From Thermodesulfovibrio sp. (GTDB lineage Bacteria > Nitrospirota > Thermodesulfovibrionia > UBA6902): DNA of 64,000 nucleotides. The stretch is from the NCBI GenBank assembly GCA_026982355.1, contig JALSHG010000012.1, positions 30,579-94,578 of the forward strand. Direction: 5' to 3'. This document shows positions 1-64,000 of this stretch, piece after piece. The translations under genes were made by a program, and so were the position numbers. Each line of letters begins with the position of its first letter. Positions within the stretch are counted from its first letter, which is position 1. The notes beneath the pieces are model-generated. The model saw only the letters and a program-made list of their open reading frames with translations, had not been told where the DNA came from and ran no database searches.

Positions 1-470
1 AGGGCCTGTTTGATTCAATATGGTACTTCCCCGTGATACGCAATACCACATTCAGCATACGCGGCAGATTCGGTTATGCCACGGGCTTTGCAGGCAGGGA
101 CCTCCCCCTGTATGAACGCTTCTACGTGGGGGGGATCAACACGGTAAGGGGCCTTGGTTTCGGAGAGGGGGGGCCGAGAAACGAACAGGATGAAAAGATC
201 GGCGGCAACAAGGAGCTTATCTTCAATAACGAATATATCATACCCATTGCAAAGGACATCAGGCTTAAAGGCGTCCTGTTCTTTGACTACGGCGCCTCTT
301 TCGACAAGAGCGACAATATATCCCTGCGCGATATGAGAAGCACCGCCGGATTCGGTTTCAGGTGGATGTCACCGTTCGGACCCATAAGACTGGAATGGGG
401 GTACAACCTGGACCCGAGAGAGGGGGAGAGCAACAACAGGCTTGAATTCACAATGGGAGGAGTCTTTTAA
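1..470 (+). CDS. bamA: Outer membrane protein assembly factor BamA, C-terminal beta-barrel portion (5'-truncated by window edge)
   Basis: Translation ...RFGYATGFAGRDLPLYERFYVGGINTVRG...LEWGYNL...EFTMGGVF ends in an aromatic residue, typical of the Omp85/BamA C-terminal barrel; followed by skp-lpxD-fabZ-lpxA as in the canonical bamA cluster. Confidence 0.85.
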   Translation, partial: GLFDSIWYFPVIRNTTFSIRGRFGYATGFAGRDLPLYERFYVGGINTVRGLGFGEGGPRNEQDEKIGGNKELIFNNEYIIPIAKDIRLKGVLFFDYGASFDKSDNISLRDMRSTAGFGFRWMSPFGPIRLEWGYNLDPREGESNNRLEFTMGGVF

Positions 471-488
471 TACAAGAGGGGAGGCTTT

Positions 489-1034
489 ATGAGAAAAACG
501 GTTTTCGTGACAATTCTGTCGGTATTTGCGCTTGCCCTGAGCGCACAGGCATCGGACCTGAAGATCGGTTACGTGGATTTGAACAGGGCGTTGAACCAGT
601 CCGATGAGGGCAGGAAGGCCGTAAAGGTGCTGAAAGACATGCTCAGGGCCAACAAGGAACGTCTGATCAAAAAGAACGAAGAGATCAAAAAGCTCGAGGA
701 GGAGATCGCCAAACAGGCTTCCATCCTCAATCCGGAGGCCATAAAGAAAAAGAAGGAGGAGCGTGAAAGGCTCATCAGGGACTTTCAGAGGCTGCGGCGG
801 GATTCCGAGGATGAATACCGTAAGAAAGAAAACGACTTTGTGCAGAAGATATTCGGGGAGATGCGGGTCATCCTGGCCGAGATAGCCGCCGGGGAAGGCT
901 ACACCGTGGTCTTTGAAAAAAACGAGGGCGGCATACTCTATATATCGAAGAAGCTGGACCTGACCGACAAGTTAATCAGCGAATTCAACAAAAGATCTTC
1001 GGAAAAAGCCGCGAAAGGTAAAAAAAGCAAGTAG
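489..1034 (+). CDS. skp: Periplasmic chaperone Skp/OmpH
   Basis: 181 aa, signal peptide (ALALSAQA), charged coiled-coil K/E-rich body, position between bamA and lpxD. Confidence 0.85.
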   Translation: MRKTVFVTILSVFALALSAQASDLKIGYVDLNRALNQSDEGRKAVKVLKDMLRANKERLIKKNEEIKKLEEEIAKQASILNPEAIKKKKEERERLIRDFQRLRRDSEDEYRKKENDFVQKIFGEMRVILAEIAAGEGYTVVFEKNEGGILYISKKLDLTDKLISEFNKRSSEKAAKGKKSK

Positions 1035-1062
1035 TCTCAACAGTCGGTGACGGCCCAACACC

Positions 1063-2070
1063 ATGAAACTCAGGGAACTGGCAGATATTACAGGCGGCAG
1101 GGTATCCGGTGATCCGGATGTTGAAATAACGGGGGTATCGGGGATAAAGGAGGCCGGCGAAGGGGATATCACGCTCCTGTCGGACAGGAAATACCTTGAG
1201 GACGTCCTGAATTCACACGCCTCGGCCGTGATTGTAAGGGAAGAGCCTGAGGGGCTGAAGGCAAGCATGCTCGTTGTGGACAACCCGCAGCTTGCCTTTG
1301 CAAAGGCGCTGGAGGTCTTTTACGGGAAACCCTTCAGGCCGGCGGGCGTCAGTGAACGGGCCGTTGTCGGCGCCAACGTCGGCATGGGCGAGGATGTCTC
1401 CATACATCCGCTTGCCTGTATAGGCAACAACGTCACGCTCGGGGCGCGGGTCGTCATATTCCCGGGGGTTTATATCGGCGAAGATGTCTCTATAGGCGAT
1501 GACTCGGTCGTTCACGCCAATGCAACCATCAGGGAGAATGTGAGGATCGGCAGCAGGGTGACGGTCCATGCAGGCGCGGTTATCGGAGCCGACGGCTTCG
1601 GGTATGTATCTGAAAAGGGGGTGCATCATAAAATCCCCCAGGTCGGGGGCGTGATAATCGAGGATGACGTTGAGATTGGGGCGAATGTTGTAATCGACAG
1701 GGCCACGACCGGCAATACGGTTGTGGGATGCGGCACAAAGATCGACAATCTCGTCCAGGTCGCCCATAATGTAACAATAGGCAAACATTGTATAATAGTA
1801 GCCCAGACCGGCATCAGCGGCAGCGTGGAGATCGGCGACGGGGTGGTGCTCGGAGGCCAGGTGGGGGTCAGGGATCACGTGAAGATAGGCGGCAGGGCCA
1901 TGGCAGGCGCACAGTCGGGCGTCACCGGCGATATCCCGGCGGGGGAGGTGTATTCCGGGACCCCGGCGATCCCGCACAGGACCTGGCTGCGCGCGCAGGG
2001 CATATACGCAAAGCTGCCGGAGTACGTGAGGCGCCTGCGGGACCTGGAGAGAAAGCTCAACCGCGTCTGA
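1063..2070 (+). CDS. lpxD: UDP-3-O-(3-hydroxyacyl)glucosamine N-acyltransferase LpxD
   Basis: 335 aa, left-handed beta-helix hexapeptide repeats, N-terminal [12 protein letters not shown]... typical LpxD. Confidence 0.93.
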
Positions 2071-2109
2071 AATTCCGCTTGCGGATTTAGCATAAGGAGG
2101 GACAGTTAC

Positions 2110-2550
2110 ATGATGAACAGCCGTGAAATACAAAACATCCTGCCCCACAGATTCCCCTTTCTCCTGGTGGACAGGATTACCGAGATACAGCCCAATGCAA
2201 AGGCAGTGGGCATTAAGAACGTCACCATCAACGAGCCGTTCTTTCAGGGGCATTTCCCCGACTATCCCATAATGCCCGGGGTGCTGGTCATAGAGGCCAT
2301 GGCGCAGGTCTCGGGGATACTGGCCTCTCATTCGGGAGCAAAGGGGAAATCCGTATTTTTCATGAGTATAGAGAAAGCCAAGTTCAGAAAGCCCATAATC
2401 CCGGGGGACCAACTGCGCCTGGAGGTTAACGTCCTGCAGCACAGGAGCAATGTGTGGAAATTTTCAGGCCAGGCGTTTGTGGACACCAGGCTTGTTGCGG
2501 AGGCCGAATTCACGGCCATGGTCACTGAAGAGGAATTGAAAAATGGCTAA
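2110..2550 (+). CDS. fabZ: 3-hydroxyacyl-ACP dehydratase FabZ
   Basis: 146 aa, ILPHRFPFLLVDRI motif and hot-dog fold; strong RBS AAGGAGGG upstream. Confidence 0.95.
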   Translation: MMNSREIQNILPHRFPFLLVDRITEIQPNAKAVGIKNVTINEPFFQGHFPDYPIMPGVLVIEAMAQVSGILASHSGAKGKSVFFMSIEKAKFRKPIIPGDQLRLEVNVLQHRSNVWKFSGQAFVDTRLVAEAEFTAMVTEEELKNG

Positions 2551-3322
2551 GCCGAAGATTCACCGTACGGCTATTGTTGACCCCGGTGCGAAACTCTCCG
2601 AGGGGGTGGAGATAGGCCCTTACTGCATTGTGGGCAAAAGGGTGAAACTCGGTGAAAACACCAGGCTTTTTTCGAATGTGGTCATAGAAGAAACGGAGAT
2701 GGGCCGTAACTGTGTTGTATACCCCTTTACCTCGATAGGGCTCCCCCCGCAGGACATCAGATACAAGGGCGAAAAAACAGCGGTCAGGATAGGCGACGAC
2801 AATATCATAAGGGAATATATCACCATTCACCGCGGCTCCGTGGGCGGGGACAAGGCGACAAGGATAGGAAACAACAATTTCCTGATGGCTTATGTGCATA
2901 TCGCCCATGACTGCAATATAGGCAACCACGTGATAATGGCCAATGCAACCACGCTGGCGGGCCATGTGGTTGTGGAGGATTATGCATTCATAGGTGGGCT
3001 TGTCGCCGTGCACCAGTTTACGAAAATAGGGGCCTATTCAATGATAGGCGGTTTCAGCGCGATCCCGCAGGATATTCCGCCTTTTACGACCGCCGCGGGC
3101 GACAGGGCGAAACTCTACGGCCTGAACACCGTGGGCCTGAAACGCCAGAATTTCAAGGACTCGACGATCAAGGACCTCAAAAAGGCCTACAAGATATTGT
3201 TCCGCAGCAAGCTTACCCTGAAGGAGGCCATAAACAAATTAAAAAATGAGGTCGGGCAGTCGGATGAGATCAAATATCTCATCCGGTTTATTGAAGAAAA
3301 CAAGAGAGGGATATGCCGCTGA
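2543..3322 (+). CDS. lpxA: Acyl-ACP--UDP-N-acetylglucosamine O-acyltransferase LpxA
   Basis: 259 aa hexapeptide-repeat protein directly after fabZ. Confidence 0.93.
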   Translation: MAKPKIHRTAIVDPGAKLSEGVEIGPYCIVGKRVKLGENTRLFSNVVIEETEMGRNCVVYPFTSIGLPPQDIRYKGEKTAVRIGDDNIIREYITIHRGSVGGDKATRIGNNNFLMAYVHIAHDCNIGNHVIMANATTLAGHVVVEDYAFIGGLVAVHQFTKIGAYSMIGGFSAIPQDIPPFTTAAGDRAKLYGLNTVGLKRQNFKDSTIKDLKKAYKILFRSKLTLKEAINKLKNEVGQSDEIKYLIRFIEENKRGICR

Positions 3323-4161
3323 AGGCGTCCGGTGAATCAGGAGCATCCAGGACACTGGGGCTTATCGCGGGAACGGGCGACCTGCCGGGTGCGGTTGCAT
3401 CCGGAGCAAAGAAAATGGGCTACAGGGTCGTGGCGATAGCCCTGCAGCCGCCTGCGGACGAGTCGTTGAAACCGGTTGCGGATGATTTCCACAGGATAAA
3501 TATCGGCCGGTTCGGTGGCCTGATAAATCTGCTCAAGAAACTGTCCGTCACCGAGGCGGTTATGGCGGGGAAGGTGCCCAAACGCCTCCTTTACGCAAAC
3601 AAGGCAAGCCTTGTCCCTGACCTGAAGGCCGTGAAGCTGCTCTTCTCACTGAAAAACCGCTCGGACGACACCATTATGAAGGCCGTTGTCGGGGAGCTGG
3701 AAAAAAACGGCATCAGACTCCACAAGACAACCGCCTTTACAAAGGACCTGCTTGCCCCTGAAGGGGTGATGACACGCAGGAGACCCTCAAAGGGCGAGAT
3801 GCAGGACATAGAGTTCGGATGGGGCATCGCCAGGAAGATAGGCCGGCTGGACATCGGCCAGACAGTTGTCGTAAAGGATCAGGCTGTCATGGCGGTTGAA
3901 GCCATTGAGGGAACGGACGAGGCCGTCAGGAGAGGCGGCGTCCTTGCGGGAAAGGATGCGGTCGTGGTGAAGGTGAGCAAGCCGCAGCAGGATATGCGTT
4001 TTGACGTGCCTGTCGCGGGCGGCGGCACTCTCAGCGCAATGAAAACCTCGGGGGCAAGGGTGCTGGCGGTTGAAGCCGGAAAGTGCATCATTATTGACAG
4101 GGAGAACTTCATAAAGGAAGCCGACAGGGCGGGCATTGTGGTGGTGGGAATAAAGAAATGA
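3313..4161 (+). CDS. lpxI: UDP-2,3-diacylglucosamine hydrolase LpxI (DUF1009 family)
   Basis: 282 aa, overlaps lpxA stop, N-terminal LGLIAGTGDLP motif typical of LpxI found after lpxA in LpxH-less bacteria. Confidence 0.8.
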   Translation: MPLKASGESGASRTLGLIAGTGDLPGAVASGAKKMGYRVVAIALQPPADESLKPVADDFHRINIGRFGGLINLLKKLSVTEAVMAGKVPKRLLYANKASLVPDLKAVKLLFSLKNRSDDTIMKAVVGELEKNGIRLHKTTAFTKDLLAPEGVMTRRRPSKGEMQDIEFGWGIARKIGRLDIGQTVVVKDQAVMAVEAIEGTDEAVRRGGVLAGKDAVVVKVSKPQQDMRFDVPVAGGGTLSAMKTSGARVLAVEAGKCIIIDRENFIKEADRAGIVVVGIKK

Positions 4162-5081
4162 TAAGGGTCGCGGTCATAGGCGCAGGCTCGATCGGGTATC
4201 ATCACGCGAGGATATTCTCAGGCCTGGAAGGTGTGGAGCTTGCCGCTGTAGTGGATATTGATCCGCAGAGGGCGCGGCAGGTCGCATCGGAATACAACTG
4301 CGCGGCGTGCGTTGATTACATGGATATCATCGGCTCCGTGGATGCGGCCAGCATTGCGGCGCCTACCACGCTGCACTTCCGGATAGGGATGGACATCCTG
4401 AAACACGGCAGGAACCTGCTCATTGAAAAGCCGGTGACAACGACTGTCGAAGAGGCCGATGCGCTTATCCGCGAGGCTGAAAAGAGAAATCTCGTGCTCC
4501 AGGTGGGGCACCTTGAAAGATTCAACCCGGGGGTCTCCATGCTGAGCAGGCAGGTGGACAGACCGGATTTTATCGAATGCCGCAGGCTGTCCCCTTTTCT
4601 CGGAAGGGGCGCTGATGTGGATGTCACACTTGACTTAATGATACACGACATAGATATAATATTAAGTTTGGTGAACTCCGGTATTACCGATATCCGCGCC
4701 ACGGGGGCAAAGGTCCTGACTGAAAATATCGATACGGCCCGTGCATGGATTGAATTTGAAAACGGCTGCATCGCCGAGGCCTCGGCAAGCAGGATAGAGA
4801 AGGAAAAGACCCGGCGGCTCAGGATATTCCAGCGCGGGTCACTGATGGACCTGGACTATCGGACACAGGAGATAACCTGCCGCAGGGGTCTCAACGGCAG
4901 TGCGGCCGAGATCAAGAGGCCGGAGCCGAAAGAGCCGCTCAGGGAAGAGCTCATATCTTTTATGGAATGCGTGCGCAACGGGACAAGGCCCGCTGTCTCG
5001 GGGCATGAGGGCAGGGAGGCCCTGAGGGTCGCATTAAAGATATCCGGGCTGGTTAATGAAGGGCTCCGGACATACAACTGA
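4158..5081 (+). CDS. Gfo/Idh/MocA-family NAD-dependent oxidoreductase; candidate UDP-GlcNAc 3-dehydrogenase (GnnA-like)
   Basis: N-terminal Rossmann MIRVAVIGAGSIGYHHARIF; embedded in lipid A cluster and followed by a DegT aminotransferase, matching the GnnA/GnnB arrangement. Confidence 0.65.
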   Translation: MIRVAVIGAGSIGYHHARIFSGLEGVELAAVVDIDPQRARQVASEYNCAACVDYMDIIGSVDAASIAAPTTLHFRIGMDILKHGRNLLIEKPVTTTVEEADALIREAEKRNLVLQVGHLERFNPGVSMLSRQVDRPDFIECRRLSPFLGRGADVDVTLDLMIHDIDIILSLVNSGITDIRATGAKVLTENIDTARAWIEFENGCIAEASASRIEKEKTRRLRIFQRGSLMDLDYRTQEITCRRGLNGSAAEIKRPEPKEPLREELISFMECVRNGTRPAVSGHEGREALRVALKISGLVNEGLRTYN

Positions 5082-5086
5082 CGACA

Positions 5087-6211
5087 ATGATAAAAACCGT
5101 TCACAGTAAAGCTTCCATACCCATGCTTGACCTCAAGGCCCAGCATGAGCCGCTGCAGGAGGAAATAAAATCAGTTCTGAAAGAGATACTGGACAGCGGC
5201 CAGTTCGTGCTGGGGCCCAACGTGGAATCCCTTGAGCAGGAGATAGCGTCATACTGCAATGTCAAAAACGCCGTGGCCCTTGCATCCGGCACCGATGCGC
5301 TGCACCTGTGTCTGCACGCCCTCGGCATAACCTCGGGCGACGAGGTGATCACCACGCCGTTCACCTTTATTGCGTCCGCAGAGGCAATCACTTATGTGGG
5401 GGCCAGGCCGGTCTTTGTTGATATAGACGGCGATACACTGAATATAGACGCCGCAAAGATAGAAGAAAAGATAACCCCCAGGACGAAGGCCATAGTCGTT
5501 GTTCACCTTTTCGGCCAGCCTGCGGACATGAAAGAGATCATGAACATTGCAGGAAGATACAATCTCAGGGTGATCGAAGACTGCGCCCAGGCCTTCGGGG
5601 CCACATATGGCGGTGTTCCCGTAGGAAGCATGGGCGATTCCGGGTGTTTCAGCTTTTATCCGAGCAAGAACCTCGGCGCCTACGGCGACGGCGGCATGAT
5701 GATAACAAACAATCCGGGCATATACGAAAAGGTGAGGCTCCTCAGAAACCACGGGACCGTCGGCCCCTACCGGCATGGTTTCCTGGGTTACAACAGCAGG
5801 CTGGATGAAATCCAGGCCGCCATACTCAGGATAAAATTAAGGCACATAGACGAATACAATGAAAAGAGGCGCGGCATCGCAAAACTGTACTCCTCCGTGC
5901 TCGGCGGCGCTGTCAGGTGCCCGGTGGAGCTGGAGGACAGGGTGCATGTCTATCACCAGTACACCATAAGGACACCGTTCAGGGGCGAGGTGAAGAAGGC
6001 CCTTGCCGGGCATTCCATATCATCCGTTGTCTATTACCCGCTTTCACTCCATATGCAGGAGGCGTTCAGGTATCTCGGTTATTCGGAGGGCGACTTCCCG
6101 GAGAGCGAGGCGGCGGCGAGGGAGGTACTGTCACTTCCGATTTATCCGGAGCTTGACCCCGGGGCGGCGAATTTTATTGCAGAGACCGTCCTGAAGGCGC
6201 TCGGCGCTTAG
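5087..6211 (+). CDS. DegT/DnrJ/EryC1/StrS-family PLP aminotransferase; candidate UDP-3-keto-GlcNAc aminotransferase (GnnB-like)
   Basis: 374 aa; LDLKAQ motif near the N-terminus and sugar aminotransferase fold; partner of the upstream oxidoreductase. Confidence 0.65.
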   Translation: MIKTVHSKASIPMLDLKAQHEPLQEEIKSVLKEILDSGQFVLGPNVESLEQEIASYCNVKNAVALASGTDALHLCLHALGITSGDEVITTPFTFIASAEAITYVGARPVFVDIDGDTLNIDAAKIEEKITPRTKAIVVVHLFGQPADMKEIMNIAGRYNLRVIEDCAQAFGATYGGVPVGSMGDSGCFSFYPSKNLGAYGDGGMMITNNPGIYEKVRLLRNHGTVGPYRHGFLGYNSRLDEIQAAILRIKLRHIDEYNEKRRGIAKLYSSVLGGAVRCPVELEDRVHVYHQYTIRTPFRGEVKKALAGHSISSVVYYPLSLHMQEAFRYLGYSEGDFPESEAAAREVLSLPIYPELDPGAANFIAETVLKALGA

Positions 6212-6226
6212 CCGGGTTGCCGGTAC

Positions 6227-8035
6227 TCAGTCGGTTTCCGTGATCTTTATGACCTGCCCCACGTATAACCGCGTGGATTTGAGGTTGTTGATCCGTTCAA
6301 GGGTCTTTGTGTTTGTATTGAATCTCCTGGCAATCAGCCAGAGCGAATCCCCCTTTTTGATACGGTACAGGCCGTCCGGCGGCAGACCCACCTTTGATGC
6401 GCGGAGGTTTCTGTATGAGACGCTGTAGGAGCTGTCCCTCAGGGGTATTTTCAGTTTCTGGCCCACCCGGATGAAATGTTTGCGCCGTATATCGTTGGCC
6501 ATGATTATCTTCCTGACGGTCGTGCGGTATTTCATGGCTATAAGCGACAGTGTCTCGCCTTTCTTGACCCTGTGGTATACATATGCGTTCTCCGGAGGAG
6601 CCCAGCCGGGTATCTCCTCGAGCTTTGCAAGCAGCACCTCGGTCATGCCTGCAGGCACCTTGAGCGCATACGGCGTGGCCGGCGTCACCTGATAACGCAG
6701 CTCGGGATTCAGTTCCCTGAGCACTTTCAGAGGGATGCCCAGTTCCCCGGCCACCGTCTTCAGGAGAACCGGTTTTTCGATGGTTACGGATTCATACAGT
6801 ACCGGCGGATCCGGCTCTCCCAGTTTGAATCCGTATTTTTCCGGGTCTTTCAGGATGTGCAGGGTTGCCAGGAATTTCGGGACATACCGCGCGGTCTCCC
6901 GTGGAAGCTCCCTGTACAGGTCCCAGAAGTTGTCGAGGTAATTGATCCTCTGATTGCGGATCGTCCTCAGGACGGTCCCTTCCCCGCAGTTGTAACCCGC
7001 AAGCACAGTTGTCCAGTCTCCGAAGATATTGTGCAGCTCTTTCAGGTAGGCGATGGCGGCCCTGGTCGATTTTTCGGGGTCCAGCCTTTCGTCGACCCAC
7101 GTGTCCCTCTTCAGGCCGAACTTCGAGCCCGTGGAGGAAATGAACTGCCACAGGCCCAGGGCGCGTGCGCGGGACATGGCCCTGACCTTGAAGCCGCTCT
7201 CTATCAGGGGCAGCCAGGCAAGGTCCTCGGGCAGGCCGGCCTCTTTCAGGGCGGCCACTATCATATTCATGTATCTTCCGGAGCGCTTGTACGACTCCAG
7301 GAAAAACCTGCGGTCCGGCCCCTGGAACCTTTTAATCTCCTTTGCCACGTGCTCATTCATTGTCAGGGGAATCTCGTTATGGTTCCCGTTGACCGCCGTG
7401 TACCGCGAGGCGTATATCTCCAGGATCCTCTTTGAAATCATGAAGCGCAGGTCTTCCTTCTGCTGGATCAGTTCGGGATATTCGTTGATATCAACCTGAA
7501 GGACAAGGGCGTATGCCTGGTCCAGCATCTCTATGGCCTTCTCAAGGTTGCCCTCGGACCAGAACTCCTGGGCCGCATTGCTATAGTCCAGGGCCGCATC
7601 AAGGAGGTTCTGCTCCTTTCCCGTGTCCTCCGTGTCATCATAGAATCCCACATCCTGGATTTTCTCCACGGGGATGTTTTCCGTGTTTCCGGCATCCGGC
7701 GCTGCCCGGACCGTCTCCATGTCCGTCTCATCGACCGGTTCATTGTCATTGCCGCCGGCGTTGCAGTCCGCACAGGCTTTATCATTTTCATCGGTTGGAT
7801 TTACATCCGCAGCCTCGCTTTTTTCTTCCGGTTCCGGTTCTTTCATTTGTTCGCTGCGGGGTTCCGCCTTCACGTCCGGGGCATCTTCATTCCCCTCAAC
7901 CATTATGGCAGGCGGAGCGGCGGCTTCGGGCGGCCTGTTTATCCGGAAGTTGCCAAGGAGTGTGTTGGGAAGGCTGCAGCCGAACGCCAGGACGGAAAGC
8001 AGCAGGACCACGTATCTGAAATCAAGCATATTCAT
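6227..8035 (-). CDS. mltD: Membrane-bound lytic murein transglycosylase D-like (SLT domain plus two C-terminal LysM domains) with long acidic N-terminal low-complexity region
   Basis: 602 aa; lipoprotein-like signal (LAFGC); SLT motifs LPLIESGF, GLWQF, AGYNCGEG; LysM repeats YHRVKKGETLSLIA and YRIKKGDSLWLIA. Confidence 0.8.
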   Translation of the reverse strand: MNMLDFRYVVLLLSVLAFGCSLPNTLLGNFRINRPPEAAAPPAIMVEGNEDAPDVKAEPRSEQMKEPEPEEKSEAADVNPTDENDKACADCNAGGNDNEPVDETDMETVRAAPDAGNTENIPVEKIQDVGFYDDTEDTGKEQNLLDAALDYSNAAQEFWSEGNLEKAIEMLDQAYALVLQVDINEYPELIQQKEDLRFMISKRILEIYASRYTAVNGNHNEIPLTMNEHVAKEIKRFQGPDRRFFLESYKRSGRYMNMIVAALKEAGLPEDLAWLPLIESGFKVRAMSRARALGLWQFISSTGSKFGLKRDTWVDERLDPEKSTRAAIAYLKELHNIFGDWTTVLAGYNCGEGTVLRTIRNQRINYLDNFWDLYRELPRETARYVPKFLATLHILKDPEKYGFKLGEPDPPVLYESVTIEKPVLLKTVAGELGIPLKVLRELNPELRYQVTPATPYALKVPAGMTEVLLAKLEEIPGWAPPENAYVYHRVKKGETLSLIAMKYRTTVRKIIMANDIRRKHFIRVGQKLKIPLRDSSYSVSYRNLRASKVGLPPDGLYRIKKGDSLWLIARRFNTNTKTLERINNLKSTRLYVGQVIKITETD

Positions 8036-8260
8036 CTTACAGTCCGTTTCAGCCCGTTTCAGCAGTTTACCTTCATACAGCCTTTATTTTACATAATCCG
8101 GCACGCAATATGCAATTACAAAAAGCAATATATATTACGGGGCAAAAAATGGCATTGCCCACCAAATTCATTGAAAATCAAATAGTTAGATGTGAACCGT
8201 TGTCCCCTCAATGTCATATTGATGACAAGCACCATTTCTTATTGAAACGGTATATTGTAT

Positions 8261-10525
8261 CTAAGCCTTGAGAGCCGGCTGAAGGTTTTCCGCTTCCCGG
8301 AGTTCTTCCCTGTAGCCGCACTCCTTTTTTATACATGCGATATACTCGCCTTTTTTCGTCCGCTTTTCGACCAGGATGGCGGCTCCGCATTCCGGGCAGG
8401 TCCTGTCCACCGGCCTGTACCATATGGCGAATTTACACGCGGGATAATTCCCGCAACTGAAAAACACCTTGCCCCTTTTGGTTCTCCTCTCCACTATCTC
8501 ACCGCCGTCTTCAGGACACCTGACGCCGATGCCTATAGCCTTCGTCGTCTTGCATTCGGGATATTTACTGCAGGCGAGAAACCTGCCGAACTTGCCGGAT
8601 TTCAACACCATGGGGGAGCCGCATTTTTCACATTTCTCGTCCGTCTCCTGCGCATCCGCGGCCTTTGCCCGGCCGTCGCCGTTCCGGTTTTCAAAAGGCA
8701 TGGTGTTTTTGCAGCCGGGATACCCCGTGCAGGCGATAAACCTTCCGTGCCTGCCCCATTTAATGACCATGGGAGAGCCGCATTTTTCACATACGTGCTC
8801 TGTGGGGATGTCCTGCGGCTTTACCTTGCCCTGGATTTTCATGGCCTCTTCAAGGTCATGGTCGAACGGCCTGTAGAAATCCATCACGATATCAACCCAC
8901 CGCAGGCCGCCCTCCTCGATCCTGTCCAGGTTGCTCTCCATCTTTGCGGTGAAGTTGTAATCCATCAGCTCCGGGAATCTCTCGACAAGCAGGTCGCTGA
9001 CGATGATTCCGAGTTCCGTGGGCTTGAACCTGCCCTCGGTTTTCTCGGTATACTTCCTGTCCTGTATCGTTGAGAGAATCGTGGCGTACGTGCTCGGCCG
9101 CCCGATTCCCTTTGCTTCAAGCTCCCTGACGAGGCTTGCCTCTGAAAACCTCGGCGGCGGCTGCGTGAAGTGCTGCTTCGGCGTTATGGCGATCTTCGCC
9201 AGCACATCACCTTCCGATAAGGGGGGCAGCAGTCCTTCATCCTCTCCTCCGTTGTCCCCGCTTTCAGTGTAGAGTTTCATGAACCCCGGGAACTTGACAA
9301 CAGTGCCGGTTGCCCGGAAGGTGTACTTCCCCGCCTCTATATCCACAGAGGTCTGCTCCAGAAGCGCATGGTGCATCTGGCTGGCGACAAAACGGTTCCA
9401 GATGAGTTTGTAAAGGTTGTACTGGTCCCGTGTCAGATACTTCCTCACCGCCGCCGGGGGCCTGAGAAGCGATGTGGGCCTTATTGCCTCGTGCGCATCC
9501 TGTGAAGACTTTTTGCTCTTGTAAACCGGCGGTTTCTGGGGGAGATACTCCCTGCCGAACTCACCCCTTATCAGTGCCCGCGCCTCCTGCTGCGCTTCAG
9601 CGGAGACCCTCACGGAGTCGGTTCTCATATAGGTTATAAGCCCCGTCGAGCCCTCATCGCCGAGTTCTATCCCTTCATAGAGCTGCTGGGCAACGAGCAT
9701 TGTTTTCTTGGCCGTGAACCTGAGCTTTCTTGACGCCTCCTGCTGAAGGGTGCTCGTAATAAACGGCGGGGCGGGGGAACGCCTCCTCTTCTTTTTCTCT
9801 ATCTTTTTTACAATAAAACTTTTGCCCTCTGTATCCTCCACTATCCTGGCGGCTTCGGATTCATTTTTAACCTCGGCCTTTTTCCCGTTTATGTGAAAGA
9901 GCCTTGCGTCAAACGGGGGCGGCTCCTTGCCCTGCAGCGTCGCCGTGATGCTCCAGTACTCCTCTGGCCTGAAGGCCTGGATCTCGCGTTCCCTGTCCAC
10001 GACAAGCCTCAGCGCCACGGACTGGACCCTCCCGGCGCTGAGACCGCGGCGGACCTTGCGCCACAGCAGCGGCGAGAGCTTGTAGCCCACAAGCCTGTCC
10101 AGTATTCTCCTTGCCTGCTGCGCGTCGACGAGATTCATGTTGATCTTCCTCGGATGTCTGATGGCCTCCGTCACAGCCTTTTCGGTTATCTCGTTGAACT
10201 CCACCCGGAATATCTTATCCGAGGAAGCGCCGTTTAACTCCTCGGCAATATGCCACGCTATCGCCTCCCCCTCCCTGTCGGGGTCAGGGCCGAGGAAGAC
10301 CCTGTCGGCGTTCCTGGCCGCCTTTTTCAGCTCGTTGAGGACTTTCTCCTTCCCTTCGATCACCACGTAAGTGGGCGAGAGGTTGTTTTCGATATCCACG
10401 CCAAGCTCTTTCCTCGGCAGGTCTTTCACATGCCCGACGGATGCCTTGATGGCGAACTTCTTACCGAGAAACTTCCCGAGGGTCTTCACCTTGGCCGGTG
10501 ACTCAACAATCAAAAGTGACTTCAT
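8261..10525 (-). CDS. topA: DNA topoisomerase I
   Basis: 754 aa; TOPRIM N-terminus MKSLLIVESPAKVKT; several C-terminal C4 zinc ribbons. Confidence 0.95.
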   Translation of the reverse strand: MKSLLIVESPAKVKTLGKFLGKKFAIKASVGHVKDLPRKELGVDIENNLSPTYVVIEGKEKVLNELKKAARNADRVFLGPDPDREGEAIAWHIAEELNGASSDKIFRVEFNEITEKAVTEAIRHPRKINMNLVDAQQARRILDRLVGYKLSPLLWRKVRRGLSAGRVQSVALRLVVDREREIQAFRPEEYWSITATLQGKEPPPFDARLFHINGKKAEVKNESEAARIVEDTEGKSFIVKKIEKKKRRRSPAPPFITSTLQQEASRKLRFTAKKTMLVAQQLYEGIELGDEGSTGLITYMRTDSVRVSAEAQQEARALIRGEFGREYLPQKPPVYKSKKSSQDAHEAIRPTSLLRPPAAVRKYLTRDQYNLYKLIWNRFVASQMHHALLEQTSVDIEAGKYTFRATGTVVKFPGFMKLYTESGDNGGEDEGLLPPLSEGDVLAKIAITPKQHFTQPPPRFSEASLVRELEAKGIGRPSTYATILSTIQDRKYTEKTEGRFKPTELGIIVSDLLVERFPELMDYNFTAKMESNLDRIEEGGLRWVDIVMDFYRPFDHDLEEAMKIQGKVKPQDIPTEHVCEKCGSPMVIKWGRHGRFIACTGYPGCKNTMPFENRNGDGRAKAADAQETDEKCEKCGSPMVLKSGKFGRFLACSKYPECKTTKAIGIGVRCPEDGGEIVERRTKRGKVFFSCGNYPACKFAIWYRPVDRTCPECGAAILVEKRTKKGEYIACIKKECGYREELREAENLQPALKA

Positions 10526-10725
10526 CTGAAGCTGCTCCTTGTAAATCCCCCTTGCCCTTTGATAGAGACAAGGGGGGGGACTGCCGGTTTATCCTGACTG
10601 TCTCAACGGTTAATTTTATCGGCGCTCTTCCGCCAAACCTTTATCATTACCTTACACTGGCATAAAAATACGCCTGCGCGGGGCAGGGGAGTGCGGCGGA
10701 GGTTTTAAGGCGGTCTCTCCTGCCT

Positions 10726-10748
10726 GTTTATGCAACATCAAGGTTTAG
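10726..10748. repeat. Half copy (GTTTATGCAACATCAAGGTTTAG)
   Basis: topA upstream region; extended similarity to the core (GGCAGGAGAGACCGCC) on the other strand. Confidence 0.65.
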
Positions 10749-10752
10749 TCCC

Positions 10753-11850
10753 TCAATTGAGGGAGAAATGTTTTCCCTCTGTCTGTCTGACGATTCCCTT
10801 CAGTTCAAGACCCAGCAGTATCGACAGTGCCTTGGCGGTTGAAGTGTCGGTCTCCCTGGTGATCGAATCTATGTGTTTGGGTCCTGTGCTCAGATAACTG
10901 CAAAGCGCCTTCTCATCTTCCGTCATAGCGGACAATATCTCTTCATCGTTCAGCCTGTCTTCCCTGAGGATGCCCTTTATCTGCGGCTCCAGTTCATCAA
11001 TGACATCTTCAGCGCTTTCAACAAGCCTCGCTCCCTTCCTGATAAGATCATTGGTGCCGCGGGAATTTCTCGAAGTAACGTTGCCGGGCACTGCAAAGAC
11101 CTCCCTGCCCTGTTCGAGGGCATATGCTACTGTAATGAGAGAGCCGCTGTCAAGAGTGGCCTCTACGACGATGACGCCCAGGGACAGGGCGCTGATGATC
11201 CGGTTTCTCCTCGGAAAGTTTTCTTTGTTCGGCAGGGTTCCGAGAGGAAACTCGCTTATAACCGCCCCTGAGCCGGCAACGGCGTTCATCAGTCCCCTGT
11301 TGGACGGCGGGTACGGCACATCAAGCCCCGAACCCATAACCGCGACGGTTCTGCCGCCCGCTTTCAACGCCCCTCTGTGGGAGGCGGTATCTATACCCCT
11401 TGCCATTCCGCTTACAACCGTCAGCCCCTTCGAGGCCAGCCTGTAACTTATCCTTTCAGCCACCTCAATGCCGTAAGCGGTAGCCCTTCTTGAACCTACT
11501 ACGGAGACGGCATATTTGTCAACATCCCGGAAATCCCCCTTCATATAAAGCACAAGGGGGGCGTCCTGCACAGCCCTGAGCGGTGCGGGATACCCGTCGT
11601 CATTAATGGTGAGCACCGTCATACGGCGTTCAGCGATATTGCCGGCCTCCCTGCGGACTGCCTCCCACCTGTTGAAGCCGGTGATGCTCCGTGCCCTGTG
11701 CTCACCGACACCCTCGATCTTACGGAGCTCTTCAAAAGACATGCGGAAGATGTTCCCGGGACCGCCGCAGGCCGACAGCAGCCTGCGCGCGGTTACAGGG
11801 CCTATATCGGTCAGGAAATTAAGGGCAAGCCAGTAATGTAAGTCGTCCAT
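10753..11850 (-). CDS. dprA: DNA processing protein DprA/Smf
   Basis: 365 aa; Rossmann-like DprA core (VVSGMARGIDTASH...), upstream of topA as commonly seen. Confidence 0.9.
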   Translation of the reverse strand: MDDLHYWLALNFLTDIGPVTARRLLSACGGPGNIFRMSFEELRKIEGVGEHRARSITGFNRWEAVRREAGNIAERRMTVLTINDDGYPAPLRAVQDAPLVLYMKGDFRDVDKYAVSVVGSRRATAYGIEVAERISYRLASKGLTVVSGMARGIDTASHRGALKAGGRTVAVMGSGLDVPYPPSNRGLMNAVAGSGAVISEFPLGTLPNKENFPRRNRIISALSLGVIVVEATLDSGSLITVAYALEQGREVFAVPGNVTSRNSRGTNDLIRKGARLVESAEDVIDELEPQIKGILREDRLNDEEILSAMTEDEKALCSYLSTGPKHIDSITRETDTSTAKALSILLGLELKGIVRQTEGKHFSLN

Positions 11851-11852
11851 AA

Positions 11853-13049
11853 TTATCTTGAACCCGGTCCGTGCAGTTTCAGCCTCAGGGCATTCAGCCT
11901 GATAAATCCTTCCGCATCCTTCTGGTCATAAACGTCTTCGGCCCCGAATGTTGCAAGCTCACGGCTGTAGAGGGATTCCGGGGCCTTTCTCCCCGCCACC
12001 GTGCAGTTGCCCCTGTAAAGCTTCAGCCTTGCAGTGCCTGTCACGTTTCCCTGCGCCCGGTCCATGAGGCACTGCAGCGCCTCTCTTTCAGGGGAAAACC
12101 AGAAGCCGTTATAAACAAGCGCCGAGTATTCCGGCACAAGGGAGTCCCTCAGGTGCATAAGCTCCCTGTCGAGGGTGACGGACTCGACCGCCCTGTGGGC
12201 GATATGCAGTACGGTACCGCCGGGTGTTTCATAGACCCCCCTGGACTTTATGCCGACAAACCGGTTCTCGACGACATCCAGCCTGCCTATGCCGTGCGCG
12301 CCCGCGACGGCGTTGAGCTCTTTCAGGAGAGCGGCGGGAGACAGCCTCTTTCCGTTAATCGAAACCGGGTCGCCCTTTTCATATCCGATCTCCAGGTACA
12401 CGGCTTCCCGGGGGGCGTTTTCCGGTGACACCGTCATTGTAAACATGTCTTCAGGGGGCTCCGCCCATGGGTCTTCCAGTATTCCCCCTTCGTAGCTTAT
12501 ATGAAAGAGGTTCATGTCCGTGCTGTAGGGTTTCTCACGGGTCACCGGGACGGGGATGCCGTGTTTCTTTGCATAGTCTATCAGTGACTCCCTCGAGTTG
12601 AACTCCCATTCCCTCCACGGCGCGATTACCTTTATGCCGGGGTTCAGGGCATAGTAGGCAAGCTCGAACCTCACCTGGTCGTTCCCCTTGCCCGTGGCGC
12701 CGTGCGAGACCGCATCCGCCTTTTCCCTCTCCGCTATCTCTATCTGTTTTTTTGCTATGAGCGGCCTTGCTATGGACGTGCCCATGAGGTAGGCCCCTTC
12801 ATAAACCGCATTCGCCCTCAGCATGGGGAACACGTAATCCTTCACGAACTCTTCCCTGAGGTTCAGCACATAGACCTTCGATGCACCTGTCTTCAGGGCC
12901 TTTTCCCTGACCGCATCCATGTCTTCTTCCTGCCCGAGGTCGGCGCAGTAGGCTATGACCTCGCAGCCGTAGGTCTCCTTCAGCCATTTAATGGCGACAG
13001 ATGTATCAAGCCCCCCGGAATATGCGAGCACTGCTTTTTTAATCTTCAT
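11853..13049 (-). CDS. argG: Argininosuccinate synthase
   Basis: 398 aa; [11 protein letters not shown]-loop motif at N-terminus. Confidence 0.95.
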
Positions 13050-13240
13050 CTCTCATACGTCCCTTTCAGAACCGGCAGTCATGTATTGAAATCAAAGAGG
13101 TTTGCAACGGCGCAGGGCGTATTGCACGCTTCCGCCCGTCAAGCCGGATTTATAAACATATCACAAGTGTTTCGGAAATGTAAAACAGGGGGATGATACA
13201 AATCCGGAGATCAACGTTTGAAGGAAGGGGCGGGCCCTCC

Positions 13241-13279
13241 CGCCCGCAGGCGGTGTTTTTATGCAACTGTAAGGTTTAC
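13241..13279. repeat. Half copy (GCAGGCGGTGTTTTTATGCAACTGTAAGGTTTAC), almost identical to the arm at 46903
   Basis: Between argG start and nrdJ stop. Confidence 0.7.
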
Positions 13280-15534
13280 GAGCATTTCGTATATCCGCAG
13301 TCCCTGCAGACGGCGCATCCGCCTTCATGCTCCACAGAGCCGCCGCAGTCAGGACACGCCCCGTAGAACATCACCTTCTCCTTCCGCGGGGGATGAGAAC
13401 CGTTGCCGTTGCTCTTGTTGCCGCGTTCAAGGTACCTCTCTATGGCCTTGGATATGGCGTCGGAACAGGATGCGATCTTGCCTCCGCGTGCCCATGCGGG
13501 GCTGTGGCAGCTTATACCCTTGAGCTGTTTTTCGATCTCGATAGGCTCTATATTGCTCCTCAGCGCAAGGCTTATAAGCCTGCCGATGGCCTCGGACTGG
13601 CTCGCAGCGCAGCCCCCCGCCTTTCCCATCTGCGTGAAGAGCTCAAAGAGGTTGCCGTTCTCATCCTCGTTTATGGTGACATACAGGTTGCCGCAGCCCG
13701 TCTTCATCAACCTCGTCGTACCCTTGATCACCTCGGGTCTCTTTCTCGGGGTTATTTTCTGCACAGGCAGCGCAACGGCGGCATCCTGCCGTTCATCCCG
13801 TGCAGCGGTCCTGCCGGTCGACAGCACCTGGTTCTTCCGGGAGCCGTCCCTGTAAACGGTCACCCCCTTGCATCCCAGGCCGTATGCAAGGAAATATGCG
13901 TCCTCAACGTCCTTGGGGCAGGCGTTGTGAGAAAAATTGACCGTCTTGGAAACCGCATTGTCGACATGCTTCTGAAAGGCCGCCTGCATTCTTATGTGGT
14001 CAAGCGGGGAGATGTCGTGCGCCGTGACGAACACCCTTTTTACGTCCTCCGGCACCTCTTCAACATCCTTCACGCTTCCCTTCCCGGCAATCCTCTCTAT
14101 AAGCTCCTTGCTCCAGAATCCCCTCTCCCTGGCGATTTTTTCGAACAGGGGATTTACCTCGTAGAGTTTTGTGCCTTCAAGGACATTGCGCACGAACGCC
14201 ACTGCAAACAGGGGCTCGATGCCGCTTGAACACCCTGCAATTATCGAAAGTGTGCCGGTCGGGGCGATTGTCGTGGTTGTTGCGTTCCTCAGCCTCATCC
14301 GCCCATTGTAAATGCTCTTTTCATAATTGGGAAAGTCCCCCCTTTCCGCTGCCAGGACAGAGGAGAACTTTTTGCTTTCGGTCTGGATAAAGCCCATCAC
14401 CTCTGTTGCGAGCTTTGAAGCCTCGTCGGAATTATAAGGGATGCCGAGCTTTATCAGCATGTCCGCCCAGCCCATGACGCCGAGGCCTATTTTCCTGTTT
14501 GCCTTTGTGGCCTCTTCTATCTTCTTCAGGGGGTATTTGTTGATGACTATGACATTATCGAGAAAATGCACGGAATTGTGCACGGTCTCCCTGAGAGAGT
14601 CCCAGTCTATGGAGCCGGACGGGCGGACGAATTTCGACAGGTTGATCGATCCCAGGTTGCAGGATTCATACGGCAGGAGCGGCTGTTCGCCGCACGGATT
14701 GGTGCTTTCGATCCGTCCGGCCGAGGGCGTGGGATTGTCGCGGTTTATCCTGTCTATGAAGATAATCCCGGGTTCCCCGTTTTTCCATGCATGGTTCACT
14801 ATCATGTTGAACACCTCTCTGGCCTTCAGCCGGCGTACGGTTTTCCCTGTATGCGGGTTTATCAGGTCGTACTCCTCATCCCTTTCAACGGCCTTCATGA
14901 ACACATCCGTTAATGCAACGGAGAGGTTGAAATTGTTGAGTCTGGCGTTGTTTTCCTTTGCGGATATGAAATCGAGAATATCAGGGTGGTCCACACGCAG
15001 TATGCCCATGTTCGCTCCCCTTCGCGTTCCGCCCTGTTTTATGGCCTCGGTGGCCGCATCAAAGACCGTCATGAATGAGATCGGGCCTGAAGAGACACCT
15101 TTGGTCGAGCCCACGATGTCGCCCTTCGGCCTGAGACTGGAGAATGAAAAACCCGTACCCCCGCCGGACTTGTGTATGAGGGCCGCGTGTTTCACTGCCC
15201 CGAAAATGGACTCCATGGAGTCTTCCACAGGGAGGACGAAACATGCGGAGAGCTGCCCCAGCCTCCTTCCCGCATTCATGAGTGTGGGGCTGTTGGGCAG
15301 GAACCTCAATGAGGTCATGAGATTGTAAAACTTTTCCTCGATGTACCCGACCTCGGCCCCGGACTTGCCGTGGTTCAGTTCCACCTGCGCGACGGACTTG
15401 GCAACGCGCCTGAACATCTCTTCAGGGGTCTCGATTACGGTGCCGTCTTCATCTTTTTTCAGGTATCTCTTCTCAAGAACCTTCAATGCGCTCGGTGTTA
15501 AATCAATCTTTCCCCGTACGGTCTCTGCTTTCAT
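13276..15534 (-). CDS. nrdJ: Adenosylcobalamin-dependent (class II) ribonucleoside-diphosphate/triphosphate reductase
   Basis: 752 aa; class II RNR core; C-terminal CPDCGG...CAVCRDCGYTKCS zinc ribbon. Confidence 0.9.
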   Translation of the reverse strand: MKAETVRGKIDLTPSALKVLEKRYLKKDEDGTVIETPEEMFRRVAKSVAQVELNHGKSGAEVGYIEEKFYNLMTSLRFLPNSPTLMNAGRRLGQLSACFVLPVEDSMESIFGAVKHAALIHKSGGGTGFSFSSLRPKGDIVGSTKGVSSGPISFMTVFDAATEAIKQGGTRRGANMGILRVDHPDILDFISAKENNARLNNFNLSVALTDVFMKAVERDEEYDLINPHTGKTVRRLKAREVFNMIVNHAWKNGEPGIIFIDRINRDNPTPSAGRIESTNPCGEQPLLPYESCNLGSINLSKFVRPSGSIDWDSLRETVHNSVHFLDNVIVINKYPLKKIEEATKANRKIGLGVMGWADMLIKLGIPYNSDEASKLATEVMGFIQTESKKFSSVLAAERGDFPNYEKSIYNGRMRLRNATTTTIAPTGTLSIIAGCSSGIEPLFAVAFVRNVLEGTKLYEVNPLFEKIARERGFWSKELIERIAGKGSVKDVEEVPEDVKRVFVTAHDISPLDHIRMQAAFQKHVDNAVSKTVNFSHNACPKDVEDAYFLAYGLGCKGVTVYRDGSRKNQVLSTGRTAARDERQDAAVALPVQKITPRKRPEVIKGTTRLMKTGCGNLYVTINEDENGNLFELFTQMGKAGGCAASQSEAIGRLISLALRSNIEPIEIEKQLKGISCHSPAWARGGKIASCSDAISKAIERYLERGNKSNGNGSHPPRKEKVMFYGACPDCGGSVEHEGGCAVCRDCGYTKCS

Positions 15535-15569
15535 AAAATAGTCCTCCCTCTCAGTGCAGCTTATCCCGG

Positions 15570-15610
15570 CAGTTGCATAAGGGTATCTCCGCTCCTTTTA
15601 TGCAACGTGC
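15570..15610. repeat. Copy of the element (CAGTTGCATAAGGG...TTTTATGCAACGTGC) in the nrdJ upstream region
   Basis: Inverted GTTGCATAA / TTATGCAAC arms. Confidence 0.7.
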
Positions 15611-15725
15611 AAAATTATATTTGCAGAATTATTAAGCTTATTAAAAGTTTTAATAACCGGTTCCCCCCGCAGCCTGCCGTTCGATTGAACTATCCCCCTC
15701 CATGTAGATGAGATATGAAATTAAA

Positions 15726-15741
15726 CCACAATATATTGTAT
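15726..15741. promoter_or_regulatory. Candidate NrdR box (CCACAATATATTGTAT; perfect 12-bp palindrome ACAATATATTGT) about 195 bp upstream of nrdJ
   Basis: 14/16 match to the NrdR operator consensus acaCwAtATaTwGtgt (from memory); only one box seen, whereas NrdR boxes are usually tandem. Confidence 0.3.
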
Positions 15742-15864
15742 ATGTCAAGCGAAAAGTGAATTTTTCTGAACTTGTTGATTTTAAAGATGTTTTGCTGTGA
15801 AAATCCGGTTAATGAAATGTGGACTAAATCCGGCGCAAAAAAACGCCGGAAAAATTCCCCCGTC

Positions 15865-17100
15865 CTACTTCCCCGCCGGGGATTTCCTCGCCGTAATCAG
15901 GGCGGCGATAATGAGCGGGGCCGCTGTCAGCAGGTAAGGCATATGTATATCCCATGCAAACAGGATGCCGCCGGCCACCGGGCCTGCGGCCTGTCCGAGG
16001 CTGTTGGCCGCGCTTTGCAGGCCGAGCGCGGCGCCGGCGTGCCTGCCGGAGCGCTTGCTCACCAGCGAAGCCAGCCCCGGGTTGAGGGCGGCCATGCCCA
16101 GCGCAAACACCACTACATAAGAAAGGATAATGACCATGCTCTGCGTTGTCATCAGCAGGACCAGTGCAATGCCCATGAGTCCGAAACCGAGTGACAGCAT
16201 GGGCATCTCGCCGACCCTGCCGATGAACCGGCCCACTATCGCGGCCTGCGCCGCGGCCATGATAAATCCGCATACCATAAACACAAGACCCATCTCCGCC
16301 GGCCCGAAATTCATCACCCTCTTTGCATGCAGGGCGAATGTGCCTTCAAACAGGGACAACGCAAAATAACCGAGAAAAGACAGTGCGAGCATATCAAGCA
16401 GTGACCGGCGTACAACCTTCCAGCCCGGGCCGGCGTCCGACAAGCGGTTGCCCATGGCATCTTTTTCATGGGGGCCGCGGCCCGGGAGGGTGATTGATTC
16501 GGGCAGAAAACGCATGCTTGCCAGGAGGGCGACAACCGCAAGCACGGATGCGGAAAAAAACGGTGCGGAAAAACCATTGATGTGGAAAGCGCCGAAACGG
16601 TATCCGGCCCCCCAGTCCAGCCGGGACATATATGCCCCGAGCGCCGGACCGGCGACCACTCCCAGCCCTGTGGCGCTGCCCAGCCAAGCCATTCCCTTGC
16701 CGCGCTCCGCCTCTGAGGTGAGATCTGCAACATAGGCGTTTGCGGTCGGCAGCACGGCTGCCGAGAGAACGCCCCCGAGGATACGGGCCGCATAGAGCAT
16801 GAGCAGGTTCGTCCCCATGCCGAAGAGCGCCATGAACACGGCGTAGCCGCTCAGTCCGATCATGAAAATCGGGCGGCGTCCGAGCCGGTCCGACAACCTG
16901 CCCCAGAGCGGGGCGAAGAAGAACTGCATGAAGGCGAAAATGCCCGTGAGGAGGCCGACGTGAATATACGCCCTTCCTACGGAGGCGCCCCCGGACAGTG
17001 CCAGCCGTTCAATATAAAATGCCAGCACCGGCAGGGTCAGCCCGTAGCCGATCATGACCACGAACAGGCAGAAAAGAAGAATGCCGAGCCTGTTTCTCAT
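15865..17100 (-). CDS. MFS transporter (drug/H+ antiporter-like, 12 TM)
   Basis: 411 aa hydrophobic protein with MFS signature loops (GRLSDRLGRRP). Confidence 0.8.
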   Translation of the reverse strand: MRNRLGILLFCLFVVMIGYGLTLPVLAFYIERLALSGGASVGRAYIHVGLLTGIFAFMQFFFAPLWGRLSDRLGRRPIFMIGLSGYAVFMALFGMGTNLLMLYAARILGGVLSAAVLPTANAYVADLTSEAERGKGMAWLGSATGLGVVAGPALGAYMSRLDWGAGYRFGAFHINGFSAPFFSASVLAVVALLASMRFLPESITLPGRGPHEKDAMGNRLSDAGPGWKVVRRSLLDMLALSFLGYFALSLFEGTFALHAKRVMNFGPAEMGLVFMVCGFIMAAAQAAIVGRFIGRVGEMPMLSLGFGLMGIALVLLMTTQSMVIILSYVVVFALGMAALNPGLASLVSKRSGRHAGAALGLQSAANSLGQAAGPVAGGILFAWDIHMPYLLTAAPLIIAALITARKSPAGK

Positions 17101-17121
17101 TGAATATTACTATACCTGACG

Positions 17122-17169
17122 GATGCATCAAAATACCGCCTGCGGGCGGTATTTTTTGCAACTGCACGG
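17122..17169. repeat. Hairpin-form copy (GATGCATCAAAATACCGCCTGCGGGCGGTATTTTTTGCAACTGCACGG) in MFS/copB divergent region; second partial arm at 17263-17288
   Basis: Near-perfect 19-bp inverted repeat around TGCG loop. Confidence 0.7.
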
Positions 17170-17202
17170 TCAGAGACGTCATAATGTCGCAGGGCACGGT
17201 TT

Positions 17203-17232
17203 GTATTTTGACATGCAGGAAAGATTCATATA
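17203..17232 (+). promoter_or_regulatory. Candidate sigma70-type promoter for copB (TTGACA, 15-17 bp spacer, TATACTAT)
   Basis: Hexamer match by eye only. Confidence 0.25.
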
Positions 17233-17451
17233 CTATGATTTATGTCATTGTCATGTTGTTGAACATTATGCAACCATTACAGTCACGGAAGTCCTTCTTG
17301 AGAACTTGCGGAATTGAAACTTTAAGGATTATCGCGATTAACGAAAGGCGTCTGCCGGCAGGTCATCCCCCGGGCGGATCCAACAAGCCTGCCCGGAGTC
17401 CTCTTGAAAACCGGCCCGTCCCCGGTAATACGGGATTAAGGAGAAACTCAC

Positions 17452-19626
17452 ATGGATCATTCCAGACACTCAGCCAAAGATGAACACGGTTCAATGAAAC
17501 ACGACATGAAGGCCCATGAGGGGGCGAAGGCCTCTCATGAGACACGTGAAGGTCATGATGACATGAAACATGAAGGATACGCAGGCCTCGGGGGACATGC
17601 GGGCCATGGTGAGCCCGGCGCTTCACATGTCCCTGCGGTCCATGAAGCACACGACAGGCACAAGGGGCATGCAGACCACCATTCACACATGGTGGCCGAT
17701 TTCAGAAAGCGCTTCTGGATATCCATGGTCGTTACCGTACCCGTGCTTGCCCTCTCGCCCCTGATACAGAGAGTCGCCGGTCTCGGCGAGTCTCTGAGAT
17801 TTGCAGGCGATCTCTATATCCTCTTCGGGCTTTCGTCTTTTGTCTTCTTCTACGGCGGCTACCCGTTCCTGAAGGGCCTCTTTAACGAACTCAGGAGCGT
17901 TAAACCGGGTATGATGACCCTGATAGCCATTGCCATCACAACCGCATATGTTTACAGCAGCGTGGTTGTCTTCGGGCTGAAGGGAAAGGTTTTTTTCTGG
18001 GAGCTGGCCACACTGATCGATATCATGCTTCTCGGCCACTGGATAGAGATGAAGTCCATTATGGGAGCATCGCGCGCCCTCGAAGAGCTTGCAAAGCTGA
18101 TGCCTTCGGAGGCGCATAAGCTCATGCCCGACGGCAGTGTGCGGGATGTGGCGCTGGATGAACTCAAGACCGGCGACAGGGTCCTGGTGAAGCCCGGGGA
18201 GAAGATACCCGCTGACGGCGATGTTGTTGCCGGAGGCTCGTCCGTAAATGAGGCCATGCTCACAGGGGAGTCAATGCCTGTATCCAAAAAACCCGGCGAC
18301 AGGGTTATAGGGGGATCCATAAACGGTGAAGGGTCGATTACGGTTGAAATCAAAAAGACGGGCAGGGACTCGTTTCTCTCACAGGTAATCGAGCTTGTAA
18401 AAGAGGCCCAGGAGAGCAAGTCCAAAACCCAGGACCTGGCAAACCGGGCTGCACTGTGGCTCACGGTCATAGCCCTTGGAGGCGGGGCGATAACGATCTT
18501 TATCTGGCTGGTCCTGATGAATAAGGACTTTGCCTTTGCCCTTGAAAGAACGGTCACGGTCATGGTTATCGCCTGTCCGCATGCACTGGGACTTGCCGTG
18601 CCCCTCGTAGTTGCCGTCTCTACCGCGCTTTCTGCAAGCAACGGTCTTTTAATAAGAAACCGTACAGCCTTTGAGAAGGCCCGGAACATACAGGCCATTA
18701 TATTCGACAAGACAGGCACCCTCACGGAAGGCCGTTTCGGCGTTACCGATACCGTGGTCTTTAAGGACGGCACGGACGAAAAGGAGATTATCAAATATGC
18801 AGCATCCGTAGAGGCACATTCAGAGCATCCCATAGCAAAAGGCATAGTCGCTTCATCCCCTGAAACATACCCGGTCGAGGGCTTCATGGCGATCCCGGGC
18901 AAGGGGGCGGAAGGCAGGGTGAACGGCAGGGATGTGAAAGTCGTGAGCCCCGGATATTTGAGAGAGAATAATATCAAGATCAATGACGGAAGGATTGAAA
19001 AGCTGTCGGCGCAGGGGAAAACGGTTGTCTTCGTTATGATCGACGGTGAGTTGAAAGGCGCAGTGGCGCTGGCCGACATTATAAGGCCGGAGTCCAAAGA
19101 GGCGATCTCCCTGCTCAGGGGCATGGGTATCCAGTGCATGATGCTTACAGGCGACAACCGGCAGGTCGCCGCCTGGGTGGCCGGGGAACTGCAGCTTGAC
19201 GATTACTTTGCCGAGGTGCTGCCTCATGAGAAATCGGCAAAGGTGAAGGAAGTCCAGGCAAGAAACCTGGTGGTTGCAATGACCGGCGACGGTGTGAACG
19301 ACGCTCCGGCCCTTGCCCAGGCCGATGTGGGCATCGCCATCGGCGCAGGCACCGATGTGGCGGTGGAGACAGCGGACATCATACTGGTCAGGAGCAATCC
19401 CCTCGATGCAGTGGCAATACTCGGCCTTGCACGGGCGACGTACAGGAAGATGATACAGAACCTCGCGTGGGCCACGGGATACAATGCCTTTGCCATTCCT
19501 CTCGCGGCGGGGGCGCTTTACAAGGCGGGGATACTGCTCACCCCGGCGATGGGAGCCGTGCTGATGTCGCTGAGCACCGTGATAGTGGCCATCAACGCAA
19601 GGTTCCTGAAGGTTGAAAAGAGATAG
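17452..19626 (+). CDS. copB: Heavy-metal translocating P1B-type ATPase, CopB-like (His-rich N-terminus, CPH motif)
   Basis: 724 aa; N-terminal ~85 aa rich in His; TM6 CPH motif ([13 protein letters not shown]); DKTGT phosphorylation site; GDGVNDAP hinge. Confidence 0.85.
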
Positions 19627-19909
19627 CCTTCGTAATGGTAACGGGTATATTATTGCTTTTAGAGCCTCCTGCAAAAGTCCTCCGTCAGTCACATCGAGCG
19701 GAGAGAGGGGTCTTATAACTCATCGATGCCGAAAGATTTCCTCCTTTGGTCGAGATGACATATACAGGCATTTTCATACTTTTGCAAGAGGCTCCGGTGT
19801 TAAAGTCTTTCAACGATTTGCCGTAGAAACAAGATGAACTTTATGTTATATAAGACGGGGGCTGCCGGCAATATTCCGATGTGACCGCAAAGAGGAGAAA
19901 GGAAGCATT

Positions 19910-20524
19910 ATGAGCGCTGCAAAGGCATCGAAGAAGACAAAAAAATGCGAGCACTGCAACAAAAACATGAATATCAAATACAGCATATGCCCCCACTGCG
20001 GGGGCCGGCAGCACGAAACAGGCGGCTCTCTCGCTCCGGAATGCCCGAGATGCAAAGTAGGGCTTGAACTCCTCGTTACCGACGGTGAGGAATATGATAT
20101 CTGCCCGCGGTGCAACGGCGTATGGCTTGACAGGGATGAATTCCGCAGGGCCACCATGCAAAGAACCGTCTACCGGAAGGTAAAGACCGGTGATGAATAT
20201 ATAAGGAGTCCTGTCCGCGGGCCTGTTGAATATATACCGTGCGTCCGGTGCGGAAAGCTGATGAACAGGAGGAACTTCGGTAAAATCTCGGGGGTGATAA
20301 TCGACAGGTGCAGCAGGCACGGGGTCTGGCTCGATGCAGGAGAACTCGGTAAAATACAGCACTTTATAGCGGACGGCGGGCTTGACAGGTCGCGCGATAA
20401 AGAGATTGCAAAGAACCGCGCCGCAATAAAAGATCTCGCCCTGAATGTCGACCAGAATACTTTTACAGTGAGACTTCTCCACTTCTGGAATTTCAAGAGA
20501 CTGCTCTTCAGGGGCTGGCGGTAG
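19910..20524 (+). CDS. Hypothetical protein with three Cys4 zinc ribbons (two zf-TFIIB/YfgJ-like CPxC...CxxCxGxWLD units)
   Basis: 204 aa; CEHC...CPHCGG, then CPRC..(17)..CPRCNGVWLDRDEF and CVRC..(17)..CSRHGVWLDAGEL repeats. Confidence 0.6.
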   Translation: MSAAKASKKTKKCEHCNKNMNIKYSICPHCGGRQHETGGSLAPECPRCKVGLELLVTDGEEYDICPRCNGVWLDRDEFRRATMQRTVYRKVKTGDEYIRSPVRGPVEYIPCVRCGKLMNRRNFGKISGVIIDRCSRHGVWLDAGELGKIQHFIADGGLDRSRDKEIAKNRAAIKDLALNVDQNTFTVRLLHFWNFKRLLFRGWR

Positions 20525-20674
20525 CCGGCTGCACGACATCCATCATTATCCGGTTTTTTCCGGGAAGGCATGAGGCGCCGGCAGGAGCGGAACGCCGGGG
20601 GAGTGCATTTTCACGGATGATGGAACACCGGTGGGATTGGTGATTTGAATGATTTGACTAACCTTTCGTGAATC

Positions 20675-20898
20675 GGTTAATCTTAATGTTGCGTTAAATT
20701 GCTGGCAGCAGGGAGGTGGACCTGCCGGAAAAGCTTTTACCTGTAACTCCCTCGGCGAGTACTTTGCGGGGCATACCGGCGCCGCTCCGGAACTCACACG
20801 CGGTAAATCTCTCCCGCATTCACTCGGCTCTTGATATCCATCGCATTGCACTGGTGTTACGGCAGGCTCAACCGCCCTGTTTTATGCAATATCTGACG
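20675..20898. repeat. Possible longer (~220 bp) MITE-like variant bounded by AATCTTAATGTTGCGTTAAA (20678-20697) and TTTTATGCAATATCTGACGG (20879-20898); internal segment resembles the family core
   Basis: Inverted terminal arms about 180 bp apart upstream of lipA; internal CAGCAGGGAGGTGGACCTGCCGGAAAAGC resembles core of copy at 26800. Confidence 0.4.
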
Positions 20899-20912
20899 GA
20901 GTCGGTTTTTTT

Positions 20913-21761
20913 ATGAGACATCCCGGGTGGATAAAGGTTCAATCGACAGGCGCCCATGAGACCAGGAAACTCCTCAGGCGGCACGGCCTGTCGAGTGTCT
21001 GCGAAGAGGCGAGATGCCCCAATCAGGGAAGGTGCTTTTCCAGGGGCACGGCGGCGTTCATGATACTCGGCGACAGGTGCACGAGGAACTGTTCATTCTG
21101 TGCGGTTGATTCATCGAAACCGCTTCCCCCTGACCCCGGTGAACCCGCGAGAGTCGCGGAGGCGGTATCGGACCTCGGGCTGGATTTCGTGGTCATCACA
21201 TCCGTAACCAGGGATGACCTGCCCGACGGGGGTGCAGGGCAGTTCGCCGCAACCGTGGAGGCGATAAGGAAGATCAACGGCTCAACACGGATAGAGGTTC
21301 TGACACCGGACTTCAGGGGGGATACGGAAGCCCTGAGGACCGTCCTGCGGGCGGCTCCGGACGTGTTCAACCACAATGTTGAAACCGTCCCTTCGCTGTA
21401 CCCGGAAGTCAGGGCCATGGCCGACTATTCAACATCAATAAATATCCTGAAAACGGCAAAGGCGCTTTATCCTGAAACAAGGACCAAGTCCGGTATAATG
21501 CTCGGCCTCGGTGAGAGCAGGGCCGAGGTGCTGTCGGTTATGAGAGACCTGAGAGAGGCGGACTGCGATTTCCTCACAATCGGCCAGTACCTGCGGCCCC
21601 GGAGGGATAATATCCCCGTCGCGGAATATATCACTCCCGAGGTGTTCGGGCAGTACAGGGTCACCGCGCTTGAAATGGGTTTCAGGGCGGTTGCGGCTTC
21701 ACCCCTGACAAGGAGTTCCATGGATGCGTCGCTGATGTTTGAAAATTGCAAACCGTATTAG
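20913..21761 (+). CDS. lipA: Lipoyl synthase
   Basis: 282 aa; radical SAM CTRNCSFC plus N-terminal CEEARCPN cluster motif. Confidence 0.95.
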   Translation: MRHPGWIKVQSTGAHETRKLLRRHGLSSVCEEARCPNQGRCFSRGTAAFMILGDRCTRNCSFCAVDSSKPLPPDPGEPARVAEAVSDLGLDFVVITSVTRDDLPDGGAGQFAATVEAIRKINGSTRIEVLTPDFRGDTEALRTVLRAAPDVFNHNVETVPSLYPEVRAMADYSTSINILKTAKALYPETRTKSGIMLGLGESRAEVLSVMRDLREADCDFLTIGQYLRPRRDNIPVAEYITPEVFGQYRVTALEMGFRAVAASPLTRSSMDASLMFENCKPY

Positions 21762-21816
21762 AAAAAATATCAGAAATATGTAATAATTTGCAGATACACG
21801 TTATACGGGAGACACT

Positions 21817-22989
21817 ATGTATGAATTCAAGAGAGTAAAACGCCTGCCCCCTTATGTCTTTGCCATTGTAAACCACCTCAAGATGGAGGCAAGGAGAAAG
21901 GGGGAGGACATTATAGACCTCGGCATGGGCAACCCGGACCTGCCGACTCCGCAGCACATTGTGGAGAAGCTCGTAGAGGCTGCAAGGAACCCCAGGAACC
22001 ACAGGTATTCGGCCTCAAAGGGCATAACGCAGTTGAGGCTTGCGATATGCGAGTGGTACAAAAGGAGGTTCGATGTGGACCTCGACCATGAAACCGAGGC
22101 GGTGATCACGATCGGGTCAAAAGAGGGACTGTCCCATCTCGCCTACGCGATGATAGAGCCCGGGGACCTCGTACTGACCCCGGCCCCGGCCTATCCCATA
22201 CATCCGTACAGCTTCATACTTGCAGGCGCTGATGTAAGGAGCATCCCGGTGCAGAAGGACGCCGACTTTTTTGAGACCATGGAGAATGAGTTCAGGGCCG
22301 CCTGGCCGAGACCCAAGGTGCTCCTCATCAACTTTCCGCACAATCCGACAACCACGTGCACCGACACCGGATTTTTCCGGAGAGTGGTGGATTTTGCAAA
22401 GGAGAACAACATTATCGTGCTTCACGATTTTGCCTATGCGGACCTGACGTTTGACGGCTACAGCCCCCCCAGTTTCCTGCAGGTGCCCGGTGCGAAAGAT
22501 GTGGGCGTGGAGTTTTTCTCCCTGACCAAGAGCTATTCAATGGCGGGATGGAGGGTCGGCTTCTGCTGCGGCAACAGGGAGCTTGTGGGTGCGCTTACAA
22601 CCATAAAGAGCTACCTTGATTACGGCATGTTCCAGCCGATCCAGATTGCAAGCATAATTGCGCTGAGGGGACCGCAGGACTGTGTCGGAAAGATAGCAAA
22701 GACTTACGAGAGCAGGAGAAACGTACTGATACAGGGACTTAAAAAAGCAGGGTGGGACATAGAACCTCCGAGGGCAACTATGTTTGTCTGGGCCGCCATA
22801 CCCGAGCCTTTCAGAAACATGGGGTCCCTTGAGTTTTCAAAGTTTCTCATAAAAAGCGCCGGAGTGGCGGTCTCACCCGGTATAGGATTCGGACCCGCAG
22901 GAGAAGGGTTTGTCCGGTTTGCGCTGGTTGAAAACGAGCACAGGATCAGGCAGGCGGTAAGGGGAATCAAAAAGGCCCTGAATAAATAG
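21817..22989 (+). CDS. Class I/II PLP-dependent aminotransferase (AlaT/AspC-like)
   Basis: 390 aa; fold type I aminotransferase; adjacent to hom as in many asp-family clusters. Confidence 0.8.
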
Positions 22990-23032
22990 GGCGGTGAGAG
23001 GGGACGGCGCATGATTTATAATTTACAGTGGA

Positions 23033-24349
23033 GTGAAAACTGAAATGAATGTTATATCTGTCGGCATCATAGGATTCGGAACCGTGGGCACGGGAACCGC
23101 AAGAATACTCACGGAGCGGCGCAGGGAGCTTGAAACCAGGCTGGGGTTTTCCGTGGCCCTGAAAAATATCGCCGACCTTGATACGAAACGCGACAGGGGC
23201 GTGAAACTCGGCAGGGGCGTCCTGATCCGCGATGCGGACGCCATACTGGAAGACCCGGATATCGATATCGTGGTGGAGTTGATCGGCGGTATCCATCCGG
23301 CAAAGGAGATTATACTCAGGGCCATTGAAAACGGCAAACACGTCGTCACCGCGAACAAGGCGCTTCTTGCCGAAGAAGGCAGGGAGATTTTCAGGGCCGC
23401 CGCAAGACACAGGGTGGATATCGGGTTTGAGGCCGCGGTTGCCGGCAGTATCCCGATAATAAAAGTCGTCAGGGAGTCCCTTGCAGGGAACCGGATCAGG
23501 AACATATACGGAATCATCAACGGGACCGCCAACTACATCCTGACAAAGATGACGGAAGAAGGCGTGGACTTTGATACAGCCCTCCGGGAGGCGCAGGAAC
23601 TCGGATATGCGGAGGCTGATCCCACATTCGATATCGAGGGCGTTGATTCAGCGCACAAGCTTGCAATACTCGCCTCGCTTTCCTTCGGCATCCCCTTTTC
23701 CTTCAAAAAGATATATACTGAGGGCATAACCGCCGTAACACCGCTGGATATACAGTTTGCGTCGGAATTCGGGTATAAGATAAAGCTGGTTGCAATAGCC
23801 AAGCAGGCTGACGGGGAAGTGGAACTCAGGGTTCATCCGACGATGATCCCGGACAATGAGCTTGTTTCAGGCGTCGGCGGCGTGTTCAACGCCGTTTATA
23901 TCGAAGGAGACGCAACAGGCCCCGCGCTTTATTACGGCAGGGGGGCCGGTGAGATGCCGACCGGGAGCGCCGTCGTGAGTGACATCATAGATATTGCGCG
24001 GAATATAAAGACAGGGGCGGTCGAGAGATTCGGGCGCGCCGGAATCCCCGTGAATCCCGGTATCAGGATCAGAAAAATGCAGGATATACGCACGGGTTAT
24101 TATCTCCGCTTCTCAGCCATTGACAAACCGGGGGTCCTTTCAAAGATATCCGGCATCCTCGGTGGTTACAATATCAGCATCAAGTCCATGATCCAGAAGG
24201 GCAGGAAAAGGGAAAAGGCCGTGCCCGTGGTCATGATGACCCATGAGGCAAGGGAGAAGGACATGATGCAGGCATTAAGGAAAATCGACCGCCTTGCGGT
24301 TGTATCAGGCAGGACAATGTACCTGAGGGTCGAGGGAGGAGAGGAATGA
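23033..24349 (+). CDS. hom: Homoserine dehydrogenase with C-terminal ACT domain
   Basis: 438 aa; VGIIGFGTVGTG NAD motif and ACT domain at C-terminus. Confidence 0.9.
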   Translation: MKTEMNVISVGIIGFGTVGTGTARILTERRRELETRLGFSVALKNIADLDTKRDRGVKLGRGVLIRDADAILEDPDIDIVVELIGGIHPAKEIILRAIENGKHVVTANKALLAEEGREIFRAAARHRVDIGFEAAVAGSIPIIKVVRESLAGNRIRNIYGIINGTANYILTKMTEEGVDFDTALREAQELGYAEADPTFDIEGVDSAHKLAILASLSFGIPFSFKKIYTEGITAVTPLDIQFASEFGYKIKLVAIAKQADGEVELRVHPTMIPDNELVSGVGGVFNAVYIEGDATGPALYYGRGAGEMPTGSAVVSDIIDIARNIKTGAVERFGRAGIPVNPGIRIRKMQDIRTGYYLRFSAIDKPGVLSKISGILGGYNISIKSMIQKGRKREKAVPVVMMTHEAREKDMMQALRKIDRLAVVSGRTMYLRVEGGEE

Positions 24350-24350
24350 A

Positions 24351-24599
24351 ATGGGTGATATAAAAATAGACAAGCACCTGGATATAAGGGGAGAGGTATG
24401 CCCGTACACCCTGGTGAAGTCAAAGCTCGGTGTCGAGTCCATAGAAGTGGGACAGGTGATAGAGATAATCCTGGATTATCCGGAGGCCGCGGAGAGCATC
24501 CCGAAGGCAATGCTCAATTACGGGCATTCGGTCATTAAGGTGGAAAAAATCAATCCAAAGGAATGGATTGTCCAAATAAGAAAAGAGGTTGAAGACTGA
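24351..24599 (+). CDS. tusA: TusA-family sulfurtransferase
   Basis: 82 aa; DIRGEVCPYT (CPxP) active-site motif. Confidence 0.8.
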   Translation: MGDIKIDKHLDIRGEVCPYTLVKSKLGVESIEVGQVIEIILDYPEAAESIPKAMLNYGHSVIKVEKINPKEWIVQIRKEVED

Positions 24600-25399
24600 T
24601 GGAATTCACGGAAGAACAGTTAAAGAGATACAGCAGGCATATAATCCTGCCCGAAGTGGGCGGCAAGGGACAGAAGAAGATTTCAGGGGCGAAGGTCCTC
24701 ATAGTCGGCGCAGGCGGACTGGGCTGCCCCGCGGGGTATTATCTTGCGGCGGCCGGGGTCGGCACCCTGGCAATCGTGGATAACGACACCGTGGAGCTCA
24801 GCAACCTGCAGAGGCAGATAGCACACAGTGTAAAGACACTCAATGTCAACAAGGCCGAGTCGGCCAAACAGACCTTTGAGGCGCTGAACCCCGACGTCAA
24901 CGTGATCGCGGTAAAGGAAAGGATAAACAGCAGGAACATCCTTAACCTTATAAGGGATTATGATATTATTGTGGACGGCACGGACAATTTTCCCACGAGA
25001 TACCTGATCAATGATGCATGCGTAATGCTCCGCAAGCCGCTCGTCAGCGGGGCCATTCTCAGGTTCGAGGGGCAGGTGACCGCCATACTGCCCGGTGAGG
25101 GGCCTTGCTACCGCTGTCTGTTTGAAGAACCGCCTCCGCCCGGGCTTGTTCCTTCATGCCAGGAGGCCGGAGTGCTCGGAGTTCTTCCCGGTGTTATCGG
25201 GGCATTGCAGGCAACCGAGGTGCTTAAACTGATCCTCGGGAAGGGCCTGCCCTTAAAGGGCAGTCTGCTGATATATGACGCCCTCGGGGTGAATTTCAGG
25301 AAGGTAAAAATACCCAGGAACGATAACTGCCCTGTATGCGGTAAAAACCCCCGCATTAAAGAGCTGAGCGACCTTCCGGAAGAGTACTGCTCGATATAA
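24599..25399 (+). CDS. ThiF/MoeB/MoeZ-family E1-like adenylyltransferase for sulfur-carrier proteins
   Basis: 266 aa; LIVGAGGLGCPAGYYLAAAGVG nucleotide motif; C-terminal CxxC...CxxC zinc site (CYRC, CPVC). Confidence 0.85.
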   Translation: MEFTEEQLKRYSRHIILPEVGGKGQKKISGAKVLIVGAGGLGCPAGYYLAAAGVGTLAIVDNDTVELSNLQRQIAHSVKTLNVNKAESAKQTFEALNPDVNVIAVKERINSRNILNLIRDYDIIVDGTDNFPTRYLINDACVMLRKPLVSGAILRFEGQVTAILPGEGPCYRCLFEEPPPPGLVPSCQEAGVLGVLPGVIGALQATEVLKLILGKGLPLKGSLLIYDALGVNFRKVKIPRNDNCPVCGKNPRIKELSDLPEEYCSI

Positions 25400-25426
25400 A
25401 CCTTAATGTTGCATAAAACCACCGCC
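25399..25426. repeat. Half copy (AACCTTAATGTTGCATAAAACCACCGCC) abutting the moeB/thiF stop codon
   Basis: Direct reading. Confidence 0.7.
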
Positions 25427-25539
25427 TCGCATACTCCCCCTTTGCCCGGGAGGGGCCTGAGTGGAAAATTCCGTGCTGTTGAATTATTATCGGATTTACC
25501 GTAATCTATTTGAATGCTGATGATCGTGGAGGCTACTAA

Positions 25540-26778
25540 ATGGGTTTCGTAAAAGGACTTAAATGCAGGGAATGCGGAAGGGAATACGCGGTTGACCCCA
25601 TATATGTGTGTGAGTTCTGCTTCGGCCCCCTGGAGGTTGTTTATGATTATGACGGGATCATGGATGTCCTGACAAGGGAAGAGATACTGTCAAGGCCCCA
25701 GAACCTGTGGCGTTACAAGGAGCTGATGCCGATAGACGGGGAGCCCACGAGCGGGCTTAACTCCGGGTTTACGCCGCTTGTGAAGGCAGACAAGCTGGGC
25801 GGGTATCTCGGGCTGAAGGAACTTTACATAAAGGATGACACCGTCACACACCCGACACTTTCTTTCAAGGACAGGGTTGTGGCCGTTGCATTGTCCAAGG
25901 CCAGGGAGTTCGGATTCGACACTGTTGCATGCGCCTCCACAGGGAATCTCGCCCATTCGGTGTCGGCTCACGGCGCTGCCGCGGGTTTCAGGAGATTCAT
26001 CTTCATCCCGGCAAGCCTTGAACGCAGCAAGATAGTTGCATCGCTTGCGTATGAGCCGAATCTCATAGCCGTTGACGGCAACTATGACGATGTCAACAGG
26101 CTCTGCAGCGAGGTGGCCAATAAATATCCGTGGGCGTTTGTAAACATAAATATCAGGCCGTTCTATGCAGAGGGATCGAAGTCCCAGGGATACGAGATCG
26201 TGGAGCAGCTCGGATGGAAGGCGCCGGATGCAATCGTTGTGCCGTGCGCGAGCGGTTCTTTAATGACAAAGATATGGAAGAGCCTCAAAGAGATGAATCG
26301 GATCGGTCTTATCGGCGAAGTGCAGACAAAGATTTTTTCCGCGCAGGCGACCGGCTGTTCCCCTATCGTAAGGGCTATAAAGGAAGGCGTTGATGTGATC
26401 AAACCCGTAAAACCCGATACGGTGGCAAAATCCCTTGCCATCGGAAATCCCGCAGACGGCTTTTACGCCACTCAGGTTGTCAAGGAAAGCGGAGGGTTCG
26501 GAGCGGATGTATCCGATGCCGAGATAATAGAGGCGATAAAGCTTCTTGCAAGGACGGAGGGGATTTTTGCCGAGACCGCCGGCGGTGTAACGCTCGCCTC
26601 TGCAATAAAGCTGATGGAAAGCGGGCACATAGCCAAGGATGCCGTGACGGTTCTCAGCATTACAGGCAACGGCCTCAAGACCAAAGAGGCCATCATGGGA
26701 CATACGGCCGAGCCTCACCATATCGATCCCAACCTGAAGTCATTTGAGGAGGCATTGAAGAAGATCAACGCGGCTTGA
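25540..26778 (+). CDS. Threonine synthase-like PLP enzyme (fold type II) with N-terminal zinc ribbon; candidate carrier-protein-thiocarboxylate-dependent sulfhydrylase (MetM-like)
   Basis: 412 aa; CRECG...CEFC ribbon; PLP-lysine motif SFKDR; encoded between the E1-like gene and the ThiS-like carrier; a canonical thrC lies downstream. Confidence 0.7.
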   Translation: MGFVKGLKCRECGREYAVDPIYVCEFCFGPLEVVYDYDGIMDVLTREEILSRPQNLWRYKELMPIDGEPTSGLNSGFTPLVKADKLGGYLGLKELYIKDDTVTHPTLSFKDRVVAVALSKAREFGFDTVACASTGNLAHSVSAHGAAAGFRRFIFIPASLERSKIVASLAYEPNLIAVDGNYDDVNRLCSEVANKYPWAFVNINIRPFYAEGSKSQGYEIVEQLGWKAPDAIVVPCASGSLMTKIWKSLKEMNRIGLIGEVQTKIFSAQATGCSPIVRAIKEGVDVIKPVKPDTVAKSLAIGNPADGFYATQVVKESGGFGADVSDAEIIEAIKLLARTEGIFAETAGGVTLASAIKLMESGHIAKDAVTVLSITGNGLKTKEAIMGHTAEPHHIDPNLKSFEEALKKINAA

Positions 26779-26782
26779 GATA

Positions 26783-26880
26783 ACCTTAATGTGGTGGCAT
26801 CCACGTGCAGAGGAGTCTGCCGGAAAACCTGCCGCACACTCCTCTGCTCCGCCGCCGGTATTTCATGCAACTGTAAGGAC
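26783..26880. repeat. Full-length copy of a dispersed palindromic intergenic element (arms AACCTTAATGTGGTGGCAT / ATGCAACTGTAAGG; inner inverted repeat GCAGAGGAGT / ACTCCTCTGC)
   Basis: Direct reading; arms are reverse complements; same family as copies listed below. Confidence 0.8.
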
Positions 26881-26906
26881 TCAAAATTTTTCAAGGAGGA
26901 AGATAA

Positions 26907-27206
26907 ATGGCTGTTAAAGTGAAAATCCCCGTGCCCCTTCAGCGGCTTACGGGGGGACGGGAAGAAGTCGAGGGAACACCCGGCACCATAATATCGCTTA
27001 TCAACGACCTTGATCGGAAGTACCCCGGACTTGCCGAGAGAATATCCGAGGGAGGAAAGATCAGGAGATTTGTCAATGTCTATGTTAATGAAGAGGATGT
27101 GAGATTCATGAAAAACGAGGAAACGGAAGTCAAGGACGGTGACGAAGTCTCTATAGTCCCTGCAATCGCAGGGGGCGGTGTTTTCTGTAAAAAAGGAGGA
27201 CGGTGA
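26907..27206 (+). CDS. ThiS/MoaD/CysO-like sulfur carrier protein with internal GlyGly followed by a short C-terminal extension
   Basis: 99 aa beta-grasp-sized protein ...VSIVPAIAGGGVFCKKGGR; strong RBS; 3' end overlaps next gene start. Confidence 0.65.
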   Translation: MAVKVKIPVPLQRLTGGREEVEGTPGTIISLINDLDRKYPGLAERISEGGKIRRFVNVYVNEEDVRFMKNEETEVKDGDEVSIVPAIAGGGVFCKKGGR

Positions 27207-27442
27207 TGAAGACCAGGGTGAAGCTGACCTTTCCCCAGCACCTCATAAAAGAACCGGTGATATTTACCATGGCAAAGAAATACGACATAATACCCAATAT
27301 CAGAAGGGCGCGGGTCACCGAGTCCGTGGGCGAGATGGTCCTTGAGCTCGAAGGCGCGGATGAAAACGTCAACAGCGGCATAGAGTCACTCAAGCAGCAG
27401 GGCGTGGACGTAGAGCTTGTGGAAGGCGATATACTGGAATAA
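27206..27442 (+). CDS. NIL-domain small protein (MetN C-terminal-like ferredoxin-fold domain)
   Basis: ~78 aa; RBS AAGGAGGA 6 nt upstream of ATG 27206; similarity pattern to NIL domains of methionine importer ATPases. Confidence 0.5.
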   Translation: MKTRVKLTFPQHLIKEPVIFTMAKKYDIIPNIRRARVTESVGEMVLELEGADENVNSGIESLKQQGVDVELVEGDILE

Positions 27443-27444
27443 CC

Positions 27445-28512
27445 ATGCGACCATGGTACGGACTGATTGACCAGTACAGGGATTTCCTCCCCGTATCCGG
27501 GAAAACACCGGTTGTTACCCTGAATGAAGGCAACACCCCTCTTATAAGGGCATCCCGCCTGAACGAGGTTCTTGAGGAAGAGATAAATCTTTATTTTAAA
27601 TACGAGGGGTCCAATCCCAGCGGTTCATTCAAGGACCGCGGCATGACGCTGGCGATCTCAAAGGCGGTTGAAGACGGCGCAAGGGCCGTCATATGCGCAT
27701 CAACAGGCAATACATCCGCCTCCGCATCGGCCTATTCGGCAAAGGCCGGCATAGGCGCCATTGTCCTTATCCCCGAGGGCAAGATAGCCCTGGGCAAGCT
27801 CGCCCAGGCACTGATACACGGGGCAATGGTGCTGCAGGTTGAAGGCAATTTCGACGATGCATTGAGGATTGTCAAGGAGCTTGTGGAAAAACATCCCTTT
27901 GCCCTTGTCAATTCCCTGAACCCGTTCAGGATAGAGGGCCAGAAGACAGCGGCCTTCGAGATATGCGACCAACTGGGCGCAGCGCCTGATTACCATGTCC
28001 TCCCTGTAGGCAATGCCGGCAACATCACGGCATACTGGAAGGGGTACAGGGAGTACCGTGAGGCCGGCAGGACCGCTTCCCTGCCGAAGATGCTCGGATT
28101 TCAGGCCGCCGGGGCCGCGCCTATAGTAAAGGGCAGGCCGGTGGAACGCCCGGAGACAGTGGCCACTGCCATAAGGATCGGGAACCCCGCAAGCTGGAAG
28201 GGGGCCATTGCCGCAAGGGATGAATCAGGAGGGCTTATAGAATCCGTCACCGATGAAGAAATTATCAATGCCTACAAACTGATAGCTTCAAGGGAAGGTA
28301 TCTTCTGCGAGCCTGCATCCGCCGCCACACTGGCCGGCGTGATAAAACTCTCAAAACGTAATTTTTTTTCGAAAGGCGACACGGTTGTCTGCACACTTAC
28401 AGGCAATGGACTGAAAGACTCCGACAGCGCCCTTAAGTTATCCGCGCCTCCTGTAAAGGTAAAGGCCGAGATAACGGCCGTTGAGGAACTGCTGAAGGGC
28501 TGCTGCCTGTAA
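27445..28512 (+). CDS. thrC: Threonine synthase
   Basis: 355 aa short-type ThrC; GSNPSGSFKDRG PLP motif. Confidence 0.9.
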   Translation: MRPWYGLIDQYRDFLPVSGKTPVVTLNEGNTPLIRASRLNEVLEEEINLYFKYEGSNPSGSFKDRGMTLAISKAVEDGARAVICASTGNTSASASAYSAKAGIGAIVLIPEGKIALGKLAQALIHGAMVLQVEGNFDDALRIVKELVEKHPFALVNSLNPFRIEGQKTAAFEICDQLGAAPDYHVLPVGNAGNITAYWKGYREYREAGRTASLPKMLGFQAAGAAPIVKGRPVERPETVATAIRIGNPASWKGAIAARDESGGLIESVTDEEIINAYKLIASREGIFCEPASAATLAGVIKLSKRNFFSKGDTVVCTLTGNGLKDSDSALKLSAPPVKVKAEITAVEELLKGCCL

Positions 28513-28520
28513 CGGCTGCA

Positions 28521-28835
28521 TCATTTCCCCAACTCATGCAGTGCGAGCTCCTGCAGCCTGGACAGCAACGGGCGCAGCGACGCGGGCACGTCGGCATCAT
28601 CAAGCGAAAGCGATATCTCCCTGCCGCCTTCAGAAAGTGAAAGCCTGTAGTTCAGGGCATCGGGACGGGCGGCCGGTTCCCGTGGGGGCCTGTCAGGCCT
28701 CATGTCAAAGACGCCCGAGCTTTTCACGAGGGACAGGAGTTCGTCCCCGACCTTTTCGGGAAGCTTACCGGTATCCGCATGATACGAGAGCCGTAAACCT
28801 GCATATCCCCCTGAACACTCAAAGTCTATAAGCAT
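28521..28835 (-). CDS. Hypothetical small protein downstream of and co-oriented with the M4 protease; candidate emfourin-like protease inhibitor (positional inference)
   Basis: 104 aa, no signal peptide, 52 bp after protease stop; protealysin-like proteases are typically followed by the ~100 aa inhibitor emfourin. Confidence 0.35.
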   Translation of the reverse strand: MLIDFECSGGYAGLRLSYHADTGKLPEKVGDELLSLVKSSGVFDMRPDRPPREPAARPDALNYRLSLSEGGREISLSLDDADVPASLRPLLSRLQELALHELGK

Positions 28836-28887
28836 GTTTTCAGGCTGACTGAGCAGCCTCCGAGAGGCTGCTCAGGATTTCAATTTG

Positions 28888-29964
28888 TCAACGGGGCAGC
28901 CCCACGGCTTTAAATGCCGCACGCACTGTCTGGACCGAACCCGCGGGCGCCTGTCCGCTCTTGACAAGCAGCCGTGCCGATTCGACAATCACCTCGACCG
29001 CGTCATTGAAGGCAGCGGTGCTCCATAGTCTCTGCAGCGCCGTGTACCATATCAGCGCAGCCTTGTCAGTGCCGAGGGTATCGGTTGCCGCGAGGTAAAA
29101 CGCCCTGTTGAGGATACCGCTGTTGATATGAACGCCCTGGTTGTCCTTGGGGCCTGAATAGTAATCCTTCATGTGGTCCGGCTGGTGGTCCTTGCCCATG
29201 AGTTTGTTGTCGTATGCCGTGCCGGGCGCCTTCATGGAGCGAAGCGCTTCCCCGTAAAGGTCGGGTCCCATAATCTCGTCACCGATGAGCCAGTCCGCAT
29301 CATGGGCGGTCTGCCCCTTTTTATACTGTGTTATCACGGAGCCGAAGACATCAGAGAAGTGTTCATTCAACGCCCCCGACTGGCTGTGGTACTTCAGGTT
29401 CGCCGTAAACTGCGTAACCCCGTGGGTCAGTTCATGCGCCACCACGTCGAGGGAGCGCGCAAAGCTGACGAATATCCTGCCGTCTCCGTCACCGAAGGTC
29501 ATCTCGTCGCCGTCCCAAAAGGCGTTCATGTATTTCGTCCCGTAGTGGACGTTGAAGAGCAGGTTCATCCCGAGGTTGTCCACGGAATTCCTGTTCAGAA
29601 CGTTCCTGTAGTAATCGCGCACGGCGCCGGCATACTCGTAGGCCTCGTTCACCGCGTCATCGGAGGTTACGGGGTCGCCTTCGCCCCTTGCCAGATCAAC
29701 CCGTTGTTTCCACTGGTTTTTGCAGTTGTAAACCTGCCGGGACGCCGTGCCCGCGGGCGCGGTCGTGACGCCCGTAAACGCCTCCATGCCGATTTCCTTT
29801 GCACTCCTCTTCACGCGGCTCAGCTCGCTCTGCTGAATGCTCACCCTTGCCTCATCAACCCCGGCCCTCGCCAGGTTTTCCAGCACATCGGGTGGGATGT
29901 ACATGCAGTTGCACCTGTGAATAAACATGCTGTCCTCCTTTTTTGATTGTTTCCGGTTTTGCAT
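28888..29964 (-). CDS. M4 (thermolysin-family) zinc metalloprotease, protealysin-like (no signal peptide, short propeptide)
   Basis: 358 aa; HELTHGV (HExxH) and NEHFSDVFG (third zinc ligand) motifs; N-terminal propeptide with PPDVL motif. Confidence 0.85.
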   Translation of the reverse strand: MQNRKQSKKEDSMFIHRCNCMYIPPDVLENLARAGVDEARVSIQQSELSRVKRSAKEIGMEAFTGVTTAPAGTASRQVYNCKNQWKQRVDLARGEGDPVTSDDAVNEAYEYAGAVRDYYRNVLNRNSVDNLGMNLLFNVHYGTKYMNAFWDGDEMTFGDGDGRIFVSFARSLDVVAHELTHGVTQFTANLKYHSQSGALNEHFSDVFGSVITQYKKGQTAHDADWLIGDEIMGPDLYGEALRSMKAPGTAYDNKLMGKDHQPDHMKDYYSGPKDNQGVHINSGILNRAFYLAATDTLGTDKAALIWYTALQRLWSTAAFNDAVEVIVESARLLVKSGQAPAGSVQTVRAAFKAVGLPR

Positions 29965-29994
29965 ATTCAGAACATCCGGTTTTATAAATGATTC

Positions 29995-30036
29995 CCGGCG
30001 GACTCCCCTGCACGTTTATGCCACATTAAGGTTAAC
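29995..30036. repeat. Half copy with core (CCGGCGGACTCCCCTGCACGTTTATGCCACATTAAGGTTAAC)
   Basis: Between M4 protease start and yihY stop. Confidence 0.7.
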
Positions 30037-30065
30037 AGGAAACCGAAAGTTTGACAAGGAAAAAA

Positions 30066-31403
30066 TCAATGCCGTGAAACAACGACACCTTTCAGGGTCC
30101 GCTCACCGAGCGTCTCCACATAGGCATTGTCCAGCGCCTGGATCACATTGTCAATCCCCTGTACGGAAACCAGCCTGTCCTCGACTATGAATGTCTCCTC
30201 CCCGGCGGTCCTCACGGAATCAAAGATTTCCTTCAGCGCTATCCTCTCGATGTCCCTTGAAGGAATGTATGCCGGAGGCTCGTCAGAGGTTTCAATGATC
30301 AGCCTGCTTTTCTCCAGCAATGAAATCAGATCCAGGGCCGTGTCCACCGGAAGCCCGAGGCGGTGCACGAGCGTCTCCAGGGTCCACGGCCGCTTGTTGT
30401 AGTAATAGTTGTAACCGATAAAATACATGATCAGGAATGCAAGCCTCTCCCTGAGCCTGCCGCTCTGCCTGAATATCTCCTTACTCGCCGTAAGGAAATG
30501 GGGATACTGGTGATAGAAGGCGATCTGCGCGCCGACCAGCAGTATCAGCCAGCTCACGTACAGCCATATCATGAACATTATCAGTATGGCAAAGCCCGAA
30601 TAGATCGCCGCGTATTTTGTGGATGACACGATAAAAGATGCAAACGCCCATCCCGCGGTCTCCCACAGTATGCCGGCCAGCAGGCCGCCGACAAGGGCTG
30701 ACCTGAACTTCACCCGTGTATTGGGGATGAAAATATAGATGAAAGTGAAGGCGGCGCTGACCATGATGTACGGGGCCTTTTCAGCGAAGAAATAGAATAC
30801 CGTGCCGAAGGGCTCGATGGAGACGATCCGTTGGACAAATGCATTGCTCATAAAGGACGCCGTGAGCCCGATGGCAGAGAATATCAGGACAGGCCCTATG
30901 ATGATTACGCTCGTATAATCGCTGAACCTCCGCGCAAGGCTTCTTGTCCTGCGGATTTTCCATATCGTGTTGAAGGATTTTTCAACCTTCTGTATGACGG
31001 AGACCGCCGTGTAAATCAGCATTGCCAGCCCGAGGGAACCGAGCACGCCGACCTTCATGTTTTCAACAAAGCCGATGATCCTGACGGTTATCTCCTCCCC
31101 CCTGGGCCCGAGGGGCGCGAGGAAATTCAGGAGAAAGGGCTCGACAAACTCGTTGTGCACGCCGAATGCCTTGAGAACCGAGAAGCTGATCGCCAGCAGG
31201 GGAACAATTGAAAGAAGGGTGGTATAGACAAGGCCCATTGCCCTGAGGTTGAGCTGACCTTCGGAAAAGTCGCGCAGGCCCGCCCTAAGCAGCCCGAGCG
31301 CCTTTATGAGAAATGATTTATATCCGCGCGGGGGAGCAGTATCCGTATCCCGAAAATTCCTCCTGAAAAAATCAGAAAATATCTTTCTTCCGCTCTTCGC
31401 CAT
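30066..31403 (-). CDS. yihY: YihY/BrkB-family inner-membrane protein with C-terminal extension
   Basis: 445 aa; six TM helices of the YihY/virulence factor BrkB family, then ~130 aa soluble C-terminal region. Confidence 0.8.
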   Translation of the reverse strand: MAKSGRKIFSDFFRRNFRDTDTAPPRGYKSFLIKALGLLRAGLRDFSEGQLNLRAMGLVYTTLLSIVPLLAISFSVLKAFGVHNEFVEPFLLNFLAPLGPRGEEITVRIIGFVENMKVGVLGSLGLAMLIYTAVSVIQKVEKSFNTIWKIRRTRSLARRFSDYTSVIIIGPVLIFSAIGLTASFMSNAFVQRIVSIEPFGTVFYFFAEKAPYIMVSAAFTFIYIFIPNTRVKFRSALVGGLLAGILWETAGWAFASFIVSSTKYAAIYSGFAILIMFMIWLYVSWLILLVGAQIAFYHQYPHFLTASKEIFRQSGRLRERLAFLIMYFIGYNYYYNKRPWTLETLVHRLGLPVDTALDLISLLEKSRLIIETSDEPPAYIPSRDIERIALKEIFDSVRTAGEETFIVEDRLVSVQGIDNVIQALDNAYVETLGERTLKGVVVSRH

Positions 31404-31450
31404 TCTGCATACAATTCTATCATACCCGGCGGCGGAGATCTGTCATTCCG

Positions 31451-31474
31451 GCTTGTGCAACATTAAGGTTACGG
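31451..31474. repeat. Half copy (GCTTGTGCAACATTAAGGTTACGG)
   Basis: Upstream of yihY. Confidence 0.6.
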
Positions 31475-31961
31475 CTGTCTTATATCCCTCAAAGTATGCC
31501 TCTATATACCCGTGCCCCCACAGCCTTCGGCTCTTGCAGCCTTCTTTCAGACAGTTCGGCGGCCTCGGAAACGGGTATCTCCGCCCGAGCCTGATTATCT
31601 CCTTGAAATAAAGTACGAAAAAAAGCGACAATATCTTACACCTTGCCCGAAGCTGTGGAGGTCCTTCGTCAGACAGACGTTTCTCTCCACGCTTCGGGTT
31701 CCTTTCTTTGTTTTCTGCTCCGGTTATTTTAATCTGAATGGCTTTTTATTCGGGCCGGTTTATTTTGAATGATTTGCCGCTTTCGGGGTCGGTTTAATCT
31801 GCAAAACAACAGCGTGTTACTATGAAAATAACCTTTCAGAACTATCTTATAGAGCTTTGCCCGGGTTCGACGATCGTAGTAAAACAAATACAGGCCCGGG
31901 CATGCTAACGACCGAATTCAGCGGCGGCTATTCGCCGTCCGCTGGAATGAGTGGTTAGGTT

Positions 31962-32174
31962 TCATGCATATATCAACCTCTCTCCCTTAGGTTCAGGGAT
32001 AGGATCTCCAAACTCCTTTGCAGTATCGATCCATAACTGAATAGCATCTTGAACATTTTTTATCGCTTCTTCATAAGTCTTTCCATGTGCCGTACACCCA
32101 GGGAGTTCAGGGACTTCTGCGATAAAAGCATCGTCCTCTCTGCTCCAGTAGATTATAATTTCATATTTGTACAT
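31962..32174 (-). CDS. hicB: HicB-family antitoxin (UPF0150)
   Basis: 70 aa; ...PELPGCTAHGKTYEEAIKNVQDAI motif. Confidence 0.7.
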   Translation of the reverse strand: MYKYEIIIYWSREDDAFIAEVPELPGCTAHGKTYEEAIKNVQDAIQLWIDTAKEFGDPIPEPKGERLIYA

Positions 32175-32425
32175 TATCTGCCTCCAAGTTTATATTTAAC
32201 AATTATGTTTCTTACCTGCTTCACCTGATAAGGTTTTGCTTTATTACCTTCTCGTTGCAGATTAATCTTTTCTACTATGCCGTCCTTTCTGAATATATGA
32301 TGGCTACCTCTAACCCTCATTTCAAAGCCTAATTTCTCAAGCAAATTGCACAAATCTTCAAACTTGATATTGGCATCTGATGTGCCACTCAATATCTGCA
32401 GAATCAGTTTTTCATATTTACCCAT
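32174..32425 (-). CDS. hicA: HicA-family mRNA interferase toxin
   Basis: 83 aa; GSHHIF motif; stop overlaps hicB start (ATGA). Confidence 0.75.
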   Translation of the reverse strand: MGKYEKLILQILSGTSDANIKFEDLCNLLEKLGFEMRVRGSHHIFRKDGIVEKINLQREGNKAKPYQVKQVRNIIVKYKLGGR

Positions 32426-32437
32426 TTTTTTATTTTA

Positions 32438-32827
32438 TCATAACGGCTTTACCGCAAGCATCTCGTTTCCACCTCTCTGAAACTCATACTCAACTGGTAA
32501 AATCTCCACTGAATAGCCTTGTTGCTTAAGGAGATTCGATACTGAACATAGATGCCGTGACTTTATAGAACCGAGTTCAAGAACCTGAAAAACGGCACCG
32601 CTTGCGAGGATCTGCCTCAACTCCAGGCCGGGCGGAAGGGTCTCGTAGAAAATCCTCTTCACGTCGGGGTGTATCTCCCGGAATCTTGACAGGAGGTCGT
32701 CCATGACCATGAACTGGTTGCCGGCCATAAAAAGGACAAGGCCGGCGCTGTCCATATACTGCATATTGTGGATGTCGTCACCGCGGGAAGAAGGGATTTC
32801 GGGCATACTGCCGTCTCTGTCTTTCAT
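32438..32827 (-). CDS. Hypothetical protein at 3' end of nuo operon (start uncertain)
   Basis: 129 aa ORF, no recognisable motif, co-oriented between nuoN and hicA. Confidence 0.35.
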   Translation of the reverse strand: MKDRDGSMPEIPSSRGDDIHNMQYMDSAGLVLFMAGNQFMVMDDLLSRFREIHPDVKRIFYETLPPGLELRQILASGAVFQVLELGSIKSRHLCSVSNLLKQQGYSVEILPVEYEFQRGGNEMLAVKPL

Positions 32828-32944
32828 GAATCATTCACTCCTGCAATGCATGCCCGGACACGGAAAAGATTTTCCGTGCCGTTGGATGCTTCCCGTATAC
32901 GGGAAGGAAAAAAAGGCGCCGCAACAATCGGCTGCGGCCGGGAA

Positions 32945-34402
32945 TTACAGGAGACCGGGGATCGAAAATTTGACCAGATCGAGCAGAACCGACGGAAACA
33001 CACCTATAACGAGTATCATCACTGCGGTGACCGCAAGCGCGAAATTCATGGACGGCGAGGTGGCAAGGGCCACTTCCTCCCTCGGGTCCCTCATGTACAT
33101 GTACATTACAACCCGGAGGTAGAAGAACGCGGAAATCACACTGAACACCACCGCTATAACCGCCAGGTATGTATAGCCCGCATCGATCACCTCCATGAAC
33201 ACGTAGAACTTCCCTATGAACCCGGCCGTGGGCGGAATGCCCGTCAGCGCGAACATGAACACAAGCATGAGTGCAGAGGCCACGGGATGGCTCTTCGCAA
33301 GGCCCATGTAGTCATCGAGGTTCTCGCCCTGGAAGCCTTCCCTCCTGAGCATTATCACCACTGCAAAGGCGCCGATGTTCATGATTGCGTATATCATCAG
33401 ATAATTGGCGGTGCTCGCAAGTCCCCCGGGGGTGCCTGCTATTATTCCGAGGAGCATGTATCCCGCGTGGGCGATTGAGCTGTAGGCAAGCATCCTCTTT
33501 ATGTTCGTCTGCGCAAGTGCTATGATGCTTCCGGTTGCCATGGTAATAACGGCCAGCGGTATCAGGATGCTGTCCCACTGTATCTGCATGGCCCCGAATG
33601 CGCTGAACAGGACCCGTCCCAGGACCGCAAATCCCGCGGCCTTCGGCCCCACCGACATAAACGCCGTCACAGACGTCGGCGCGCCCTCATACACGTCGGG
33701 CGCCCACATGTGAAACGGCGCCAGGGCGATCTTGAATCCGAAGGCGACTATCATGAATATCAGACCCAGCAACACCATGGGGTTGCCCGTGATGTTCAGC
33801 GTCTGCAGTGAGGCGGCGATATCCTTCAGGTTCGTGGTGCCTGTCAGCCCGTATGTAAGGGAAATGCCGTAGAGGAAAAAGGCCGATGAAAAGGCGCCGA
33901 GGAAGAAGTACTTCAGGGCCGCTTCGTTCGAGCGGGGCTGTTTTCTCATCATGCCCGCAAGTATATAAGTGGAAAGCGCCATCAGCTCAAGGCCGAGATA
34001 AAGGACTATAAGATCCGAGGCCGAAGCCATTATCATCATGCCTGTCGTGGCAAAGATCAGAAGCGCATAGTATTCTCCGAAGGACGCCTTCTCTATAACC
34101 ATGTACCTGAGGGAAATGCAGATCGTCAGTATGACGTTGAGATAAAATATAAGCCTGAAAAAGTTGGAGTATCCATCCAGCACGAACATGTCCGAAAAGA
34201 CCGTCAGCGGTTCGCTGAAACCGTAAAGCCTGAGGGTTCCGTACAGCGCCACGAGGGTACCGGCAATGCCGACCACCGCGACAACCTCCTTCTTTTTCAC
34301 GATAAGATCAAGCAGCAAGAGTATTAAGGCAGTGCATATCATCGTAAGCTCGGGCACTATAGGCCGGATGCTGAGTAAACTGAATCCGCTTGACATATCC
34401 AT
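32945..34402 (-). CDS. nuoN: NADH-quinone oxidoreductase subunit N
   Basis: 485 aa polytopic antiporter-like subunit, last gene of nuoA-N. Confidence 0.9.
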   Translation of the reverse strand: MDMSSGFSLLSIRPIVPELTMICTALILLLLDLIVKKKEVVAVVGIAGTLVALYGTLRLYGFSEPLTVFSDMFVLDGYSNFFRLIFYLNVILTICISLRYMVIEKASFGEYYALLIFATTGMMIMASASDLIVLYLGLELMALSTYILAGMMRKQPRSNEAALKYFFLGAFSSAFFLYGISLTYGLTGTTNLKDIAASLQTLNITGNPMVLLGLIFMIVAFGFKIALAPFHMWAPDVYEGAPTSVTAFMSVGPKAAGFAVLGRVLFSAFGAMQIQWDSILIPLAVITMATGSIIALAQTNIKRMLAYSSIAHAGYMLLGIIAGTPGGLASTANYLMIYAIMNIGAFAVVIMLRREGFQGENLDDYMGLAKSHPVASALMLVFMFALTGIPPTAGFIGKFYVFMEVIDAGYTYLAVIAVVFSVISAFFYLRVVMYMYMRDPREEVALATSPSMNFALAVTAVMILVIGVFPSVLLDLVKFSIPGLL

Positions 34403-34403
34403 A

Positions 34404-35954
34404 TCAGAAAATCTCCCTTATGTATTCCGCTATCAGGCTTTCCTGTCCTGCATAGGCTGTCTGGTTCACCTGTTCAATCAAATGCTGCACCGACGCGTGC
34501 ATGTAGCTCAGGAAGGCATTGGGATAAAACCCTATCCAGAATACGAGCACGATCAACGGAATCAATGTGATAACCTCCCTGGCATTCAAATCCCATACGG
34601 GGTGGTGCCCCTCTTTTTCATAGTCAGGCTTCGGCTTTTCAAAGAATATATTCTGGTAAAGCCGCAGCATGTAGCCGGCGCCGAGTATGATGCCGGTGGC
34701 TGCAAATACACCAAGGAGCTTTTTTGCCTTGAAGGCGGAGAATATAATCAGGAACTCCCCGATGAAGCCGTTCGTGCTCGGCAGCCCGATCGAGGCCAGT
34801 GTAAGGATTATGAAAAAGCCCGCATACCACGGTACAAGCCTGGCAAAGCCGCCGTAGTCCGCGATCACCCTTGTGTGCGTCCTCTCGTAAATCATTCCTA
34901 TCATAAGGAACATCGCGCCCGTGACGATGCCGTGGTTCAGCATCTGCAGTATGCCGCCTTCAAGCCCCTGTGTGTTGAGCGCAAAGAGACCGAGTGTGAC
35001 AAAACCCATGTGGCTCACGCTGGAGTACGCTATCAGCCGCTTGAAATCCTTCTGCGCAAAGCAGACAAGCGCGCCGTAAATAATTGCGATAATGGAGAGT
35101 ATCAGCACCGGCCACATGAAGAACCGTGTTGCATCCGGCAGCATGGGCATGGAAAACCTCAGGAATCCGTAAGCGCCCATCTTGATCAGGACGCCGGCCA
35201 GTATGACACTGCCGGCAGTAGGCGCCTCTGTATGGGCGTCCGGAAGCCATGTATGCACCGGGAACATCGGGACCTTGACGGCAAACGCGGCAAAGAACGC
35301 TATAAACAGCCAGTACTGCAGCGTCACCGGATACTGCATGCTGCTCAGCGCCAGGATGTCGAGGGTCCTGCCGCCGTAGAAGTAAAGGACGACTATGCCG
35401 ACCAGCATGAGCACGCTTCCGACCAGCGTATACAGGAAAAACTTTATTGCGGCATAGACCCTGTTCTGGCCGCCCCATACGCCTATCAGCAGGAACATGG
35501 GGATCAGCATGGCCTCCCAGAACAGGTAGAAGAGGAAGAAATCCAGCGCCACGAACACGCCCAGCATTCCCGCCTCCATTGTGAGGATGGCTATGTGGAA
35601 CTCCTTTGTCTTTGTTTCGATAGCCTTCCATGAGACAAGGACACAGAGTATGCTGAGGACGGTCGTGAGAAAAATAAACAATATGCTGATGCCGTCTATG
35701 CCTATGAAATAGTTTATCCCCCATGACGGAATCCACTCGTGCCTTTCCACGAACTGCATCTTGTATGTGCTCTTGTCAAAGTTGCTCAGCAGCGGCAGGG
35801 AGATGACGAAAGTGGCGACCGTCACGCCGAGTGAAGTCCATCTTATAACATTCGCCTGCTTCAGGAACAGGAGAAGCACCGCGCCGATAACGGGCAGAAA
35901 CACCGTCCACGTCAGTATCGGGTAACCAAGGCTGTTTAATATTATATTTTCCAT
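34404..35954 (-). CDS. nuoM: NADH-quinone oxidoreductase subunit M
   Basis: 516 aa antiporter-like subunit. Confidence 0.9.
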   Translation of the reverse strand: MENIILNSLGYPILTWTVFLPVIGAVLLLFLKQANVIRWTSLGVTVATFVISLPLLSNFDKSTYKMQFVERHEWIPSWGINYFIGIDGISILFIFLTTVLSILCVLVSWKAIETKTKEFHIAILTMEAGMLGVFVALDFFLFYLFWEAMLIPMFLLIGVWGGQNRVYAAIKFFLYTLVGSVLMLVGIVVLYFYGGRTLDILALSSMQYPVTLQYWLFIAFFAAFAVKVPMFPVHTWLPDAHTEAPTAGSVILAGVLIKMGAYGFLRFSMPMLPDATRFFMWPVLILSIIAIIYGALVCFAQKDFKRLIAYSSVSHMGFVTLGLFALNTQGLEGGILQMLNHGIVTGAMFLMIGMIYERTHTRVIADYGGFARLVPWYAGFFIILTLASIGLPSTNGFIGEFLIIFSAFKAKKLLGVFAATGIILGAGYMLRLYQNIFFEKPKPDYEKEGHHPVWDLNAREVITLIPLIVLVFWIGFYPNAFLSYMHASVQHLIEQVNQTAYAGQESLIAEYIREIF

Positions 35955-35969
35955 TATCCGGTTTTTGTT

Positions 35970-36725
35970 TTATTTTGATTCAAGTATAAAACGCTTGTTG
36001 ATGGGCTGGGTCGGCCTGTTGTTGTGCCCTCCTATGACCGCCTCGAATTTCCTGATCTGCTCCCCGGACACCTCAATGGGGGTCTTCAGCACGCTCCAGT
36101 TGACCCCCTCACTGCACGGCGGCGTGGTCAGAGAGCCGTAGAAATGATAGTAGCCCCTTTCAGCGGGCAGCAGGTCGGCGGCGTTGACGGATATGGAGTC
36201 CACGGTGTTTTCCTCGTTTACGACAGGTGAGATGTTGTCCCATATCTTCTGTATGAGATCATTGGCCCTGCCCTCTTTCAGGAATACGCCCACCACGGCA
36301 AGCTCGTTGTTGCTGTTTTTATGAACGAGGTGCATTTCCATGCTGTAATGTTTGCCTCCAACGGTGTTTTCGCTCGGAGCATGAAAGTGAAACTGGAGGA
36401 GTTCGTACTTTTCGCCGTCCACAATTACGGAACTGCCCGGCAGGTAATTGACCTGTACGGTGTGGCCGTTGTTGATCACCTTCAGCGGCGTTGCCTTGTA
36501 GGAGAACACTATGTCTTGCAGGTCCGCCTTGTATGTTTTGTTGATATCCACGGGTGACTGGGCCTTGCCCTTTTCGCACATGCTGAAATCGTGTGACAGT
36601 TTGCCCCAGTGTTCAGGGCCGTTTTCCCCTGTATATCCCCACAGGCCGTGGGCGGCCTCCGCCCTGGATGAAAACGACATGAGTAATACCGCCGCCGACA
36701 GAATAAAAAGACATACTTTCTTCAC
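35970..36725 (-). CDS. Alpha-class carbonic anhydrase, secreted (Sec signal peptide), encoded inside the nuo operon between nuoL and nuoM
   Basis: GTG start at 36725 preceded by AAGGAGGG RBS; signal KKVCLFILSAAVLLMSFSSRAEA; alpha-CA motifs HWGY, QSPVDI, NNGH, QFHFHAPSE, EMHLVH, GSLTTPPCSE. Confidence 0.9.
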   Translation of the reverse strand: MKKVCLFILSAAVLLMSFSSRAEAAHGLWGYTGENGPEHWGKLSHDFSMCEKGKAQSPVDINKTYKADLQDIVFSYKATPLKVINNGHTVQVNYLPGSSVIVDGEKYELLQFHFHAPSENTVGGKHYSMEMHLVHKNSNNELAVVGVFLKEGRANDLIQKIWDNISPVVNEENTVDSISVNAADLLPAERGYYHFYGSLTTPPCSEGVNWSVLKTPIEVSGEQIRKFEAVIGGHNNRPTQPINKRFILESK

Positions 36726-36802
36726 AATAATCCCTCCTTCTGAAATAATATTTGCCTGGTAAAACAAACTGTATATGAATTCACTCTCTATCTGAATCAT
36801 AA

Positions 36803-38725
36803 TCACCTCAGGAAAATCCAGAATCCGATTATAAACATGGCGCCTAGCACCATGGCGAGGCCGTAGCTGGAGAGAAGGCCGGTCTGTATGGTCCTGAACC
36901 TCCTGCTGAAGGCGCCGATCAATGCCGGCACGCCGTTTACAATCCCTTCTATTATCTTTGCATCAAAAAAGCCGAGGATTATCCTGTCCGATGCCTTGAG
37001 CGTCGGCTGGACAATGGTCTTGCCGTAAAGTTCATCCACCCAGTACTTGTTGTACAGGAGCCTGTAGACCGGCTGGAACATGGCCCCCAGTTTCCCGGGC
37101 AGGTCGGTCTTCCTGATATACATGATATATGCTATCAGTATTCCGGCCAGACCCGCTATAATGGAGATTCCCATCACGGCCAGCTCTTCGGCATGTGAAC
37201 CCTCGCCTGCCGGATGCCCGAGCACCGGCGCGAGGAATTCACCGATCCTGTCCGCGTGTTCCAGAAAGATGGGCGGAATGCCCACCCAGCCAGCCGCCAC
37301 GGCGCCGACCGCGAGAATCATCAGAGGCACGGTTATCACGGGCGGCGACTCATGCAGGTGGCGCTCCTGCTCAGGAGTTCCGCGGAACTTGCCGTGGAAC
37401 GTCAGGTATATCAGCCTGAATGAGTAAAACGCGGTCAAGAGGGCCGCCGCGGCGGCAAGGAACCACAGGAACCTGCCGAGCCCGCCGCTCAGGTACGCCC
37501 TCCAGAGTATCTCGTCCTTGCTGAAGAAACCAGCGAAACCGGGTATGCCCGAAATGCTCAGCGATGCCAGGATAAACACCCAGTAGGTTATGGGCATGTA
37601 TTTTTTCAACCCGCCCATCTTCTGCATATTCTGCTCATCGTGCAGTGCATGTATAACGCTTCCCGATGCAAGGAAGAGCAGTGCCTTGAAGTAGGCGTGC
37701 GTATACAGGTGAAAGATTCCCGCTGTATAGGCACCCACCCCGAGCGCAAGGAACATGTACCCGAGCTGGCTCACCGTGGAGTACGCTATGACCCTCTTTA
37801 TGTCATTCTGCACAAGCGCAATGGTGGCCGCAAAGATGGCGGTCACGCCCCCGACGACCGCAACCGTGGCCATTGCCGATGCGGACAGGTTGAAAAGCGG
37901 GCTGCTGCGGGCGACCATGAACACGCCCGCCGTAACCATGGTTGCGGCGTGTATCAGTGCGGAAACCGGCGTGGGGCCTTCCATTGCGTCCGGCAGCCAC
38001 ACATGCAGCGGCAGCTGCGCCGATTTGCCCACGGCCCCGCAGAAGAGCAGCAGGCATATGACGGTAATGGTGTCGAACTGGTAACCGAGGATACTGATGG
38101 TCTGGCCGGCCACGCTGCCTGCATTCTCAAATACCTTCACGTATTCAAGGCTGCCGAATGTAAGGAAAATCAGTATCACGCCGAGACCGAAACCGAAGTC
38201 CCCGAACCTGTTGACTATAAAGGCCTTCTTGCCGGCGTCCGCTGCGGACTTTTTGTGGAACCAGAAGCCTATCAGGAAATAGGAGCACAGGCCCACGGCC
38301 TCCCAGCCGAAGTAAAGGAGCAGGAAGTTGTTGGCCATGACAAGGATGAGCATTGAGAAAACAAACAGGCTCAGATAGGCGAAGAAGCGGTAATAACCGC
38401 CGTCGCCGTGCATGTAGCCTATGGAATATATGAAGATAAGTGTGCTGATGGATGTAACCACCATCAGCATTACGGCGGTGAGCTGATCAATGAGAAACCC
38501 TATGGACACATTGAAGTCACCCGAGACTATCCAGCTGTATATGTTTATATTGATGACTTTTCCGCCCAGTACATCCATGAACGCGCTGACGGCAAGGATG
38601 AAAGAGGCGAACACGGCCGGCACCGCAATCCAGTGGGCCTTGTCTTTTATGTGGTTGCGCCCGAACAGGATGTTTATGACAAATGCAATAAACGGCAGTA
38701 ACGGTATCAATATATATTTCACCAT
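36803..38725 (-). CDS. nuoL: NADH-quinone oxidoreductase subunit L
   Basis: 640 aa antiporter-like subunit with long C-terminal helix region. Confidence 0.9.
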   Translation of the reverse strand: MVKYILIPLLPFIAFVINILFGRNHIKDKAHWIAVPAVFASFILAVSAFMDVLGGKVININIYSWIVSGDFNVSIGFLIDQLTAVMLMVVTSISTLIFIYSIGYMHGDGGYYRFFAYLSLFVFSMLILVMANNFLLLYFGWEAVGLCSYFLIGFWFHKKSAADAGKKAFIVNRFGDFGFGLGVILIFLTFGSLEYVKVFENAGSVAGQTISILGYQFDTITVICLLLFCGAVGKSAQLPLHVWLPDAMEGPTPVSALIHAATMVTAGVFMVARSSPLFNLSASAMATVAVVGGVTAIFAATIALVQNDIKRVIAYSTVSQLGYMFLALGVGAYTAGIFHLYTHAYFKALLFLASGSVIHALHDEQNMQKMGGLKKYMPITYWVFILASLSISGIPGFAGFFSKDEILWRAYLSGGLGRFLWFLAAAAALLTAFYSFRLIYLTFHGKFRGTPEQERHLHESPPVITVPLMILAVGAVAAGWVGIPPIFLEHADRIGEFLAPVLGHPAGEGSHAEELAVMGISIIAGLAGILIAYIMYIRKTDLPGKLGAMFQPVYRLLYNKYWVDELYGKTIVQPTLKASDRIILGFFDAKIIEGIVNGVPALIGAFSRRFRTIQTGLLSSYGLAMVLGAMFIIGFWIFLR

Positions 38726-38743
38726 GTCTTATCCTTCAATGAC

Positions 38744-39046
38744 TCATCCTTTCAGGAGGTTGATCTCATCCACCTTGATGGTGGGGTTGTTCCTGTAATA
38801 CGCGATTATTATGGCAAGGCCGATAGCCGCCTCCGCCGCCGCCACCGCAATCACGAAAAAGACAAGCACCTGCCCCCTCATGGACTGCAGGTAATGGCTG
38901 TAGGCGACCAGGCTTATATTCACTGAATTCAGCATCAGTTCAATTGACATGAATATCATGATCAGGTTGCGTCTTGTAAAAAAGCCCACAACGCCGATGC
39001 TGAACACCACGGCACTCAGTATTATGTACCAGCTTAACGGAACCAT
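38744..39046 (-). CDS. nuoK: NADH-quinone oxidoreductase subunit K
   Basis: Start taken at [10 protein letters not shown] (matches NuoK N-terminus MIPL...); upstream ORF extension runs through a tandem repeat and is judged non-coding. Confidence 0.85.
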
Positions 39047-39060
39047 TGCTCGCTCCATGC

Positions 39061-39135
39061 GCTTCTTGAGTATTGAGTATTGAATTTTGAATTTTGAATC
39101 TTGAATCTTGAATCTTGAATCTTGAGTATCGAATT
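39061..39135. repeat. Tandem 7-8 bp microsatellite (TTGAGTA/TTGAATTT/TTGAATC units, about 10 copies) in the nuoJ-nuoK intergenic gap
   Basis: Direct reading: cttgagtattgagtattgaattttgaattttgaatcttgaatcttgaatcttgaatcttgagtatcgaatt. Confidence 0.8.
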
Positions 39136-39143
39136 CCGCATAA

Positions 39144-39656
39144 TCATATCCTTTTCTTTGCAAGCACCACTGCGCCTACAATGGCCACAAGCAGCACAAG
39201 AGAGGCTATCTCAAACGGCAGCAGATACTTGGTATACATCACCTTTCCCAGCGTCATTATGCTGCCTTCGGACCTTATGGCCTCTATCGAGTATTCCCCG
39301 AGCGGCGGGAGCACGGTTATTCCGGCAACAACCGTCACCACGAACAGGGCGAATATCACCCCTATGGCCGCGCCCAGGACCCAGTGTTTCTGCACCTTGC
39401 GGACCGTCAGCTCTTTTTTCAGATTCAGCAGCATGATAACGAACAGAAACAGTACGAGTATGGCCCCCGCGTACACGATTATCTGTATGGCGGCCAGAAA
39501 TTCTGCATTCAGGAAGAGATAAAGCCCGGCTATGTGTACAAAGAGGACCAGCATCCACAGGACGCCGTGGACCGGATTCCTCCTCGTTATCATAACAACG
39601 GACAACAAGGTTATCATGCCTGCAAAATATGCGAAAAACCACTGTGGTGCCGTCAT
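39144..39656 (-). CDS. nuoJ: NADH-quinone oxidoreductase subunit J
   Basis: 170 aa, 5 TM. Confidence 0.9.
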
Positions 39657-40207
39657 GTCGCCTTTTTCCCCTCCGCTTGATGATGCCCTGCCGCGGGAAC
39701 TCCGAAGTCCTCTGATTTCGGTCTCCAGAATTTCTCCAGGTACTCCCTTCCCTTTGAGTTCGCCATGTACTTGTCCCAGTTATGCAGCAGGCGGTCTTTT
39801 GTATAATACAGTTCCTCCCGGCTGTAGCCGGAGTACTCGAAGTGGTCGGTAAGCACTATTGCGCCGTAGGGGCATGCCTCCACGCAAAAGGCGCAGTAGA
39901 CGCATCTCAGGACCTCCACCTCGTACCTGTCCACCACCTTTTTGTGGTCGTCATCCTCGCTTGTATAAATATGTATGCACTGCGAAGGACACATTGCGGC
40001 GCATAATCCGCACCCCACGCATTTCTCCCTCCCCGTCTCCGGGTCCCTTACAAGCGCGTGAAGCCCCCTGGAGCCGGGAAAGGGCTCCCTTTTCTCCGTG
40101 GGGTACTGCCTTGTCACAGAGGGAGTGAAGAAATGCCTCAGCGTGAGGGCAAGACCCTTCAGGATTTCAATGAAAAATACTTTTTTAATGAATTCGTTGG
40201 CTGTCAT
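39653..40207 (-). CDS. nuoI: NADH-quinone oxidoreductase subunit I (2x[4Fe-4S])
   Basis: CVGCGLCAAMCP and CVYCAFCVEACP ferredoxin motifs. Confidence 0.92.
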   Translation of the reverse strand: MTANEFIKKVFFIEILKGLALTLRHFFTPSVTRQYPTEKREPFPGSRGLHALVRDPETGREKCVGCGLCAAMCPSQCIHIYTSEDDDHKKVVDRYEVEVLRCVYCAFCVEACPYGAIVLTDHFEYSGYSREELYYTKDRLLHNWDKYMANSKGREYLEKFWRPKSEDFGVPAAGHHQAEGKKAT

Positions 40208-40243
40208 GGTCTGTAAATTTCATTTCATTCCAAGTTTAAAATT

Positions 40244-41215
40244 TCATAAGAGTTTAATCAGTCCGGTGAAAATAATATTCGCCAGGGCCAGCGGTATAAA
40301 GAGCTTCCATCCGAGGCCCATCAGCTGGTCATACCTGTATCTGGGCAGCGTGGCCCTCACCCAGAAATAGAAAAATATGAACGCATAAACCTTCAGCAGG
40401 AACCAAACTATACCGGGAACGCGGGCGAATATCCAGAAATCAGGCCCGCTCCAGCCCCCTAAAAAGCAGATGACGGCCAGCGCGGACATAACGAACATGC
40501 CTGCATATTCAGCCATAAAGAACAGTCCGAAACGTATGCCGCTGTATTCCGTGGCATAACCCGCCACAAGCTCGGTCTCCGCCTCCGGCAGGTCGAACGG
40601 CGCCCTGTTCGTCTCGGCCAGTGCGGCCATGAGGAATACAAAAAAGGCCACGATCTGGGGCAGCAGGAACCACTGCTCCGACTGCGCCCTTACAATATCC
40701 GAGAGGTTTGCGCTGCCGGCCATCATCATGACACCCACGAGGCTCAGGCCCATTGCGATTTCATAACTTATAACCTGGGCCGATGACCTCAGGCCGCCCA
40801 GGAAAGAATACTTGGAATTGGATGCCCAGCCTGCAAGTATTACGCTGTAGGAGCCCACTGATGAAAGCGCAAGGATATAGAGTATCCCTATATTAATATC
40901 CGCAATCGAAAAGCCCTCCCACATGGGGATGACCGCAAGGGAGCCGATCGCCGCGAGCAGCCCGATGATGGGCGCTATGTAGAAAATGGGCTTGTCCGCG
41001 TTCGAGGGTATGATATCTTCCTTGAAAAACAGCTTGATACCGTCGGCTATGGGCTGCAGCAGGCCGTGCCAGCCGACCCTCATGGGTCCGAGCCTTGCCT
41101 GCATGTGGCCTATCACCTTGCGCTCAAAGTACACCACATAGGCTACATGCAGCATCAACACATTGACCACGATAAAGACCTTGATAAATATCCAGAGCCA
41201 TTCCGGCATATTCAA
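40244..41215 (-). CDS. nuoH: NADH-quinone oxidoreductase subunit H
   Basis: 323 aa polytopic, ND1-like. Confidence 0.9.
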   Translation of the reverse strand: MNMPEWLWIFIKVFIVVNVLMLHVAYVVYFERKVIGHMQARLGPMRVGWHGLLQPIADGIKLFFKEDIIPSNADKPIFYIAPIIGLLAAIGSLAVIPMWEGFSIADINIGILYILALSSVGSYSVILAGWASNSKYSFLGGLRSSAQVISYEIAMGLSLVGVMMMAGSANLSDIVRAQSEQWFLLPQIVAFFVFLMAALAETNRAPFDLPEAETELVAGYATEYSGIRFGLFFMAEYAGMFVMSALAVICFLGGWSGPDFWIFARVPGIVWFLLKVYAFIFFYFWVRATLPRYRYDQLMGLGWKLFIPLALANIIFTGLIKLL

Positions 41216-43791
41216 CCCCTACCCTGTATTTTCTCTATTTTCACTTCGCATCCCTCCGTACCGGGAGCCTTGGTAATCTTATCAATACTGAAATTCATCA
41301 AATCATACACCCCGCTGCCCGTGAAATTGCCGCTCAGGAACACCCTGTTGTCCATGATGGTCCCGTCAACGGACACGGGCGCCTCGCACGAGCCTGCCGG
41401 CGTGGACAGCCTGACCTTATCGCCTTCTTTCAACCCGAGCTTTGCCGCACCGGCCGCGCCTATCCTCACGGTTGCCTCAGGGCATATCTTCATGAGCGCC
41501 CGGGACCTCCTTGAGAGCGTGCCCGAGTGAAACAGCGGTTTGTCAACGGCAAGATAGAAGTCCGCATTGTAGTCCTTTGCCCCATCCGGCATCTCGGGCA
41601 CCTCGTACATCTCTCCCCTGAGAGGCTCGCCGTGGTAAGGCCACAGCGCATCTCCCGCCGCTATCTCTCCGTAGGTCAGGTCGCGGTGCAGCGGAGAGAC
41701 CCTTGCCAGCTCGCGCATCACATCCTCCGGTCCGGAGTAGCTGGCCGGAACTCCCATCCTGCGGGAAAGCTCAGAGAGAATCCTCCAGTCCTCCATGCCC
41801 GAGGATGTCTCAACCGCCTTTCTCAGCAGTTGGATCCTCCGTTCAAGATTGGTATATGTCCCGGATTTTTCCGTCCATCCAAGGGCCGGAAGCACGACAT
41901 CGGCCATCTCCGCGGTCTCGGAAAGGAATATATCCTGGACAACAAGGAAATCAAGGGACCGCAACGCCTCTTTTACAAAGGAGCTGTGCGGAATATTGCG
42001 TACCGGGTTGTCTCCCATCACGTACAGGGCCTTGATATTCCCCTTTCCGGCGCCTTCGATGATCTCCAGCAGGGTCAGGCCCTCCCTGTCCGGGACAGCG
42101 GCCTTCCATACCGCCTCGAATTTGCCCCTGAAGTCCGGAACGTTGACCGGCCTTCCTCCCGGAAGCATGTCGGGCACACAGCCTGCATCAATAAGCCCCT
42201 GCTCGTTCGGTCTGCCCGAGAGCAGGTACAGCCTTGCCTCAAGCAGGTAGGTGAGTCCCGCCACCGCAAACAGGGCCCTGTGGCCGTCCGAGCGCTGGAC
42301 AATGTCCATACCGAGGACAATGGATGTGGATGCGCTCTGCAACAGCTTTTTCACGGTCTCGTCAATACCCTCGATACCCGTCTTTTTCCCGGATATCCTG
42401 TCGGAAAGCTCCCTGATCCCCTTGTCCACATAGGGCATATCACCCCGCACGCCCCTGTCACTGAAGACGCCTGTCAAAACCTCCTCCAGGACCTCGGCCT
42501 CCCTGAATACGCGGGGAATCACCTGCAGGGTCCGGAACTTGTCCAGTCCCTTTGCGTAGCCCACGACGATCACGCCGGCCCCGCGCCTTGCAGCTTCTCT
42601 TATGGAAAGGCCGAGCACGGGATTCACCGCCGCGGGGTCATCACCAAGGACCAGGATTGTCTCGGAATTCTTAAGGCCGTCCAGGAGATTGGCCGTTATG
42701 CCCTGTCCGAGCAGGTCCTCAAAGTATTTCTGCGCGGCCGCAAAACCGGTCCTTGAAACAGAGTCTATATTATTCGTTCCGCATGCCGTCCTCATAAATC
42801 TCTGAAATACGTAATTGTCCTCGTTTGTGCATCTCGGCGAGGCAATGCCCGCAATGGAGGCGCCGCCTTCCGCGTTTTTAACAGCCGTTAGTTTTGCGGC
42901 GACGATATCAAGCGCCTCGCTCCACGTGGCCTGCTGAAGCGTGCCGTCTTTTCTCACAAGCGGGGTCCTGAGCCTGTCCTCGCTGTGTATGTATTCATAG
43001 CCGAACCGCCCCCTTGAACAGAGGAGTCCCCTGTTCACCCCCAGGTCCATCCTGGGGATTACACGCTTTATGGAGTCGTCCCTGACCTGCACCACGAGCG
43101 AGCATCCGACGCCGCAGTACGGGCAGACGGTCTCCACTTCCCTGTCCAGTTGCCAGGGCCTGAAGCTGTGAATATACAGGCGGCTTAAGATGGCGCCCAC
43201 AGGGCACACAGTCAGACAGTTGCCGCAGTACTCGCAGTTGAACGACTCGGATGAGAAGGGCTCCACCCTCGAGCGGTTCCCCCTTCCTATCACGCTGATG
43301 GCGGATGCGCCCTGCACGTCGTTGCACATCCTTACACACCTCGTGCATACAACGCACCTCTCCATATTCCTTGCAAGGATATGGTCCTTGTGACTTTCGG
43401 GAACCTTTCTCTTTTCCTCGGTGTACCTGCCCGTGGTGGGCCCGTACCTGTTGACAAGGTCCTGCAGCTCGCATTCCCCCGCCTTGTCGCAGTAAGGGCA
43501 GTCAAGCGGGTGGTTTATGAGCAGAAACTCCAGTATCCCGCGCCGGGTTCTTGATATCTCCTCGGACTCTGTTCTCACGACCATGCCGTCCGCGGCCATC
43601 AGCGTGCAGGAATTCTGCAGTTTCGGCATCCTCTCCACCTCCACCACGCAGAGCCTGCATCCGCCGTAGGGTTTCAAAGCCTCGTGATGGCACAGTGTCG
43701 GTATCTTGATGCCGGCCTTCCTGGCGGCGTCAAGCACGGACATCGGCTTGTCCAGCGTAATCTCTTTTTCGTTGATAGTCAGAGTTATCAT
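41212..43791 (-). CDS. nuoG: NADH-quinone oxidoreductase subunit G (75 kDa, long form with molybdopterin-like domain)
   Basis: 859 aa; N-terminal 2Fe-2S and 4Fe-4S cysteine clusters (CHHEALKPYGGCRLC..., CDKAGEC, CVVCTRCVRMC). Confidence 0.92.
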   Translation of the reverse strand: MITLTINEKEITLDKPMSVLDAARKAGIKIPTLCHHEALKPYGGCRLCVVEVERMPKLQNSCTLMAADGMVVRTESEEISRTRRGILEFLLINHPLDCPYCDKAGECELQDLVNRYGPTTGRYTEEKRKVPESHKDHILARNMERCVVCTRCVRMCNDVQGASAISVIGRGNRSRVEPFSSESFNCEYCGNCLTVCPVGAILSRLYIHSFRPWQLDREVETVCPYCGVGCSLVVQVRDDSIKRVIPRMDLGVNRGLLCSRGRFGYEYIHSEDRLRTPLVRKDGTLQQATWSEALDIVAAKLTAVKNAEGGASIAGIASPRCTNEDNYVFQRFMRTACGTNNIDSVSRTGFAAAQKYFEDLLGQGITANLLDGLKNSETILVLGDDPAAVNPVLGLSIREAARRGAGVIVVGYAKGLDKFRTLQVIPRVFREAEVLEEVLTGVFSDRGVRGDMPYVDKGIRELSDRISGKKTGIEGIDETVKKLLQSASTSIVLGMDIVQRSDGHRALFAVAGLTYLLEARLYLLSGRPNEQGLIDAGCVPDMLPGGRPVNVPDFRGKFEAVWKAAVPDREGLTLLEIIEGAGKGNIKALYVMGDNPVRNIPHSSFVKEALRSLDFLVVQDIFLSETAEMADVVLPALGWTEKSGTYTNLERRIQLLRKAVETSSGMEDWRILSELSRRMGVPASYSGPEDVMRELARVSPLHRDLTYGEIAAGDALWPYHGEPLRGEMYEVPEMPDGAKDYNADFYLAVDKPLFHSGTLSRRSRALMKICPEATVRIGAAGAAKLGLKEGDKVRLSTPAGSCEAPVSVDGTIMDNRVFLSGNFTGSGVYDLMNFSIDKITKAPGTEGCEVKIEKIQGRG

Positions 43792-43870
43792 AAAAATCAG
43801 TTACACGCCGCGGGCCGCGGGGTTTTTTCCATAACTCAACCCGCAACACGCAATTCGCAGCGCCTATATT

Positions 43871-45133
43871 TCAATTCCTGAACTTACACTGTTTATCCCT
43901 GATATGTTCCTCGAATTCACTCCTGAAGTGTTTTATCATTCCCGTAACCACGCCCGCGGCGCCGTCTCCGAGGGGGCAGAATGTCCTGCCGGACATCACC
44001 CCTGCAACATCGGAAAGGAGATTGATGTCCCCTTCCCTTCCCTTTCCGTGCTCTATCCGCTCGAGTATCTTCCTGAGCCAGTCCGTGCCTTCCCTGCACG
44101 GGGTGCATTTCCCGCAGGACTCGTGCTCAAAGAACTTCATGGCCCTGTAAGTCACCCTGACCATGCACACCGATTCGTCCATGACTATCACCGCTCCGGA
44201 GCCGAGCATGCTGCCGGCCTTGGGCATTGCCACAAAATCCATGGCGCAGTCTATGGCGTCGGCCGGGAGAACCGGGGTGGAGATGCCGCCGGGGATCACC
44301 GCCTTCAGCTTTCCGTTGTCTTTGATTCCACCGGCGTGTTTATAGATGATGTCCCTCAGGCTCGTGCCCATGGGAAGTTCGTATACTCCGGGATTTTCAA
44401 CAAAACCGCTCACGCAGTAGAGCTTTGGGCCCGGACAGTCGCTGCTGCCTATCGCTGAATATGCCTCTCCGCCGATTTCGATGATATAAGGGATGTTGGA
44501 GAGGGTTTCGACATTATTGACAATAGTCGGCATGCTCCATGCACCCACATTCACCGGAAAGGGCGGCTTGGTCCTGGGCTGCCCTTTCTTGCCCTCGATT
44601 GATTCTATAAGCGCCGTCTCCTCGCCGCAGATATATGCGCCCGCCCCCTGATGCACGGAAAGCCGGAATCTCACACCCTTGCCGAGGATATCGTCCCCGA
44701 GGAAATTCTCCTTGTATGCCTGCTCTATGGCCCCCTCAAGGATATCCTTTGCAGCGGGATACTCGCCCCTGAGATAGATATAACCGTACTCGGCGCCCAG
44801 GGCATATCCCGATATGACCATGCCCTCTATCAGCAGGTGCGGATTCTTCTCGAGTATGGGCCTGTCCTTGAAGGTTCCGGGCTCGCCCTCGTCCGCATTG
44901 CATATCAGGTATTTCGGAAATTTCGGGTCAGCCATGGCAAAATTCCATTTCATGGCCGTGGGGAATCCAGCGCCGCCGCGGCCCCTGATGCCTGATTTCT
45001 TGACTTCCTCCACTATATCCGCGGGCTGCATCTGCAGGGCCTTTGCCAGACTCCGGTATCCGCCGGCCTTCCGGTATTCACCGATGTCGGCGGAATTGGG
45101 ATTGTCTATGTTTTTCAGCAGGACCTTTTCCAT
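43871..45133 (-). CDS. nuoF: NADH-quinone oxidoreductase subunit F (51 kDa, FMN/NADH-binding)
   Basis: 420 aa; GRGGAGFPT FMN-site motif, C-terminal 4Fe-4S (ESCGKCTPCREG). Confidence 0.93.
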   Translation of the reverse strand: MEKVLLKNIDNPNSADIGEYRKAGGYRSLAKALQMQPADIVEEVKKSGIRGRGGAGFPTAMKWNFAMADPKFPKYLICNADEGEPGTFKDRPILEKNPHLLIEGMVISGYALGAEYGYIYLRGEYPAAKDILEGAIEQAYKENFLGDDILGKGVRFRLSVHQGAGAYICGEETALIESIEGKKGQPRTKPPFPVNVGAWSMPTIVNNVETLSNIPYIIEIGGEAYSAIGSSDCPGPKLYCVSGFVENPGVYELPMGTSLRDIIYKHAGGIKDNGKLKAVIPGGISTPVLPADAIDCAMDFVAMPKAGSMLGSGAVIVMDESVCMVRVTYRAMKFFEHESCGKCTPCREGTDWLRKILERIEHGKGREGDINLLSDVAGVMSGRTFCPLGDGAAGVVTGMIKHFRSEFEEHIRDKQCKFRN

Positions 45134-45143
45134 GGCTTCCGTA

Positions 45144-45608
45144 TTATTTATAGTTCTCCAGTATCTCTTCTATCCTCTTTTCCGAAAGATTGTCGTAAAA
45201 ATCCGTATTGACCAGCATGGCCGGCGCCGTGCCGCATGCGCCTATGCACTCCATTATCACGAGTGAGAACCTGCCGTCCCCGCTCGTGCCGTTGGCAGGC
45301 ACGCCGTATCTTGTTTCCAGGAAATCCACGAGTTTCCCGGCGCCGAGTATCATGCATGAAATGTTCGTGCACAACTGAATCACGTGCCGCCCCGCGGGCT
45401 TGTGTTTATACATCGAGTAAAAAGAGGCCGTTCCCCTCACAACCGCCTCGGGCAGGTTGAGCGAGCGCGCCACGCACGTCATGGCCTCCCGGCTGAGCCA
45501 GCCGAACTCCCGCTGGGCGATGTACAGGGACGGCAACAGCGCGCTCCTGCGGTCCGGGTACTTCGCCTTTATTCCCTCGATTTCCTTCAATACGGTATCG
45601 TTAAACAT
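45144..45608 (-). CDS. nuoE: NADH-quinone oxidoreductase subunit E (24 kDa, 2Fe-2S)
   Basis: 154 aa; thioredoxin-like 2Fe-2S cysteines (CTNISC...CIGACGTAP). Confidence 0.92.
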   Translation of the reverse strand: MFNDTVLKEIEGIKAKYPDRRSALLPSLYIAQREFGWLSREAMTCVARSLNLPEAVVRGTASFYSMYKHKPAGRHVIQLCTNISCMILGAGKLVDFLETRYGVPANGTSGDGRFSLVIMECIGACGTAPAMLVNTDFYDNLSEKRIEEILENYK

Positions 45609-45657
45609 ATCAACAATGCATCCCTGTCACTTGTTCACTGAATAATCATCAATTGTT

Positions 45658-46881
45658 TTACCTGTCACATTCTCCCAGAACGATATCAATGCTTCCGATG
45701 TTTGCGATTACGTCCGCAACCAGTTCGCCCTCGCATATGGCGGGCAACGCCGAAATATGCACAAAGGACGGTGATCTTATCCTCATCCTGTACGGCCTTC
45801 CCGTCCCGTCACTGACGAAAAAGAAACCCAGTTCTCCCTTGGGAACCTCGGTCGCAACATAAAGCTCGCCCTCCGGCGCGGTCTGGGGCCCTTTTGTGAT
45901 AAGCACGAAGTGGTGTATGAGATGCTCCATGTCGCTGAGCACCTTGTCCTTTGCAGGCAGGGTGAACTTGGGCGCGTCGGCCATTATGGGCCCTTTGGGT
46001 ATCTTTTCGATACACTGCCTGATAATTGAATTGGACTCGCGGAATTCATCCATCCTCACGCGGTAACGGTCGTATATGTCGCCGTTCTTACCTATGCACA
46101 CCTGCCACTTGACCTTGTCGTAGACCCCGTAGGATGAAATTTTCCGTATATCGTAGGAAACGCCCGACCCCCTCAGCGCCGGGCCGCTCAGGCCCCAGTT
46201 GATGGCGTCTTCAGCGGAGATTACGCCGACACCCTTTGTGCGGCGCAGCCATATGCGGTTTTTGTCTATCAGGGTCTCATACTGCTCCACCCTGCCCGGG
46301 AATTCCTCGGTAAACTTGTAAAGGTCTTCCAGCCACTGGTCGTCCACATCGTTTTTCAGGCCGCCGATTCTCGGGTAGCTCACCGTGAGCCTTGCGCCGC
46401 AGAGCCTCTCGAATAAATCAAGGATTTTTTCCCTCTCCCTGAAACAGTACAGGAACACCGTCATTGCGCCTATATCAAGTGCATGGGTTGCAAGCCAGAG
46501 GAGGTGGTTTGTTATGCGGGCCATCTCCCCGACAATGGTCCTTATGTATTCCGTCCTTTCCGGGACCTTTATGCCGAAGAGCTTCTCCACCGCCACGCAG
46601 TAGCCTATGTTGTTGGCCATGGAGGCGATGTAATCAAGGCGGTCCGTGAGCGGTATTATCTGCATGTAGTTCCTGTTCTCCGCGAGCTTCTCAACCCCCC
46701 TGTGCAGATAACCGACATACGGGGTGCACTTGACAATGGTTTCACCGCTCAGGTCGAGCACCAGCCTCAGGACACCGTGCGTGGCAGGGTGCTGGGGCCC
46801 CATGCTGAGAGTCAGCTCTTTTTCGGACAGGCGTGCGTCGCTGTCCGCTGCATCAACCTCTTTACCGCTGATGTTTTCCAT
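45658..46881 (-). CDS. nuoD: NADH-quinone oxidoreductase subunit D (49 kDa)
   Basis: 407 aa; separate from nuoC (unfused). Confidence 0.92.
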
Positions 46882-46902
46882 AATGACCGAAATTTCAGTT
46901 CG

Positions 46903-46956
46903 CCTTACAGTTGCATAAAAACACCGCCTGCCGGCTTATGCAACATCAAGGTTTTA
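46903..46956. repeat. Copy of the element (CCTTACAGTTGCATAAAAACACCGCCTGCCGGCTTATGCAACATCAAGG) inside the nuo operon, in the 100-bp nuoC-nuoD gap
   Basis: Palindromic arms TTGCATAAAAAC / GCTTATGCAA; 22 bp upstream of nuoD ATG. Confidence 0.8.
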
Positions 46957-46981
46957 AAGAACTGTTAAAAAATACAGGTTA

Positions 46982-47514
46982 TCAAGATTGAATATTCCAC
47001 TCTTTATCATGGGAATGCAAATCCTTGAGCTCTTCGAAACCCTTGTACTCCCAGCCCTCCGGGCCTTTCAGGGGATAATCCTTTCTTAACGGATAGCCCT
47101 CCCAGTCTTCCGGCATAAGTATCCGCCTCAGATCCGGATGGCCGCTGAAGACTATGCCGTACATGTCGCAGGCCTCCCTCTCATGCCAGTTTGCGCCCTT
47201 CCATACGGGAACAACCGAATCAACCGACGGGTCGCTCTCGGGCAACTGCACCTTGAGCATGAGCCTGTGCTTGAATTTTATGGAATAGAGATTATACACC
47301 ACCTCGAAACGGAGTCTCCTGCCGGGGTAATCCACACCGCACAGGTCCGCCAGGTAATTCATCCGGATGTCCGGCGCGTCATGGAGATAGCGGCATATGT
47401 CGACGATCTTCTCCCGTTTGACGGTCACGAAGACCTGATCCCTGAACTGCTTCACATCAACGATTTCGTCTGAAAACTTCCCTTTAAGCCTCTCGACTAT
47501 CTCCAGGGGCTCCA
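46982..47514 (-). CDS. nuoC: NADH-quinone oxidoreductase subunit C (30 kDa)
   Basis: Start taken at [10 protein letters not shown] with AAAGGAG RBS; longer ORF extension overlaps nuoB and is rejected. Confidence 0.88.
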
Positions 47515-48015
47515 TCTGAAATGCTCCTTTTGTATTTTCTCCTGAAGTTTCATTACGCCGTCCATCAACGCCTCGGGTCTCGGGGGGCACCCGGGCACAT
47601 AGACATCCACGGGCAGAAATGTATCGCACCCCTGAACGACCCCGTAGGTATTGTATATATTTCCGGAGCAAGCGCAACTGCCCATCGCGATCACATACCG
47701 GGGTTCGGGCATCTGGTCGTAAACCCTCCGCACCACCGGCGCCATCTTCTTTGTTACGGTGCCCGCGATAATAATGACGTCCGACTGCCTGGGGGACGCG
47801 CGGAATATAACGCCGAAACGGTCAAAGTCATAATGGCTTGCACCTGAGGCCATCATTTCAATTGCACAGCAGGCGAGACCGAAGGTCATGGGCCAGAGCG
47901 AGTTTTTCCTGCCCCAGTTTATGACATTGTCCAGGGTGGTTATAAACATGTTGGTACCCGGCACGACCTTTGTGCCTTTCTCTACTTCAACCAATGTCGC
48001 ACTGTCCTTCACCAT
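47497..48015 (-). CDS. nuoB: NADH-quinone oxidoreductase subunit B (N2 4Fe-4S)
   Basis: 172 aa; CCxxE...GSCACSG...PGCPP cluster motifs. Confidence 0.93.
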
Positions 48016-48053
48016 TTTTCCGTCAACCGTTCAGCGGGCGGCAGCCGTATCCC

Positions 48054-48425
48054 TCATTCCCACTCAAACGCCCCTTTCTTCCAGACATACACATAGCCTA
48101 TCAGCAGTATAAATATGAACAGCATCATCTCGACAAACCCGAATATCCCGAGCTTGTCATAGGCAACGGCCCATGGATAGAGAAAAACCGCTTCAACATC
48201 GAATACGACAAACAGCATTGCAACAATATAGAACTTGACGGAGAACCTGTATCTCGGTTCGCCGACAGGCGGATTCCCGGATTCATAAGGCGTGAGTTTC
48301 TGGGCGTACGGTCTCCTCGGCCTCAAAAGAATTCCCACGACCAGCGCGCCCATACCAATGGCCGCTGCAAGCAAAAAAGTTATCAGTACCGGCAAGTAGT
48401 CCGATGGGATGTAAGTTCCGGGCAT
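48054..48425 (-). CDS. nuoA: NADH-quinone oxidoreductase subunit A (start ambiguous: ATG 48425 or TTG 48464)
   Basis: 3-TM ND3-like protein; the longer TTG-initiated ORF coincides with a TTGACA promoter-like hexamer. Confidence 0.85.
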   Translation of the reverse strand: MPGTYIPSDYLPVLITFLLAAAIGMGALVVGILLRPRRPYAQKLTPYESGNPPVGEPRYRFSVKFYIVAMLFVVFDVEAVFLYPWAVAYDKLGIFGFVEMMLFIFILLIGYVYVWKKGAFEWE

Positions 48426-48434
48426 AGCCCTTGT

Positions 48435-48464
48435 TTTATACACAAAAACTGTTGCTTCTGTCAA
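48435..48464 (-). promoter_or_regulatory. Candidate sigma70-type promoter for nuo operon (TTGACA-N18-TATAAA) ending 9 nt before nuoA ATG 48425
   Basis: Hexamer match on minus strand; implies near-leaderless nuoA or alternative TTG start. Confidence 0.25.
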
Positions 48465-48654
48465 TGAATATTAGTCTTGCTTATCATAAGTTTTAACTTA
48501 TTTATCACCGTGGAGAAAACCGGCTGTCAACAGAGCCAATACTGGCTTGCGGTTATCCGGAAATCACCCGTGTCCGGACAGGCGGTTCCGCGGGACCGGA
48601 AACAATTTCTCCCTTTATTTTTTTCCTTTAAAAAAATATAATACGGTTGAAATT

Positions 48655-50295
48655 ATGAGGAACCTCTTTCAGAATCCCAGGAAGTCCATTGCGGCCAAGC
48701 TGATCATCGCCATCGGCCTGTTGATGGTTACAGTGAGTTTCATCTTCTGGTACGCCATCCTGAAAAAACAGGAAAAGGACATCATGTCGATCGCCCGCAA
48801 GTACGGAAACTCCTTCGTGGATTTCGCAAAACAGAGCACCCGGCAGAGCATGCTTGCCCACCGGCCTGAACAGACACAGCAGATACTCGAAAACCTGAGC
48901 ACCCCCGAAGGCGTGCAGAGGGTGATGATATACAATCATGACGGGAAAATACTCTATTGTACGCAGAGCCAGCATCCGGGCAAATTTGTCGACAAGTCAT
49001 CCATAGCGTGCAGGGCGTGCCATTCAGAGCCGGAAAAATCCCCGGACCTGCTCGTGACGCCGCAGAACTGGGCCGTTCACAAGAACGGCAGCGGCTTTAC
49101 AACGCTCAAGATCGTGAGCCCGATTGCCAACGAACCGGCCTGTTATAACGCAAGCTGCCATGCGCATCCCAGGGAACGGGAGATACTCGGATTCGTCGAG
49201 GCCGATCTGTCCCTGGCCATACTTGACGAGGCGCTCTTCAAACAGAGCCTTGCGCTGACCGCATATGTGGTGCTGTTTGTGCTTGCGGTATCCCTGTCGC
49301 TCGGCATAATCCTGTACAAGATAGTATCCAAGCCCGTCAACGAGCTCGTCCAGGGCATGAAGAAGGTGGCCGCCGGGGACCTTGATTATTCCGTGCCGAT
49401 AAAGTCCGTTGATGAAATGGGGGTGCTGGCCGACACGTTCAACTCCATGATAAAGGATTTAAAGGCCGCAAGGGACCAGAGGGAGCGCTGGACCCAGACA
49501 CTCGAGGAAGAAGTCGCAAAAAAGACCGAGGAGATCAAAAAGACGCACGCCAGCCTCGTGCAGACGGAAAAGCTCGCATCCCTCGGAAGAATGGCGGCCG
49601 GCGTGGCGCACGAAATAAACAACCCCCTGACCGGCGTCGTCACATTCGCACACCTGATGAAAAAGCGTTTCCCGCCGGACAGCATCGACGCCGAAGACCT
49701 CGACGTGATCATCGAACAGGCGGAACGCTGCGCGAAAATAATAAAGAACCTCCTCACATTCGCACGTGCCACTCCATCTGAAAAAGGTGAGATAGACATA
49801 AACAACGTACTGACAAGGACCATAAACCTCGTAAAGAACCAGGAGAAATTCTACAACATCAAGTTCGACATCAGGCTGGCGGATTACCCGCTCATCACGG
49901 TCGGCGACTCGCCGCAATTCCAGCAGATATGCCTGAACATGTTCCTGAACGCCGCCGACGCCATGGATGCCAGGGGCACGATAACGGTCGCAACCCGCAA
50001 GGTCATTGAAGACGACAAGGCCTATGCGGAGATAGAGTTCACGGATACCGGCTGCGGAATAAAAGAAGAGGACATGCAGAAACTGTTCGAACCGTTTTTC
50101 ACGACAAAGCCGGTTGACAAGGGAACGGGACTCGGCCTGTCCGTCAGTCACGGCATTGTCAAGCACCTCGGGGGGAATATCCGGGTGAAAAGCACTGTTG
50201 GCAAAGGGACAAGCTTTTTTGTTAGACTACCCCTGATAGAAAAGAAAACCGCGGAAAAGAAAAACCATGAAAAAGAAAATCCTGGTAATAGATGA
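48655..50295 (+). CDS. Sensor histidine kinase with periplasmic domain carrying c-type heme-binding motifs (CxxCH and CxxxxCH), HAMP, HisKA and HATPase domains
   Basis: Start at MRNLFQ (ATG 48655); two TM segments flank ~190 aa periplasmic region with CRACH (49009-49023) and CYNASCH (49141-49161); H-box AHEINNPLT. Confidence 0.85.
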   Translation: MRNLFQNPRKSIAAKLIIAIGLLMVTVSFIFWYAILKKQEKDIMSIARKYGNSFVDFAKQSTRQSMLAHRPEQTQQILENLSTPEGVQRVMIYNHDGKILYCTQSQHPGKFVDKSSIACRACHSEPEKSPDLLVTPQNWAVHKNGSGFTTLKIVSPIANEPACYNASCHAHPREREILGFVEADLSLAILDEALFKQSLALTAYVVLFVLAVSLSLGIILYKIVSKPVNELVQGMKKVAAGDLDYSVPIKSVDEMGVLADTFNSMIKDLKAARDQRERWTQTLEEEVAKKTEEIKKTHASLVQTEKLASLGRMAAGVAHEINNPLTGVVTFAHLMKKRFPPDSIDAEDLDVIIEQAERCAKIIKNLLTFARATPSEKGEIDINNVLTRTINLVKNQEKFYNIKFDIRLADYPLITVGDSPQFQQICLNMFLNAADAMDARGTITVATRKVIEDDKAYAEIEFTDTGCGIKEEDMQKLFEPFFTTKPVDKGTGLGLSVSHGIVKHLGGNIRVKSTVGKGTSFFVRLPLIEKKTAEKKNHEKENPGNR

Positions 50296-50635
50296 CGAGC
50301 TGATAGTAAGGAGAAGCTGTGAAAGGACCCTTGAGCCGGAAGGCTTCGATACAAAGGTGTCGGCCAGCGGCAAGGAGGGCATTGAACTGCTCGAAAAGGA
50401 GCCTTTCGACCTTGTCCTGCTCGACCTGAAGATGCCCGACATGGACGGCATCGAGGTCCTCAGGAAAATCAAGGCGGCATGGCCTGAAACAAAGGTAGTG
50501 ATAATAACGGGCTACAGCACCGTGGAGACGGCGGTAAAGACGCTGAAGCTCGGGGCCCATAACTACATAGAGAAACCCTTTACCCCCGATACCCTGGTCA
50601 ATGCCGTCAAAGAGGTTTTCGAAGAACCGGGTTAA
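50267..50635 (+). CDS. Single-domain CheY-like response regulator
   Basis: 122 aa receiver domain (ILVIDDE...LLDLKMPDMDG...); overlaps HK 3' end. Confidence 0.85.
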   Translation: MKKKILVIDDELIVRRSCERTLEPEGFDTKVSASGKEGIELLEKEPFDLVLLDLKMPDMDGIEVLRKIKAAWPETKVVIITGYSTVETAVKTLKLGAHNYIEKPFTPDTLVNAVKEVFEEPG

Positions 50636-50644
50636 TGAATTCAC

Positions 50645-51001
50645 GTGACATTAAGAGAGATAATAGATATCCTTGATGCGACCGTTATAACACCCCTGGG
50701 AGATGAAGACTTAAATGCGGATATACGCAGCGCATGCAGCGCCGACCTGATGAGCGCGGTGCTGTATTACCATACTCCCGACTCCCTTCTGATCACCGGG
50801 CTTACGCAGGCGCATGTAATCCGGACGGCCGAGATCGCCGGCATAAAGACCATCGTATTTGTCCTGGGCAAAAAGCCGGATATATATTCCATCGAGCTTG
50901 CCGAAGAAAAAAAAATATCCCTGCTCAGCACGTCCCTGTGCATGTACACCGCCTCGGGCAGGCTGTTCCGGGCGGGGCTGCCGGGCTGCCTGTATAAATA
51001 A
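50645..51001 (+). CDS. DRTGG-domain-like small protein
   Basis: 118 aa; resembles the DRTGG domain (as at phosphotransacetylase N-terminus) with degenerate motif. Confidence 0.5.
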   Translation: MTLREIIDILDATVITPLGDEDLNADIRSACSADLMSAVLYYHTPDSLLITGLTQAHVIRTAEIAGIKTIVFVLGKKPDIYSIELAEEKKISLLSTSLCMYTASGRLFRAGLPGCLYK

Positions 51002-51006
51002 AAAAC

Positions 51007-51450
51007 ATGCCGATAAACATAGACAAGGAAATAGAGGGCAGCTTCCAGATAATAGGCGGCAACTTTGTCAATGCGGGCGAGGCGTCCACCCAGTTGAAGC
51101 TCCTGCTCACCAAGCTCGGAGTGGACGAAGATATAATCAGGCGTACGGCCATTGCAACTTTCGAGGCGGAGATGAACGTAATAATATATGCGGCGGCAGG
51201 CAGGATGCACTATCACATCACGCCGCGGGGCATATCAATAAAAGTGGATGACATGGGGCCCGGGATTGAAGACATCGAGCTGGCGATGCAGGAAGGCTAT
51301 TCCACCGCGCCCGACTGGGTACGGGAGATGGGATGGGGTGCGGGCATGGGCCTGCCGAACATGAAGAAAAACTCCGACATATTCAAGATAGACTCTGTTG
51401 TGGGCGAAGGGACAACCATTGAAATGGTCATAAACTTCCCGCAACAGTGA
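51007..51450 (+). CDS. GHKL-family ATPase (anti-sigma regulatory factor / Ser-protein kinase-like, HATPase_c_2)
   Basis: 147 aa; G-boxes (DDMGPGI, GWGAGMGL) of RsbW/SpoIIAB-like kinases. Confidence 0.65.
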   Translation: MPINIDKEIEGSFQIIGGNFVNAGEASTQLKLLLTKLGVDEDIIRRTAIATFEAEMNVIIYAAAGRMHYHITPRGISIKVDDMGPGIEDIELAMQEGYSTAPDWVREMGWGAGMGLPNMKKNSDIFKIDSVVGEGTTIEMVINFPQQ

Positions 51451-51493
51451 ACCTTAACCTTAATGCGGCGTAAACGCGCAGAGGAGTCATGCC
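51449..51493. repeat. Half copy with core (AACCTTAACCTTAATGCGGCGTAAACGCGCAGAGGAGTC); its GAGGAG supplies the RBS of the downstream DRTGG gene
   Basis: Direct reading. Confidence 0.65.
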
Positions 51494-51835
51494 ATGAAAC
51501 TCTCGGATTTTGCCGGGGAACTGTCGCTGGAGGTGAAAACCTGCAAAGAGGGACTTGAGCGCGAGATTACGGGGGTCTACGTCAGCGACCTGCTTTCCGA
51601 TGTAATGGCCAACAGCCGGGCAGGCGACATCTGGATAACGCTTCAGACGCACCTGAACATCGTGGCTGTTGCGGGCATGAAAAATCTTGCGGGGATTATC
51701 ATCGTCGGGGGCAGAAAACTGCCGGAGGACACCAGACAAAAGGCGGAGGCTGAAAAGATTCCCATAATGACCACGCCCCTGCCGGCATTTGAAGCAGCCG
51801 GCAGGATGTACCGGAAGTTGAAAGAGCAGGGCTGA
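51494..51835 (+). CDS. DRTGG-domain-like small protein (second copy)
   Basis: 113 aa; paralogous to 50645-51001; RBS GAGGAG contributed by an intergenic repeat element. Confidence 0.5.
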   Translation: MKLSDFAGELSLEVKTCKEGLEREITGVYVSDLLSDVMANSRAGDIWITLQTHLNIVAVAGMKNLAGIIIVGGRKLPEDTRQKAEAEKIPIMTTPLPAFEAAGRMYRKLKEQG

Positions 51836-51958
51836 GGGAAACCGTTCAACGGTGTGGTTTTGCCCGCCTGTCCCGGCCCGTAAATCACCGGCGCCTTGTT
51901 GGGTCTGATTAATTGCTTCAGATCGTATATGCGTTTAATCATAAATTATCTTTCTTAA

Positions 51959-52738
51959 ATGCTGAAAGAGTTCAGAGCCGACCTCCACATACACACATGC
52001 CTGTCCCCGTGCGCCGACCTCGACATGACCCCTTCATCAATAGTGAAAACCGCCCGTGAAAAAAACCTTGATATAATAGCCGTAACAGACCACAACTCAG
52101 CGGAAAACACGGCCGCAGCCCGCAGGGCCGCCGGGGGCACGGCGCTGACCGTGCTTGCCGGAATGGAGATCACGTCCTCCGAAGAGGCGCATATCCTGGC
52201 CGTTTTCGATGATATGGAAGGTGTCATGAAATTGCAGGACAAGGTATATGAGAGCCTTTTGCCCGCGGAAGACATCCGGCCGTCCTCCCCGTTTGACACA
52301 GGGGGTCCCGGGGGGTTCGGAGAGCAGGTGGTGGTTAATGAAAAAGACGAGGTCATGGGATTCAGCAACCGCCTCCTCATAGGCGCAACAGCCCTGCCGG
52401 CTGATTCCATTGTCAACACAATACACTCTCTCGGCGGACTCGCGGTGGCCTCCCACGTGGACAGGGAGGCATTCAGCATCATATCGCAGCTCGGTTTCAT
52501 CCCGGGGGAACTGAAATTCGATGCACTGGAGATATCCGCAAGGGCGGACAGGAAGAACGCCGAACACCTGTTTGAAAACTACAGGTCCTTCGCGTGGATA
52601 TCCTCATCAGATGCGCATTACATAAAAGACATCGGCAGGGCGGCAACGGTCTTTCTGATAAAAGAGCCGACGGCGGCGGAGATGGCCCTGGCCATGAAGG
52701 GTGTCAATGGAAGAAGCGTGAAACGGCCGCGGTTGTAA
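51959..52738 (+). CDS. PHP-domain (polymerase/histidinol phosphatase-like) metal-dependent phosphoesterase
   Basis: 259 aa; DLHIHT...VTDHN motifs. Confidence 0.8.
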   Translation: MLKEFRADLHIHTCLSPCADLDMTPSSIVKTAREKNLDIIAVTDHNSAENTAAARRAAGGTALTVLAGMEITSSEEAHILAVFDDMEGVMKLQDKVYESLLPAEDIRPSSPFDTGGPGGFGEQVVVNEKDEVMGFSNRLLIGATALPADSIVNTIHSLGGLAVASHVDREAFSIISQLGFIPGELKFDALEISARADRKNAEHLFENYRSFAWISSSDAHYIKDIGRAATVFLIKEPTAAEMALAMKGVNGRSVKRPRL

Positions 52739-52747
52739 GAAAACCAC

Positions 52748-53215
52748 ATGGCGATTGCATACATAGGCATTGGTTCAAATCTCGGCCGCAGGAGGGAAAA
52801 CTGCAAGAGGGCCGTTGCGCTCCTGTCGGAAAACGGCATCAGGGTGCGCAGGCTTTCATCAATGATAGAGACAGAGCCGTGGGGGCTCAGGGAGCAGCCG
52901 AAGTTTATCAATATGGCGGTGGAAATAGAAACAGAGGCAACCCCCCGTGAGCTGTTAAGGCTTCTCAAAAACATAGAAGCCGCAATCGGCCGGCAGCCGT
53001 CCGTGCGCATGGGGCCGAGACTTATCGACCTCGACATACTGATGTATGACGACCTGTGTGTCAGGACGCCCGACCTGGAGATACCGCATCCCGGAATAAA
53101 GCACAGGGATTTCGTACTGAGGCCGCTTGCTGAAATAGCGCCCGACACGATCCACCCTGTATACAAAAAAACCATCCGCCACCTCCTCGACAACCTGTCC
53201 CCTCCCCGCCCCTGA
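52748..53215 (+). CDS. folK: 2-amino-4-hydroxy-6-hydroxymethyldihydropteridine pyrophosphokinase
   Basis: 155 aa; IGSNLG, EPWG, LIDLDIL motifs. Confidence 0.9.
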   Translation: MAIAYIGIGSNLGRRRENCKRAVALLSENGIRVRRLSSMIETEPWGLREQPKFINMAVEIETEATPRELLRLLKNIEAAIGRQPSVRMGPRLIDLDILMYDDLCVRTPDLEIPHPGIKHRDFVLRPLAEIAPDTIHPVYKKTIRHLLDNLSPPRP

Positions 53216-53272
53216 ACTTCCCGGCCGTTTCGCGGAATTGCAATCACCCCGCGAAATGATTATTATATTTTC

Positions 53273-54643
53273 ATGAATCTCTCAGTGGTTATCCTGGCGG
53301 CGGGCATGGGAAAAAGAATGAAATCCGGCATACCCAAGGTCCTCCACGAAACCCTCGGCAGGCCCATGCTCCAGCATGTGATCGATGCGGTGACCCCCCT
53401 GAAACCCGAAAAGACGGTGGTCGTCGTCGGCAACGGCGCGGACGAGGTCAGAAGGCGTGTCGGCGCCGCACACCTTACCTTCGTCGTCCAGGAAAAGCTC
53501 CTCGGCACGGGCAATGCACTCGCAGCCGCCGGGAAAGAGCTGGGCAGGGGCGCTGTTCTCGTACTGAACGGCGACGGCCCGCTGATAACAACCGCCACGT
53601 TAAAAAAACTCCTGACAAGGCACAGGCAAAGCGGCAATGCACTTTCCTTCCTCTCCTTTACGGACGATTCAACGGGAGGATACGGCAGGGTCATCCGTGA
53701 CGGCAGCGGCAGGGTTTCCGCGGTTCTGGAGGACAAACACGCAACACCGTCTGAAAAAATGAGGTTCACGGAATTAAACGGCGGCGTTTATGTGATAGAG
53801 ACCTCGGAGCTGGGCTGCCTCGAAAAGATCCGGAAGAACAGCGATTCCGGGGAGTATTATCTCACGGACATTGTCGGTATCCTATCAGGCTCGGGCAAAA
53901 GGCTCGAGGCGTATAACTGCTCCCCTGAAGAGATCCGCGGGGTCAATACGCGGGAAGACCTCTGGCAGGTCACCGAGATCATGAGGAAAAGGGTCATTGC
54001 AAAATGGATGAAAAGAGGCGTGACCTTCATAGACCCCGGCAGGACGGTGGTGCACACGCCGGTCTCGATAGGCAGGGATACCGTGATTTATCCGGACACC
54101 TATATCGAGGGAAAGACCGCTATCGGCAGGAACTGCATGATATACCCGGGCGTGAGGATATGCGACAGCACTCTCGGGGAAGGGGTTATAATTAAAGACA
54201 ACACCCTGATAGAGGAGAGCAGGATCGGAAAAAGCTCCACGGTGGGGCCGTTTGCGCATCTGAGGCCCATGAGCGTGATCGGACGCAATGCGAAGATAGG
54301 GAATTTCGTGGAGATAAAAAAATCCACCATAGGACACGGCACAAAGGCGTCCCACCTGACATATCTCGGCGATGCGGTGGTGGGAAGCAATGTAAACATC
54401 GGTGCGGGGACCATCACGTGCAATTACGACGGCAGGAACAAGTTCAGGACAGTCATAGAGTCCGGGGTCTTCATAGGGAGCGATTCACAACTTGTCGCTC
54501 CCGTGACGATACACAGGAGCGCTTATGTTGCGGCCGGGGCCACGATCACCAAAGACGTGCCGCCCGGCTCGCTCGCAATAAGCAGGGCCAAACAGCAAAA
54601 TCTTGAAAACTGGGCGAAAAAAAGACGGTTGAAAAACAAATAG
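53273..54643 (+). CDS. glmU: Bifunctional GlcNAc-1-P uridyltransferase / GlcN-1-P acetyltransferase
   Basis: 456 aa; N-terminal LAAGMGKRMKS nucleotidyltransferase motif, C-terminal hexapeptide repeats. Confidence 0.95.
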   Translation: MNLSVVILAAGMGKRMKSGIPKVLHETLGRPMLQHVIDAVTPLKPEKTVVVVGNGADEVRRRVGAAHLTFVVQEKLLGTGNALAAAGKELGRGAVLVLNGDGPLITTATLKKLLTRHRQSGNALSFLSFTDDSTGGYGRVIRDGSGRVSAVLEDKHATPSEKMRFTELNGGVYVIETSELGCLEKIRKNSDSGEYYLTDIVGILSGSGKRLEAYNCSPEEIRGVNTREDLWQVTEIMRKRVIAKWMKRGVTFIDPGRTVVHTPVSIGRDTVIYPDTYIEGKTAIGRNCMIYPGVRICDSTLGEGVIIKDNTLIEESRIGKSSTVGPFAHLRPMSVIGRNAKIGNFVEIKKSTIGHGTKASHLTYLGDAVVGSNVNIGAGTITCNYDGRNKFRTVIESGVFIGSDSQLVAPVTIHRSAYVAAGATITKDVPPGSLAISRAKQQNLENWAKKRRLKNK

Positions 54644-54655
54644 GGGAAGAACGGC

Positions 54656-56488
54656 ATGTGCGGAATAATCGGTTATATCGGGAACAAAAACGCCATACCG
54701 ATACTCATAAACGGGCTGAAAAGGCTCGAGTACCGCGGGTATGATTCCGCGGGGATATCGTTTATCGGGAGCAACGGCATAGGGGTGAGACGCTGTGCGG
54801 GAAAGATAAGAGACCTCGAAAGCTCCATACGGGGGCAGAGGCTCAGGGGTATCATAGGCGTGGGTCATACGAGGTGGGCGACGCACGGCAAACCCTCGGA
54901 GAGAAACGCCCACCCGCACAGGGCGGGCGGCATCGTGGTGGTGCATAACGGCATCATAGAGAACTATTTCGAGCTCAGGGAAGCATTGAAAAAAAACGGG
55001 CATGTCTTTACCTCGGAGACCGATACCGAGGTCATCTGCCACCTCATATTCAGCTATACCCAGAAAGGCCTCGGCATCGAGGAGGCGACAAAAAAGGCCC
55101 TGAAACACCTGCAGGGCGCCTATGCGGTCGGCATCATAAGCGAAAGCGAGCCCGACAGGCTTGTGGCGGTGAAAAACGACAGCCCCCTCGTCATAGGCAT
55201 GGGACGCGGAGAGTATTTTATTGCATCCGATATCCCGGCCTTTCTCAGATACACAAAAGACGTGATAATCCTCGACAACGGCGAAATGGCGACAATCACG
55301 CGCAACGGGGTTGAAATATCCGATGTCTTCAGGGACAGGCCGGTGAAAAAAAAGCCCGTGCGGATAACCTGGAGCCCGTCCATGGCGGAAAAGGGCGGAT
55401 ACAGGCACTTCATGCTGAAAGAAATATACGAACAGCCGCGGGCGATCGCCGATACCATCAGGGGCAGGCTGTCGCTTGAAAAGGCCGAGGTGAACCTCGA
55501 TGAGTTCTCACTGAAAGAGCCCCTGCTTAAAAAGCTGAACAAGATTTTCCTTGTCGCCTGCGGCACGTCCTGGCATGCGGCGCTTGTCGGCAAATACATG
55601 ATTGAAGACATGGCGCGGGTGCCGTGCGAGGTCGACATTGCATCGGAATTCAGGTACAGGAAACCGATCATACCCCGCGGGAGCCTTGTCATCGTCATCA
55701 CCCAGTCCGGTGAGACGGCGGATACACTGGCCGCCCAGAGGGAGGCCAAAAGGCTCGGCGCCAAGGTCCTCAGCATCTGCAATGTAATAGGCAGCACTTC
55801 CCCGAGGGAGGCGGACGGGGTGTTTTTCACACACTCCGGACCCGAGATCGGCGTTGCATCAACAAAGGCCTTCACGACCCAGCTTACGGCGCTTTACCTT
55901 TTCTCGATCGCCCTTGCAAAGGTCAGGGGGGCGCTCACGGCCGGCGCCGTCAGGGAGCTGTTCACCGACCTCCTTCAGTTGCCTGAAAAGGTCGAGGAGG
56001 CCCTCCGCGTCAATGACGCAATCGTGAAAATAGCAAGGAAATTCCGCCACGTACGGGATTTCCTCTATCTCGGCAGGGGCATAAATTATCCCATAGCCCT
56101 CGAAGGCGCCCTGAAACTGAAGGAGATTTCATACATACACGCCGAAGGCTATCCCGCCGGAGAGATGAAACACGGGCCCATAGCGCTCATTGACAACAAC
56201 ATGCCGGTGCTTGCCCTGGCCCCTGACGACAGTGTGCTTGAGAAGATAATCTCAAACATGGAAGAGGTCAGAACGAGAGGCGGCAAGGTCATCGCGGTTG
56301 CATCAGAAGGCAACAGCAAGGTCCTCGCGCGCGCGTCGCATACATTATTAATGCCCAGGACGAATTATTATCTCACCCCCGTCATCTTTGCGATTCCCCT
56401 CCACCTGCTGGCCTATCACATGGCGGTCCTGAGAAAGTGCAATGTGGACCAGCCCAGAAACCTTGCAAAGAGCGTCACCGTTGAATAG
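54656..56488 (+). CDS. glmS: Glutamine--fructose-6-phosphate aminotransferase
   Basis: 610 aa; N-terminal MCGIIGY (Ntn Cys) and two SIS domains. Confidence 0.95.
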   Translation: MCGIIGYIGNKNAIPILINGLKRLEYRGYDSAGISFIGSNGIGVRRCAGKIRDLESSIRGQRLRGIIGVGHTRWATHGKPSERNAHPHRAGGIVVVHNGIIENYFELREALKKNGHVFTSETDTEVICHLIFSYTQKGLGIEEATKKALKHLQGAYAVGIISESEPDRLVAVKNDSPLVIGMGRGEYFIASDIPAFLRYTKDVIILDNGEMATITRNGVEISDVFRDRPVKKKPVRITWSPSMAEKGGYRHFMLKEIYEQPRAIADTIRGRLSLEKAEVNLDEFSLKEPLLKKLNKIFLVACGTSWHAALVGKYMIEDMARVPCEVDIASEFRYRKPIIPRGSLVIVITQSGETADTLAAQREAKRLGAKVLSICNVIGSTSPREADGVFFTHSGPEIGVASTKAFTTQLTALYLFSIALAKVRGALTAGAVRELFTDLLQLPEKVEEALRVNDAIVKIARKFRHVRDFLYLGRGINYPIALEGALKLKEISYIHAEGYPAGEMKHGPIALIDNNMPVLALAPDDSVLEKIISNMEEVRTRGGKVIAVASEGNSKVLARASHTLLMPRTNYYLTPVIFAIPLHLLAYHMAVLRKCNVDQPRNLAKSVTVE

Positions 56489-56650
56489 CAAGGCTATAAA
56501 AATTAGAAATGTCACGATAAACAGGTAGCCGTACGCGGTTTTATTTGATATAATAAATATTTAAGGGTTAGCTGACTATAAAATTTATTATATTGCAGGT
56601 TCTTCCCGCAGTTTGTTTTCATTTGCAGATCAACTGAACACGGGGGCGGA

Positions 56651-58759
56651 ATGACCAGACACGCATTGCTGAACGAGCTCAATCAACAGCAGAAAGACGC
56701 CGTAATCCACGAGACCGGGCCTCTGCTTGTCCTTGCGGGCGCAGGAAGCGGCAAGACAAAGGTAATCACCCACAGATTCGCATATCTTGCCGCGGCGCAC
56801 AAGGTCTCGCCTTCATCCATCCTTGCCATGACCTTTACAAACAAGGCCGCGGAAGAGATGAAGACGAGAATCGCGGATCTCACCGGCAGGAACACAAACG
56901 GGTTGTGGATCGGCACGTTCCATTCCCTGTCGGCCCGCATACTCAGGAGGGACATCGACAGGCTCGGATACGGAAGGGATTTCTGTATCTACGACGACGG
57001 CGACTCAGGCAACCTCATACGCTCAATCCTGAAGGAATTCAAGATACACGAGGCCCTGTACAAGGGCATCCTGTCGAAGATATCGTCCCTCAAGGCGTCC
57101 CTTGTAGGCCCGGAGGAACTCCTCGCCAATGAAGACAGTTACGGCTTTGACGAAAAGTTCGCCAGGGTCTACGTGCAGTACCAGGAGGAATTAAAGAGAA
57201 ACAATGCTCTTGATTTCGACGACCTGATAATGTGCACGGTAAGGCTCTGTGAGGAACATCCCGATATCCTGAAAAAATACCAGGAGGCATTCTCGCACAT
57301 AATGATTGATGAATTCCAGGATACGAACGCCTCGCAGTACAGGTTGTCGAAGCTCCTCGCAGCCGCGCACGAGAACATCTGTGTCGTCGGGGACGACGAC
57401 CAGAGCATTTACAAGTTCAGGGGCGCGGAAGTAAGGAACATCCATATGTTCCGGAACGATTTCAGGAAAACAAAGATTATAAGGCTTGAACAGAACTACC
57501 GGTCCACGCAGAACATACTGGATATTGCGGACAGCGTGATCTCGCGCAGCCAGGAGAGAATGCCCAAGAAGCTCTGGACCGACAGGGGCAGGGGCGAGAA
57601 GATATATTACTGCACGACAATCAATGAGAAAGAAGAGGCGCGCTATATAGCTCAGTCGATCAAGGAGCTTTATCTCAAGGGCAAATACTCCTACAGGGAC
57701 ATAGCCGTGCTTTACAGGGTGAACCAGCAGGCCCGCGTCATTGAAGAGGCAATGAGGGAACACGGCCAGCCCTACCGCATATTCGGCGGCACAAGTTTCT
57801 ACCAGAGGAAAGAGGTCAAGGATATCATCTCCTACCTGAAGGTCATTGCCAATCCCGACGATTCCGTAAGCATCAAGAGGATCATCAACTGCCCTCCCCG
57901 GCAGATCGGCGCCGCCACTGTTGCAAGGGTGGAAAACGAGGCGCGCAAAAGGGAAGAGAGCCTTTACATGACCATGAAACATATTGTGGCAAGCAACGGC
58001 TATACCGCCTCATTAAGGGAGAAGCTGCACGGCTTTGTGGAGATTATTGATGAGCTGATCGCCGCCCGGGATGCGGACATCCAGGAACTTATCAGGATGG
58101 TCTTTGAGAAAACGGATTACCTCAGGTGGGCGGGAGAAGAAAGGGCCGCCAACCTGATGGAGCTGGCGGGCTCGGCAGCGGGCAAGGACCTGAGGAGTTT
58201 TCTCGACACCGCATCGCTGTTCAGCGGCCTTGATGAAACCCATGATGAAGACGCAGTCTCCCTCATGACGCTTCACAGCGCCAAGGGGCTTGAGTTCCCG
58301 GTGGTCTTCATCGCCGGCATCGAGGACGGGCTCATGCCGCATTTCCATGCTGTCAAAGACCCTGATGAACTCGAGGAAGAGCGCAGGCTCTTTTATGTGG
58401 GCATTACAAGGGCGCAGGACATGCTTGTCATGTCCGCGGCCAAGAAGCGCAGGCTCTACACTTCCGTGCAGGAGCAGCAGCCGTCGAGGTTCCTCGCCGA
58501 CATACCGCCGGGATGCTATCACTGCATCGAGAAACGGCCGAGGGCGGATGCGATTGCAACATCCGCGGTCAAGATGCCCCTGAGCCTGATGAACACATCC
58601 CCATTTGCCGCGGGCGCAAGGGTCAAGCATCCGAAATGGGGGATCGGTGTCGTCCGGGACAGTTACGGCGAGACCGATGATGTAAAGGTCATGGTGAATT
58701 TCTCGTCCGTGGGTATAAAGAGACTCTCCCTCAAGTTTGCAAACCTGGAGAAGATATGA
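56651..58759 (+). CDS. ATP-dependent DNA helicase UvrD/PcrA family
   Basis: 702 aa; Walker A GAGSGKT, UvrD motifs. Confidence 0.9.
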   Translation: MTRHALLNELNQQQKDAVIHETGPLLVLAGAGSGKTKVITHRFAYLAAAHKVSPSSILAMTFTNKAAEEMKTRIADLTGRNTNGLWIGTFHSLSARILRRDIDRLGYGRDFCIYDDGDSGNLIRSILKEFKIHEALYKGILSKISSLKASLVGPEELLANEDSYGFDEKFARVYVQYQEELKRNNALDFDDLIMCTVRLCEEHPDILKKYQEAFSHIMIDEFQDTNASQYRLSKLLAAAHENICVVGDDDQSIYKFRGAEVRNIHMFRNDFRKTKIIRLEQNYRSTQNILDIADSVISRSQERMPKKLWTDRGRGEKIYYCTTINEKEEARYIAQSIKELYLKGKYSYRDIAVLYRVNQQARVIEEAMREHGQPYRIFGGTSFYQRKEVKDIISYLKVIANPDDSVSIKRIINCPPRQIGAATVARVENEARKREESLYMTMKHIVASNGYTASLREKLHGFVEIIDELIAARDADIQELIRMVFEKTDYLRWAGEERAANLMELAGSAAGKDLRSFLDTASLFSGLDETHDEDAVSLMTLHSAKGLEFPVVFIAGIEDGLMPHFHAVKDPDELEEERRLFYVGITRAQDMLVMSAAKKRRLYTSVQEQQPSRFLADIPPGCYHCIEKRPRADAIATSAVKMPLSLMNTSPFAAGARVKHPKWGIGVVRDSYGETDDVKVMVNFSSVGIKRLSLKFANLEKI

Positions 58760-59031
58760 TGGACATCGACCACGTTGCAGCACTTGCGCGTCTTAAACTG
58801 ACGGACAGGGAAAAAGAGATTTTTTCACGGCAGGTCGTCGATATAATCAGATACATAGACAAATTAAATGAACTTGATACCTCGGGCATAGAGCCCACCG
58901 CCCATGTGCTCCCCATGAAAAACATCTTCAGGGAAGATGAAATCCGGGCTTCCCTGCCCCGTGACAGCGCCCTGCGGAACGCCCCTGAAAGGGACGGCGG
59001 CTTCTACAGGGTGCCCAGGATTATCGAATAA
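58756..59031 (+). CDS. gatC: Glu/Asp-tRNA amidotransferase subunit C
   Basis: 91 aa; GatC-like sequence, overlaps helicase stop. Confidence 0.8.
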   Translation: MMDIDHVAALARLKLTDREKEIFSRQVVDIIRYIDKLNELDTSGIEPTAHVLPMKNIFREDEIRASLPRDSALRNAPERDGGFYRVPRIIE

Positions 59032-59066
59032 AACACATTGATTTGCTGTCCTGAAATCGGATAGTA

Positions 59067-59138
59067 TAACCTTAAAGTTGCATAAACGGGCAGGGGAGTC
59101 CGCCGGTATTTTATGCAGACGCAGGGTAAGGTTAAGGA
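59067..59138. repeat. Full-length copy of the same element (AACCTTAAAGTTGCATAAACGGGCAGGGGAGTCCGCCGGTATTTTATGCAGACGCAGGGTAAGGTT)
   Basis: Inverted terminal arms plus conserved GCAGGGGAGTCCGCCGG core, between gatC and panD. Confidence 0.8.
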
Positions 59139-59183
59139 TGAATTTGATTATTGGATTGGATTATTGGATGTTGAGAGGAGTTT

Positions 59184-59537
59184 GTGATGCTGAGATGCAT
59201 GCTGAGGGCTAAAATCCACCAGGCGACCGTCACCGATGCCGACATAGCCTACGAGGGAAGCCTGACGGTCGATGAGAAACTGCTTGACGCCACAGGCATA
59301 AGGCCCTACGAGCAGGTGATGGTCAGCAATATGAACAACGGCGAGCGCTTTGAGACATATGTGATCCCCGGAGAAAGGGATTCCGGCGTCATCTGCCTCA
59401 ACGGCCCTGCTGCAAGAAAGGGTACAAAAGGGGACGTGATCGTTATTTTCGCTTATTCATACTATGATGAAAAAGAGACGGAAGATTTCTCCCCTGTGAT
59501 CATAAGGCTGGATGAGAAAAACAGGATAATCGGGTAA
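59184..59537 (+). CDS. panD: Aspartate 1-decarboxylase (pyruvoyl-dependent)
   Basis: MLRAKIHQATVTDADIAYEGS matches PanD N-terminus; true start may be the internal Met at ~59199. Confidence 0.9.
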   Translation: MMLRCMLRAKIHQATVTDADIAYEGSLTVDEKLLDATGIRPYEQVMVSNMNNGERFETYVIPGERDSGVICLNGPAARKGTKGDVIVIFAYSYYDEKETEDFSPVIIRLDEKNRIIG

Positions 59538-59639
59538 TCCTTCAGCCGTAACGTTTTACTTCTTCACCAATTCTTGCTTAAACAATGTCAAAAAGTATAT
59601 TATTTCATTAATCCTGCACCGCAAGGGAGGTGAGACGGA

Positions 59640-59840
59640 ATGCCTGTGGTGAAGGTCAAGGCAAACGAGTCTTTTGAACATGCTCTCCGCAAATTCAAAA
59701 AGCAGTGTGAAAGGGAAGGTATCATCTCCGAGGTGAAGAAGAGAGAGCATTATGATAAACCGAGCGTAAAAAGAAAAAAGAAGGCTATCGCGGCCAGGAA
59801 AAAAGCCGCCAAAAAATCCAGGATGATGTCATCGAGGTAG
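59640..59840 (+). CDS. rpsU: 30S ribosomal protein S21
   Basis: 66 aa; [21 protein letters not shown]. Confidence 0.92.
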
Positions 59841-59843
59841 GGA

Positions 59844-60290
59844 ATGTCCATATCCGGAAGAATTGAAGATGATCTCAGGAATGCCCTGAAATCAGGCGAC
59901 AAGAACAGGGTCTCCGTGCTGAGGATGATCAAATCGGCCGTTAAAAACAGGGAGATCGAAAAAGGCGCGCCTCCCACTGACGAGGATGTTCAGGCGGTGC
60001 TGATGTCCTTTGCGAAAAAGGCGAACGAGTCCATCGGGCAGTTCTCAAAGGCCGGCAGGACGGACCTCGCCGAAAAGGAAATGGCGGAGCTGGCCGTTGT
60101 CCGGCAGTACCTGCCGGAGCAGCTCGATGAGGACCGTATCAGGAAAATCGTCGGGGAAACGATTGAAGAAACAGGGGCGGCAGGCGTTAAAGACATGGGC
60201 AGGGTGATGAAGGCCGTTATGGCAAAAATCAGAGGACAGGCTGACGGCAGGCTTGTCAACAACATCGTCAGAAAGATGCTGGAGGCTTAA
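59844..60290 (+). CDS. yqeY: GatB/YqeY-domain protein
   Basis: 148 aa; follows rpsU as in many bacteria. Confidence 0.8.
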   Translation: MSISGRIEDDLRNALKSGDKNRVSVLRMIKSAVKNREIEKGAPPTDEDVQAVLMSFAKKANESIGQFSKAGRTDLAEKEMAELAVVRQYLPEQLDEDRIRKIVGETIEETGAAGVKDMGRVMKAVMAKIRGQADGRLVNNIVRKMLEA

Positions 60291-61250
60291 ATGAAACTGA
60301 GGAAGCTTTACGAGACCGTTGTTGCAAAGGGTATCGACGCGGATCCGCGCGGCAGGGAGGCGGTTCTGAAGTCGCTTGAGAAAAAGAAAAAGGCCTACGG
60401 GGAAATGAAAGAAGAGGACCGGGAGTTCTTTGATACGGAGAGCCTGACCAATCCGTATGCGGATACGAGGATACTCTACGGCACGGGCGAGGAGGAGATA
60501 GAGACCGTCCTCGTGGGCATTGACATGGAGATGGGGGAAATCCTGCTCGCCGACAGGCTGTCCCAGAAAGGTCGGAAGATCGATCTTGTGATAGCCCACC
60601 ATCCCGAGGGAAAGGCATATGCCAACTTTTACGAAGTCATGCATATGCAGGCCGACATACTCAAAAAGTTCGGCGTGCCCATAAACATTGCGGAAGACCT
60701 TCTTGAAGGCAGGATCAAGGAGGTCCGGAGGAGGCTTGCCCCGGTAAACCATACGAGGGCCTCGGACATGGCCCGGCTGCTGGACATACCGTTTATGTGC
60801 ATGCATACGCCCGCGGACAACATGGTGGCCGGCCATCTCCAGAAGACCCTTGACGAAAAGGCCCCGGACACACTCGGAGACATCCTGAAAATCCTGAAGG
60901 AAATCCCCGAGTACCGCGAGGCCGCCAAGAACAATGCGGGCCCGCATATCCTCCTGGGCTCGGAGGGCAGGAGCGCGGGAAGGATATTCGTGGACATGAC
61001 GGGGGGCACCGAGGGCGCCAAGGATATCTTCGAGAGCATCGCCAATTCCGGGATAAACACGATTGTGGCAATGCACCTCAGCGAGGACCACAGGGAAAAG
61101 GCTGAAAAGCATCACGTCAATGTCGTAATCGCCGGGCACATCTCAAGCGACAATCTCGGCATAAACCTGATGCTTGACGAGCTTCAGGAAAAAGGGGGGC
61201 TGGAAGTAATAGCATGCTCCGGTTTCAGAAGATTCAGCAGGAAGAAGTAG
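60291..61250 (+). CDS. Nif3-family dinuclear-metal-centre protein (YqfO/YbgI-like), assignment tentative
   Basis: 319 aa; AHHP, HTPAD, AGH motifs resembling Nif3 metal ligands; location upstream of dnaG as for B. subtilis yqfO. Confidence 0.55.
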   Translation: MKLRKLYETVVAKGIDADPRGREAVLKSLEKKKKAYGEMKEEDREFFDTESLTNPYADTRILYGTGEEEIETVLVGIDMEMGEILLADRLSQKGRKIDLVIAHHPEGKAYANFYEVMHMQADILKKFGVPINIAEDLLEGRIKEVRRRLAPVNHTRASDMARLLDIPFMCMHTPADNMVAGHLQKTLDEKAPDTLGDILKILKEIPEYREAAKNNAGPHILLGSEGRSAGRIFVDMTGGTEGAKDIFESIANSGINTIVAMHLSEDHREKAEKHHVNVVIAGHISSDNLGINLMLDELQEKGGLEVIACSGFRRFSRKK

Positions 61251-61260
61251 AGCGGGAGAC

Positions 61261-62961
61261 ATGCCGTTCAGCGACAGGGTCCTCGATGAAATCAGGGACA
61301 GGATAGATATTGTCGACCTTGTATCCGACTATGTCCACCTGAAAAAAACCGGGCGGAACTGGAAGGGCCTCTGTCCGTTCCACAGTGAAAAAACCCCGTC
61401 TTTCACCGTAAGCCCGGAGAAACAGATATTCCACTGCTTCGGCTGCGGAAGCGGCGGGGACATCTTCACCTTCCTCGCGCGTTATGAGAATCTCACATTC
61501 CCCGAGGCCCTGAGAATGCTCGCCGCAAGGGCGGGGGTCACCCTTGAGCAGACGCAGCAGTCCGCTTCAAGGGCGGGGGAAAAGGAGACCCTGCTCGATA
61601 TGCACAGGGACGCCCTCGAATTCTTCCGGCGCAATCTCGCAGGGAATCGGAGGGCCGCGGAATACCTCGGATCACGGGGAATAGGCGCCGAGGCGCGGGA
61701 GGCGTTCTCCCTGGGCTATGCCCCGAAATCGTGGAACGGGCTGCTGTCATATCTCGGCCGCAAGGGCTACAAACCCGAGGCCGTCAATAAGGCAGGCCTT
61801 GCCGCAAAAGGGCGTGGAGGTTATTACGATACCTTCAGAGACAGGATCATATTCCCGATTCATGACCTCAAGGGGGATGTGGTCGCCTTCGGCGGCAGGT
61901 CGATAGACGACGGTTCCGGACCAAAGTACTTAAATTCCCCGGAGACCCCTATTTTCAACAAGCGCAGGGTTCTTTACGGCCTTCACCGGGCAAAGAATTT
62001 TATAAAGGAAACCGGCAAGGCGCTGTTCATGGAAGGGTATCTCGATGTCATAAGCGCCCATGTTCATGATTTCCCGATCGCGGTCGCGCCGCTCGGAACG
62101 GCCTTCACACAGGAGCACGGGAAGCTGATAAAGAGGTTCACCGGGAATGTGATCATTGTCTTTGACAGCGACCCCGCGGGGATAAAGGCGGCCAAAAACG
62201 CCGCCGGCATACTCTTTGAGAGCGGGCTTGACGTCAGGGTGCTCTCCCTGCCCGCTGGGGAAGACCCCGACGGTTTCCTGAGAAACAGGGGGAGGGAGGC
62301 CTTCGCCGGGCTCCTCGATCATCCCCTGTCCATCATTGAATTCTACATGATGCAGGGCGGTGACGAACGCCTGACGGCGCGCGAGGCCATAGAGACGATC
62401 TCCAGGGTGCGGGACAGGGTCCTGCAGGGCGGGTATGTGAAAATGCTTTCGGAAAAGCTCGGAATCAACGAGGTCTTCGTCATGGAAGAACTCCGTAAAA
62501 AGACCGGGGGGACGGGGAAGAGATACAGGACGCCGGCCGCAGGGGCGGAGGCACGGCCGGCGCCACGCCCCCTTTATGAGGAATATATCATCCGGATACT
62601 CCTGCAGATGCCCGAAAAAGCCGGTGAGATATTCGGCGCTGTTTCGGAAGATGACTTCAGGGATGAGGCTGCAAGGGGGATATTCAGGAAGATCAGGGAA
62701 GGGACACACGGGCTGAACGAACTGGTATCAAGGTGCGGCGACAGTGAAAGGGACCTTCTGACCCGGATATCGCTTGCAGATGACTTCGAGGAACCTGAAA
62801 AGGTGCTCAGCGACTGCATAAAGAGACTGAAAGACAACAAGCGCAGGCTACTGCTGCTGGAGATTCAGAAAAAGATAAAAGACGCGGAGCAGAAAAAGGA
62901 CCTTGATCTTCTGAGAAACCTGCAGAGGCGGCAGCAGGAAATCCTTTCCCGCCGCTATTGA
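61261..62961 (+). CDS. dnaG: DNA primase
   Basis: 566 aa; zinc-binding CPFHSEKTPSF...CFGCG, TOPRIM domain. Confidence 0.95.
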   Translation: MPFSDRVLDEIRDRIDIVDLVSDYVHLKKTGRNWKGLCPFHSEKTPSFTVSPEKQIFHCFGCGSGGDIFTFLARYENLTFPEALRMLAARAGVTLEQTQQSASRAGEKETLLDMHRDALEFFRRNLAGNRRAAEYLGSRGIGAEAREAFSLGYAPKSWNGLLSYLGRKGYKPEAVNKAGLAAKGRGGYYDTFRDRIIFPIHDLKGDVVAFGGRSIDDGSGPKYLNSPETPIFNKRRVLYGLHRAKNFIKETGKALFMEGYLDVISAHVHDFPIAVAPLGTAFTQEHGKLIKRFTGNVIIVFDSDPAGIKAAKNAAGILFESGLDVRVLSLPAGEDPDGFLRNRGREAFAGLLDHPLSIIEFYMMQGGDERLTAREAIETISRVRDRVLQGGYVKMLSEKLGINEVFVMEELRKKTGGTGKRYRTPAAGAEARPAPRPLYEEYIIRILLQMPEKAGEIFGAVSEDDFRDEAARGIFRKIREGTHGLNELVSRCGDSERDLLTRISLADDFEEPEKVLSDCIKRLKDNKRRLLLLEIQKKIKDAEQKKDLDLLRNLQRRQQEILSRRY

Positions 62962-63005
62962 AAAATAGCCGGTGTCTCTGTTATATTTAATGTTCGGAGG
63001 TTACA

Positions 63006-63212
63006 GTGAAAGAGAAAATTCATCCTGAAATGAAAGAAGTCACGGCCGTATGCGCCTGCGGGGAGTCGTTCACCACCATGTCCACACAGGACTCCATACA
63101 CGTGGATATATGCTCCAAGTGCCATCCGTTCTTCACCGGCAAGCAGAAACTGGTTGACGCTGAAGGAAGGGTCGAAAAATTCAGGAAGAAATACGCCAAA
63201 CACAACAAGTAG
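63006..63212 (+). CDS. rpmE: 50S ribosomal protein L31 (zinc-ribbon type)
   Basis: 68 aa; CxxC...CxxC L31 type. Confidence 0.9.
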
Positions 63213-63225
63213 CTTTGCTGGAAAA

Positions 63226-63277
63226 GGAAATCACGCGGCTTGTATTTTTATCGGAGATGCGTGGTTTCCTTTTTTAT
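63226..63277 (+). terminator. Candidate rho-independent terminator after rpmE
   Basis: GGAAATCACGC ... GCGTGGTTTCC stem (10/11 bp complementary) followed by TTTTTTAT. Confidence 0.5.
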
Positions 63278-63298
63278 TATGTGGATTTACTATAAGTT

Positions 63299-63346
63299 GC
63301 CTTAATGTTGCACAAGCGGGCGATGTTTTTATGCAACTGCAAGGTG
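63299..63346. repeat. Copy of the element (GCCTTAATGTTGCACAAGCGGGCGATGTTTTTATGCAACTGCAAGG)
   Basis: Between rpmE terminator and DUF1385 gene. Confidence 0.75.
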
Positions 63347-63365
63347 TATTCAAGGAGATGAACAA

Positions 63366-64000
63366 ATGAGCGACGTCGGCGGGCAGGCGGTCATTGAGGG
63401 CGTGATGATGCGGTCGGGCAACGTGTACACGGTCGCTGTCAGGAACCCTGAAAATGAGATCGTTCTCAGGAAGGAAAACATCCGCGAATTGCCCAAACCC
63501 CTGAAATGGCCCCTCGCAAGAGGGGTTGTCGCGCTTGTCCAGGCCCTGTCCATAGGGATAAAGGCCCTCATGTACTCTGCCGGGGCATCCGGGCAGGAGG
63601 AGGAAAAGCCGTCGTCGTTTTCACTGTTCATGACCGTGGCGCTGGCCCTCGTTACAGGCCTCGGCCTGTTCCTGCTGTTTCCCCTGTACGGCACCAGGTT
63701 GCTGGGGGTGATATTTCAGTCGATAAACGAAAGCTCGCTGGTGTTTAATCTCGTGGACGGAATCATCAGGGTGACGGTATTTCTCGCCTACATCCTGCTG
63801 GTACGCATAAGCCGGGACATAAGGAGGGTATTCGAATATCACGGGGCCGAGCACAAGGCCGTCCACGCCTTTGAGGCCGGCGTCGAGCTCACACCCGGGA
63901 ATGCGGACAGATACAGCACCCTGCACCCCCGGTGCGGGACGAGTTTCCTGCTTATCGTGATGATGATGAGCATCCTGATTTTCTCCCTCATCCCGAAGGA
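63366..64000 (+). CDS. DUF1385 (YqhQ-like) membrane protein, 3'-truncated by window edge
   Basis: ORF from ATG 63366 continues through the window end; MSDVGGQAVIEGVMMRS... plus hydrophobic segments. Confidence 0.55.
   Translation, partial: MSDVGGQAVIEGVMMRSGNVYTVAVRNPENEIVLRKENIRELPKPLKWPLARGVVALVQALSIGIKALMYSAGASGQEEEKPSSFSLFMTVALALVTGLGLFLLFPLYGTRLLGVIFQSINESSLVFNLVDGIIRVTVFLAYILLVRISRDIRRVFEYHGAEHKAVHAFEAGVELTPGNADRYSTLHPRCGTSFLLIVMMMSILIFSLIPK

Follow-up and report, generated by a model that had tools for sequence, protein, structure and literature searches.

GnnA and GnnB, which belong to the nearest characterised relatives of the enzymes considered here, are described in PMC3342949, PMC8036547 and PMC7663294 as making the diamino sugar GlcN3N in Acidithiobacillus ferrooxidans. 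In Capnocytophaga, Campylobacter, Mesorhizobium and Oligotropha their homologues have served to indicate GlcN3N lipid A (PMC3342949, PMC8036547, PMC7663294). The two genes need not be neighbours: in M. loti they are unlinked (mll2825 and mll7579; PMC7663294). In Campylobacter, gnnA/gnnB inactivation increases both the otherwise low TLR4 activation and the sensitivity to antimicrobial peptides (PMC8036547). The GnnA of A. ferrooxidans has been crystallised (PDB 7bvj; bioRxiv 10.1101/2024.11.05.622173).

We analysed a 64-kb stretch of DNA, called here the window, from an uncultured Nitrospirota lineage. An earlier note on it, made from sequence alone, had placed a Gfo/Idh/MocA oxidoreductase and a DegT aminotransferase at 4158–6211, directly after lpxD-fabZ-lpxA-lpxI. 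Two ORFs lie at exactly these coordinates, and this arrangement agrees with Pfam and with the genes called independently on the public contig. The cluster is tightly packed on the forward strand. It begins with the 3′ end of bamA (Omp85, 33–470), the first gene of the conserved bamA-skp-lpx cluster, which is seen as an ORF truncated by the window start (on the public contig the complete product has 763 aa and is of the POTRA/Omp85 type). Next come skp/ompH for a periplasmic chaperone (489–1034; Pfam OmpH, 6.3e-25), lpxD for the N-acyltransferase that acylates the lipid A sugar at its 2-amino group (1063–2070; NCBIfam TIGR01853, 373.7 bits, above the cut-off of 242.5), fabZ for 3-hydroxyacyl-ACP dehydratase (2110–2550; TIGR01750, 198 bits, above cut-off) and lpxA for the first acyltransferase of lipid A synthesis (2543–3322; TIGR01852, 356 bits, above cut-off). 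The following gene is lpxI, encoding the UDP-2,3-diacylglucosamine hydrolase that is an alternative to LpxH (3313–4161); its product matches Pfam LpxI_N (2.3e-37) and LpxI_C (1e-50) and scores 151.6 bits with the NCBIfam LpxI equivalog, below the cut-off of 400. The cluster ends with the oxidoreductase, a putative NAD-dependent UDP-GlcNAc 3-dehydrogenase of 307 aa (gnnA-like, 4158–5081; Pfam GFO_IDH_MocA, 1.3e-28, plus C-terminal domains), and the aminotransferase, a putative PLP-dependent UDP-3-keto-GlcNAc 3-aminotransferase of 374 aa (gnnB-like, 5087–6211; Pfam DegT_DnrJ_EryC1, 2.4e-121).

The spacing of these genes is operon-like. Reading frames from fabZ to gnnB overlap or nearly abut, with overlaps of 8 nt between fabZ and lpxA, 10 nt between lpxA and lpxI and 4 nt (ATGA) between lpxI and gnnA, and a gap of 5 nt between gnnA and gnnB. 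The start of gnnB may be the ATG at 5087 or the in-frame ATG at 5123, since homologues including the Acidithiobacillus GnnB align from residue 13. A scan of positions 1–8400 returned 6 promoter-like sites (5.2 in shuffles) and 14 terminator-like sites (9.1 in shuffles), little different from chance, and from lpxD to the stop of gnnB it gave no forward-strand site to favour or oppose a single transcript. Past gnnB, at a distance of 15 nt, a convergent mltD-like lytic transglycosylase gene (6227–8035, reverse strand; Pfam SLT and two LysM domains; NCBIfam MltD, 210 bits, below cut-off) marks the cluster boundary and lies outside the pathway. The earlier note had also stated that lpxB is not adjacent and that an opposite-strand mltD-like gene intervenes, and this was borne out: tblastn detected no match to lpxB, kdtA, lpxK or msbA across the 64-kb window, and the genes called in the 6 kb upstream of it do not include them either. 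A glmU-glmS pair (53273–56488, forward strand; NTP_transferase and Hexapep domains of GlmU type, GATase and two SIS domains of GlmS type) is found 47 kb away, outside the operon, and would supply UDP-GlcNAc, the predicted substrate of GnnA.

The best PDB match of the oxidoreductase is GnnA itself (7bvj; E 2.7e-53, 184 bits, residues 2–298), followed at a distance by the second-best structure with 68 bits (E 5.6e-18). Structures of WlbA/WbpB type (3q2k, 3q2i) match weakly, with 30–33 bits and over query residues 2–137 only. Along its whole length, identity to the Acidithiobacillus GnnA is only 35% (E 1e-51). Among NCBIfam models the top one is NF040723, UDP-GlcNAc 3-dehydrogenase (247 bits, compared with 112 for inositol dehydrogenase); this falls short of the equivalog cut-off of 450 bits, which is of no concern because the prototype GnnA itself reaches only 163. 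The protein has the two-domain Gfo/Idh/MocA architecture with a Rossmann GxGxxG motif (GAGSIG, residues 8–13), and it has the DLMIHD motif in common with the Acidithiobacillus enzyme. The lysine of the EKP motif (K91) and the D159-x3-H163 pair, residues presumed to be catalytic as in the Gfo/Idh/MocA family generally, align with the same residues of 7bvj and are kept in at least 97% of 82 homologues. By these comparisons the oxidoreductase is nearer to characterised GnnA and UDP-GlcNAc 3-dehydrogenases than to the remaining subfamilies of Gfo/Idh/MocA enzymes.

The aminotransferase shares 49% identity, from end to end, with the product of the Acidithiobacillus gene adjoining gnnA, that is, GnnB (E 1e-115). 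It is a fold-type I PLP enzyme of the DegT/DnrJ/EryC1 family, in which the Schiff-base lysine K194 as well as D165 and Q168 are invariant among 39 aligned sequences. Its named top PDB matches, QdtB and WbpE, are sugar C3-aminotransferases, QdtB being of the dTDP-sugar type; the raw scores are 368 bits for PDB 7b0d, 347 for QdtB, 340 for the A. ferrooxidans GnnB and 268 for WbpE. A literature search on PDB 7B0D/7B0M returned only unrelated papers. In a neighbour-joining tree the window enzyme clusters with the A. ferrooxidans GnnB and 32 other GnnA-adjacent aminotransferases, while five solved C3-aminotransferases split off in 148 of 200 bootstraps, or in 162 of 200 with one outlier left floating (74–81%). 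A signature of F92 and T69 is present in all 34 members of the GnnB/GnnA-adjacent group and in none of the 5 solved enzymes; S67 is common to 33 of the 34. Since raw scores do not separate GnnB from 7b0d and QdtB, the assignment of nucleotide-sugar specificity rests mainly on genomic context and on a moderately supported tree.

We surveyed the genomic context in 80 species with a GnnA homologue, within 7 kb and with LpxB, KdtA and LpxK confirmed by Pfam. GnnA homologues keep their linkage with lipid A genes in different phyla: lpx or kdtA genes occur within 7 kb in 64 of the 80 loci, an adjacent GnnB-like gene in 34, and both in 28. Many diderm phyla that have received little study have a GnnA orthologue within lpx operons, namely Nitrospirota, Methylomirabilota, Acidobacteriota, Omnitrophota, Desulfobacterota, Elusimicrobiota, Planctomycetota and Verrucomicrobiota. 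In 36 loci the GnnA homologue is flanked by lpxA/lpxI and lpxB, and an aminotransferase is lacking within 7 kb; thus, it is not obligatorily paired in cis.

Homology, the tree, gene order, conservation and the lack of genes for rival pathways together support the identification of the pair as GnnA and GnnB. The earlier note, which had called it GnnA/GnnB-like, is sustained by the 184 against 68 bits for 7bvj, the 49% identity to GnnB, the collinear prototype locus and the cross-phylum linkage. We consider it probable, with good confidence, that the two genes are gnnA and gnnB orthologues which close a lipid A operon of the order skp-lpxD-fabZ-lpxA-lpxI-gnnA-gnnB, and that their action yields GlcN3N-containing lipid A; we infer that the operon is co-transcribed. 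In the proposed scheme, GnnA with NAD+ would oxidise the 3′′-OH of UDP-GlcNAc to a 3-keto sugar, which GnnB, using PLP, would transaminate to UDP-GlcNAc3N with an amino donor that in the prototype is glutamate. LpxA would then add its acyl chain to the new 3-amine by N-acylation rather than to a hydroxyl by O-acylation, and the usual LpxC, LpxD, LpxI and LpxB reactions would follow. The expected product is a lipid A backbone with 2,3-diamino-2,3-dideoxyglucose that carries acyl chains in amide linkage at positions 2 and 3. Judging from the gene content, it is very probable that amide-linked diamino-glucose is present in the outer-membrane lipid A of this organism.

Substitution by GlcN3N may be complete or hybrid. 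LpxA is the predicted user of UDP-GlcNAc3N. The window LpxA is 47% identical to that of Acidithiobacillus and has the catalytic His122 (H125 in E. coli), Gln70 (Q73) and the ruler residue Gly170 (G173). The region at Q70 (PPQD) is non-discriminating because it resembles both the Acidithiobacillus (APQD) and the Burkholderia (RPQD) sequence. Robins et al. in 2009 reportedly ascribed LpxA selectivity to the orientation of a backbone carbonyl at this Gln and not to its side chain; with selectivity set by backbone geometry, a preference for UDP-GlcNAc3N is not readable from the LpxA sequence. The pair may make UDP-GlcNAc3N while LpxA takes both substrates, or flux may be limiting, so that a GlcN3N-GlcN hybrid or mixture would result rather than a uniform tetra-amide. 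We regard this as a serious possibility, at a little under even chances; it refines the main explanation and does not contradict it. A. ferrooxidans is said to make both lipid A types and E. coli LpxA to accept both substrates (attributed to Sweet et al., 2004), which counts for a hybrid. The window LpxA also resembles the Burkholderia (254 bits) and E. coli (249) enzymes as much as any other, and the UDP-GlcNAc3N-specific Leptospira LpxA 3hsq (209) less, but overall similarity is no predictor of sugar selectivity. Capnocytophaga canimorsus, which bears gnnA and gnnB, has a hybrid GlcN3N-GlcN backbone; it possesses two lpxA genes, however, compared with one in the window cluster (PMC3342949).

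A different destination for the amino sugar has to be weighed as well. DegT and Gfo/Idh/MocA pairs are frequent in polysaccharide clusters, and the pair might serve a glycan other than lipid A, the 3-amino sugar being N-acetylated, perhaps with a later oxidation or epimerisation, and used for O-antigen, capsule or S-layer glycan, in a WbpB/WbpE-like or archaeal UDP-GlcNAc3NAc-like manner, with its place after lpxI incidental. The similar scores of the aminotransferase against QdtB, 7b0d and GnnB would fit this, as would the origin of NF040723, the best NCBIfam model of the oxidoreductase, which was built on archaeal glycan-pathway enzymes; moreover, no lpx gene neighbours the pair in the nearest relatives beyond the immediate lineage (L002 and L003). 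Yet the 64 kb hold no WbpD/WlbB-type acetyltransferase, UDP-GlcNAc 6-dehydrogenase, 2-epimerase, glycosyltransferase or flippase, and O-antigen synthesis, which the earlier note had itself named as one alternative, finds no O-antigen or WbpA/D/I-type genes within the window. WlbA structures score only about 30 bits, gnnA starts within the end of lpxI, lpx genes are linked to the homologue in 64 of 80 loci, and the tree puts the aminotransferase with GnnB. We consider another glycan quite improbable. Its most specific version, the WbpB/WbpE pathway to a di-N-acetylated uronic acid, was rejected because the dehydrogenase resemblance is weak and the partner genes WbpA (6-dehydrogenase), WbpD (3-N-acetyltransferase) and WbpI (2-epimerase) are missing from the window.

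The 36 loci with a GnnA homologue and no nearby aminotransferase could also mean that the oxidoreductase, as a Gfo/Idh/MocA member of the lipid A cluster, does something else than 3-oxidation of UDP-GlcNAc, and that it has no connection with the aminotransferase. M. loti, however, is a known case of gnnA and gnnB lying apart (PMC7663294), and Legionella loci (L047, L055 and L071) carry an lpx-linked GnnA homologue with no adjacent aminotransferase, yet the type species L. pneumophila is listed as one whose lipid A backbone contains GlcN3N (PMC8036547). Only 5 nt separate the two genes in the window, and the catalytic residues are those of crystallised GnnA. Such a separate role seems very unlikely to us, and identification of the pair as GnnA and GnnB is preferred.

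If this identification is true, an uncultured Nitrospirota lineage uses a diamino sugar as the backbone of its lipid A and attaches acyl chains to it through amides, linkages expected to be chemically stabler than esters. The case is sound but ordinary, involving a known system and no new mechanism. Our literature search found neither GlcN3N lipid A in Nitrospirota nor gnnA together with lpxI; the prediction brings a known pathway into a phylum without lipid A chemistry in the literature searched, and shows that gnnA-gnnB can follow lpxI, as well as follow lpxA or precede lpxB. From the presence of GnnA orthologues in lpx operons of 64 of 80 sampled species one could go further and take GlcN3N-containing lipid A as the common state outside the well-studied Proteobacteria and not an exotic one, the window being one instance in which LpxI acts on a diamino substrate, with amination in the 36 aminotransferase-less loci carried out by an unlinked or different enzyme; we put this forward as a speculation that is on balance doubtful.

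Among described systems, the pathway of WbpB/WlbA and WbpE/WlbC follows the same logic, 3-oxidation and then 3-transamination of a UDP-linked acetamido sugar, but its substrate is a uronic acid (UDP-GlcNAcA). The archaeal UDP-GlcNAc 3-dehydrogenases (NF040723) are the best curated family for the window oxidoreductase, over its full length and with the same predicted chemistry; they feed acetamido-sugar glycan synthesis and are not known to serve lipid A. The closest counterpart is the GnnA/GnnB pair of A. ferrooxidans (7bvj/7bvk). There, as the earlier note had correctly stated, the pair adjoins lpxA: the locus reads bamA-skp-lpxD-fabZ-lpxA-gnnA-gnnB-lpxB, collinear with the window, and both families stand in identical order downstream of bamA-skp-lpxD-fabZ-lpxA. 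The two loci differ in that the window has lpxI inserted between lpxA and gnnA and a convergent mltD-like gene, not lpxB, after gnnB; the hosts differ too, the prototype being from a proteobacterium and the predicted window pair from an uncultured member of the Nitrospirota. Other Nitrospirota (e.g. L004–L027, L036 and L051) carry the same adjacent pair in a lipid A cluster of the form gnnA-gnnB-lpxB-(msbA)-kdtA-lpxK, with identities of 45–55% for GnnA and 56–61% for GnnB. There the pair stands at the front of the late-step cluster, from lpxB onward, apart from lpxD-fabZ-lpxA-lpxI, whereas in the lineage of the window and its relative L001 it is joined to the early-step cluster, with lpxB located elsewhere.

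The left end of the window carries a compact run of genes, all on the + strand in the ORF list, that extends from the 3′ end of bamA (33-470) through skp (489-1034, also recovered in Pfam/NCBIfam scans), lpxD (1063-2070), fabZ (2110-2550), lpxA (2543-3322) and lpxI (3313-4161) to a Gfo/Idh/MocA oxidoreductase of 307 aa (4158-5081, Pfam/NCBIfam scans) and a DegT/DnrJ/EryC1 aminotransferase of 374 aa (5087-6211, Pfam, 2.4e-121). lpxD, fabZ and lpxA score above the curated NCBIfam equivalog cut-offs, and the LpxI_N and LpxI_C domains are both present in lpxI. Reading frames overlap by 8 nt (fabZ/lpxA), 10 nt (lpxA/lpxI) and 4 nt (lpxI/oxidoreductase, ATGA), and a gap of 5 nt separates the oxidoreductase from the aminotransferase. 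The next gene, encoding an MltD-like lytic transglycosylase (6227-8035, - strand, Pfam/NCBIfam scans), is convergent with the aminotransferase gene, their stop codons lying 15 nt apart. Publicly available gene calls for this contig give matching coordinates. Since ORFs, domain scans and public calls agree, the earlier note was correct as written in placing the two enzymes directly after lpxD-fabZ-lpxA-lpxI and next to an oppositely oriented mltD-like gene. It was also right that lpxB is not adjacent: tblastn gave no match to lpxB, kdtA, lpxK or msbA within the 64 kb window, and none of them was found in the 6 kb upstream of it. A promoter/terminator scan was uninformative on co-transcription of the series.

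The oxidoreductase was compared with all PDB sequences. The best match was 7bvj/7bvk (E 2.7e-53, 184 bits, residues 2-298 of 307), with the second-ranked structure at only 68 bits. 7bvj is GnnA, the UDP-GlcNAc 3-dehydrogenase of lipid A synthesis (preprint, bioRxiv 10.1101/2024.11.05.622173); proteins 97-99% identical to it come from Acidithiobacillus. The lysine of the EKP motif (K91) and the D-x3-H motif (D159 and H163, within DLMIHD) have identical counterparts at the aligned positions of 7bvj, and at least 97% of 82 homologues conserve them. The top NCBIfam model, NF040723 (UDP-N-acetylglucosamine 3-dehydrogenase), gave 247 bits, below its equivalog cut-off of 450 bits. The prototype Acidithiobacillus GnnA itself scores only 163 bits and a Legionella homologue 218 bits; the archaeal seed of the model, not a different activity, therefore explains the cut-off. 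As a separate observation, NCBI applies the label 'Deferribacteres bacterium' to a partial protein (P0003) that shares 94% identity with the window oxidoreductase. Other labelled close relatives are nearly all Nitrospirota, with one Candidatus Brocadiales, and the label probably stems from inconsistent binning or classification.

Among the highest-scoring solved relatives of the aminotransferase are the nucleotide-sugar C3-aminotransferases QdtB and WbpE, together with 7b0d, 7n63, 2oga (which we take to be DesV) and 5u1z (presumably a Campylobacter C3-aminotransferase). At the Acidithiobacillus locus with the 7bvj-type gene, the DegT protein encoded immediately downstream of gnnA, that is GnnB, shares 49% identity with the window protein across 361 residues (E 1e-115). 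Raw phmmer scores do not single out GnnB (7b0d, 368 bits; QdtB, 347; Acidithiobacillus GnnB, 340), and a neighbour-joining tree was therefore built from the window protein, Acidithiobacillus GnnB, 32 GnnA-adjacent aminotransferases from other genomes and five solved enzymes. The window protein groups with GnnB and the other GnnA-adjacent aminotransferases. Of 200 bootstraps, 148 separate the solved enzymes from this group, and 162 do so when one alphaproteobacterial outlier is allowed to float. F92 and T69 are common to all 34 sequences of the GnnB group and absent from all five solved enzymes, S67 is found in 33 of the 34, and the PLP lysine K194, D165 and Q168 are invariant throughout the alignment. 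Gene context and a moderately supported tree, not score alone, thus support membership of the window aminotransferase in GnnB. Translation of its gene could begin at either of two ATG codons separated by 36 nt (5087 and 5123), neither with an obvious Shine-Dalgarno sequence. Alignments with Acidithiobacillus GnnB and solved homologues begin at residue 10-13, and the 12 extra N-terminal residues given by the 5087 start are conserved in the closest relative, locus L001.

The Acidithiobacillus prototype locus (bamA-skp-lpxD-fabZ-lpxA-gnnA-gnnB-lpxB-rnhB-dnaE) is collinear with the window, except that the window has lpxI between lpxA and gnnA and lacks lpxB after gnnB. Scanning one genome per species, we found at least 589 GnnA relatives and examined the best 80. 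These belong to Nitrospirota, Methylomirabilota, Elusimicrobiota, Omnitrophota, Acidobacteriota, Desulfobacterota (including cable bacteria), Planctomycetota, Verrucomicrobiota, Legionella and other gamma- and alphaproteobacteria. In 64 of the best 80 loci lpxA, lpxI, lpxB, kdtA or lpxK lies within 7 kb, 34 have an adjacent GnnB-like gene, and 28 combine lpx/kdtA linkage with such a gene; LpxB, KdtA, LpxK and MsbA calls were confirmed by Pfam in two example loci. Four of the five cable-bacteria loci (L040, L042, L062 and L066, Electrothrix/Electronema) have no lpx neighbour of the gnnA-like gene, and the fifth, L049, has lpxB nearby.

The usual order in Nitrospirota is gnnA-gnnB-lpxB-(msbA)-kdtA-lpxK, located separately from the early lpx genes, whereas in the window the pair sits with the early genes. 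Among the best 80 of at least 589 relatives, lpxI-gnnA-gnnB-mltD(-) occurs only in the window and L001 (88% identity), which makes the window layout a rearranged, lineage-specific version of a conserved theme. Two further loci, L002 and L003 (68-69% identity), keep gnnA-gnnB-mltD(-) with purB and other unrelated genes upstream (in L003 purB, a beta-propeller protein and a PfkB kinase). Conservation of this junction in all four loci, with lpxI upstream of gnnA in just the window and L001 and the rest of the early lpx cluster seen in the window, indicates that the region 5′ of gnnA was rearranged within the window lineage.

If the pair instead served a glycan pathway, of the WbpB/WbpE or archaeal type, partner genes would be expected, and they are missing: glycosyltransferases, WbpA/D/I-type enzymes and further polysaccharide genes are all absent from the rest of the 64-kb window. 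Similarity of the oxidoreductase to WlbA is weak (30-33 bits to the WlbA/WbpB-type UDP-GlcNAcA dehydrogenase structures 3q2k and 3q2i, over query residues 2-137 only). Together with the conserved linkage of GnnA homologues to lpx genes, this makes a glycan role unlikely. The only hint of another role for the oxidoreductase comes from 36 of the best 80 (of at least 589) species, where a GnnA-like gene has lipid A genes close by, in many cases lpxA/lpxI on one side and lpxB on the other, and no DegT aminotransferase is encoded within 7 kb (among them L020, L024, L026, L028-L035, L038, L043-L047, L052-L055, L063 and L070-L077; the order in L024 is lpxA-lpxI-gnnA-lpxB-msbA-kdtA-lpxK). The aminating partner must there be unlinked or different. 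However, gnnA and gnnB are known to be unlinked in Mesorhizobium (PMC7663294), and Legionella is among the aminotransferase-less loci, yet its type species L. pneumophila is listed with a GlcN3N backbone (PMC8036547).

The known GnnA/GnnB route is the best explanation of the window pair, as the earlier note had proposed; the 7bvj match, the tree grouping with GnnB, the collinear prototype locus and the conserved lpx linkage all support it. Substrates, co-transcription and use of the product by LpxA are inferences. The A. ferrooxidans enzymes convert UDP-GlcNAc to UDP-GlcNAc3N, and the presence of GnnA/GnnB homologues in a genome is used as a marker of GlcN3N lipid A in Capnocytophaga, Campylobacter, Mesorhizobium, Oligotropha and Caulobacter (PMC7663294, PMC3342949, PMC8036547). 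On this route GnnA would oxidise UDP-GlcNAc at C3′′ in an NAD+-dependent step, GnnB would form UDP-GlcNAc3N by PLP-dependent transamination, and LpxA would N-acylate the new amine. The standard route via LpxC, LpxD, LpxI and LpxB would then give lipid A containing 2,3-diamino-2,3-dideoxyglucose. Caulobacter crescentus uses LpxI, and its occurrence there with a GlcN3N backbone would argue that LpxI is compatible with a diamino substrate. C. crescentus is among the species listed with that backbone (PMC8036547).

LpxA selectivity and flux would determine whether the product is full GlcN3N lipid A, with all four primary chains in amide linkage, or instead a hybrid or mixture. Window LpxA is 47% identical to the Acidithiobacillus enzyme and retains the catalytic histidine (H122, E. 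coli H125) and glutamine (Q70, E. coli Q73). In overall similarity E. coli and Burkholderia LpxA are nearer to it than the UDP-GlcNAc3N-specific Leptospira enzyme. Selectivity in the latter is reportedly ascribed, in a structure paper, to backbone-carbonyl orientation, so that sequence offers no test for it. At the hydrocarbon-ruler position the window enzyme has glycine (G170), as in E. coli (G173), which suggests a predicted preference for longer (about C14 or more) 3-hydroxyacyl chains; E. coli H191 is replaced by arginine (R188).

Other genes of the window are housekeeping (ribonucleotide reductase, an amino-acid biosynthesis block, the nuo operon, glmU-glmS, uvrD and dnaG). UDP-GlcNAc, on which GnnA is predicted to act, is supplied by the adjacent genes glmU and glmS (53273-56488, +), at a distance of 47 kb from the lipid A cluster. 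Inside the nuo (complex I) operon, a carbonic anhydrase gene of the eukaryotic (alpha) type (35970-36806, -; Pfam Carb_anhydrase, 1.8e-49) is flanked by two Proton_antipo_M subunit genes, one nuoL-like (36803-38725) and one nuoM-like (34404-35954), and overlaps the upstream gene by 4 nt. Two PALP (cysteine/threonine-synthase-type) genes follow a ThiF/MoeB-family gene at 24599-28512 (+), and the first of the two matches the phage NinF zinc-ribbon model PF05810 over a short N-terminal stretch (1.7e-11).

The GnnA/GnnB pair in the lipid A cluster is a real finding. No report on lipid A chemistry in Nitrospirota was found in the literature searched; the GlcN3N lipid A predicted from these genes would not be surprising for this bacterium. 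The system is a further member of a known and widely distributed one, in an uncultured Nitrospirota bacterium, and its organisational variation, with lpxI upstream and lpxB elsewhere, is minor.

Follow-up and report, generated by a model that had tools for sequence, protein, structure and literature searches.

A CysO-type carrier module with a NIL partner, set between hom and thrC in an uncultured Nitrospirota bacterium, probably encodes a route from O-phosphohomoserine to homocysteine

We analyzed a 64-kb stretch of DNA (hereafter, the window) from Thermodesulfovibrio sp. (assembly GCA_026982355.1, contig JALSHG010000012.1), an uncultured bacterium of the Nitrospirota (Thermodesulfovibrionia), at positions 23033-28512. 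Seven open reading frames, all on the + strand, were identified at this locus in the order hom-tusA-E1-Zn-ribbon ThrC paralog-carrier-NIL-thrC, and the same seven genes were recovered on the source contig by an independent gene caller. They are tightly packed, with successive intergenic distances of 1, −1, 140, 128, −4 (or −1), and 2 nt (negative values denoting overlaps), and each product scored above Pfam gathering thresholds (Homoserine_dh, TusA, ThiF, PALP plus NinF for the Zn ribbon, ThiS, NIL, and PALP, respectively). The co-oriented, closely spaced array described in the initial annotation is thus borne out. An identical seven-gene array was found in three relatives (L085-L087) at ~85% identity with other flanking genes; since these relatives keep the array amid different flanks, it is no chance juxtaposition. 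The wider comparison covered 80 related loci, spread over at least 10 phyla; 54 of these loci are non-cyanobacterial.

The array starts with hom (23033..24349, +), encoding a homoserine dehydrogenase that carries an ACT domain at its C-terminus (Pfam Homoserine_dh, NAD_binding_3, and ACT; NCBIfam PRK06349, 553 bits vs. a cutoff of 205), which begins at 23045 instead of 23033 in the external gene call, and it finishes with thrC (27445..28512, +), encoding a canonical 355-aa threonine synthase (Pfam PALP; NCBIfam TIGR00260, 332 bits vs. a cutoff of 167). No thrB was found within the 64-kb window. Behind hom lies tusA (24351..24599, +), whose 82-aa product is a TusA-family sulfurtransferase with the conserved Cys-Pro motif (…RGEVCPYT…; Pfam TusA, 67 bits vs. 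a cutoff of 28.6). Its end overlaps by 1 nt the start codon of a gene for a 266-aa MoeB/ThiF-type E1 adenylyltransferase without a rhodanese domain (24599..25399, +), in which ThiF (Pfam, 293 bits) is the sole informative domain. This E1 scored 312.8 bits on the MoeB subfamily model PRK05690 of NCBIfam (cutoff 266), and its closest solved structure is E. coli MoeB (1jw9). The tusA-E1 pair is retained in L085-L087, and TusA is present again in L088 and L020; overall, few lineages tie TusA to the module, namely two of the 80 loci in addition to L088 and these close relatives. TusA and the rhodanese-less E1 are a lineage-specific accessory, with TusA as the candidate for passing persulfide sulfur to the adenylated carrier.

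The fourth gene (25540..26778, +) encodes a 412-aa ThrC-family PLP enzyme (Pfam PALP and NinF), a candidate MetM-like homocysteine synthase. The SFKDR motif with the PLP lysine (K110) and the N-terminal CxxC...CxxC Zn ribbon (C9, C12, C24, and C27), both pointed out in the initial annotation, proved to be invariant or close to it when 30 diverse members of the family were aligned. The protein shares 38% identity with the ThrC of the window, 53-74% with carrier-linked homologs from at least 10 phyla, and 56-58% with cyanobacterial homologs encoded beside a MetO-like gene, a group that shares 51.6% identity with the MetM of Streptomyces albulus. When a search was seeded with an actinomycete family member, only Acidimicrobiia were among the matches. 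A CysO-type carrier is encoded within 3 kb of the ThrC paralog in 71 of the 80 related loci, again spanning at least 10 phyla.

The carrier gene of the window (26907-27206, +) encodes a 99-aa ThiS-fold protein (Pfam ThiS, 64.7 bits). Residues 1-90 (26907..27176, +), ending in …SIVPAIAGG, represent a mature CysO/MetO-type carrier as judged by alignment with the CysO structures 4n6e_B and 3dwg_C, which they match end to end and which both stop at Gly-Gly; identity to M. tuberculosis CysO is ~50%. The protein scored 83.8 bits against a CysO structure, whereas the moaD model of NCBIfam gave it 19.8 bits (cutoff 66), and it also fell under the cutoff of the thiS model. By these scores, the carrier is CysO-type and not a MoaD, the assignment that the initial annotation had named as counting against its proposal. 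The remaining nine residues, GVFCKKGGR, and the stop codon (27177..27206, +) make up a presumed propeptide for removal. Within the lineage, this tail after Gly-Gly is hypervariable, consisting of I, RGI, a 15-aa tail, or a read-through into NIL, and most members of the carrier family terminate precisely at Gly-Gly. The tail DNA also holds the site at which ribosomes would bind to translate NIL. Despite the 9-aa tail, no JAMM protease gene was found within the 64-kb window.

Overlapping the carrier gene is a gene for a standalone NIL protein (27203..27442, +; Pfam NIL, 63.6 bits vs. a cutoff of 24) of 79 aa (78 if translation begins at the ATG at 27206) with a PNIRRA motif. NIL adjoins the carrier in 29 of the 54 non-cyanobacterial loci and was never seen without it; in Chloroflexota, the genes run metM-NIL-carrier. 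A genome scan revealed carrier-NIL fusions in L006, L008, and L028, each accompanied by a JAMM gene, and the best 120 matches of a fusion-protein search all had ThiS and NIL domains. Three additional fusion genes lie directly 3' of a Zn-ribbon ThrC paralog. At the joint, NIL follows right after the invariant PAIAGG with a linker of a few residues, and an E1 and/or JAMM gene is present at five of the six fusion loci examined (a JAB gene in L088). In an AF2 model of a fusion (pTM 0.54, mean pLDDT 89.8), the two domains are independent and the junction is less confident, and the NIL domain superimposes on the MetN C2 domain with 0.9 Å rmsd. N32 of the window NIL aligns with N295 of E. coli MetN, whose exchange (N295A) abolishes L-Met binding (PMC6233128). 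Among 34 NIL domains linked to carriers, 8 have Asp or Ser in place of this Asn, and the best-conserved residue is R34 (32/34), an Arg that MetN lacks. Because the Asn varies and R34 is best conserved, the NIL ligand may be other than methionine. The initial annotation had seen in NIL a possible regulatory or sensing partner: the partnership holds, as it is conserved and sometimes takes the form of a fusion, while the regulatory role is suggested.

We also examined the noncoding DNA. Using our own covariance model, a SAM-I riboswitch was detected immediately 5' of the operon in 30 of the 80 related loci; the model gave 31 matches in 1.13 Mb, all on the strand of the gene and all upstream of the operon. 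Of 12 loci compared with Rfam, 7 had a SAM-I riboswitch at this same upstream position that exceeded the gathering score. In these relatives, the MetM-like operon is linked to the SAM regulon. Within the window, no SAM riboswitch was found with Rfam. The 140-nt spacer between the E1 gene and the ThrC paralog (25400..25539, +) has no known riboswitch and no Rfam match at gathering thresholds or E ≤ 1, and it is unconserved in close relatives, its length and sequence varying in L085-L087. The 128-nt spacer before the carrier gene (26779..26906, +), which contains a 10-bp hairpin, is likewise unconserved in relatives.

From the sequences and their genomic contexts, we consider it likely (probability about 0.8) that the cluster encodes a MetM/MetO-type protein-thiocarboxylate route from O-phosphohomoserine (OPH) to homocysteine, with NIL as a sensor-like partner. 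Such a route out of the homoserine branch had been proposed in the initial annotation, and it is supported by the carrier linkage, the riboswitches of the relatives, the divergence of the paralog from ThrC, and the CysO-type carrier. We infer the catalytic steps, the donor role of TusA, the trimming of the tail, and what NIL binds and acts on as follows. Hom would supply homoserine, which a homoserine kinase encoded elsewhere would convert to OPH. The 99-aa carrier would be cut back to Gly-Gly by a protease encoded outside the window and adenylated by the rhodanese-less E1, and the adenylate would then become a thiocarboxylate, probably with persulfide sulfur delivered by the co-translated TusA. 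The MetM-like enzyme would swap the phosphate of OPH for the thiocarboxylate sulfur, yielding homocysteine either directly or after its release from a carrier-homocysteine adduct, and would compete with ThrC, the product of the last gene, which would turn the same OPH into threonine. NIL would most likely act as a small dimeric sensor of methionine, homocysteine, or a similar compound, tuning flux into the sulfur branch.

The closest described system, compared here by description and gene context, is the S. albulus route from OPH (Hasebe et al. 2024, AEM 90:e01247-24), whose steps are listed as MetO, Mec, MoeZ, and MetM (GapMind 2026). Both combine a ThrC-homologous PLP enzyme with an adjacent ThiS-fold carrier and OPH as the implied substrate, both require an E1 and processing of the carrier C-terminus, and SAM riboswitch control, reported for S. 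albulus metM, is found here in relatives. In contrast to that route, the E1 of the window lacks the rhodanese domain of MoeZ and is translationally coupled to TusA, the window has neither JAMM/Mec nor a riboswitch, a NIL gene is added that overlaps the gene of the carrier, and the module is set between hom and thrC. The CysM/CysO/MoeZ/Mec system of M. tuberculosis uses a carrier of the same subfamily and likewise passes an E1-made thiocarboxylate to a fold-type-II PLP enzyme acting on an O-phospho amino acid, whereas the enzyme here is of the ThrC family, with OPH and homocysteine as its inferred substrate and product. Homocysteine sulfur is also drawn from a protein thiocarboxylate in Wolinella succinogenes (HcyS/HcyF/HcyD/MetY; Krishnamoorthy and Begley 2011, cited in PMC5764234), where the carrier has residues after Gly-Gly that a JAMM protease removes; there, however, the enzyme is a fold-type-I O-acetylhomoserine sulfhydrylase.

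NIL domains, too, have described counterparts. The L-aspartate-semialdehyde sulfurtransferase of methanogens and Desulfovibrio consists of MA1821 (DUF39/COG1900) and MA1822 (NIL-ferredoxin), the NIL of which was proposed to mediate methionine feedback. As proposed for our cluster, NIL goes there with an anaerobe system that forms homocysteine by sulfur insertion, but here there is no DUF39 or ferredoxin domain, OPH would replace aspartate semialdehyde, and NIL partners a ubiquitin-like carrier. In the methionine ABC importer MetN, L-Met exerts trans-inhibition through the C2 domain, which shares Pfam family, fold, and the N295-equivalent Asn; unlike it, the NIL studied here is standalone or carrier-fused instead of ATPase-attached, lacks four residues in the β2-β3 region, and carries the near-invariant Arg two residues past the Asn. 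Foldseek further returned a full-length match of the carrier-NIL fusion to PDB 1V8C, a Thermus thermophilus "MoaD related protein" with a ThiS/MoaD fold, an internal …VAGG, and then a ~78-aa domain, although the NIL portion of the profile built for the fusion family does not match that C-terminal domain.

Three other readings were weighed. That NIL is a carrier-handling module binding or capping the carrier C-terminus, rather than a metabolite sensor, would leave the pathway otherwise unchanged and strikes us as possible though doubtful. Its target would be the Gly-Gly carboxylate or thiocarboxylate, or a Gly-Gly-homocysteine adduct, and it could control JAMM maturation, shield the thiocarboxylate, or aid product release. 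The large family of fusions straight after PAIAGG, their E1 and JAMM neighbors, the constant company of a carrier, the two-domain AF2 model, and the subfamily-specific R34, which could bind a carboxylate, all point this way. The M. tuberculosis MoaX, a MoaD-MoaE fusion in which Gly-Gly cleavage is needed, offers a precedent for a carrier joined to a tail-binding protein. However, because many carriers with a free Gly-Gly end have a separate NIL gene, capping cannot be the general role of NIL; the Chloroflexota gene order also argues against it, and the fold and conserved Asn fit the known methionine-binding site.

The identity of the PLP enzyme is the other point of choice. A CysM/CysO-like use of O-phosphoserine to make cysteine or some other thio-amino acid, or a carrier serving both cysteine and homocysteine, would suit the resemblance to CysO and the CysK/CysM-like PALP enzyme added to the cluster in L006, L028, and L088; yet no CysM-like gene lies within the window, the enzyme is a ThrC-family protein placed between hom and thrC that reaches 60 bits on the cysteate synthase model (cutoff 325), and SAM riboswitch control in relatives indicates methionine, so that we hold this reading to be improbable. 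A second threonine synthase of the archaeal Zn-ribbon type, with carrier, E1, and TusA as mere neighbors serving Moco, thiamin, or tRNA thiolation, is very improbable. The 412-aa protein does exceed the NCBI ThrC equivalog cutoff (270 vs. 167 bits), its homologs are all named "threonine synthase" in databases, and archaeal ThrC models extend over the ribbon region, but MetM is "often misannotated" in just this way (GapMind 2026). Moreover, the paralog adjoins a carrier in many phyla, that carrier falls below the moaD and thiS cutoffs, the upstream SAM riboswitches mark methionine genes and not threonine genes, and the canonical ThrC lies three genes 3' in the window. A bona fide ThrC, which the initial annotation had set against its own proposal, is not what these data describe.

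Together, these results favor the MetM/MetO-type route, and the cluster is most likely an operon for the OPH branch point. The core of this pathway is not new, because the MetM/MetO route has been published. NIL, in turn, is a widespread, conserved, and sometimes fused partner of the carrier; our literature search found no paper describing NIL as the partner of a carrier or fused to one, and this partnership is apparently new.

The seven co-oriented genes described in the initial annotation are real: for each, the ORF listing agrees with gene calls made independently on the source contig. On the + strand they comprise hom (23033-24349, 438 aa), a TusA-like gene (24351-24599, 82 aa), a ThiF/MoeB E1 (24599-25399, 266 aa), the ThrC paralog (25540-26778, 412 aa), a ThiS-fold carrier (26907-27206, 99 aa), a NIL protein (27203-27442, 79 aa) and thrC (27445-28512, 355 aa), and the Pfam assignments proposed for them all exceeded the gathering score. 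Three junctions are coupled, i.e., hom/tusA by a 1-nt gap, tusA/E1 by a 1-nt overlap and carrier/NIL by a common TGATG; only 2 nt separate NIL from thrC, while the ThrC paralog is bordered by spacers of 140 nt and 128 nt. A conserved RNA element in these two spacers was ruled out, since they are not kept in relatives of ~85% identity. Both spacers contain the 11-mer AACCTTAATGT, found in the window at 25399 and 26782 (+ strand) and at 30023 and 31460 (- strand), i.e., 4 copies against ~0.03 expected by chance, each intergenic and soon after a stop codon. Similarity around it reaches in part ~40 nt (consensus TAACCTTAATGTKGCAYAA…GCAGAGGAGTCTGCCG), and it may represent a small dispersed intergenic repeat or a common 3'-end element.

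By database names, the organism belongs to Nitrospirota, class Thermodesulfovibrionia. The remainder of the 64-kb window is housekeeping in character (lipid A, outer membrane genes, topA, argG, RNR, the complex I operon and glmSU). An emfourin-family protein (104 aa) and an adjoining M4 (thermolysin-like) peptidase (28521-29964, - strand), a known protealysin-type pairing of protease and inhibitor, are encoded immediately 3' of the thrC operon in convergent orientation. A HicB antitoxin/HicA toxin pair (31962-32425, - strand) lies between a BrkB-like gene and the complex I operon. Within the latter (nuo) operon we observed an alpha-type carbonic anhydrase (Pfam Carb_anhydrase; 35970-36806, - strand), unusually flanked by a NuoL-like gene on one side and two further Proton_antipo_M genes on the other, an arrangement that may couple CO2/bicarbonate handling to antiporter-like subunits.

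We then considered the identity of the 412-aa ThrC paralog. It is a ThrC-family fold-type-II PLP enzyme (Pfam PALP, 221 bits) whose closest solved structures are threonine synthases, and it shares only 38% identity with the ThrC encoded three genes further 3'. K110 of the SFKDR motif was invariant in 30 diverse family members, as expected of the PLP-lysine it had been taken for, and the four Cys of the N-terminal ribbon, which was detected via the Pfam "NinF" Zn-ribbon model, were invariant or nearly so. The protein scored 270 bits against TIGR00260 (ThrC; cutoff 167) and 295.8 bits against PRK08197 (cutoff 303), and the cluster's separate ThrC scores 332 bits; via TIGR00260, NCBIfam would thus name the paralog threonine synthase. 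It is not a cysteate synthase by TIGR03844 (60.5 bits against a cutoff of 324.9). Common misannotation of MetM, the homocysteine enzyme of Streptomyces albulus, as ThrC is pointed out in GapMind 2026. An exhaustive HMMER search with the 412-aa protein returned 1782 cluster representatives at E<1e-30, and homologs with 53-74% identity occur in Thermodesulfovibrio, Deltaproteobacteria, Aquificaceae, Nitrospinota, Chloroflexota/Dehalococcoidia, Verrucomicrobiota, Planctomycetota, Acidobacteriota, Methylomirabilota, Actinomycetes and many cyanobacteria. The tie to S. albulus MetM is only indirect, via cyanobacterial homologs that are 56-58% identical to the 412-aa protein; a cyanobacterial "ThrC" adjoining a MetO-like gene reportedly shares 51.6% identity with S. 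albulus MetM. A homolog search from a riboswitch-controlled actinomycete member (L074) gave Acidimicrobiia-type matches only and no Streptomyces.

To place the cluster in a wider setting, ORFs were called in 80 loci around homologs of the 412-aa protein (26 cyanobacterial and 54 non-cyanobacterial) and searched with the window proteins, a carrier being counted within 3 kb. A ThiS-fold carrier of the MetO/CysO type, which is adjacent to the paralog in the window, was found near it in 71/80 loci (25/26 cyanobacterial, 46/54 non-cyanobacterial), and carrier-linked MetM-type enzymes occurred in Nitrospirota, Aquificota, Nitrospinota, Chloroflexota, Verrucomicrobiota, Planctomycetota, Acidobacteriota, Acidimicrobiia and cyanobacteria. 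All other partners were seen in 0/26 cyanobacterial loci: NIL in 29/80 overall (29/54 non-cyanobacterial), E1 in 17/80 (17/54), TusA in 2/80 (2/54), JAMM in 5/80 (5/54) and a SAM-I riboswitch in 30/80 (30/54). The reading of the 412-aa protein as a plain ThrC isozyme, the one that its TIGR00260 score would suggest, is poorly supported, as is a CysM-like role in cysteine synthesis, the function to which a CysO-like carrier might point.

The riboswitches themselves were located in two ways. With Rfam at gathering thresholds, 7/12 loci had a same-strand SAM-I riboswitch directly 5' of the ThrC paralog (68-96 bits against a cutoff of 44.4), and a SAM-I covariance model built from six of these 7 matches was searched on the window plus the 80 loci (1.13 Mb). 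The model gave 31 matches in 30 of the 80 loci, every one on the gene's strand and just 5' of the paralog or its operon. No riboswitch was detected in the window, either by Rfam (gathering thresholds, E<=1) or by the covariance model, and the model found none in the cyanobacterial or Nitrospirota/Nitrospinota copies among the 80 loci. Since SAM riboswitches are a classic marker of methionine and SAM genes, the MetM-like family is, in many phyla, a member of the methionine regulon; this membership holds for the family, not for the window copy. For S. albulus metM, too, a SAM riboswitch is reported 5' of the gene.

The carrier has the β-grasp ThiS fold (Pfam ThiS), with nine residues beyond Gly-Gly, and its residues 1-90 gave a full-length alignment with CysO of Amycolatopsis and M. 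tuberculosis, which stops exactly at Gly-Gly. It is not MoaD-like (TIGR01682 moaD, 19.8 bits against 66; TIGR01687 moaD_arch, 48.6 against 49.5); it also scored below the cutoff of the thiS model, and moaE was not found in the 64-kb window. Members of the carrier family mostly end in …SIVPA(I/V)AGG, about twenty having short tails. In the window's lineage the carrier core is conserved, unlike the sequence after Gly-Gly, which is hypervariable, ranging from I, RGI, GVFCKKGGR and a 15-residue tail to in-frame read-through into NIL, the pattern that would be expected of a discarded propeptide. The DNA for the 9-residue tail of the window carrier also supplies the NIL ribosome-binding site. Because residues lie beyond Gly-Gly in this carrier, a protease would be required; the JAMM motif (HxH…S..D) was absent from every ORF of the 64-kb window, and Prok-JAB genes occur in the related clusters L006, L008, L011, L028 and L088. 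In L087, a relative with 86% identity, the carrier ORF (9400-10032) continues into NIL, the entire spacer being read as a low-complexity linker of 40 residues. We rejected this 210-aa product as a true fusion, since the linker is an in-frame spacer translation and the assembly has split genes elsewhere; a chance fusion or a fault of the assembly appears to explain it, and it shows how true carrier-NIL fusions could arise.

With respect to activation of the carrier, the window E1 is closest to E. coli MoeB and differs from MoeZ, which combines an adenylyltransferase with a rhodanese, in having only the ThiF domain within its 266 aa; against the MoeZ model it scored 322 bits (cutoff 647). MoeZ-type E1s at other loci were ruled out as well, with no Pfam rhodanese in the ten other cluster-linked E1s scanned. 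The tusA-E1 pair is kept in three relatives ~85% identical to the window in which the seven-gene array persists (L085-L087), and the module is accompanied by TusA again in Acidulodesulfobacterium and a Nitrospinaceae locus, TusA being rare elsewhere. By analogy with the known chemistry of the TusA family, we infer that TusA is the sulfur donor.

The NIL gene adjoins the carrier in 29 of the 54 non-cyanobacterial loci, and 0 loci have NIL without a carrier. Since 14 of the 29 NIL loci also have a SAM riboswitch, NIL often lies within a riboswitch-controlled operon. In three loci (L006, L008 and L028) a single 171-176-aa polypeptide contains both carrier and NIL, each Pfam domain scoring above threshold, in the layout …SIIPAIAGG, a linker of 5-8 residues, then NIL; all three loci also encode an E1 and a Prok-JAB protease. 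When the L006 fusion was used as a query, all of the best 120 matches (120/120; 58-100% identity, 167-189 aa) carried ThiS plus NIL, under the database names, if any, of "MoaD family protein" or "molybdopterin synthase sulfur carrier subunit". Throughout this family PAIAGG is invariant; after it come a small residue, A or S, and then a short linker of basic character, and conservation extends to the NIL motif TNIRxA. Fusion genes from Acidulodesulfobacterium, Limnocylindrales and Nitrospirae add three more cases, all directly 3' of a Zn-ribbon ThrC paralog, and the first of these loci also has an E1, TusA, JAB and a second PALP enzyme. Tandem NIL-NIL proteins (177-183 aa) occur near the MetM-like/carrier pair in L020 (12296-13032), where a TusA gene is immediately 5', and in L059 (2139-2672); by analogy with MetN, they fit a dimeric functional unit.

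Some fusion clusters contain additional sulfur genes. One or two CysK/CysM-like PALP enzymes are present in L006 (9918-11787), L028 (1937-2890) and L088 (7508-8518), where one carrier may feed both cysteine and homocysteine synthesis. At L090 (6596-7831), from a Nitrospirae genome, an ATP sulfurylase gene directly 3' of the carrier-NIL fusion links sulfate activation to the module.

An AlphaFold2 model of one fusion protein (63-sequence alignment; mean pLDDT 89.8, pTM 0.54, dip at residues 81-100) indicates two well-folded domains, predicted without confident mutual packing and with the junction exposed. Foldseek matched the N-terminal domain to CysO (3dwg_C, 52% identity, 1.4 Å) and the C-terminal domain to the MetN C2 domain (3tuz_H, 0.9 Å over 73 columns). 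The solved structure of the Thermus thermophilus 'MoaD related protein' (PDB 1V8C) has two domains and an internal …VAGG|GFE junction; we rejected it as an example of a carrier-NIL fusion, because the fusion-family profile did not detect its C-terminal domain, and kept it as an architectural analogue only. The window NIL protein is itself a NIL domain by Pfam (63.6 bits), by the fold of its fusion homolog and by an Asn, N32, that aligns with N295 of E. coli MetN, where the N295A substitution makes L-Met binding fall to undetectable (PMC6233128). Of the 34 carrier-linked NIL domains compared, 26 have N at this position, 7 have D and 1 has S, and the Arg two residues later (R34), present in 32/34, is absent from MetN. 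The ligand is thus plausibly methionine-like, though it may differ.

Together, these results place the window cluster alongside the MetM/MetO pathway type, named correctly in the initial annotation and already known: a thiocarboxylate route from O-phosphohomoserine (OPH) to homocysteine was described for S. albulus by Hasebe et al. (2024), and GapMind 2026 adopted that route in four steps, i.e., MetO (carrier), Mec (JAMM hydrolase), MoeZ (E1) and MetM. The best-supported model for the window, as judged from its genes, has six steps. Hom plus a kinase would supply OPH; the carrier would be trimmed to its Gly-Gly end, adenylated by the E1 and thiocarboxylated with TusA as relay; the MetM-like enzyme would then move the sulfur onto the γ-carbon of OPH to give homocysteine; and ThrC would compete by drawing off OPH. 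Neither thrB, metX/metY, DUF39 nor a JAMM gene was found in the 64-kb window. The cluster differs from L-ASST (DUF39 plus NIL-ferredoxin), in that its 79-aa NIL protein has NIL only and DUF39 is not in the window.

What NIL contributes is most likely sensing, in which it would bind a methionine-related ligand and so tune the sulfur branch. NIL domains have been known in two settings, the methionine-binding MetN C2 domain and the NIL-ferredoxin subunit MA1822 of the DUF39 route, which makes homocysteine from aspartate semialdehyde. The chief alternative has NIL handling the carrier C-terminus, by capping, control of maturation or adduct release, and the carrier-NIL fusion, the co-occurrence of JAMM and the subfamily-specific Arg all favor it. 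In plants, cystathionine γ-synthase and ThrC compete for OPH, and because MetM and ThrC would compete for it too, a regulator acting post-translationally at this branch point is plausible. A further reading, in which NIL, on binding methionine, homocysteine or a related ligand, gates the Gly-Gly maturation, activation or use of a MetO-type carrier, is a tentative proposal to which we would give roughly three chances in ten.

A literature search, with the primary MetM/MetO paper (PMC11497804) outside its reach, found no publication linking NIL to MetM/MetO. Relative to that same literature, NIL as a conserved third component, the large carrier-NIL fusion family, and this lineage's use of TusA with a rhodanese-less E1 in a module between hom and thrC are new. 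The fusion is a physical tie between a methionine-sensor-type domain and a sulfur carrier. If NIL does gate the carrier in response to a ligand, it would be a control or handling element shared by DUF39/NIL-ferredoxin and MetM/MetO/NIL, two anaerobic pathways to homocysteine that are unrelated to each other, and the fusions would be a prokaryotic ubiquitin-like protein produced as a precursor with its own regulator.

Homocysteine synthesis has been a long-standing genome gap in many anaerobes and thermophiles, and Aquifex aeolicus and Acidimicrobium ferrooxidans were listed in 2018 without any known homocysteine route (PMC5764234). MetM-like genes are present in an Aquificaceae locus (L009) and in Acidithrix ferrooxidans (Acidimicrobiales). 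The MetM-like family probably fills the gap in Aquificaceae and Acidimicrobiia, and the usual annotation of carrier-linked MetM-type enzymes as threonine synthase bears on auxotrophy predictions for metagenome-assembled genomes.

Follow-up and report, generated by a model that had tools for sequence, protein, structure and literature searches.

REP/BIME sequences, and REPINs with their RAYT transposases, are high-copy intergenic palindromes that form hairpins in mRNA, and REP elements are not known to have long TIRs or a target-site duplication. The Correia elements of Neisseria (CREE/NEMIS) are small and non-coding, with TIRs of about 26 bp, a 2-bp target-site duplication (TA) and hundreds of intergenic copies, and to our knowledge no strict orientation relative to transcription has been reported for them. 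These elements are often co-transcribed, form long RNA hairpins and occur in full-length and internally deleted size classes (PMC3049150, PMC10969869). The ERIC/IRU sequences of enterobacteria and Yersinia are, as cited in PMC3049150, imperfect palindromes in transcribed intergenic regions, also within operons and near stop codons, whose effect on the upstream mRNA depends on orientation, RNase E cleavage occurring in one orientation. The MITE Chunjie from Geobacter uraniireducens, as described in PMC10969869, measures about 178-235 bp, has TIRs and direct repeats, and exists as dozens of full and partial intergenic copies, one of them inserted in an operon without destroying it. The pneumococcal BOX, RUP and SPRITE repeats form families of small interspersed repeats believed to depend on IS transposases, acting in trans, for their mobility, and are transcribed with their neighbours, SPRITE being terminator-like (PMC3049150); pneumococcal repeats are significantly enriched between convergent genes (Table 1, PMC3049150). 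A 2024 review of prokaryotic MITEs does not mention orientation (PMC10969869).

The repeat family that we describe here is, by analogy with these systems, a bacterial MITE of the Correia, ERIC and Chunjie type, and a new family. It is like the Correia elements in being small and non-coding, in combining TIRs with a target-site duplication and in having hundreds of intergenic copies; it is unlike them in its 4-bp T(T/A)AA duplication, its unrelated TIR sequence and its host phylum, Nitrospirota. It differs from ERIC in sequence and duplication length, and whereas ERICs are found in both orientations, about 93% of the copies here, and essentially all of those in tight spacers, are co-oriented with transcription. 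Chunjie belongs to another sequence family and host, and no orientation rule is described for it; its operon insertion resembles the copies between nuoC and nuoD and in the ThiF-PALP-ThiS cluster discussed below. Unlike the pneumococcal repeats, the copies occupy tandem, convergent and divergent spacers in the same proportions as the background, and unlike REP and REPIN elements they have a 4-bp duplication and 17-bp TIRs, with no RAYT seen. We consider it likely that the repeats are a MITE family, that is, non-autonomous DNA transposons, specific to Thermodesulfovibrionia-type Nitrospirota, and that selection has filtered the orientation of the copies that survive.

An earlier note on the window, the 64-kb stretch of DNA analysed here, had listed 13 sites of a palindromic intergenic repeat. 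Motif counts and a position-weight scan identify all 13 as genuine members of one family, and all are intergenic. In the window, TTGCATAAA is present in 8 copies against 0.40 expected, a number reached by no shuffle; the 19-mer AACCTTAATGTTGCATAAA was found 9 times with up to 3 mismatches (0.02 expected), and the GC-rich motif, at the same tolerance, 5 times (0.37 expected). A position-weight matrix derived from the repeat copies themselves returned 19 arm matches in the window compared with about 0.4 in shuffles. Seventeen of these 19 correspond to the sites listed previously and are intergenic, while the remaining two, which are the weakest, lie inside genes and are chance-like. The motif is thus far commoner in the window than in shuffled sequence. 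The density of about one copy per 5 kb is indeed high, as had been claimed, and lies within the range reported for the Correia, REP and REPIN families.

Nor is the family a local duplication, as the exact 19-mer is present in more than 60 contigs of the related MAG JAADFS01. It also occurs in at least 14 further species-level MAGs, which carry the labels Nitrospirota, Nitrospirae or Thermodesulfovibrionales and come from sources that include groundwater and the subsurface. The family was also found in 112 metagenome stretches. The window itself forms part of contig k141_132766 in ENA ERZ27262642. Among the matches listed, single ones fell in Psychromonas, a Flavobacteriaceae MAG, a Clostridia MAG and a phage contig; these look like chance matches, the phage match, which was the only one in the viral scan, lying inside a coding region. 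A blastn search of plasmids found nothing. No match in the window reached the gathering score of any family in Rfam 15, and two long-form copies gave only chance-level hits (E >= 0.29), which sets aside a described RNA family, and no tRNA or tmRNA was found in the window. A literature search returned no description of this sequence in such a context and none of MITEs in Nitrospirae.

The anatomy of the element emerged from an alignment of 191 copies from the window and related genomes. They share a conserved 21-mer, T(T/A)AACCTTAATGTTGCATAAA, whose outer 5' boundary of conservation is sharp, at the junction of T(T/A)AA with CC, and which is continued inward by a partly conserved G-rich stretch. 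The ends are imperfect 17-bp TIRs with a conserved logo, as in MITEs, CCTTAATGTTGCATAAA on the left and TTTATGCCACTGTAAGG on the right. Because the two arms differ consistently at three positions (AAT/ACA, TTG/TGG), and the right arm has an extra 11-12 nt between the GGCAG-N6-CTGCC palindrome and the TIR, the element has a defined polarity. The sequence GCAGGGGAGTCCGCCGG, which had been taken for the centre of the element, is in fact this subterminal palindrome, found in both arms.

The canonical unit is 69 bp long. Size classes of about 53, 69, 97 and 218 bp can be recognised, the ~218-bp class being the commonest (near 73 and 222 bp for the canonical and the commonest forms when flanks are included), and there are variants of 130-250 bp with a different G-rich centre, so that the overall length ranges from about 45 to 250 bp. 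Solo and truncated ends are common, with 121 solo left arms. No coding capacity was detected: there is no conserved ORF, indels between copies are not multiples of three, and a small ORF starting at the left-arm TAATG was rejected as its frame is unconserved. The arms can instead be folded into hairpins. In the consensus structure the TIR helix (helix 1) is 95.7% paired and the hairpin arms covary, with 97% of cells paired; the subterminal helix contains 34 double-change cells, where shuffles gave 10.3 +/- 3.1 and slid controls 1-5. The long form is a 59-pair hairpin that these compensatory changes in the subterminal helix strongly support, and the short consensus folds to -27.8 and -26.9 kcal/mol in the two directions, the sole difference being the side on which an 11-nt bulge falls. 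Stability z-scores of the hairpins range from -2 to -3.7.

Direct repeats flank the ends. In a first data set of 83 full copies, 29 had identical 4-mers on their two sides, where 10,000 permutations gave a mean of 10 and a maximum of 21. There were 20 identical non-palindromic flank pairs, such as TAAA/TAAA, TTTA/TTTA, ATAA/ATAA, ATAC/ATAC and GTTA/GTTA, against 0 reverse-complement pairs. An independent set of 99 full copies, scored in the 112 metagenome stretches, gave identical flanks in 43 (permutation mean 16, maximum 29), with 25 identical non-palindromic pairs against 1 reverse-complement pair, and the two sets pooled gave 45 against 1. It is statistically clear that the four bases outside CC...GG are a 4-bp AT-rich target-site duplication.

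These duplications bear directly on the proposal in the earlier note that the repeats could be the target of a RAYT-like transposase, and on the reading of them as REP/REPIN-type palindromes moved by an HUH Y1 enzyme acting on single-stranded hairpins. In its favour, the units are intergenic palindromes that exist in many copies and form hairpin doublets, and a single-strand mechanism could in principle yield a strand bias. However, REP/REPIN elements and IS200/IS605-type mechanisms are not known to leave 4-nt direct duplications such as the variable ones seen here, the ends are 17-bp TIRs instead of a short conserved tetranucleotide head, and the orientation of copies follows transcription rather than replication. 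A Pfam search of the roughly 50 window proteins found neither Y1_Tnp nor any other transposase, and no transposase-like multi-copy gene was seen near the repeats. Because of the long TIRs and the duplication we do not favour this explanation, and no RAYT or transposase was seen in these searches of the window and of fragmentary MAGs; we regard it as very improbable indeed. Two further identities were set aside. A DNA uptake sequence (DUS/USS) is ruled out by the lack of convincing genic copies, by the position of the motif at the end of a longer element with a duplication, and by the orientation bias; both an uptake sequence and an operator are excluded by spacing that varies, by the duplication, and by a motif that is absent from genes and not conserved at orthologous sites.

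The copies in the window lie among genes that we mapped with our own codon-usage ORF caller rather than taken from an annotation, and with which Pfam matches on about 50 window genes agree. These are housekeeping genes, including the lpx cluster, topA, dprA, argG, nrd and hom, a TusA-ThiF-PALP-ThiS-NIL-PALP cluster, nuoA-N, and glmU, glmS, pcrA/uvrD, gatC, panD and dnaG. The first copy (10646-10747, minus strand, 102 bp including flanks) is full, with both arms recovered by the position-weight matrix and an nhmmer match on the minus strand (model 1-65, 42 bits). It occupies the spacer between dprA and topA, both on the minus strand by Pfam-supported calls, its left arm 5 nt past the dprA stop, and a terminator scan found a terminator-like hairpin and T-run on its sense strand (10687-10673). 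Between argG and nrd (Pfam) lies the right half of an element (13225-13278, plus strand, nhmmer model 16-65), a rare antisense copy, since both genes are on the minus strand; its flank overlaps the nrd stop codon and its plus strand carries a hairpin, CCGCC-CGCA-GGCGG, followed by TGTTTTTATG (terminator scan). A degenerate 57-bp mini copy with two weak, inverted position-weight arms, missed by nhmmer and listed without a strand, follows at 15561-15617 in the spacer between nrd and an MFS transporter gene. The degenerate short copy at 17112-17173 (minus strand; position-weight match 17153-17173 and nhmmer model 21-64, both on the minus strand) separates this MFS gene, on the minus strand, from a P-type ATPase gene on the plus strand. 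It is the one divergent context in the window; the convergent contexts also claimed for the window were not found there.

The sites at 20687 and 20888, real members of the family, are the two ends of one diverged long form of 224 bp (20677-20900, minus strand; nhmmer model 6-213, 66.6 bits), which shows 131 identities to the long-form consensus on the minus strand against 105 on the plus. A solo left TIR with a perfect 19-mer (25397-25417, plus strand; exact match, position-weight score 38.5) has as its flank a TAAA that includes the ThiF stop codon (Pfam). The copy on which the earlier note had centred, given as 26783-26880, is genuine and of intermediate size, with a proper extent of 26784-26878 (95 bp; 26780-26882 with flanks; plus strand, nhmmer model 1-65). 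Its left TIR, CCTTAATGTGGTGGCAT, is diverged, its right TIR is TTTCATGCAACTGTAAGG, and the flanking 4-mers are ATAA and ACTC. It begins 2 nt past the stop of a PALP (thrC-like) gene and ends 28 nt before ThiS (Pfam), and it folds, as had been proposed, into a hairpin with a minimum free energy of -35.1 kcal/mol (z = -2.9). Further along the window are the left third of a long form (29966-30035, minus strand, long-form model 1-69), which retains the TIR, a GGCAG...CCGCC palindrome and AATCATTTATAAAACC and lies 30 nt past the stop of a BrkB-family gene, and a solo left TIR (31452-31472, minus strand; 19-mer and position-weight matches).

As reported previously, one copy lies inside the nuo operon. 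This 57-bp mini copy (46899-46955 including flanks, minus strand by position-weight and nhmmer) sits between nuoC (46982-47677) and nuoD (45658-46881), assigned by the Pfam families Complex1_30kDa and Complex1_49kDa, is co-oriented with the operon and folds to -20.3 kcal/mol (z = -3.7). At 51454-51486 (plus strand; 19-mer and position-weight matches) a truncated left end, consisting of the TIR and GCAGAGGAGTC, runs into the ribosome-binding site of the next gene. A short copy (59066-59135, element 59070-59131, plus strand; 19-mer, position-weight and nhmmer) with flanks ATAA and TTAA lies in the gatC/panD spacer (Pfam), and a 53-bp mini copy (63296-63348 including flanks, plus strand; position-weight, nhmmer model 1-65) lies upstream of a DUF1385 gene.

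Comparison with a relative, the MAG JAADFS01 ('Deferribacteres bacterium M_MaxBin.054'), whose proteins are 94-99% identical, showed that copies come and go. Orthologous spacers differ in the presence, size or orientation of copies, and some copies have decayed or been replaced. At the site of the PALP/ThiS copy, the relative's contig L024 has a 248-bp long form; at that of the left third at 29966-30035 it has only a decayed remnant; and the solo TIR at 31452-31472 marks the point at which synteny with L024 ends, the L024 copy there being in the opposite orientation. Synteny with JAADFS01 breaks at two copies. The nuoC-nuoD copy is missing from the orthologous spacer of contig L081, whose flanks are 96% identical, one example of presence and absence differing between genomes that are 92-96% identical. 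In the spacer orthologous to that of the truncated end at 51454-51486, L081 has a different AT-rich palindromic repeat and the same AGGAGTCATGCCATG; the proposal that this copy supplies the ribosome-binding site at 51481-51486 is doubtful and probably wrong, because the relative has the same AGGAGTCATGCCATG without the element. A strain that is 99% identical and comes from another sample retains the gatC/panD copy, changed by one substitution, and other MAG pairs provided more cases of gain and loss. The best empty-site comparison, that of the nuoC-nuoD copy, gives no clean duplication, as the left end and flank are mutated; since the empty-site junctions are imperfect, the duplication rests mainly on the statistics given above. 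The two ends of a contig from a further sample each fall within a copy, which is what a repeat should produce. Of the testable features that define a MITE, the family shows all but an identified autonomous partner. Of the 'REP/MITE-like' mobile family proposed earlier, it is the MITE half that is borne out, by the TIRs, the 4-bp duplication, the size classes, the insertion polymorphism and the dispersal, and the REP half that falls away.

The unexpected property of the family is its polarity. We set the direction of each copy by arm type, and then independently with strand-specific nhmmer profiles, and compared it with that of the flanking genes, which in all loci were called with our own codon-usage caller, so that the counts rest on these calls. 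Of the copies between same-strand genes, 173 point left-to-right in the direction of transcription and 13 oppose it (p = 7e-37). When full copies were scored by arm type, co-oriented ones outnumbered anti-oriented ones by 21:0 for the short (69-bp) form and by 19:0 for the long form. Co-oriented full copies lie at a median of 19-30 nt from the upstream stop and about 40 nt from the next start, their median spacers being 19-42 nt overall, and about one fifth of them overlap the stop codon, while the majority of antisense copies are separated from the flanking gene by more than 100 nt on one side or both. Four gene blocks alternate in direction within the window, and the orientation of the copies switches with each of them; it therefore tracks transcription, not replication, and such switching inside 64 kb led us to reject a replication-strand bias. 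Two copies in the window are exceptions. One is the right-half remnant (13225-13278); the other is the diverged long copy (20677-20900), which counts as the second antisense case because it opposes the plus-strand genes flanking it. A check for strand and position bias had been recommended, and it uncovered this strong bias relative to transcription; the statement that copies occur in both orientations is right for the genome strands, but misses the main point.

Neither terminators, nor strand-specific RNA folding, nor target-site asymmetry could explain the polarity. A hairpin followed by a U-run occurs on the sense strand of about half of the full copies, the strength of these hairpins being weak to moderate (median about -8 kcal/mol); under a strict criterion, short forms have this combination in 53% of cases on the sense strand versus 18% on the antisense strand, under a relaxed rule the two strands are equal, and the strongest hairpin is set apart from the U-run by an 11-12-nt bulge. 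With such motifs either commoner or stronger in the sense direction, or equal, the idea that antisense copies are removed as polar terminators is unsupported. Strand-specific RNA structure was rejected, as the consensus folds to -60.7 kcal/mol on the antisense strand versus -53.1 on the sense strand; because the antisense alignment folds at least as well, the constraint is a palindrome at the DNA level, or symmetric recognition of the ends, and not a strand-specific RNA. A Rho/rut asymmetry fares no better: long forms are G-rich in sense (GC skew +0.14), and short forms, with a skew of +0.05, are yet equally co-oriented. By inspection, TTGCAT is neither a sigma-54 nor a sigma-70 promoter, with no -24 GG and no consistent -10.

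These same features bear on the possibility that the repeats serve the host as a cis-acting module of RNA or DNA, for instance as an attenuator or leaky terminator, as a 3' hairpin that stabilises mRNA, or as a site to which a nucleoid protein or an RNA-binding protein attaches, and that transposition spread them while selection now keeps them for that function. Such a module would fit copies that are co-transcribed and co-oriented and often start at a stop codon, stable hairpins with z-scores of -2 to -3.7, the sense-strand U-runs of about half of the full copies, and a GGCAG-N6-CTGCC palindrome conserved with compensatory changes. It fits poorly with the finding that individual copies are absent, decayed, replaced or inverted at orthologous sites of genomes 92-96% identical, with the many solo and truncated ends, with a copy within the nuo operon, where a terminator would harm, and with a structure that is equally good on both strands and has no Rfam match. 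We hold this explanation to be quite unlikely.

A further alternative is oriented insertion instead of oriented survival, in which the MITE machinery would itself read the direction of transcription, for example by way of the transcription bubble, of R-loops or of RNA polymerase, or from a target that is asymmetric. The bias is as extreme as this would imply (173:13), it holds for the near-symmetrical 69-bp form (21:0) as for the long form (19:0), and we found no harmful or useful orientation-specific feature. The duplications, read in the direction of the element, are also asymmetric, with TAAA 22 times and TTTA 4 times, against a background of 128:76 in element-free spacers. This excess is mild, however, the flanks have no conserved motif, and copies at palindromic TTAA targets are co-oriented in 9 cases out of 9; since these are equally co-oriented, the target 4-mer cannot set the direction, and an asymmetric target or flanking motif was rejected. 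We know of no DDE transposon that senses the direction of transcription, which also counts against oriented insertion. Finally, the antisense exceptions concentrate in long spacers, as a selection filter predicts, and a filter acting on the read-through transcript is therefore favoured; we give oriented insertion only a slim chance.

As to the source of mobility, we found no autonomous element or transposase with these ends, either in the window or in 1.39 Mb of further loci, the MAGs and contigs being fragmentary. TIR pairs 400-5000 bp apart enclose only ordinary genes (helicase, ABC ATPase, radical SAM, MFS, rhodanese, flgD), and an all-against-all comparison of proteins near the repeats revealed no repeated transposase-like protein, sigma-54 activators being the only multi-copy protein family there. 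The IS5 group, IS701 and IS1380, which we take to be candidate parents on account of their 4-bp AT-rich duplications, offer a lead.

In the MITE model that we favour, an intact copy would be delimited by the 17-bp TIRs CCTTAATGTTGCATAAA and TTTATGCCACTGTAAGG, with longer complementary subterminal arms inside them, each containing GGCAG-N6-CTGCC. The ends would be bound by a transposase supplied in trans, presumably of the DDE type, which would make 4-nt staggered cuts at AT-rich T(T/A)AA (in element orientation), with repair duplicating the 4-mer. Internal deletion and decay would then have produced the classes of about 97, 69 and 53 bp as well as the solo ends. Copies may insert into intergenic spacers or persist nowhere else, in many cases right next to a stop codon, and would be co-transcribed with their neighbours as long hairpins. 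Their survival would be filtered by direction, such that those in tight operon-like spacers essentially always run left-to-right with transcription, and the filter itself is probably selection on the read-through transcript, by way of an orientation-dependent effect on termination, processing or translation. The RNase E effect described for ERIC offers, by analogy, the best precedent for such a filter.

There is a small chance that the co-orientation goes beyond passive survival, either because the machinery senses the direction of transcription on insertion, or because the element is now a domesticated, directional operon-spacer module. If domesticated, it would lie with its left end, which has stop codons in two or three frames, directly against the upstream stop, its right end would lie about 10-25 nt before the next ribosome-binding site, and the module would tune read-through, mRNA processing or translational coupling across hundreds of Thermodesulfovibrionia operons.

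The family adds a previously undescribed and very abundant mobile element to the biology of the uncultured, environmentally widespread Thermodesulfovibrionia, known from groundwater, subsurface and hydrothermal MAGs. In practice, its copies break assemblies and mark synteny breakpoints, and they can mislead those who annotate terminators, sRNAs and promoters. A strict polarity with respect to transcription has not featured in discussions of prokaryotic MITEs, and the hundreds of independent insertions constitute a natural data set on how transcribed hairpin elements are tolerated in operons; if the bias is mechanistic, it would be a new property of a DNA transposon.

In the record titles of loci L001-L095, the metagenome-assembled genome (MAG) nearest to the window, JAADFS01, is labelled 'Deferribacteres bacterium'. 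Because it has the element family in common with a lineage to which it is about 92% identical in nucleotide sequence, and all other carriers in that lineage are labelled Nitrospirota or Thermodesulfovibrionales, this label is probably a misassignment. Single, real element copies were also seen in bins labelled Deltaproteobacteria or Desulfobacteria (L014 and L069), which may represent mis-binned contigs.

Two inverted repeats in the window fall outside this family of miniature elements. The first, at 28849-28875, is a hairpin with a perfect 12-bp stem (CTGAGCAGCCTC-CGA-GAGGCTGCTCAG) that is unrelated to the family and lies between an upstream M4 peptidase gene (28888-29964) and an emfourin-family ORF (28521-28835) called on the source contig, both on the minus strand; a PALP gene (27445-28512, plus strand) converges on this pair. 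The second, at 19662-19794 in the spacer 3' of a P-type ATPase gene, consists of 17-nt arms (GAGCCTCCTGCAAAAGT / ACTTTTGCAAGAGGCTC) that are 94% complementary and separated by 99 nt. In addition, a short tandem repeat (ATTTGATTATTGG / ATTGGATTATTGG) was seen at 59141-59180, immediately 3' of E12, the short copy between gatC and panD; its length differs by one 13-bp unit in L098, a strain from another sample that is 99% identical to the window.

When the window was compared with its relative, synteny was found to stop precisely at E9, a solo left terminal inverted repeat (TIR) (31452-31472, minus strand). The variable stretch at this position (31404-32945) holds few genes. Among them is a HicA-toxin ORF (32174-32425, minus strand), whose 71-aa neighbour on the same strand (31962-32174) may be the matching antitoxin, together with a 129-aa ORF (32438-32827) for which a Pfam search returned no match.

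At the truncated left end E11, the orthologous position of window 51451-51480 in the JAADFS01 contig L081 (5835-5950) is occupied by a distinct AT-rich palindromic repeat, composed of CAATTATCAATGAA-like units and their inverse and apparently representing another family of intergenic repeats in the lineage. The same contig carries, at about 6310-7560 and adjoining a long-form element, a whole ATPase-like gene of about 1.25 kb. Since only the N-terminus of this gene (MIKRIYDLKQLIRPNK...) is encoded in the window, by about 115 bp at 51836-51951 on the minus strand, this segment is a deletion remnant.

One copy of the element (L036 870-930 / L079 7635-7692) lies directly 3' of an apparent tRNA 3' end (GGTTCGAGTCC…CCA), and the orthologous site in another MAG is without both the element and about 30 nt of adjacent sequence. 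On metagenome contig Ga0256839_1000483 (L141, 10887-11740), a complete flgD (Pfam FlgD, FlgD_ig) is enclosed by a long-form left half on one side and a right TIR on the other. The 4-mers bordering this unit are atypical and match each other (TGAA/TGAA); possible explanations are a cargo-carrying derivative, recombination between two copies, and coincidence. Finally, short-form copies differ in which way round the loop of their internal GGCAGG…CCTGCC hairpin stands with respect to the arms, reading GAGAGC in one orientation and GCTCTC in the other (for example, L036 2826-2890 versus L042 4079-4143), and loop inversion of this kind is known from palindromes undergoing template switching.

Follow-up and report, generated by a model that had tools for sequence, protein, structure and literature searches.

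An alpha-carbonic anhydrase gene between nuoL and nuoM in the complex I operon of an uncultured Nitrospirota lineage

In cyanobacteria, NDH-1MS and NDH-1MS' together with CupA/CupB (ChpY/ChpX) represent complex I-type enzymes equipped with a CO2-hydrating module, and the external carbonic anhydrases (CAs) of algae as well as CA IV and CA IX acting with H+-coupled transporters in so-called transport metabolons combine an outside-facing alpha-CA with H+ extrusion. CA-family proteins also occur as a gamma-CA domain on the membrane arm of plant and protist mitochondrial complex I (PMC3359495). DAB/MpsAB pumps, which were missing from the links between CAs and complex I listed in an earlier note on this DNA (gamma-CA and CupA/ChpY only), pair DabB, a NuoL-like PF00361 protein, with the beta-CA-like DabA and link proton flow to CO2/HCO3- interconversion (PMC13144422). 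For Nitrospira and Helicobacter pylori, buffering of the periplasm and conversion of inorganic carbon have been discussed as roles of periplasmic alpha-CAs (PMC13109103). Here, we analysed a stretch of 64,000 nucleotides from Thermodesulfovibrio sp. (contig JALSHG010000012.1; hereafter the window), in which an alpha-CA gene lies between nuoL and nuoM of a complete nuo operon. Our literature search found no paper describing the order nuoL-CA-nuoM, in line with the earlier note, which had called it undescribed, and we regard it as a new operon variant.

The carbonic anhydrase gene and its operon

The CA gene occupies positions 35970..36725 on the minus strand and encodes a 251-aa precursor with a GTG start and a TAA stop. 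Its match to the PF00194 profile (E=1.2e-49, 169.6 bits at a cut-off of 27) extends over profile positions 1-253 of 254, identifying a full-length alpha-CA far beyond chance expectation. The maximal open reading frame (36806-35970, 278 aa) overlaps the nuoL stop with its 5' end, and some gene-calling pipelines report a product of 276 aa or 236 aa. We placed the start at the GTG at 36725, since four relatives carry an ATG at or adjoining the homologous position, preceded by the same Shine-Dalgarno sequence, and since one relative (L001) contains an in-frame TAA upstream. The GTG is located 7 nt 3' of AAGGAGG, the strongest Shine-Dalgarno sequence in the nuo operon; the GTG and the strong ribosome-binding site proposed earlier were thus retained, whereas the distance to the nuoL stop, given as 78 bp, is 77 bp.

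The translation contains the motifs LWGY...EHWGK, QSPVDI, QFHFHAPSE and GSLTTPPCSE, the last three as quoted in the earlier note; the HWGY quoted alongside them does not occur as such, HWG being present within EHWGK. The Zn ligands H113, H115 and H132, the shuttle residue H88, E119 and T200/T201 are present, as is the disulfide pair C50/C204, and in an alignment of 47 sequences the catalytic residues are invariant or nearly so and both cysteines invariant. Based on the motifs, the catalytic residues presumably correspond to H94, H96, H119, His64, Glu106 and Thr199 of hCAII. The closest solved structures are bacterial periplasmic alpha-CAs, with PDB 6im0 matching at E=3e-81. An AF2 model (mean pLDDT 86.3) had a helix spanning residues 2-17 and, after it, disorder over residues 19-28, and a Foldseek search with this model returned exclusively alpha-CAs as top matches, among them 6im0 (E=1.8e-32, TM 0.81/0.91), with TM values of 0.81-0.91 against bacterial alpha-CAs. 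According to the model, the protein adopts the alpha-CA fold, with its central twisted beta-sheet, as a plain domain following the signal peptide, and neither the sequence nor the model revealed a transmembrane helix, a lipid anchor or an extra domain.

The N-terminus carries a Sec-type signal peptide (36654..36725, minus strand; residues 1-24, VKKVCLFILSAAVLLMSFSSRAEA) with a KK n-region, a hydrophobic core (Kyte-Doolittle values up to 2.95) and an A-x-A site, predicted to be cleaved between AEA and AH, i.e. before AHG, which bears out the description as a textbook alpha-CA with a Sec signal peptide. Neither a twin-arginine motif nor a lipobox was found in this N-terminus. In contrast, a lipobox and linker are present in the nearest free Nitrospirota homologues, i.e. 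those encoded outside nuo operons, and missing from all five embedded copies. The embedded CAs have a plain SPase-I signal, with export to the periplasm predicted, and we take the window protein to be a functional, soluble, Sec-exported enzyme that would act as CO2 hydratase.

All 14 nuo subunits were confirmed on the minus strand in canonical order (Pfam/NCBIfam), placing the CA gene between nuoL and nuoM, as the earlier note had stated, and making it the only non-nuo gene within nuoA-N. The nuoA-K block (38744..48464), in which each subunit has its Pfam match, comprises nuoA (48464-48054), nuoB (48015-47497), nuoC (~47515-46982), nuoD (46881-45658), nuoE (45608-45144), nuoF (45133-43871), nuoG (43791-41212), nuoH (41215-40244), nuoI (40207-39653), nuoJ (39656-39144) and nuoK (~39046-38744). 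It is followed by nuoL (36803..38725, 640 aa; TIGR01974, 793 bits at a cut-off of 407.5; NF005141, 787 bits at a cut-off of 556), the CA gene, nuoM (34404..35954, 516 aa; TIGR01972, 640 bits at a cut-off of 263.8) and nuoN (32945..34402, 485 aa; TIGR01770, 480 bits at a cut-off of 332.6). The remaining genes of the 64-kb window are housekeeping genes, and no clues to autotrophy or carbon metabolism were found among them.

The AT-rich nuoL-CA spacer (36726..36802, minus strand, 77 bp) contains the Shine-Dalgarno sequence at 36733-36739, which is kept together with the 3' 40 nt of the spacer in all five CA-bearing loci. The CA-nuoM spacer (35955..35969, minus strand), which separates the CA stop and the ATG of nuoM by 15 bp exactly as noted before, is conserved in L001, L170 and L005 and lacks a good Shine-Dalgarno sequence, suggesting that nuoM is read from a transcript crossing the CA gene. 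In a scan of positions 32000-49500, neither spacer yielded a promoter-like or terminator-like call on the minus strand, and the top-ranked minus-strand terminator-like site was a hairpin directly 3' of nuoN (32918..32938; 8 bp stem with 6 GC pairs, then a T-run), which we take as the putative end of the nuo operon. A second hairpin (36854-36836) was dismissed as a terminator, as it is part of the nuoL reading frame, where Met/Ala/Gly codons give rise to it, and its T-run is poor, and an RNA element in the CA spacers was likewise discarded, given that no Rfam match was obtained over 31500-49500. As neither spacer holds a convincing promoter or terminator and nuoM begins only 15 bp after the CA stop, co-transcription of CA with nuoA-N is the natural inference, although the conserved AT-rich nuoL-CA spacer may harbour an internal promoter.

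Distribution and age of the arrangement

The same gene order was recovered for the window's own contig in separate ENA and Logan assemblies, and it is present in GCA_027049525.1, GCA_013152795.1, GCA_054018075.1 and GCA_006243175.1, one of which serves as type genome for the GTDB genus JAADFS01; a preprint on cold seeps includes this genus in its list of candidate genera from Nitrospirota and Pseudomonadota. The five assemblies thus sharing the nuoL-CA-nuoM order stem from different projects, and the CA frame is intact in all of them. In L170, nuoM is split. The L005 nuoL is a mosaic of segments resembling the window's clade and segments resembling L171/L172; we therefore did not count L005 as an independent, distant CA-bearing lineage, the mosaic pointing to recombination or to a chimeric 2-kb metagenome contig. 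Among the embedded CAs, dN/dS ranges from 0.07 to 0.15 at dS 0.5-1.7, demonstrating purifying selection. The earlier note had named absence of the gene from all close relatives, combined with flanking repeats, as a pattern that would speak against its reading; we found the gene in the four assemblies above and neither direct nor inverted flanking repeats, and since GC and GC3 (0.694 for CA; 0.66-0.755 for nuoB-N; 0.56 for nuoA) resemble those of the neighbours, a recent mobile insertion was discarded. In the tree, the embedded CAs are monophyletic with free Nitrospirota CAs as sister group, which argues for a single origin. Judged from these comparisons, the embedded CA has probably resided at the junction for long and remained functional.

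The comparison of nuoL-nuoM junctions that the earlier note had suggested was not uniform across relatives, as the nearest ones (NuoL 78-87% identical) have nuoL joined directly to nuoM and no CA. Among the matches listed, none of 80 further nuoL loci carried a CA at the nuoL-nuoM junction and none of 80 diverse alpha-CA loci lay in a nuo-operon context; these two sets and five targeted look-ups define what we call absence elsewhere, and the window's own clade was not among the matches listed in either collection scan. As far as these samples reach, nuoL-CA-nuoM appears confined to one narrow uncultured Nitrospirota lineage, and with the arrangement absent from the nearest relatives and the 160 sampled loci, there is no independent recurrence that would argue for selected linkage.

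Other cargo was observed in the nuo operons of relatives. The nuoL-nuoM junction can be occupied by cheW or, in L171, by a non-coding insert of 161 bp, and a CitMHS_2 transporter gene can separate nuoM from nuoN. The L171 insert was considered as a remnant of a lost CA and rejected, as neither its nucleotide sequence nor its translation resembles the CA. Since unrelated cargo occupies the same or neighbouring junctions, the position of the CA gene alone is weak evidence of a functional link. The free CA orthologues have three unrelated gene neighbourhoods, one of them following fabF; a 77-aa reading frame precedes the free CA in both L173 and L175, which proved to be a coincidence, the two frames not being homologous. 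The lengths of NuoL (640 aa) and NuoM (516-517 aa) are equal with and without CA.

The varied contexts of the free orthologues, the other cargo, the restriction to one narrow clade and the unchanged NuoL and NuoM would all suit a mobile CA gene that settled in an insertion-tolerant junction and was kept because a periplasmic CA was needed and the operon provided transcription, its position being unrelated to complex I. We regard this as a tentative but serious possibility. That the gene has stayed at the junction across dS 0.5-1.7, its spacer and Shine-Dalgarno sequence being conserved as well, sits less easily with it, as does the lack of lipobox and linker in every embedded copy, which suggests re-tuning, although both remain compatible with a neutral position.

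Proposed role at the P-side of the membrane

The explanation we favour is that a periplasmic CA gene was captured once, at a permissive nuoL-nuoM junction, in the ancestor of a genus-level, JAADFS01-like Nitrospirota lineage. The nuoA-N mRNA would carry the CA reading frame, translation of which would rely on a strong Shine-Dalgarno sequence of its own, and through the shared transcript the amount of periplasmic CA would be tied to complex I expression. On the P-side of the membrane, the enzyme would catalyse the reaction CO2 + H2O ⇌ HCO3- + H+, for which we hold inorganic-carbon handling to be the most likely link: from the HCO3- abundant outside, respiratory-chain protons and CA would together generate CO2, which can permeate the membrane. 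Under a net-oxidising metabolism the reaction would run the other way and trap the CO2 of respiration outside as HCO3- and H+, and in either direction CA would render the bicarbonate buffer kinetically competent at the exit side of the pump. Taken as a whole, i.e. single capture, co-expression with nuo and P-side handling of inorganic carbon, we lean towards this explanation with slightly better than even confidence; the physiological coupling of CA to complex I and its CO2/HCO3-/H+ role are what we infer, and we regard the CA as an operon passenger with regulatory coupling rather than as a structural subunit.

A bolder version, which we consider improbable, would see CA and NuoL/NuoM as a functional P-side module, in which ejected protons are consumed locally by CA-catalysed HCO3- dehydration, respiration drives the supply of CO2 and CA perhaps docks transiently on the membrane arm. 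Such a module would mirror the cytoplasmic CupA and DAB systems on the periplasmic side and constitute a third, independently evolved coupling of a complex I-type proton machine to inorganic-carbon acquisition.

We consider it very unlikely that the secreted CA is a physical accessory subunit, docked on the periplasmic face of the NuoL/NuoM arm and coupling proton ejection to HCO3- dehydration. The gene is placed precisely between nuoL and nuoM, which encode the two distal antiporter-like subunits, and has nuoM as its translational neighbour, and CA modules on complex I-type enzymes have precedent (PMC3359495; PMC13144422). Nevertheless, the modelled protein is a plain alpha-CA domain with nothing resembling an anchor, its strong Shine-Dalgarno sequence would imply a higher, non-stoichiometric expression, and NuoL and NuoM are no different in length from those of CA-less relatives. 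To our knowledge, the bacterial alpha-CAs described so far are soluble periplasmic enzymes. Read as an accessory subunit, the protein would correspond, on the P-side, to the gamma-CA domain in plant complex I or to the CupA of cyanobacterial NDH-1. Finally, an artefact in the form of a chimeric metagenome assembly or a decaying gene, for which the mosaic L005 nuoL (maybe an assembly chimera) and the split nuoM of L170 could be cited, is hardly credible in view of the identical order in five assemblies from different projects, the intact frames with dN/dS of about 0.1 and the complete set of catalytic residues.

Should the favoured linkage of CA to complex I expression be functional, bacteria would be able to tie a periplasmic CA to a respiratory proton pump, a P-side solution beside the known N-side CA modules (gamma-CA, CupA, DAB), which would help to explain how uncultured Nitrospirota of sediments and seeps obtain CO2 or get rid of it. 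If the gene is a passenger only, the locus offers a clean, dated case of a foreign gene fixed in one of the most conserved operons of bacteria. Together with cheW, the transporter and the non-coding insert, the CA gene would mark the nuoL-nuoM-nuoN junctions as permissive insertion points.

Comparison with described systems

The window CA is a member of the bacterial periplasmic alpha-CAs, sharing 43-53% identity and TM values of 0.8-0.9 with the enzymes of Persephonella marina (6im0), Sulfurihydrogenibium (4x5s/4g7a), Thermovibrio ammonificans (4c3t), Neisseria gonorrhoeae (1kop), Hydrogenovibrio/Thiomicrospira crunogena (4xz5) and Helicobacter pylori (4ygf); it also has in common with them the signal peptide, the conserved pair of disulfide cysteines and all catalytic residues. 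It differs from them in gene context, with 0 of the 80 sampled alpha-CA loci among the matches listed lying in a nuo operon.

With DAB/MpsAB pumps, the locus shares the genetic pairing of a CA-type catalyst with a proton-conducting subunit of the NuoL type. However, DabA is cytoplasmic, beta-CA-like and inserts a helix into DabB, whereas the window encodes a canonical secreted alpha-CA and, as a canonical subunit of complex I, a NuoL whose score exceeds the NuoL equivalog cut-off. The PF00361 neighbours of the CA gene are bona fide NuoL, NuoM and NuoN above equivalog or subfamily cut-offs within a 14-gene operon, and no DabA-type gene was found at the window's nuo locus. The CupA/B proteins of cyanobacteria are unrelated to alpha-CAs, act on the cytoplasmic side and are associated with the specialised NdhD3/F3; the window NuoL scores far below the cut-off of the NdhF3 family (268 bits against 588.7), and no ChpXY-family domain was found in the window's nuo operon, which sets it apart from NDH-1-type CO2 uptake. 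The mitochondrial gamma-CAs are structural subunits with a gamma-class left-handed beta-helix of hexapeptide repeats on the matrix side (N-side), in contrast to the alpha-class, soluble window CA with its predicted export to the P-side. Transport metabolons differ in being eukaryotic, in using different transporters and in lacking operon-level coupling; what the window would share with them is the proposed principle, in which a proton extruder combined with an outside-facing alpha-CA speeds the conversion of HCO3- to CO2 or the buffering of protons.

An alpha-carbonic anhydrase gene within the complex I operon

Listing and translation of open reading frames placed nuoL at 38725-36803, nuoM at 35954-34404 and nuoN at 34402-32945, all on the minus strand and above the curated NCBIfam cut-offs, with the maximal carbonic anhydrase (CA) frame at 36806-35970 (-) between the first two. 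As each subunit from NuoA to NuoK is supported by a Pfam match, these assignments describe a complex I operon that is complete, with all 14 genes in one orientation and a single gene added. A scan of 32000-49500 returned its best terminator-like hairpin directly 3' of nuoN (32938-32918, -) and, in either spacer around the CA gene (77 bp after nuoL, 15 bp before nuoM), called neither a promoter-like nor a terminator-like site on the minus strand. Since nuoM, lying 15 bp downstream and devoid of a good Shine-Dalgarno sequence, needs a transcript running through the CA gene, we infer that CA is co-transcribed with nuoA-N.

The maximal frame overlaps the nuoL stop. The start proposed earlier, the GTG at 36725, was borne out by its position 7 nt downstream of AAGGAGG, the strongest Shine-Dalgarno of the operon, by an ATG at the same or an adjacent codon behind the same Shine-Dalgarno in four related loci, and by an in-frame TAA further upstream in one of them (L001). 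The resulting 251-aa precursor begins with KK and a hydrophobic core followed by AEA-AHG, with neither a twin-arginine motif nor a lipobox, and the AF2 model comprises a helix (2-17), a disordered stretch (19-28) and a confident CA domain thereafter; we infer that the protein is exported. It matches the whole PF00194 profile (eukaryotic-type, i.e. alpha, carbonic anhydrase; E=1.2e-49), and the zinc ligands H113, H115 and H132, the proton shuttle H88, E119, T200/T201 and the cysteine pair C50/C204 are all present and invariant or nearly so in a 47-sequence alignment (A1). The closest solved structure is that of Persephonella marina (6im0, E=3e-81), followed by relatives from Sulfurihydrogenibium, Thermovibrio, Neisseria and Thiomicrospira; all best ones are bacterial alpha-CAs, on which the predicted model superposes with TM 0.8-0.9. 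The protein, which has neither a further domain nor a transmembrane helix or anchor, belongs to the bacterial periplasmic alpha-CA family.

Several further features of the region were recorded. NuoG (41212-43791, -) is a long form of 859 aa whose molybdopterin-oxidoreductase and molybdopterin-dinucleotide-binding domains are both complete; all relatives inspected share this form. Divergent from nuoA, a HAMP/HisKA/HATPase sensor kinase (48547-50295, +) carries CRACH (CxxCH) and CYNASCH motifs in its predicted periplasmic part and is a candidate haem-binding redox sensor adjoining the nuo promoter region. Beyond the nuoN terminator, about 1.5 kb (31404-32940) hold no confident gene; the only sizeable frame (32438-32827, 129 aa) matches no Pfam family, and Rfam returned nothing from 31500 onward.

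Conservation and distribution of the arrangement

The contig recurs identically in ENA and Logan assemblies, and the nuoL-CA-nuoM order was found in four further assemblies: GCA_027049525.1 (L001; NuoL 96% and CA 86% identical), GCA_013152795.1 (L002; about 97% and 91%), GCA_054018075.1 (L170; 94% and 88%) and a 2-kb contig of GCA_006243175.1 (L005; 84% over a C-terminal NuoL fragment, CA 75%). Together with the frames and the Pfam and NCBIfam matches, these assemblies confirm the placement inside the operon made in the earlier note; its counter-scenario, a recent insertion with flanking repeats that is absent from all close relatives, does not apply, as the gene is shared by these assemblies and no repeats bracket it. 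The GC3 of CA (0.694) compares with 0.66-0.755 for nuoB-N and 0.56 for nuoA. Pairwise dN/dS of CA is 0.07-0.15 at dS 0.5-1.7, and that of the flanking nuoL and nuoM 0.04-0.06. This is an intact, selected, secreted-type alpha-CA gene fixed within the nuo operon of one lineage.

In L170, nuoM is called directly after CA as two pieces (146 + 368 aa, 5295-6845), split by a frameshift or else by an error in sequencing. The nuoJ-nuoK junction is also length-variable within the clade: its spacer measures 97 bp in the window, mostly a TCTTGAA tandem repeat of ~9 copies (39064-39134, + strand), against 76 bp in L002 and a single base pair in L001. L005 was rejected as a distant CA-bearing lineage because its nuoL fragment (1-1101) is a mosaic: the parts next to CA resemble the window clade, with gene positions 822-1090 and 1690-1923 ~90% identical to the CA-bearing L170, and the middle (1090-1690) is about 85-93% identical to the CA-less loci L171/L172. 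This points either to a metagenome contig that is chimeric or to recombination, which could spread the CA cassette.

The five embedded CAs form one group in a neighbour-joining tree, with free CAs of Nitrospirota MAGs as sister. Free orthologues in other Nitrospirota lie in unrelated gene neighbourhoods; most carry a lipobox (…FGC) and a Pro/Glu-rich linker, and in the nearest ones a Pro/Glu/Lys-rich linker precedes the catalytic domain (A1, P0004-P0067), whereas the embedded clade lacks both lipobox and linker and has a plain SPase-I-type signal. Those NuoL relatives that carry a name come from MAGs assigned to Nitrospirae, Nitrospiraceae and Thermodesulfovibrionia. JAADFS01, the WGS prefix of GCA_013152795.1, is also a GTDB candidate-genus name, which a cold-seep study includes in its list of candidate genera from Nitrospirota and Pseudomonadota (10.1101/2024.11.15.623595).

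Outside the clade, the nearest relatives have nuoL joined directly to nuoM without CA, at gaps of 4-10 bp (L168, L169, L172 and L086; NuoL 87%, 84%, 83% and 78%). Among the matches listed, none of 80 metagenome nuoL loci (NuoL 42-78% identical) had a CA at the junction or close by, and of 80 alpha-CA loci, taken from species-representative genomes of diverse bacteria, none lay inside a nuo operon; both sets are samples rather than a census. The only other CA-nuo adjacency among those listed alpha-CA loci, in an Ignavibacteriaceae MAG (L012), is an alpha-CA convergent with the nuoN 3' end, 58 bp apart (2583-3326 and 3384-4340), and probably reflects chance.

Candidate roles and relation to known systems

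Inorganic-carbon handling appears the most plausible benefit of the embedded CA. In the periplasm, the enzyme would equilibrate CO2, HCO3- and H+, and its expression from the complex I transcript implies that its level follows respiratory capacity. Pumped protons and CA could turn HCO3- into permeant CO2 or, alternatively, in an oxidising metabolism, respiratory CO2 could be trapped outside. The CA may instead be a neutral passenger merely borrowing the operon's transcription, and the observations are compatible with either reading. Independent recurrence was not found among the loci listed, and unrelated cargo occupies such junctions: a same-strand cheW gene (PF01584, E=4e-44) separates nuoL from nuoM in a related metagenome contig (L101, 3573-4058; NuoL ~75%), as does a CitMHS_2 transporter gene (PF16980, E=1e-180) nuoM from nuoN in a distant nuo operon (L165, about 4900-6481). 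Both points call for caution regarding a functional link, and the nuoL-nuoM junction is permissive to insertions. At this junction the CA-less relative L171 (NuoL 83%) has a 161-bp non-coding insert (5921-6081), in which partly inverted, GC-rich ends enclose an AT-rich core; it was rejected as CA-related for lack of similarity and is possibly a repeat element of small size. That CA is a physical part of complex I is unlikely, given the missing anchor, the unchanged lengths of NuoL and NuoM, and a Shine-Dalgarno much stronger than those of the nuo genes, which implies non-stoichiometric synthesis.

The earlier interpretation is supported in part: the enzyme, its start and its embedding stand; the narrow distribution weakens it, and its list of precedents omitted the closer bacterial one, DAB (PMC13144422). 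The candidate physiological rationale for a CA in the nuo operon is plausible. The expectation that the arrangement was undescribed agrees with full-text searches of the literature on CA with nuoL/nuoM, 'nuo operon' and Thermodesulfovibrionia, where no description of nuoL-CA-nuoM was found. The locus is a new operon variant made of ordinary parts in one uncultured genus-level lineage. Examined for the defining features of DAB, the CupA/NdhF3 module and the gamma-CA domain, it was found to lack them; its likeness to these systems is limited to the combination of a CA with a complex I-type proton machine, and its CA would act across the membrane from theirs.
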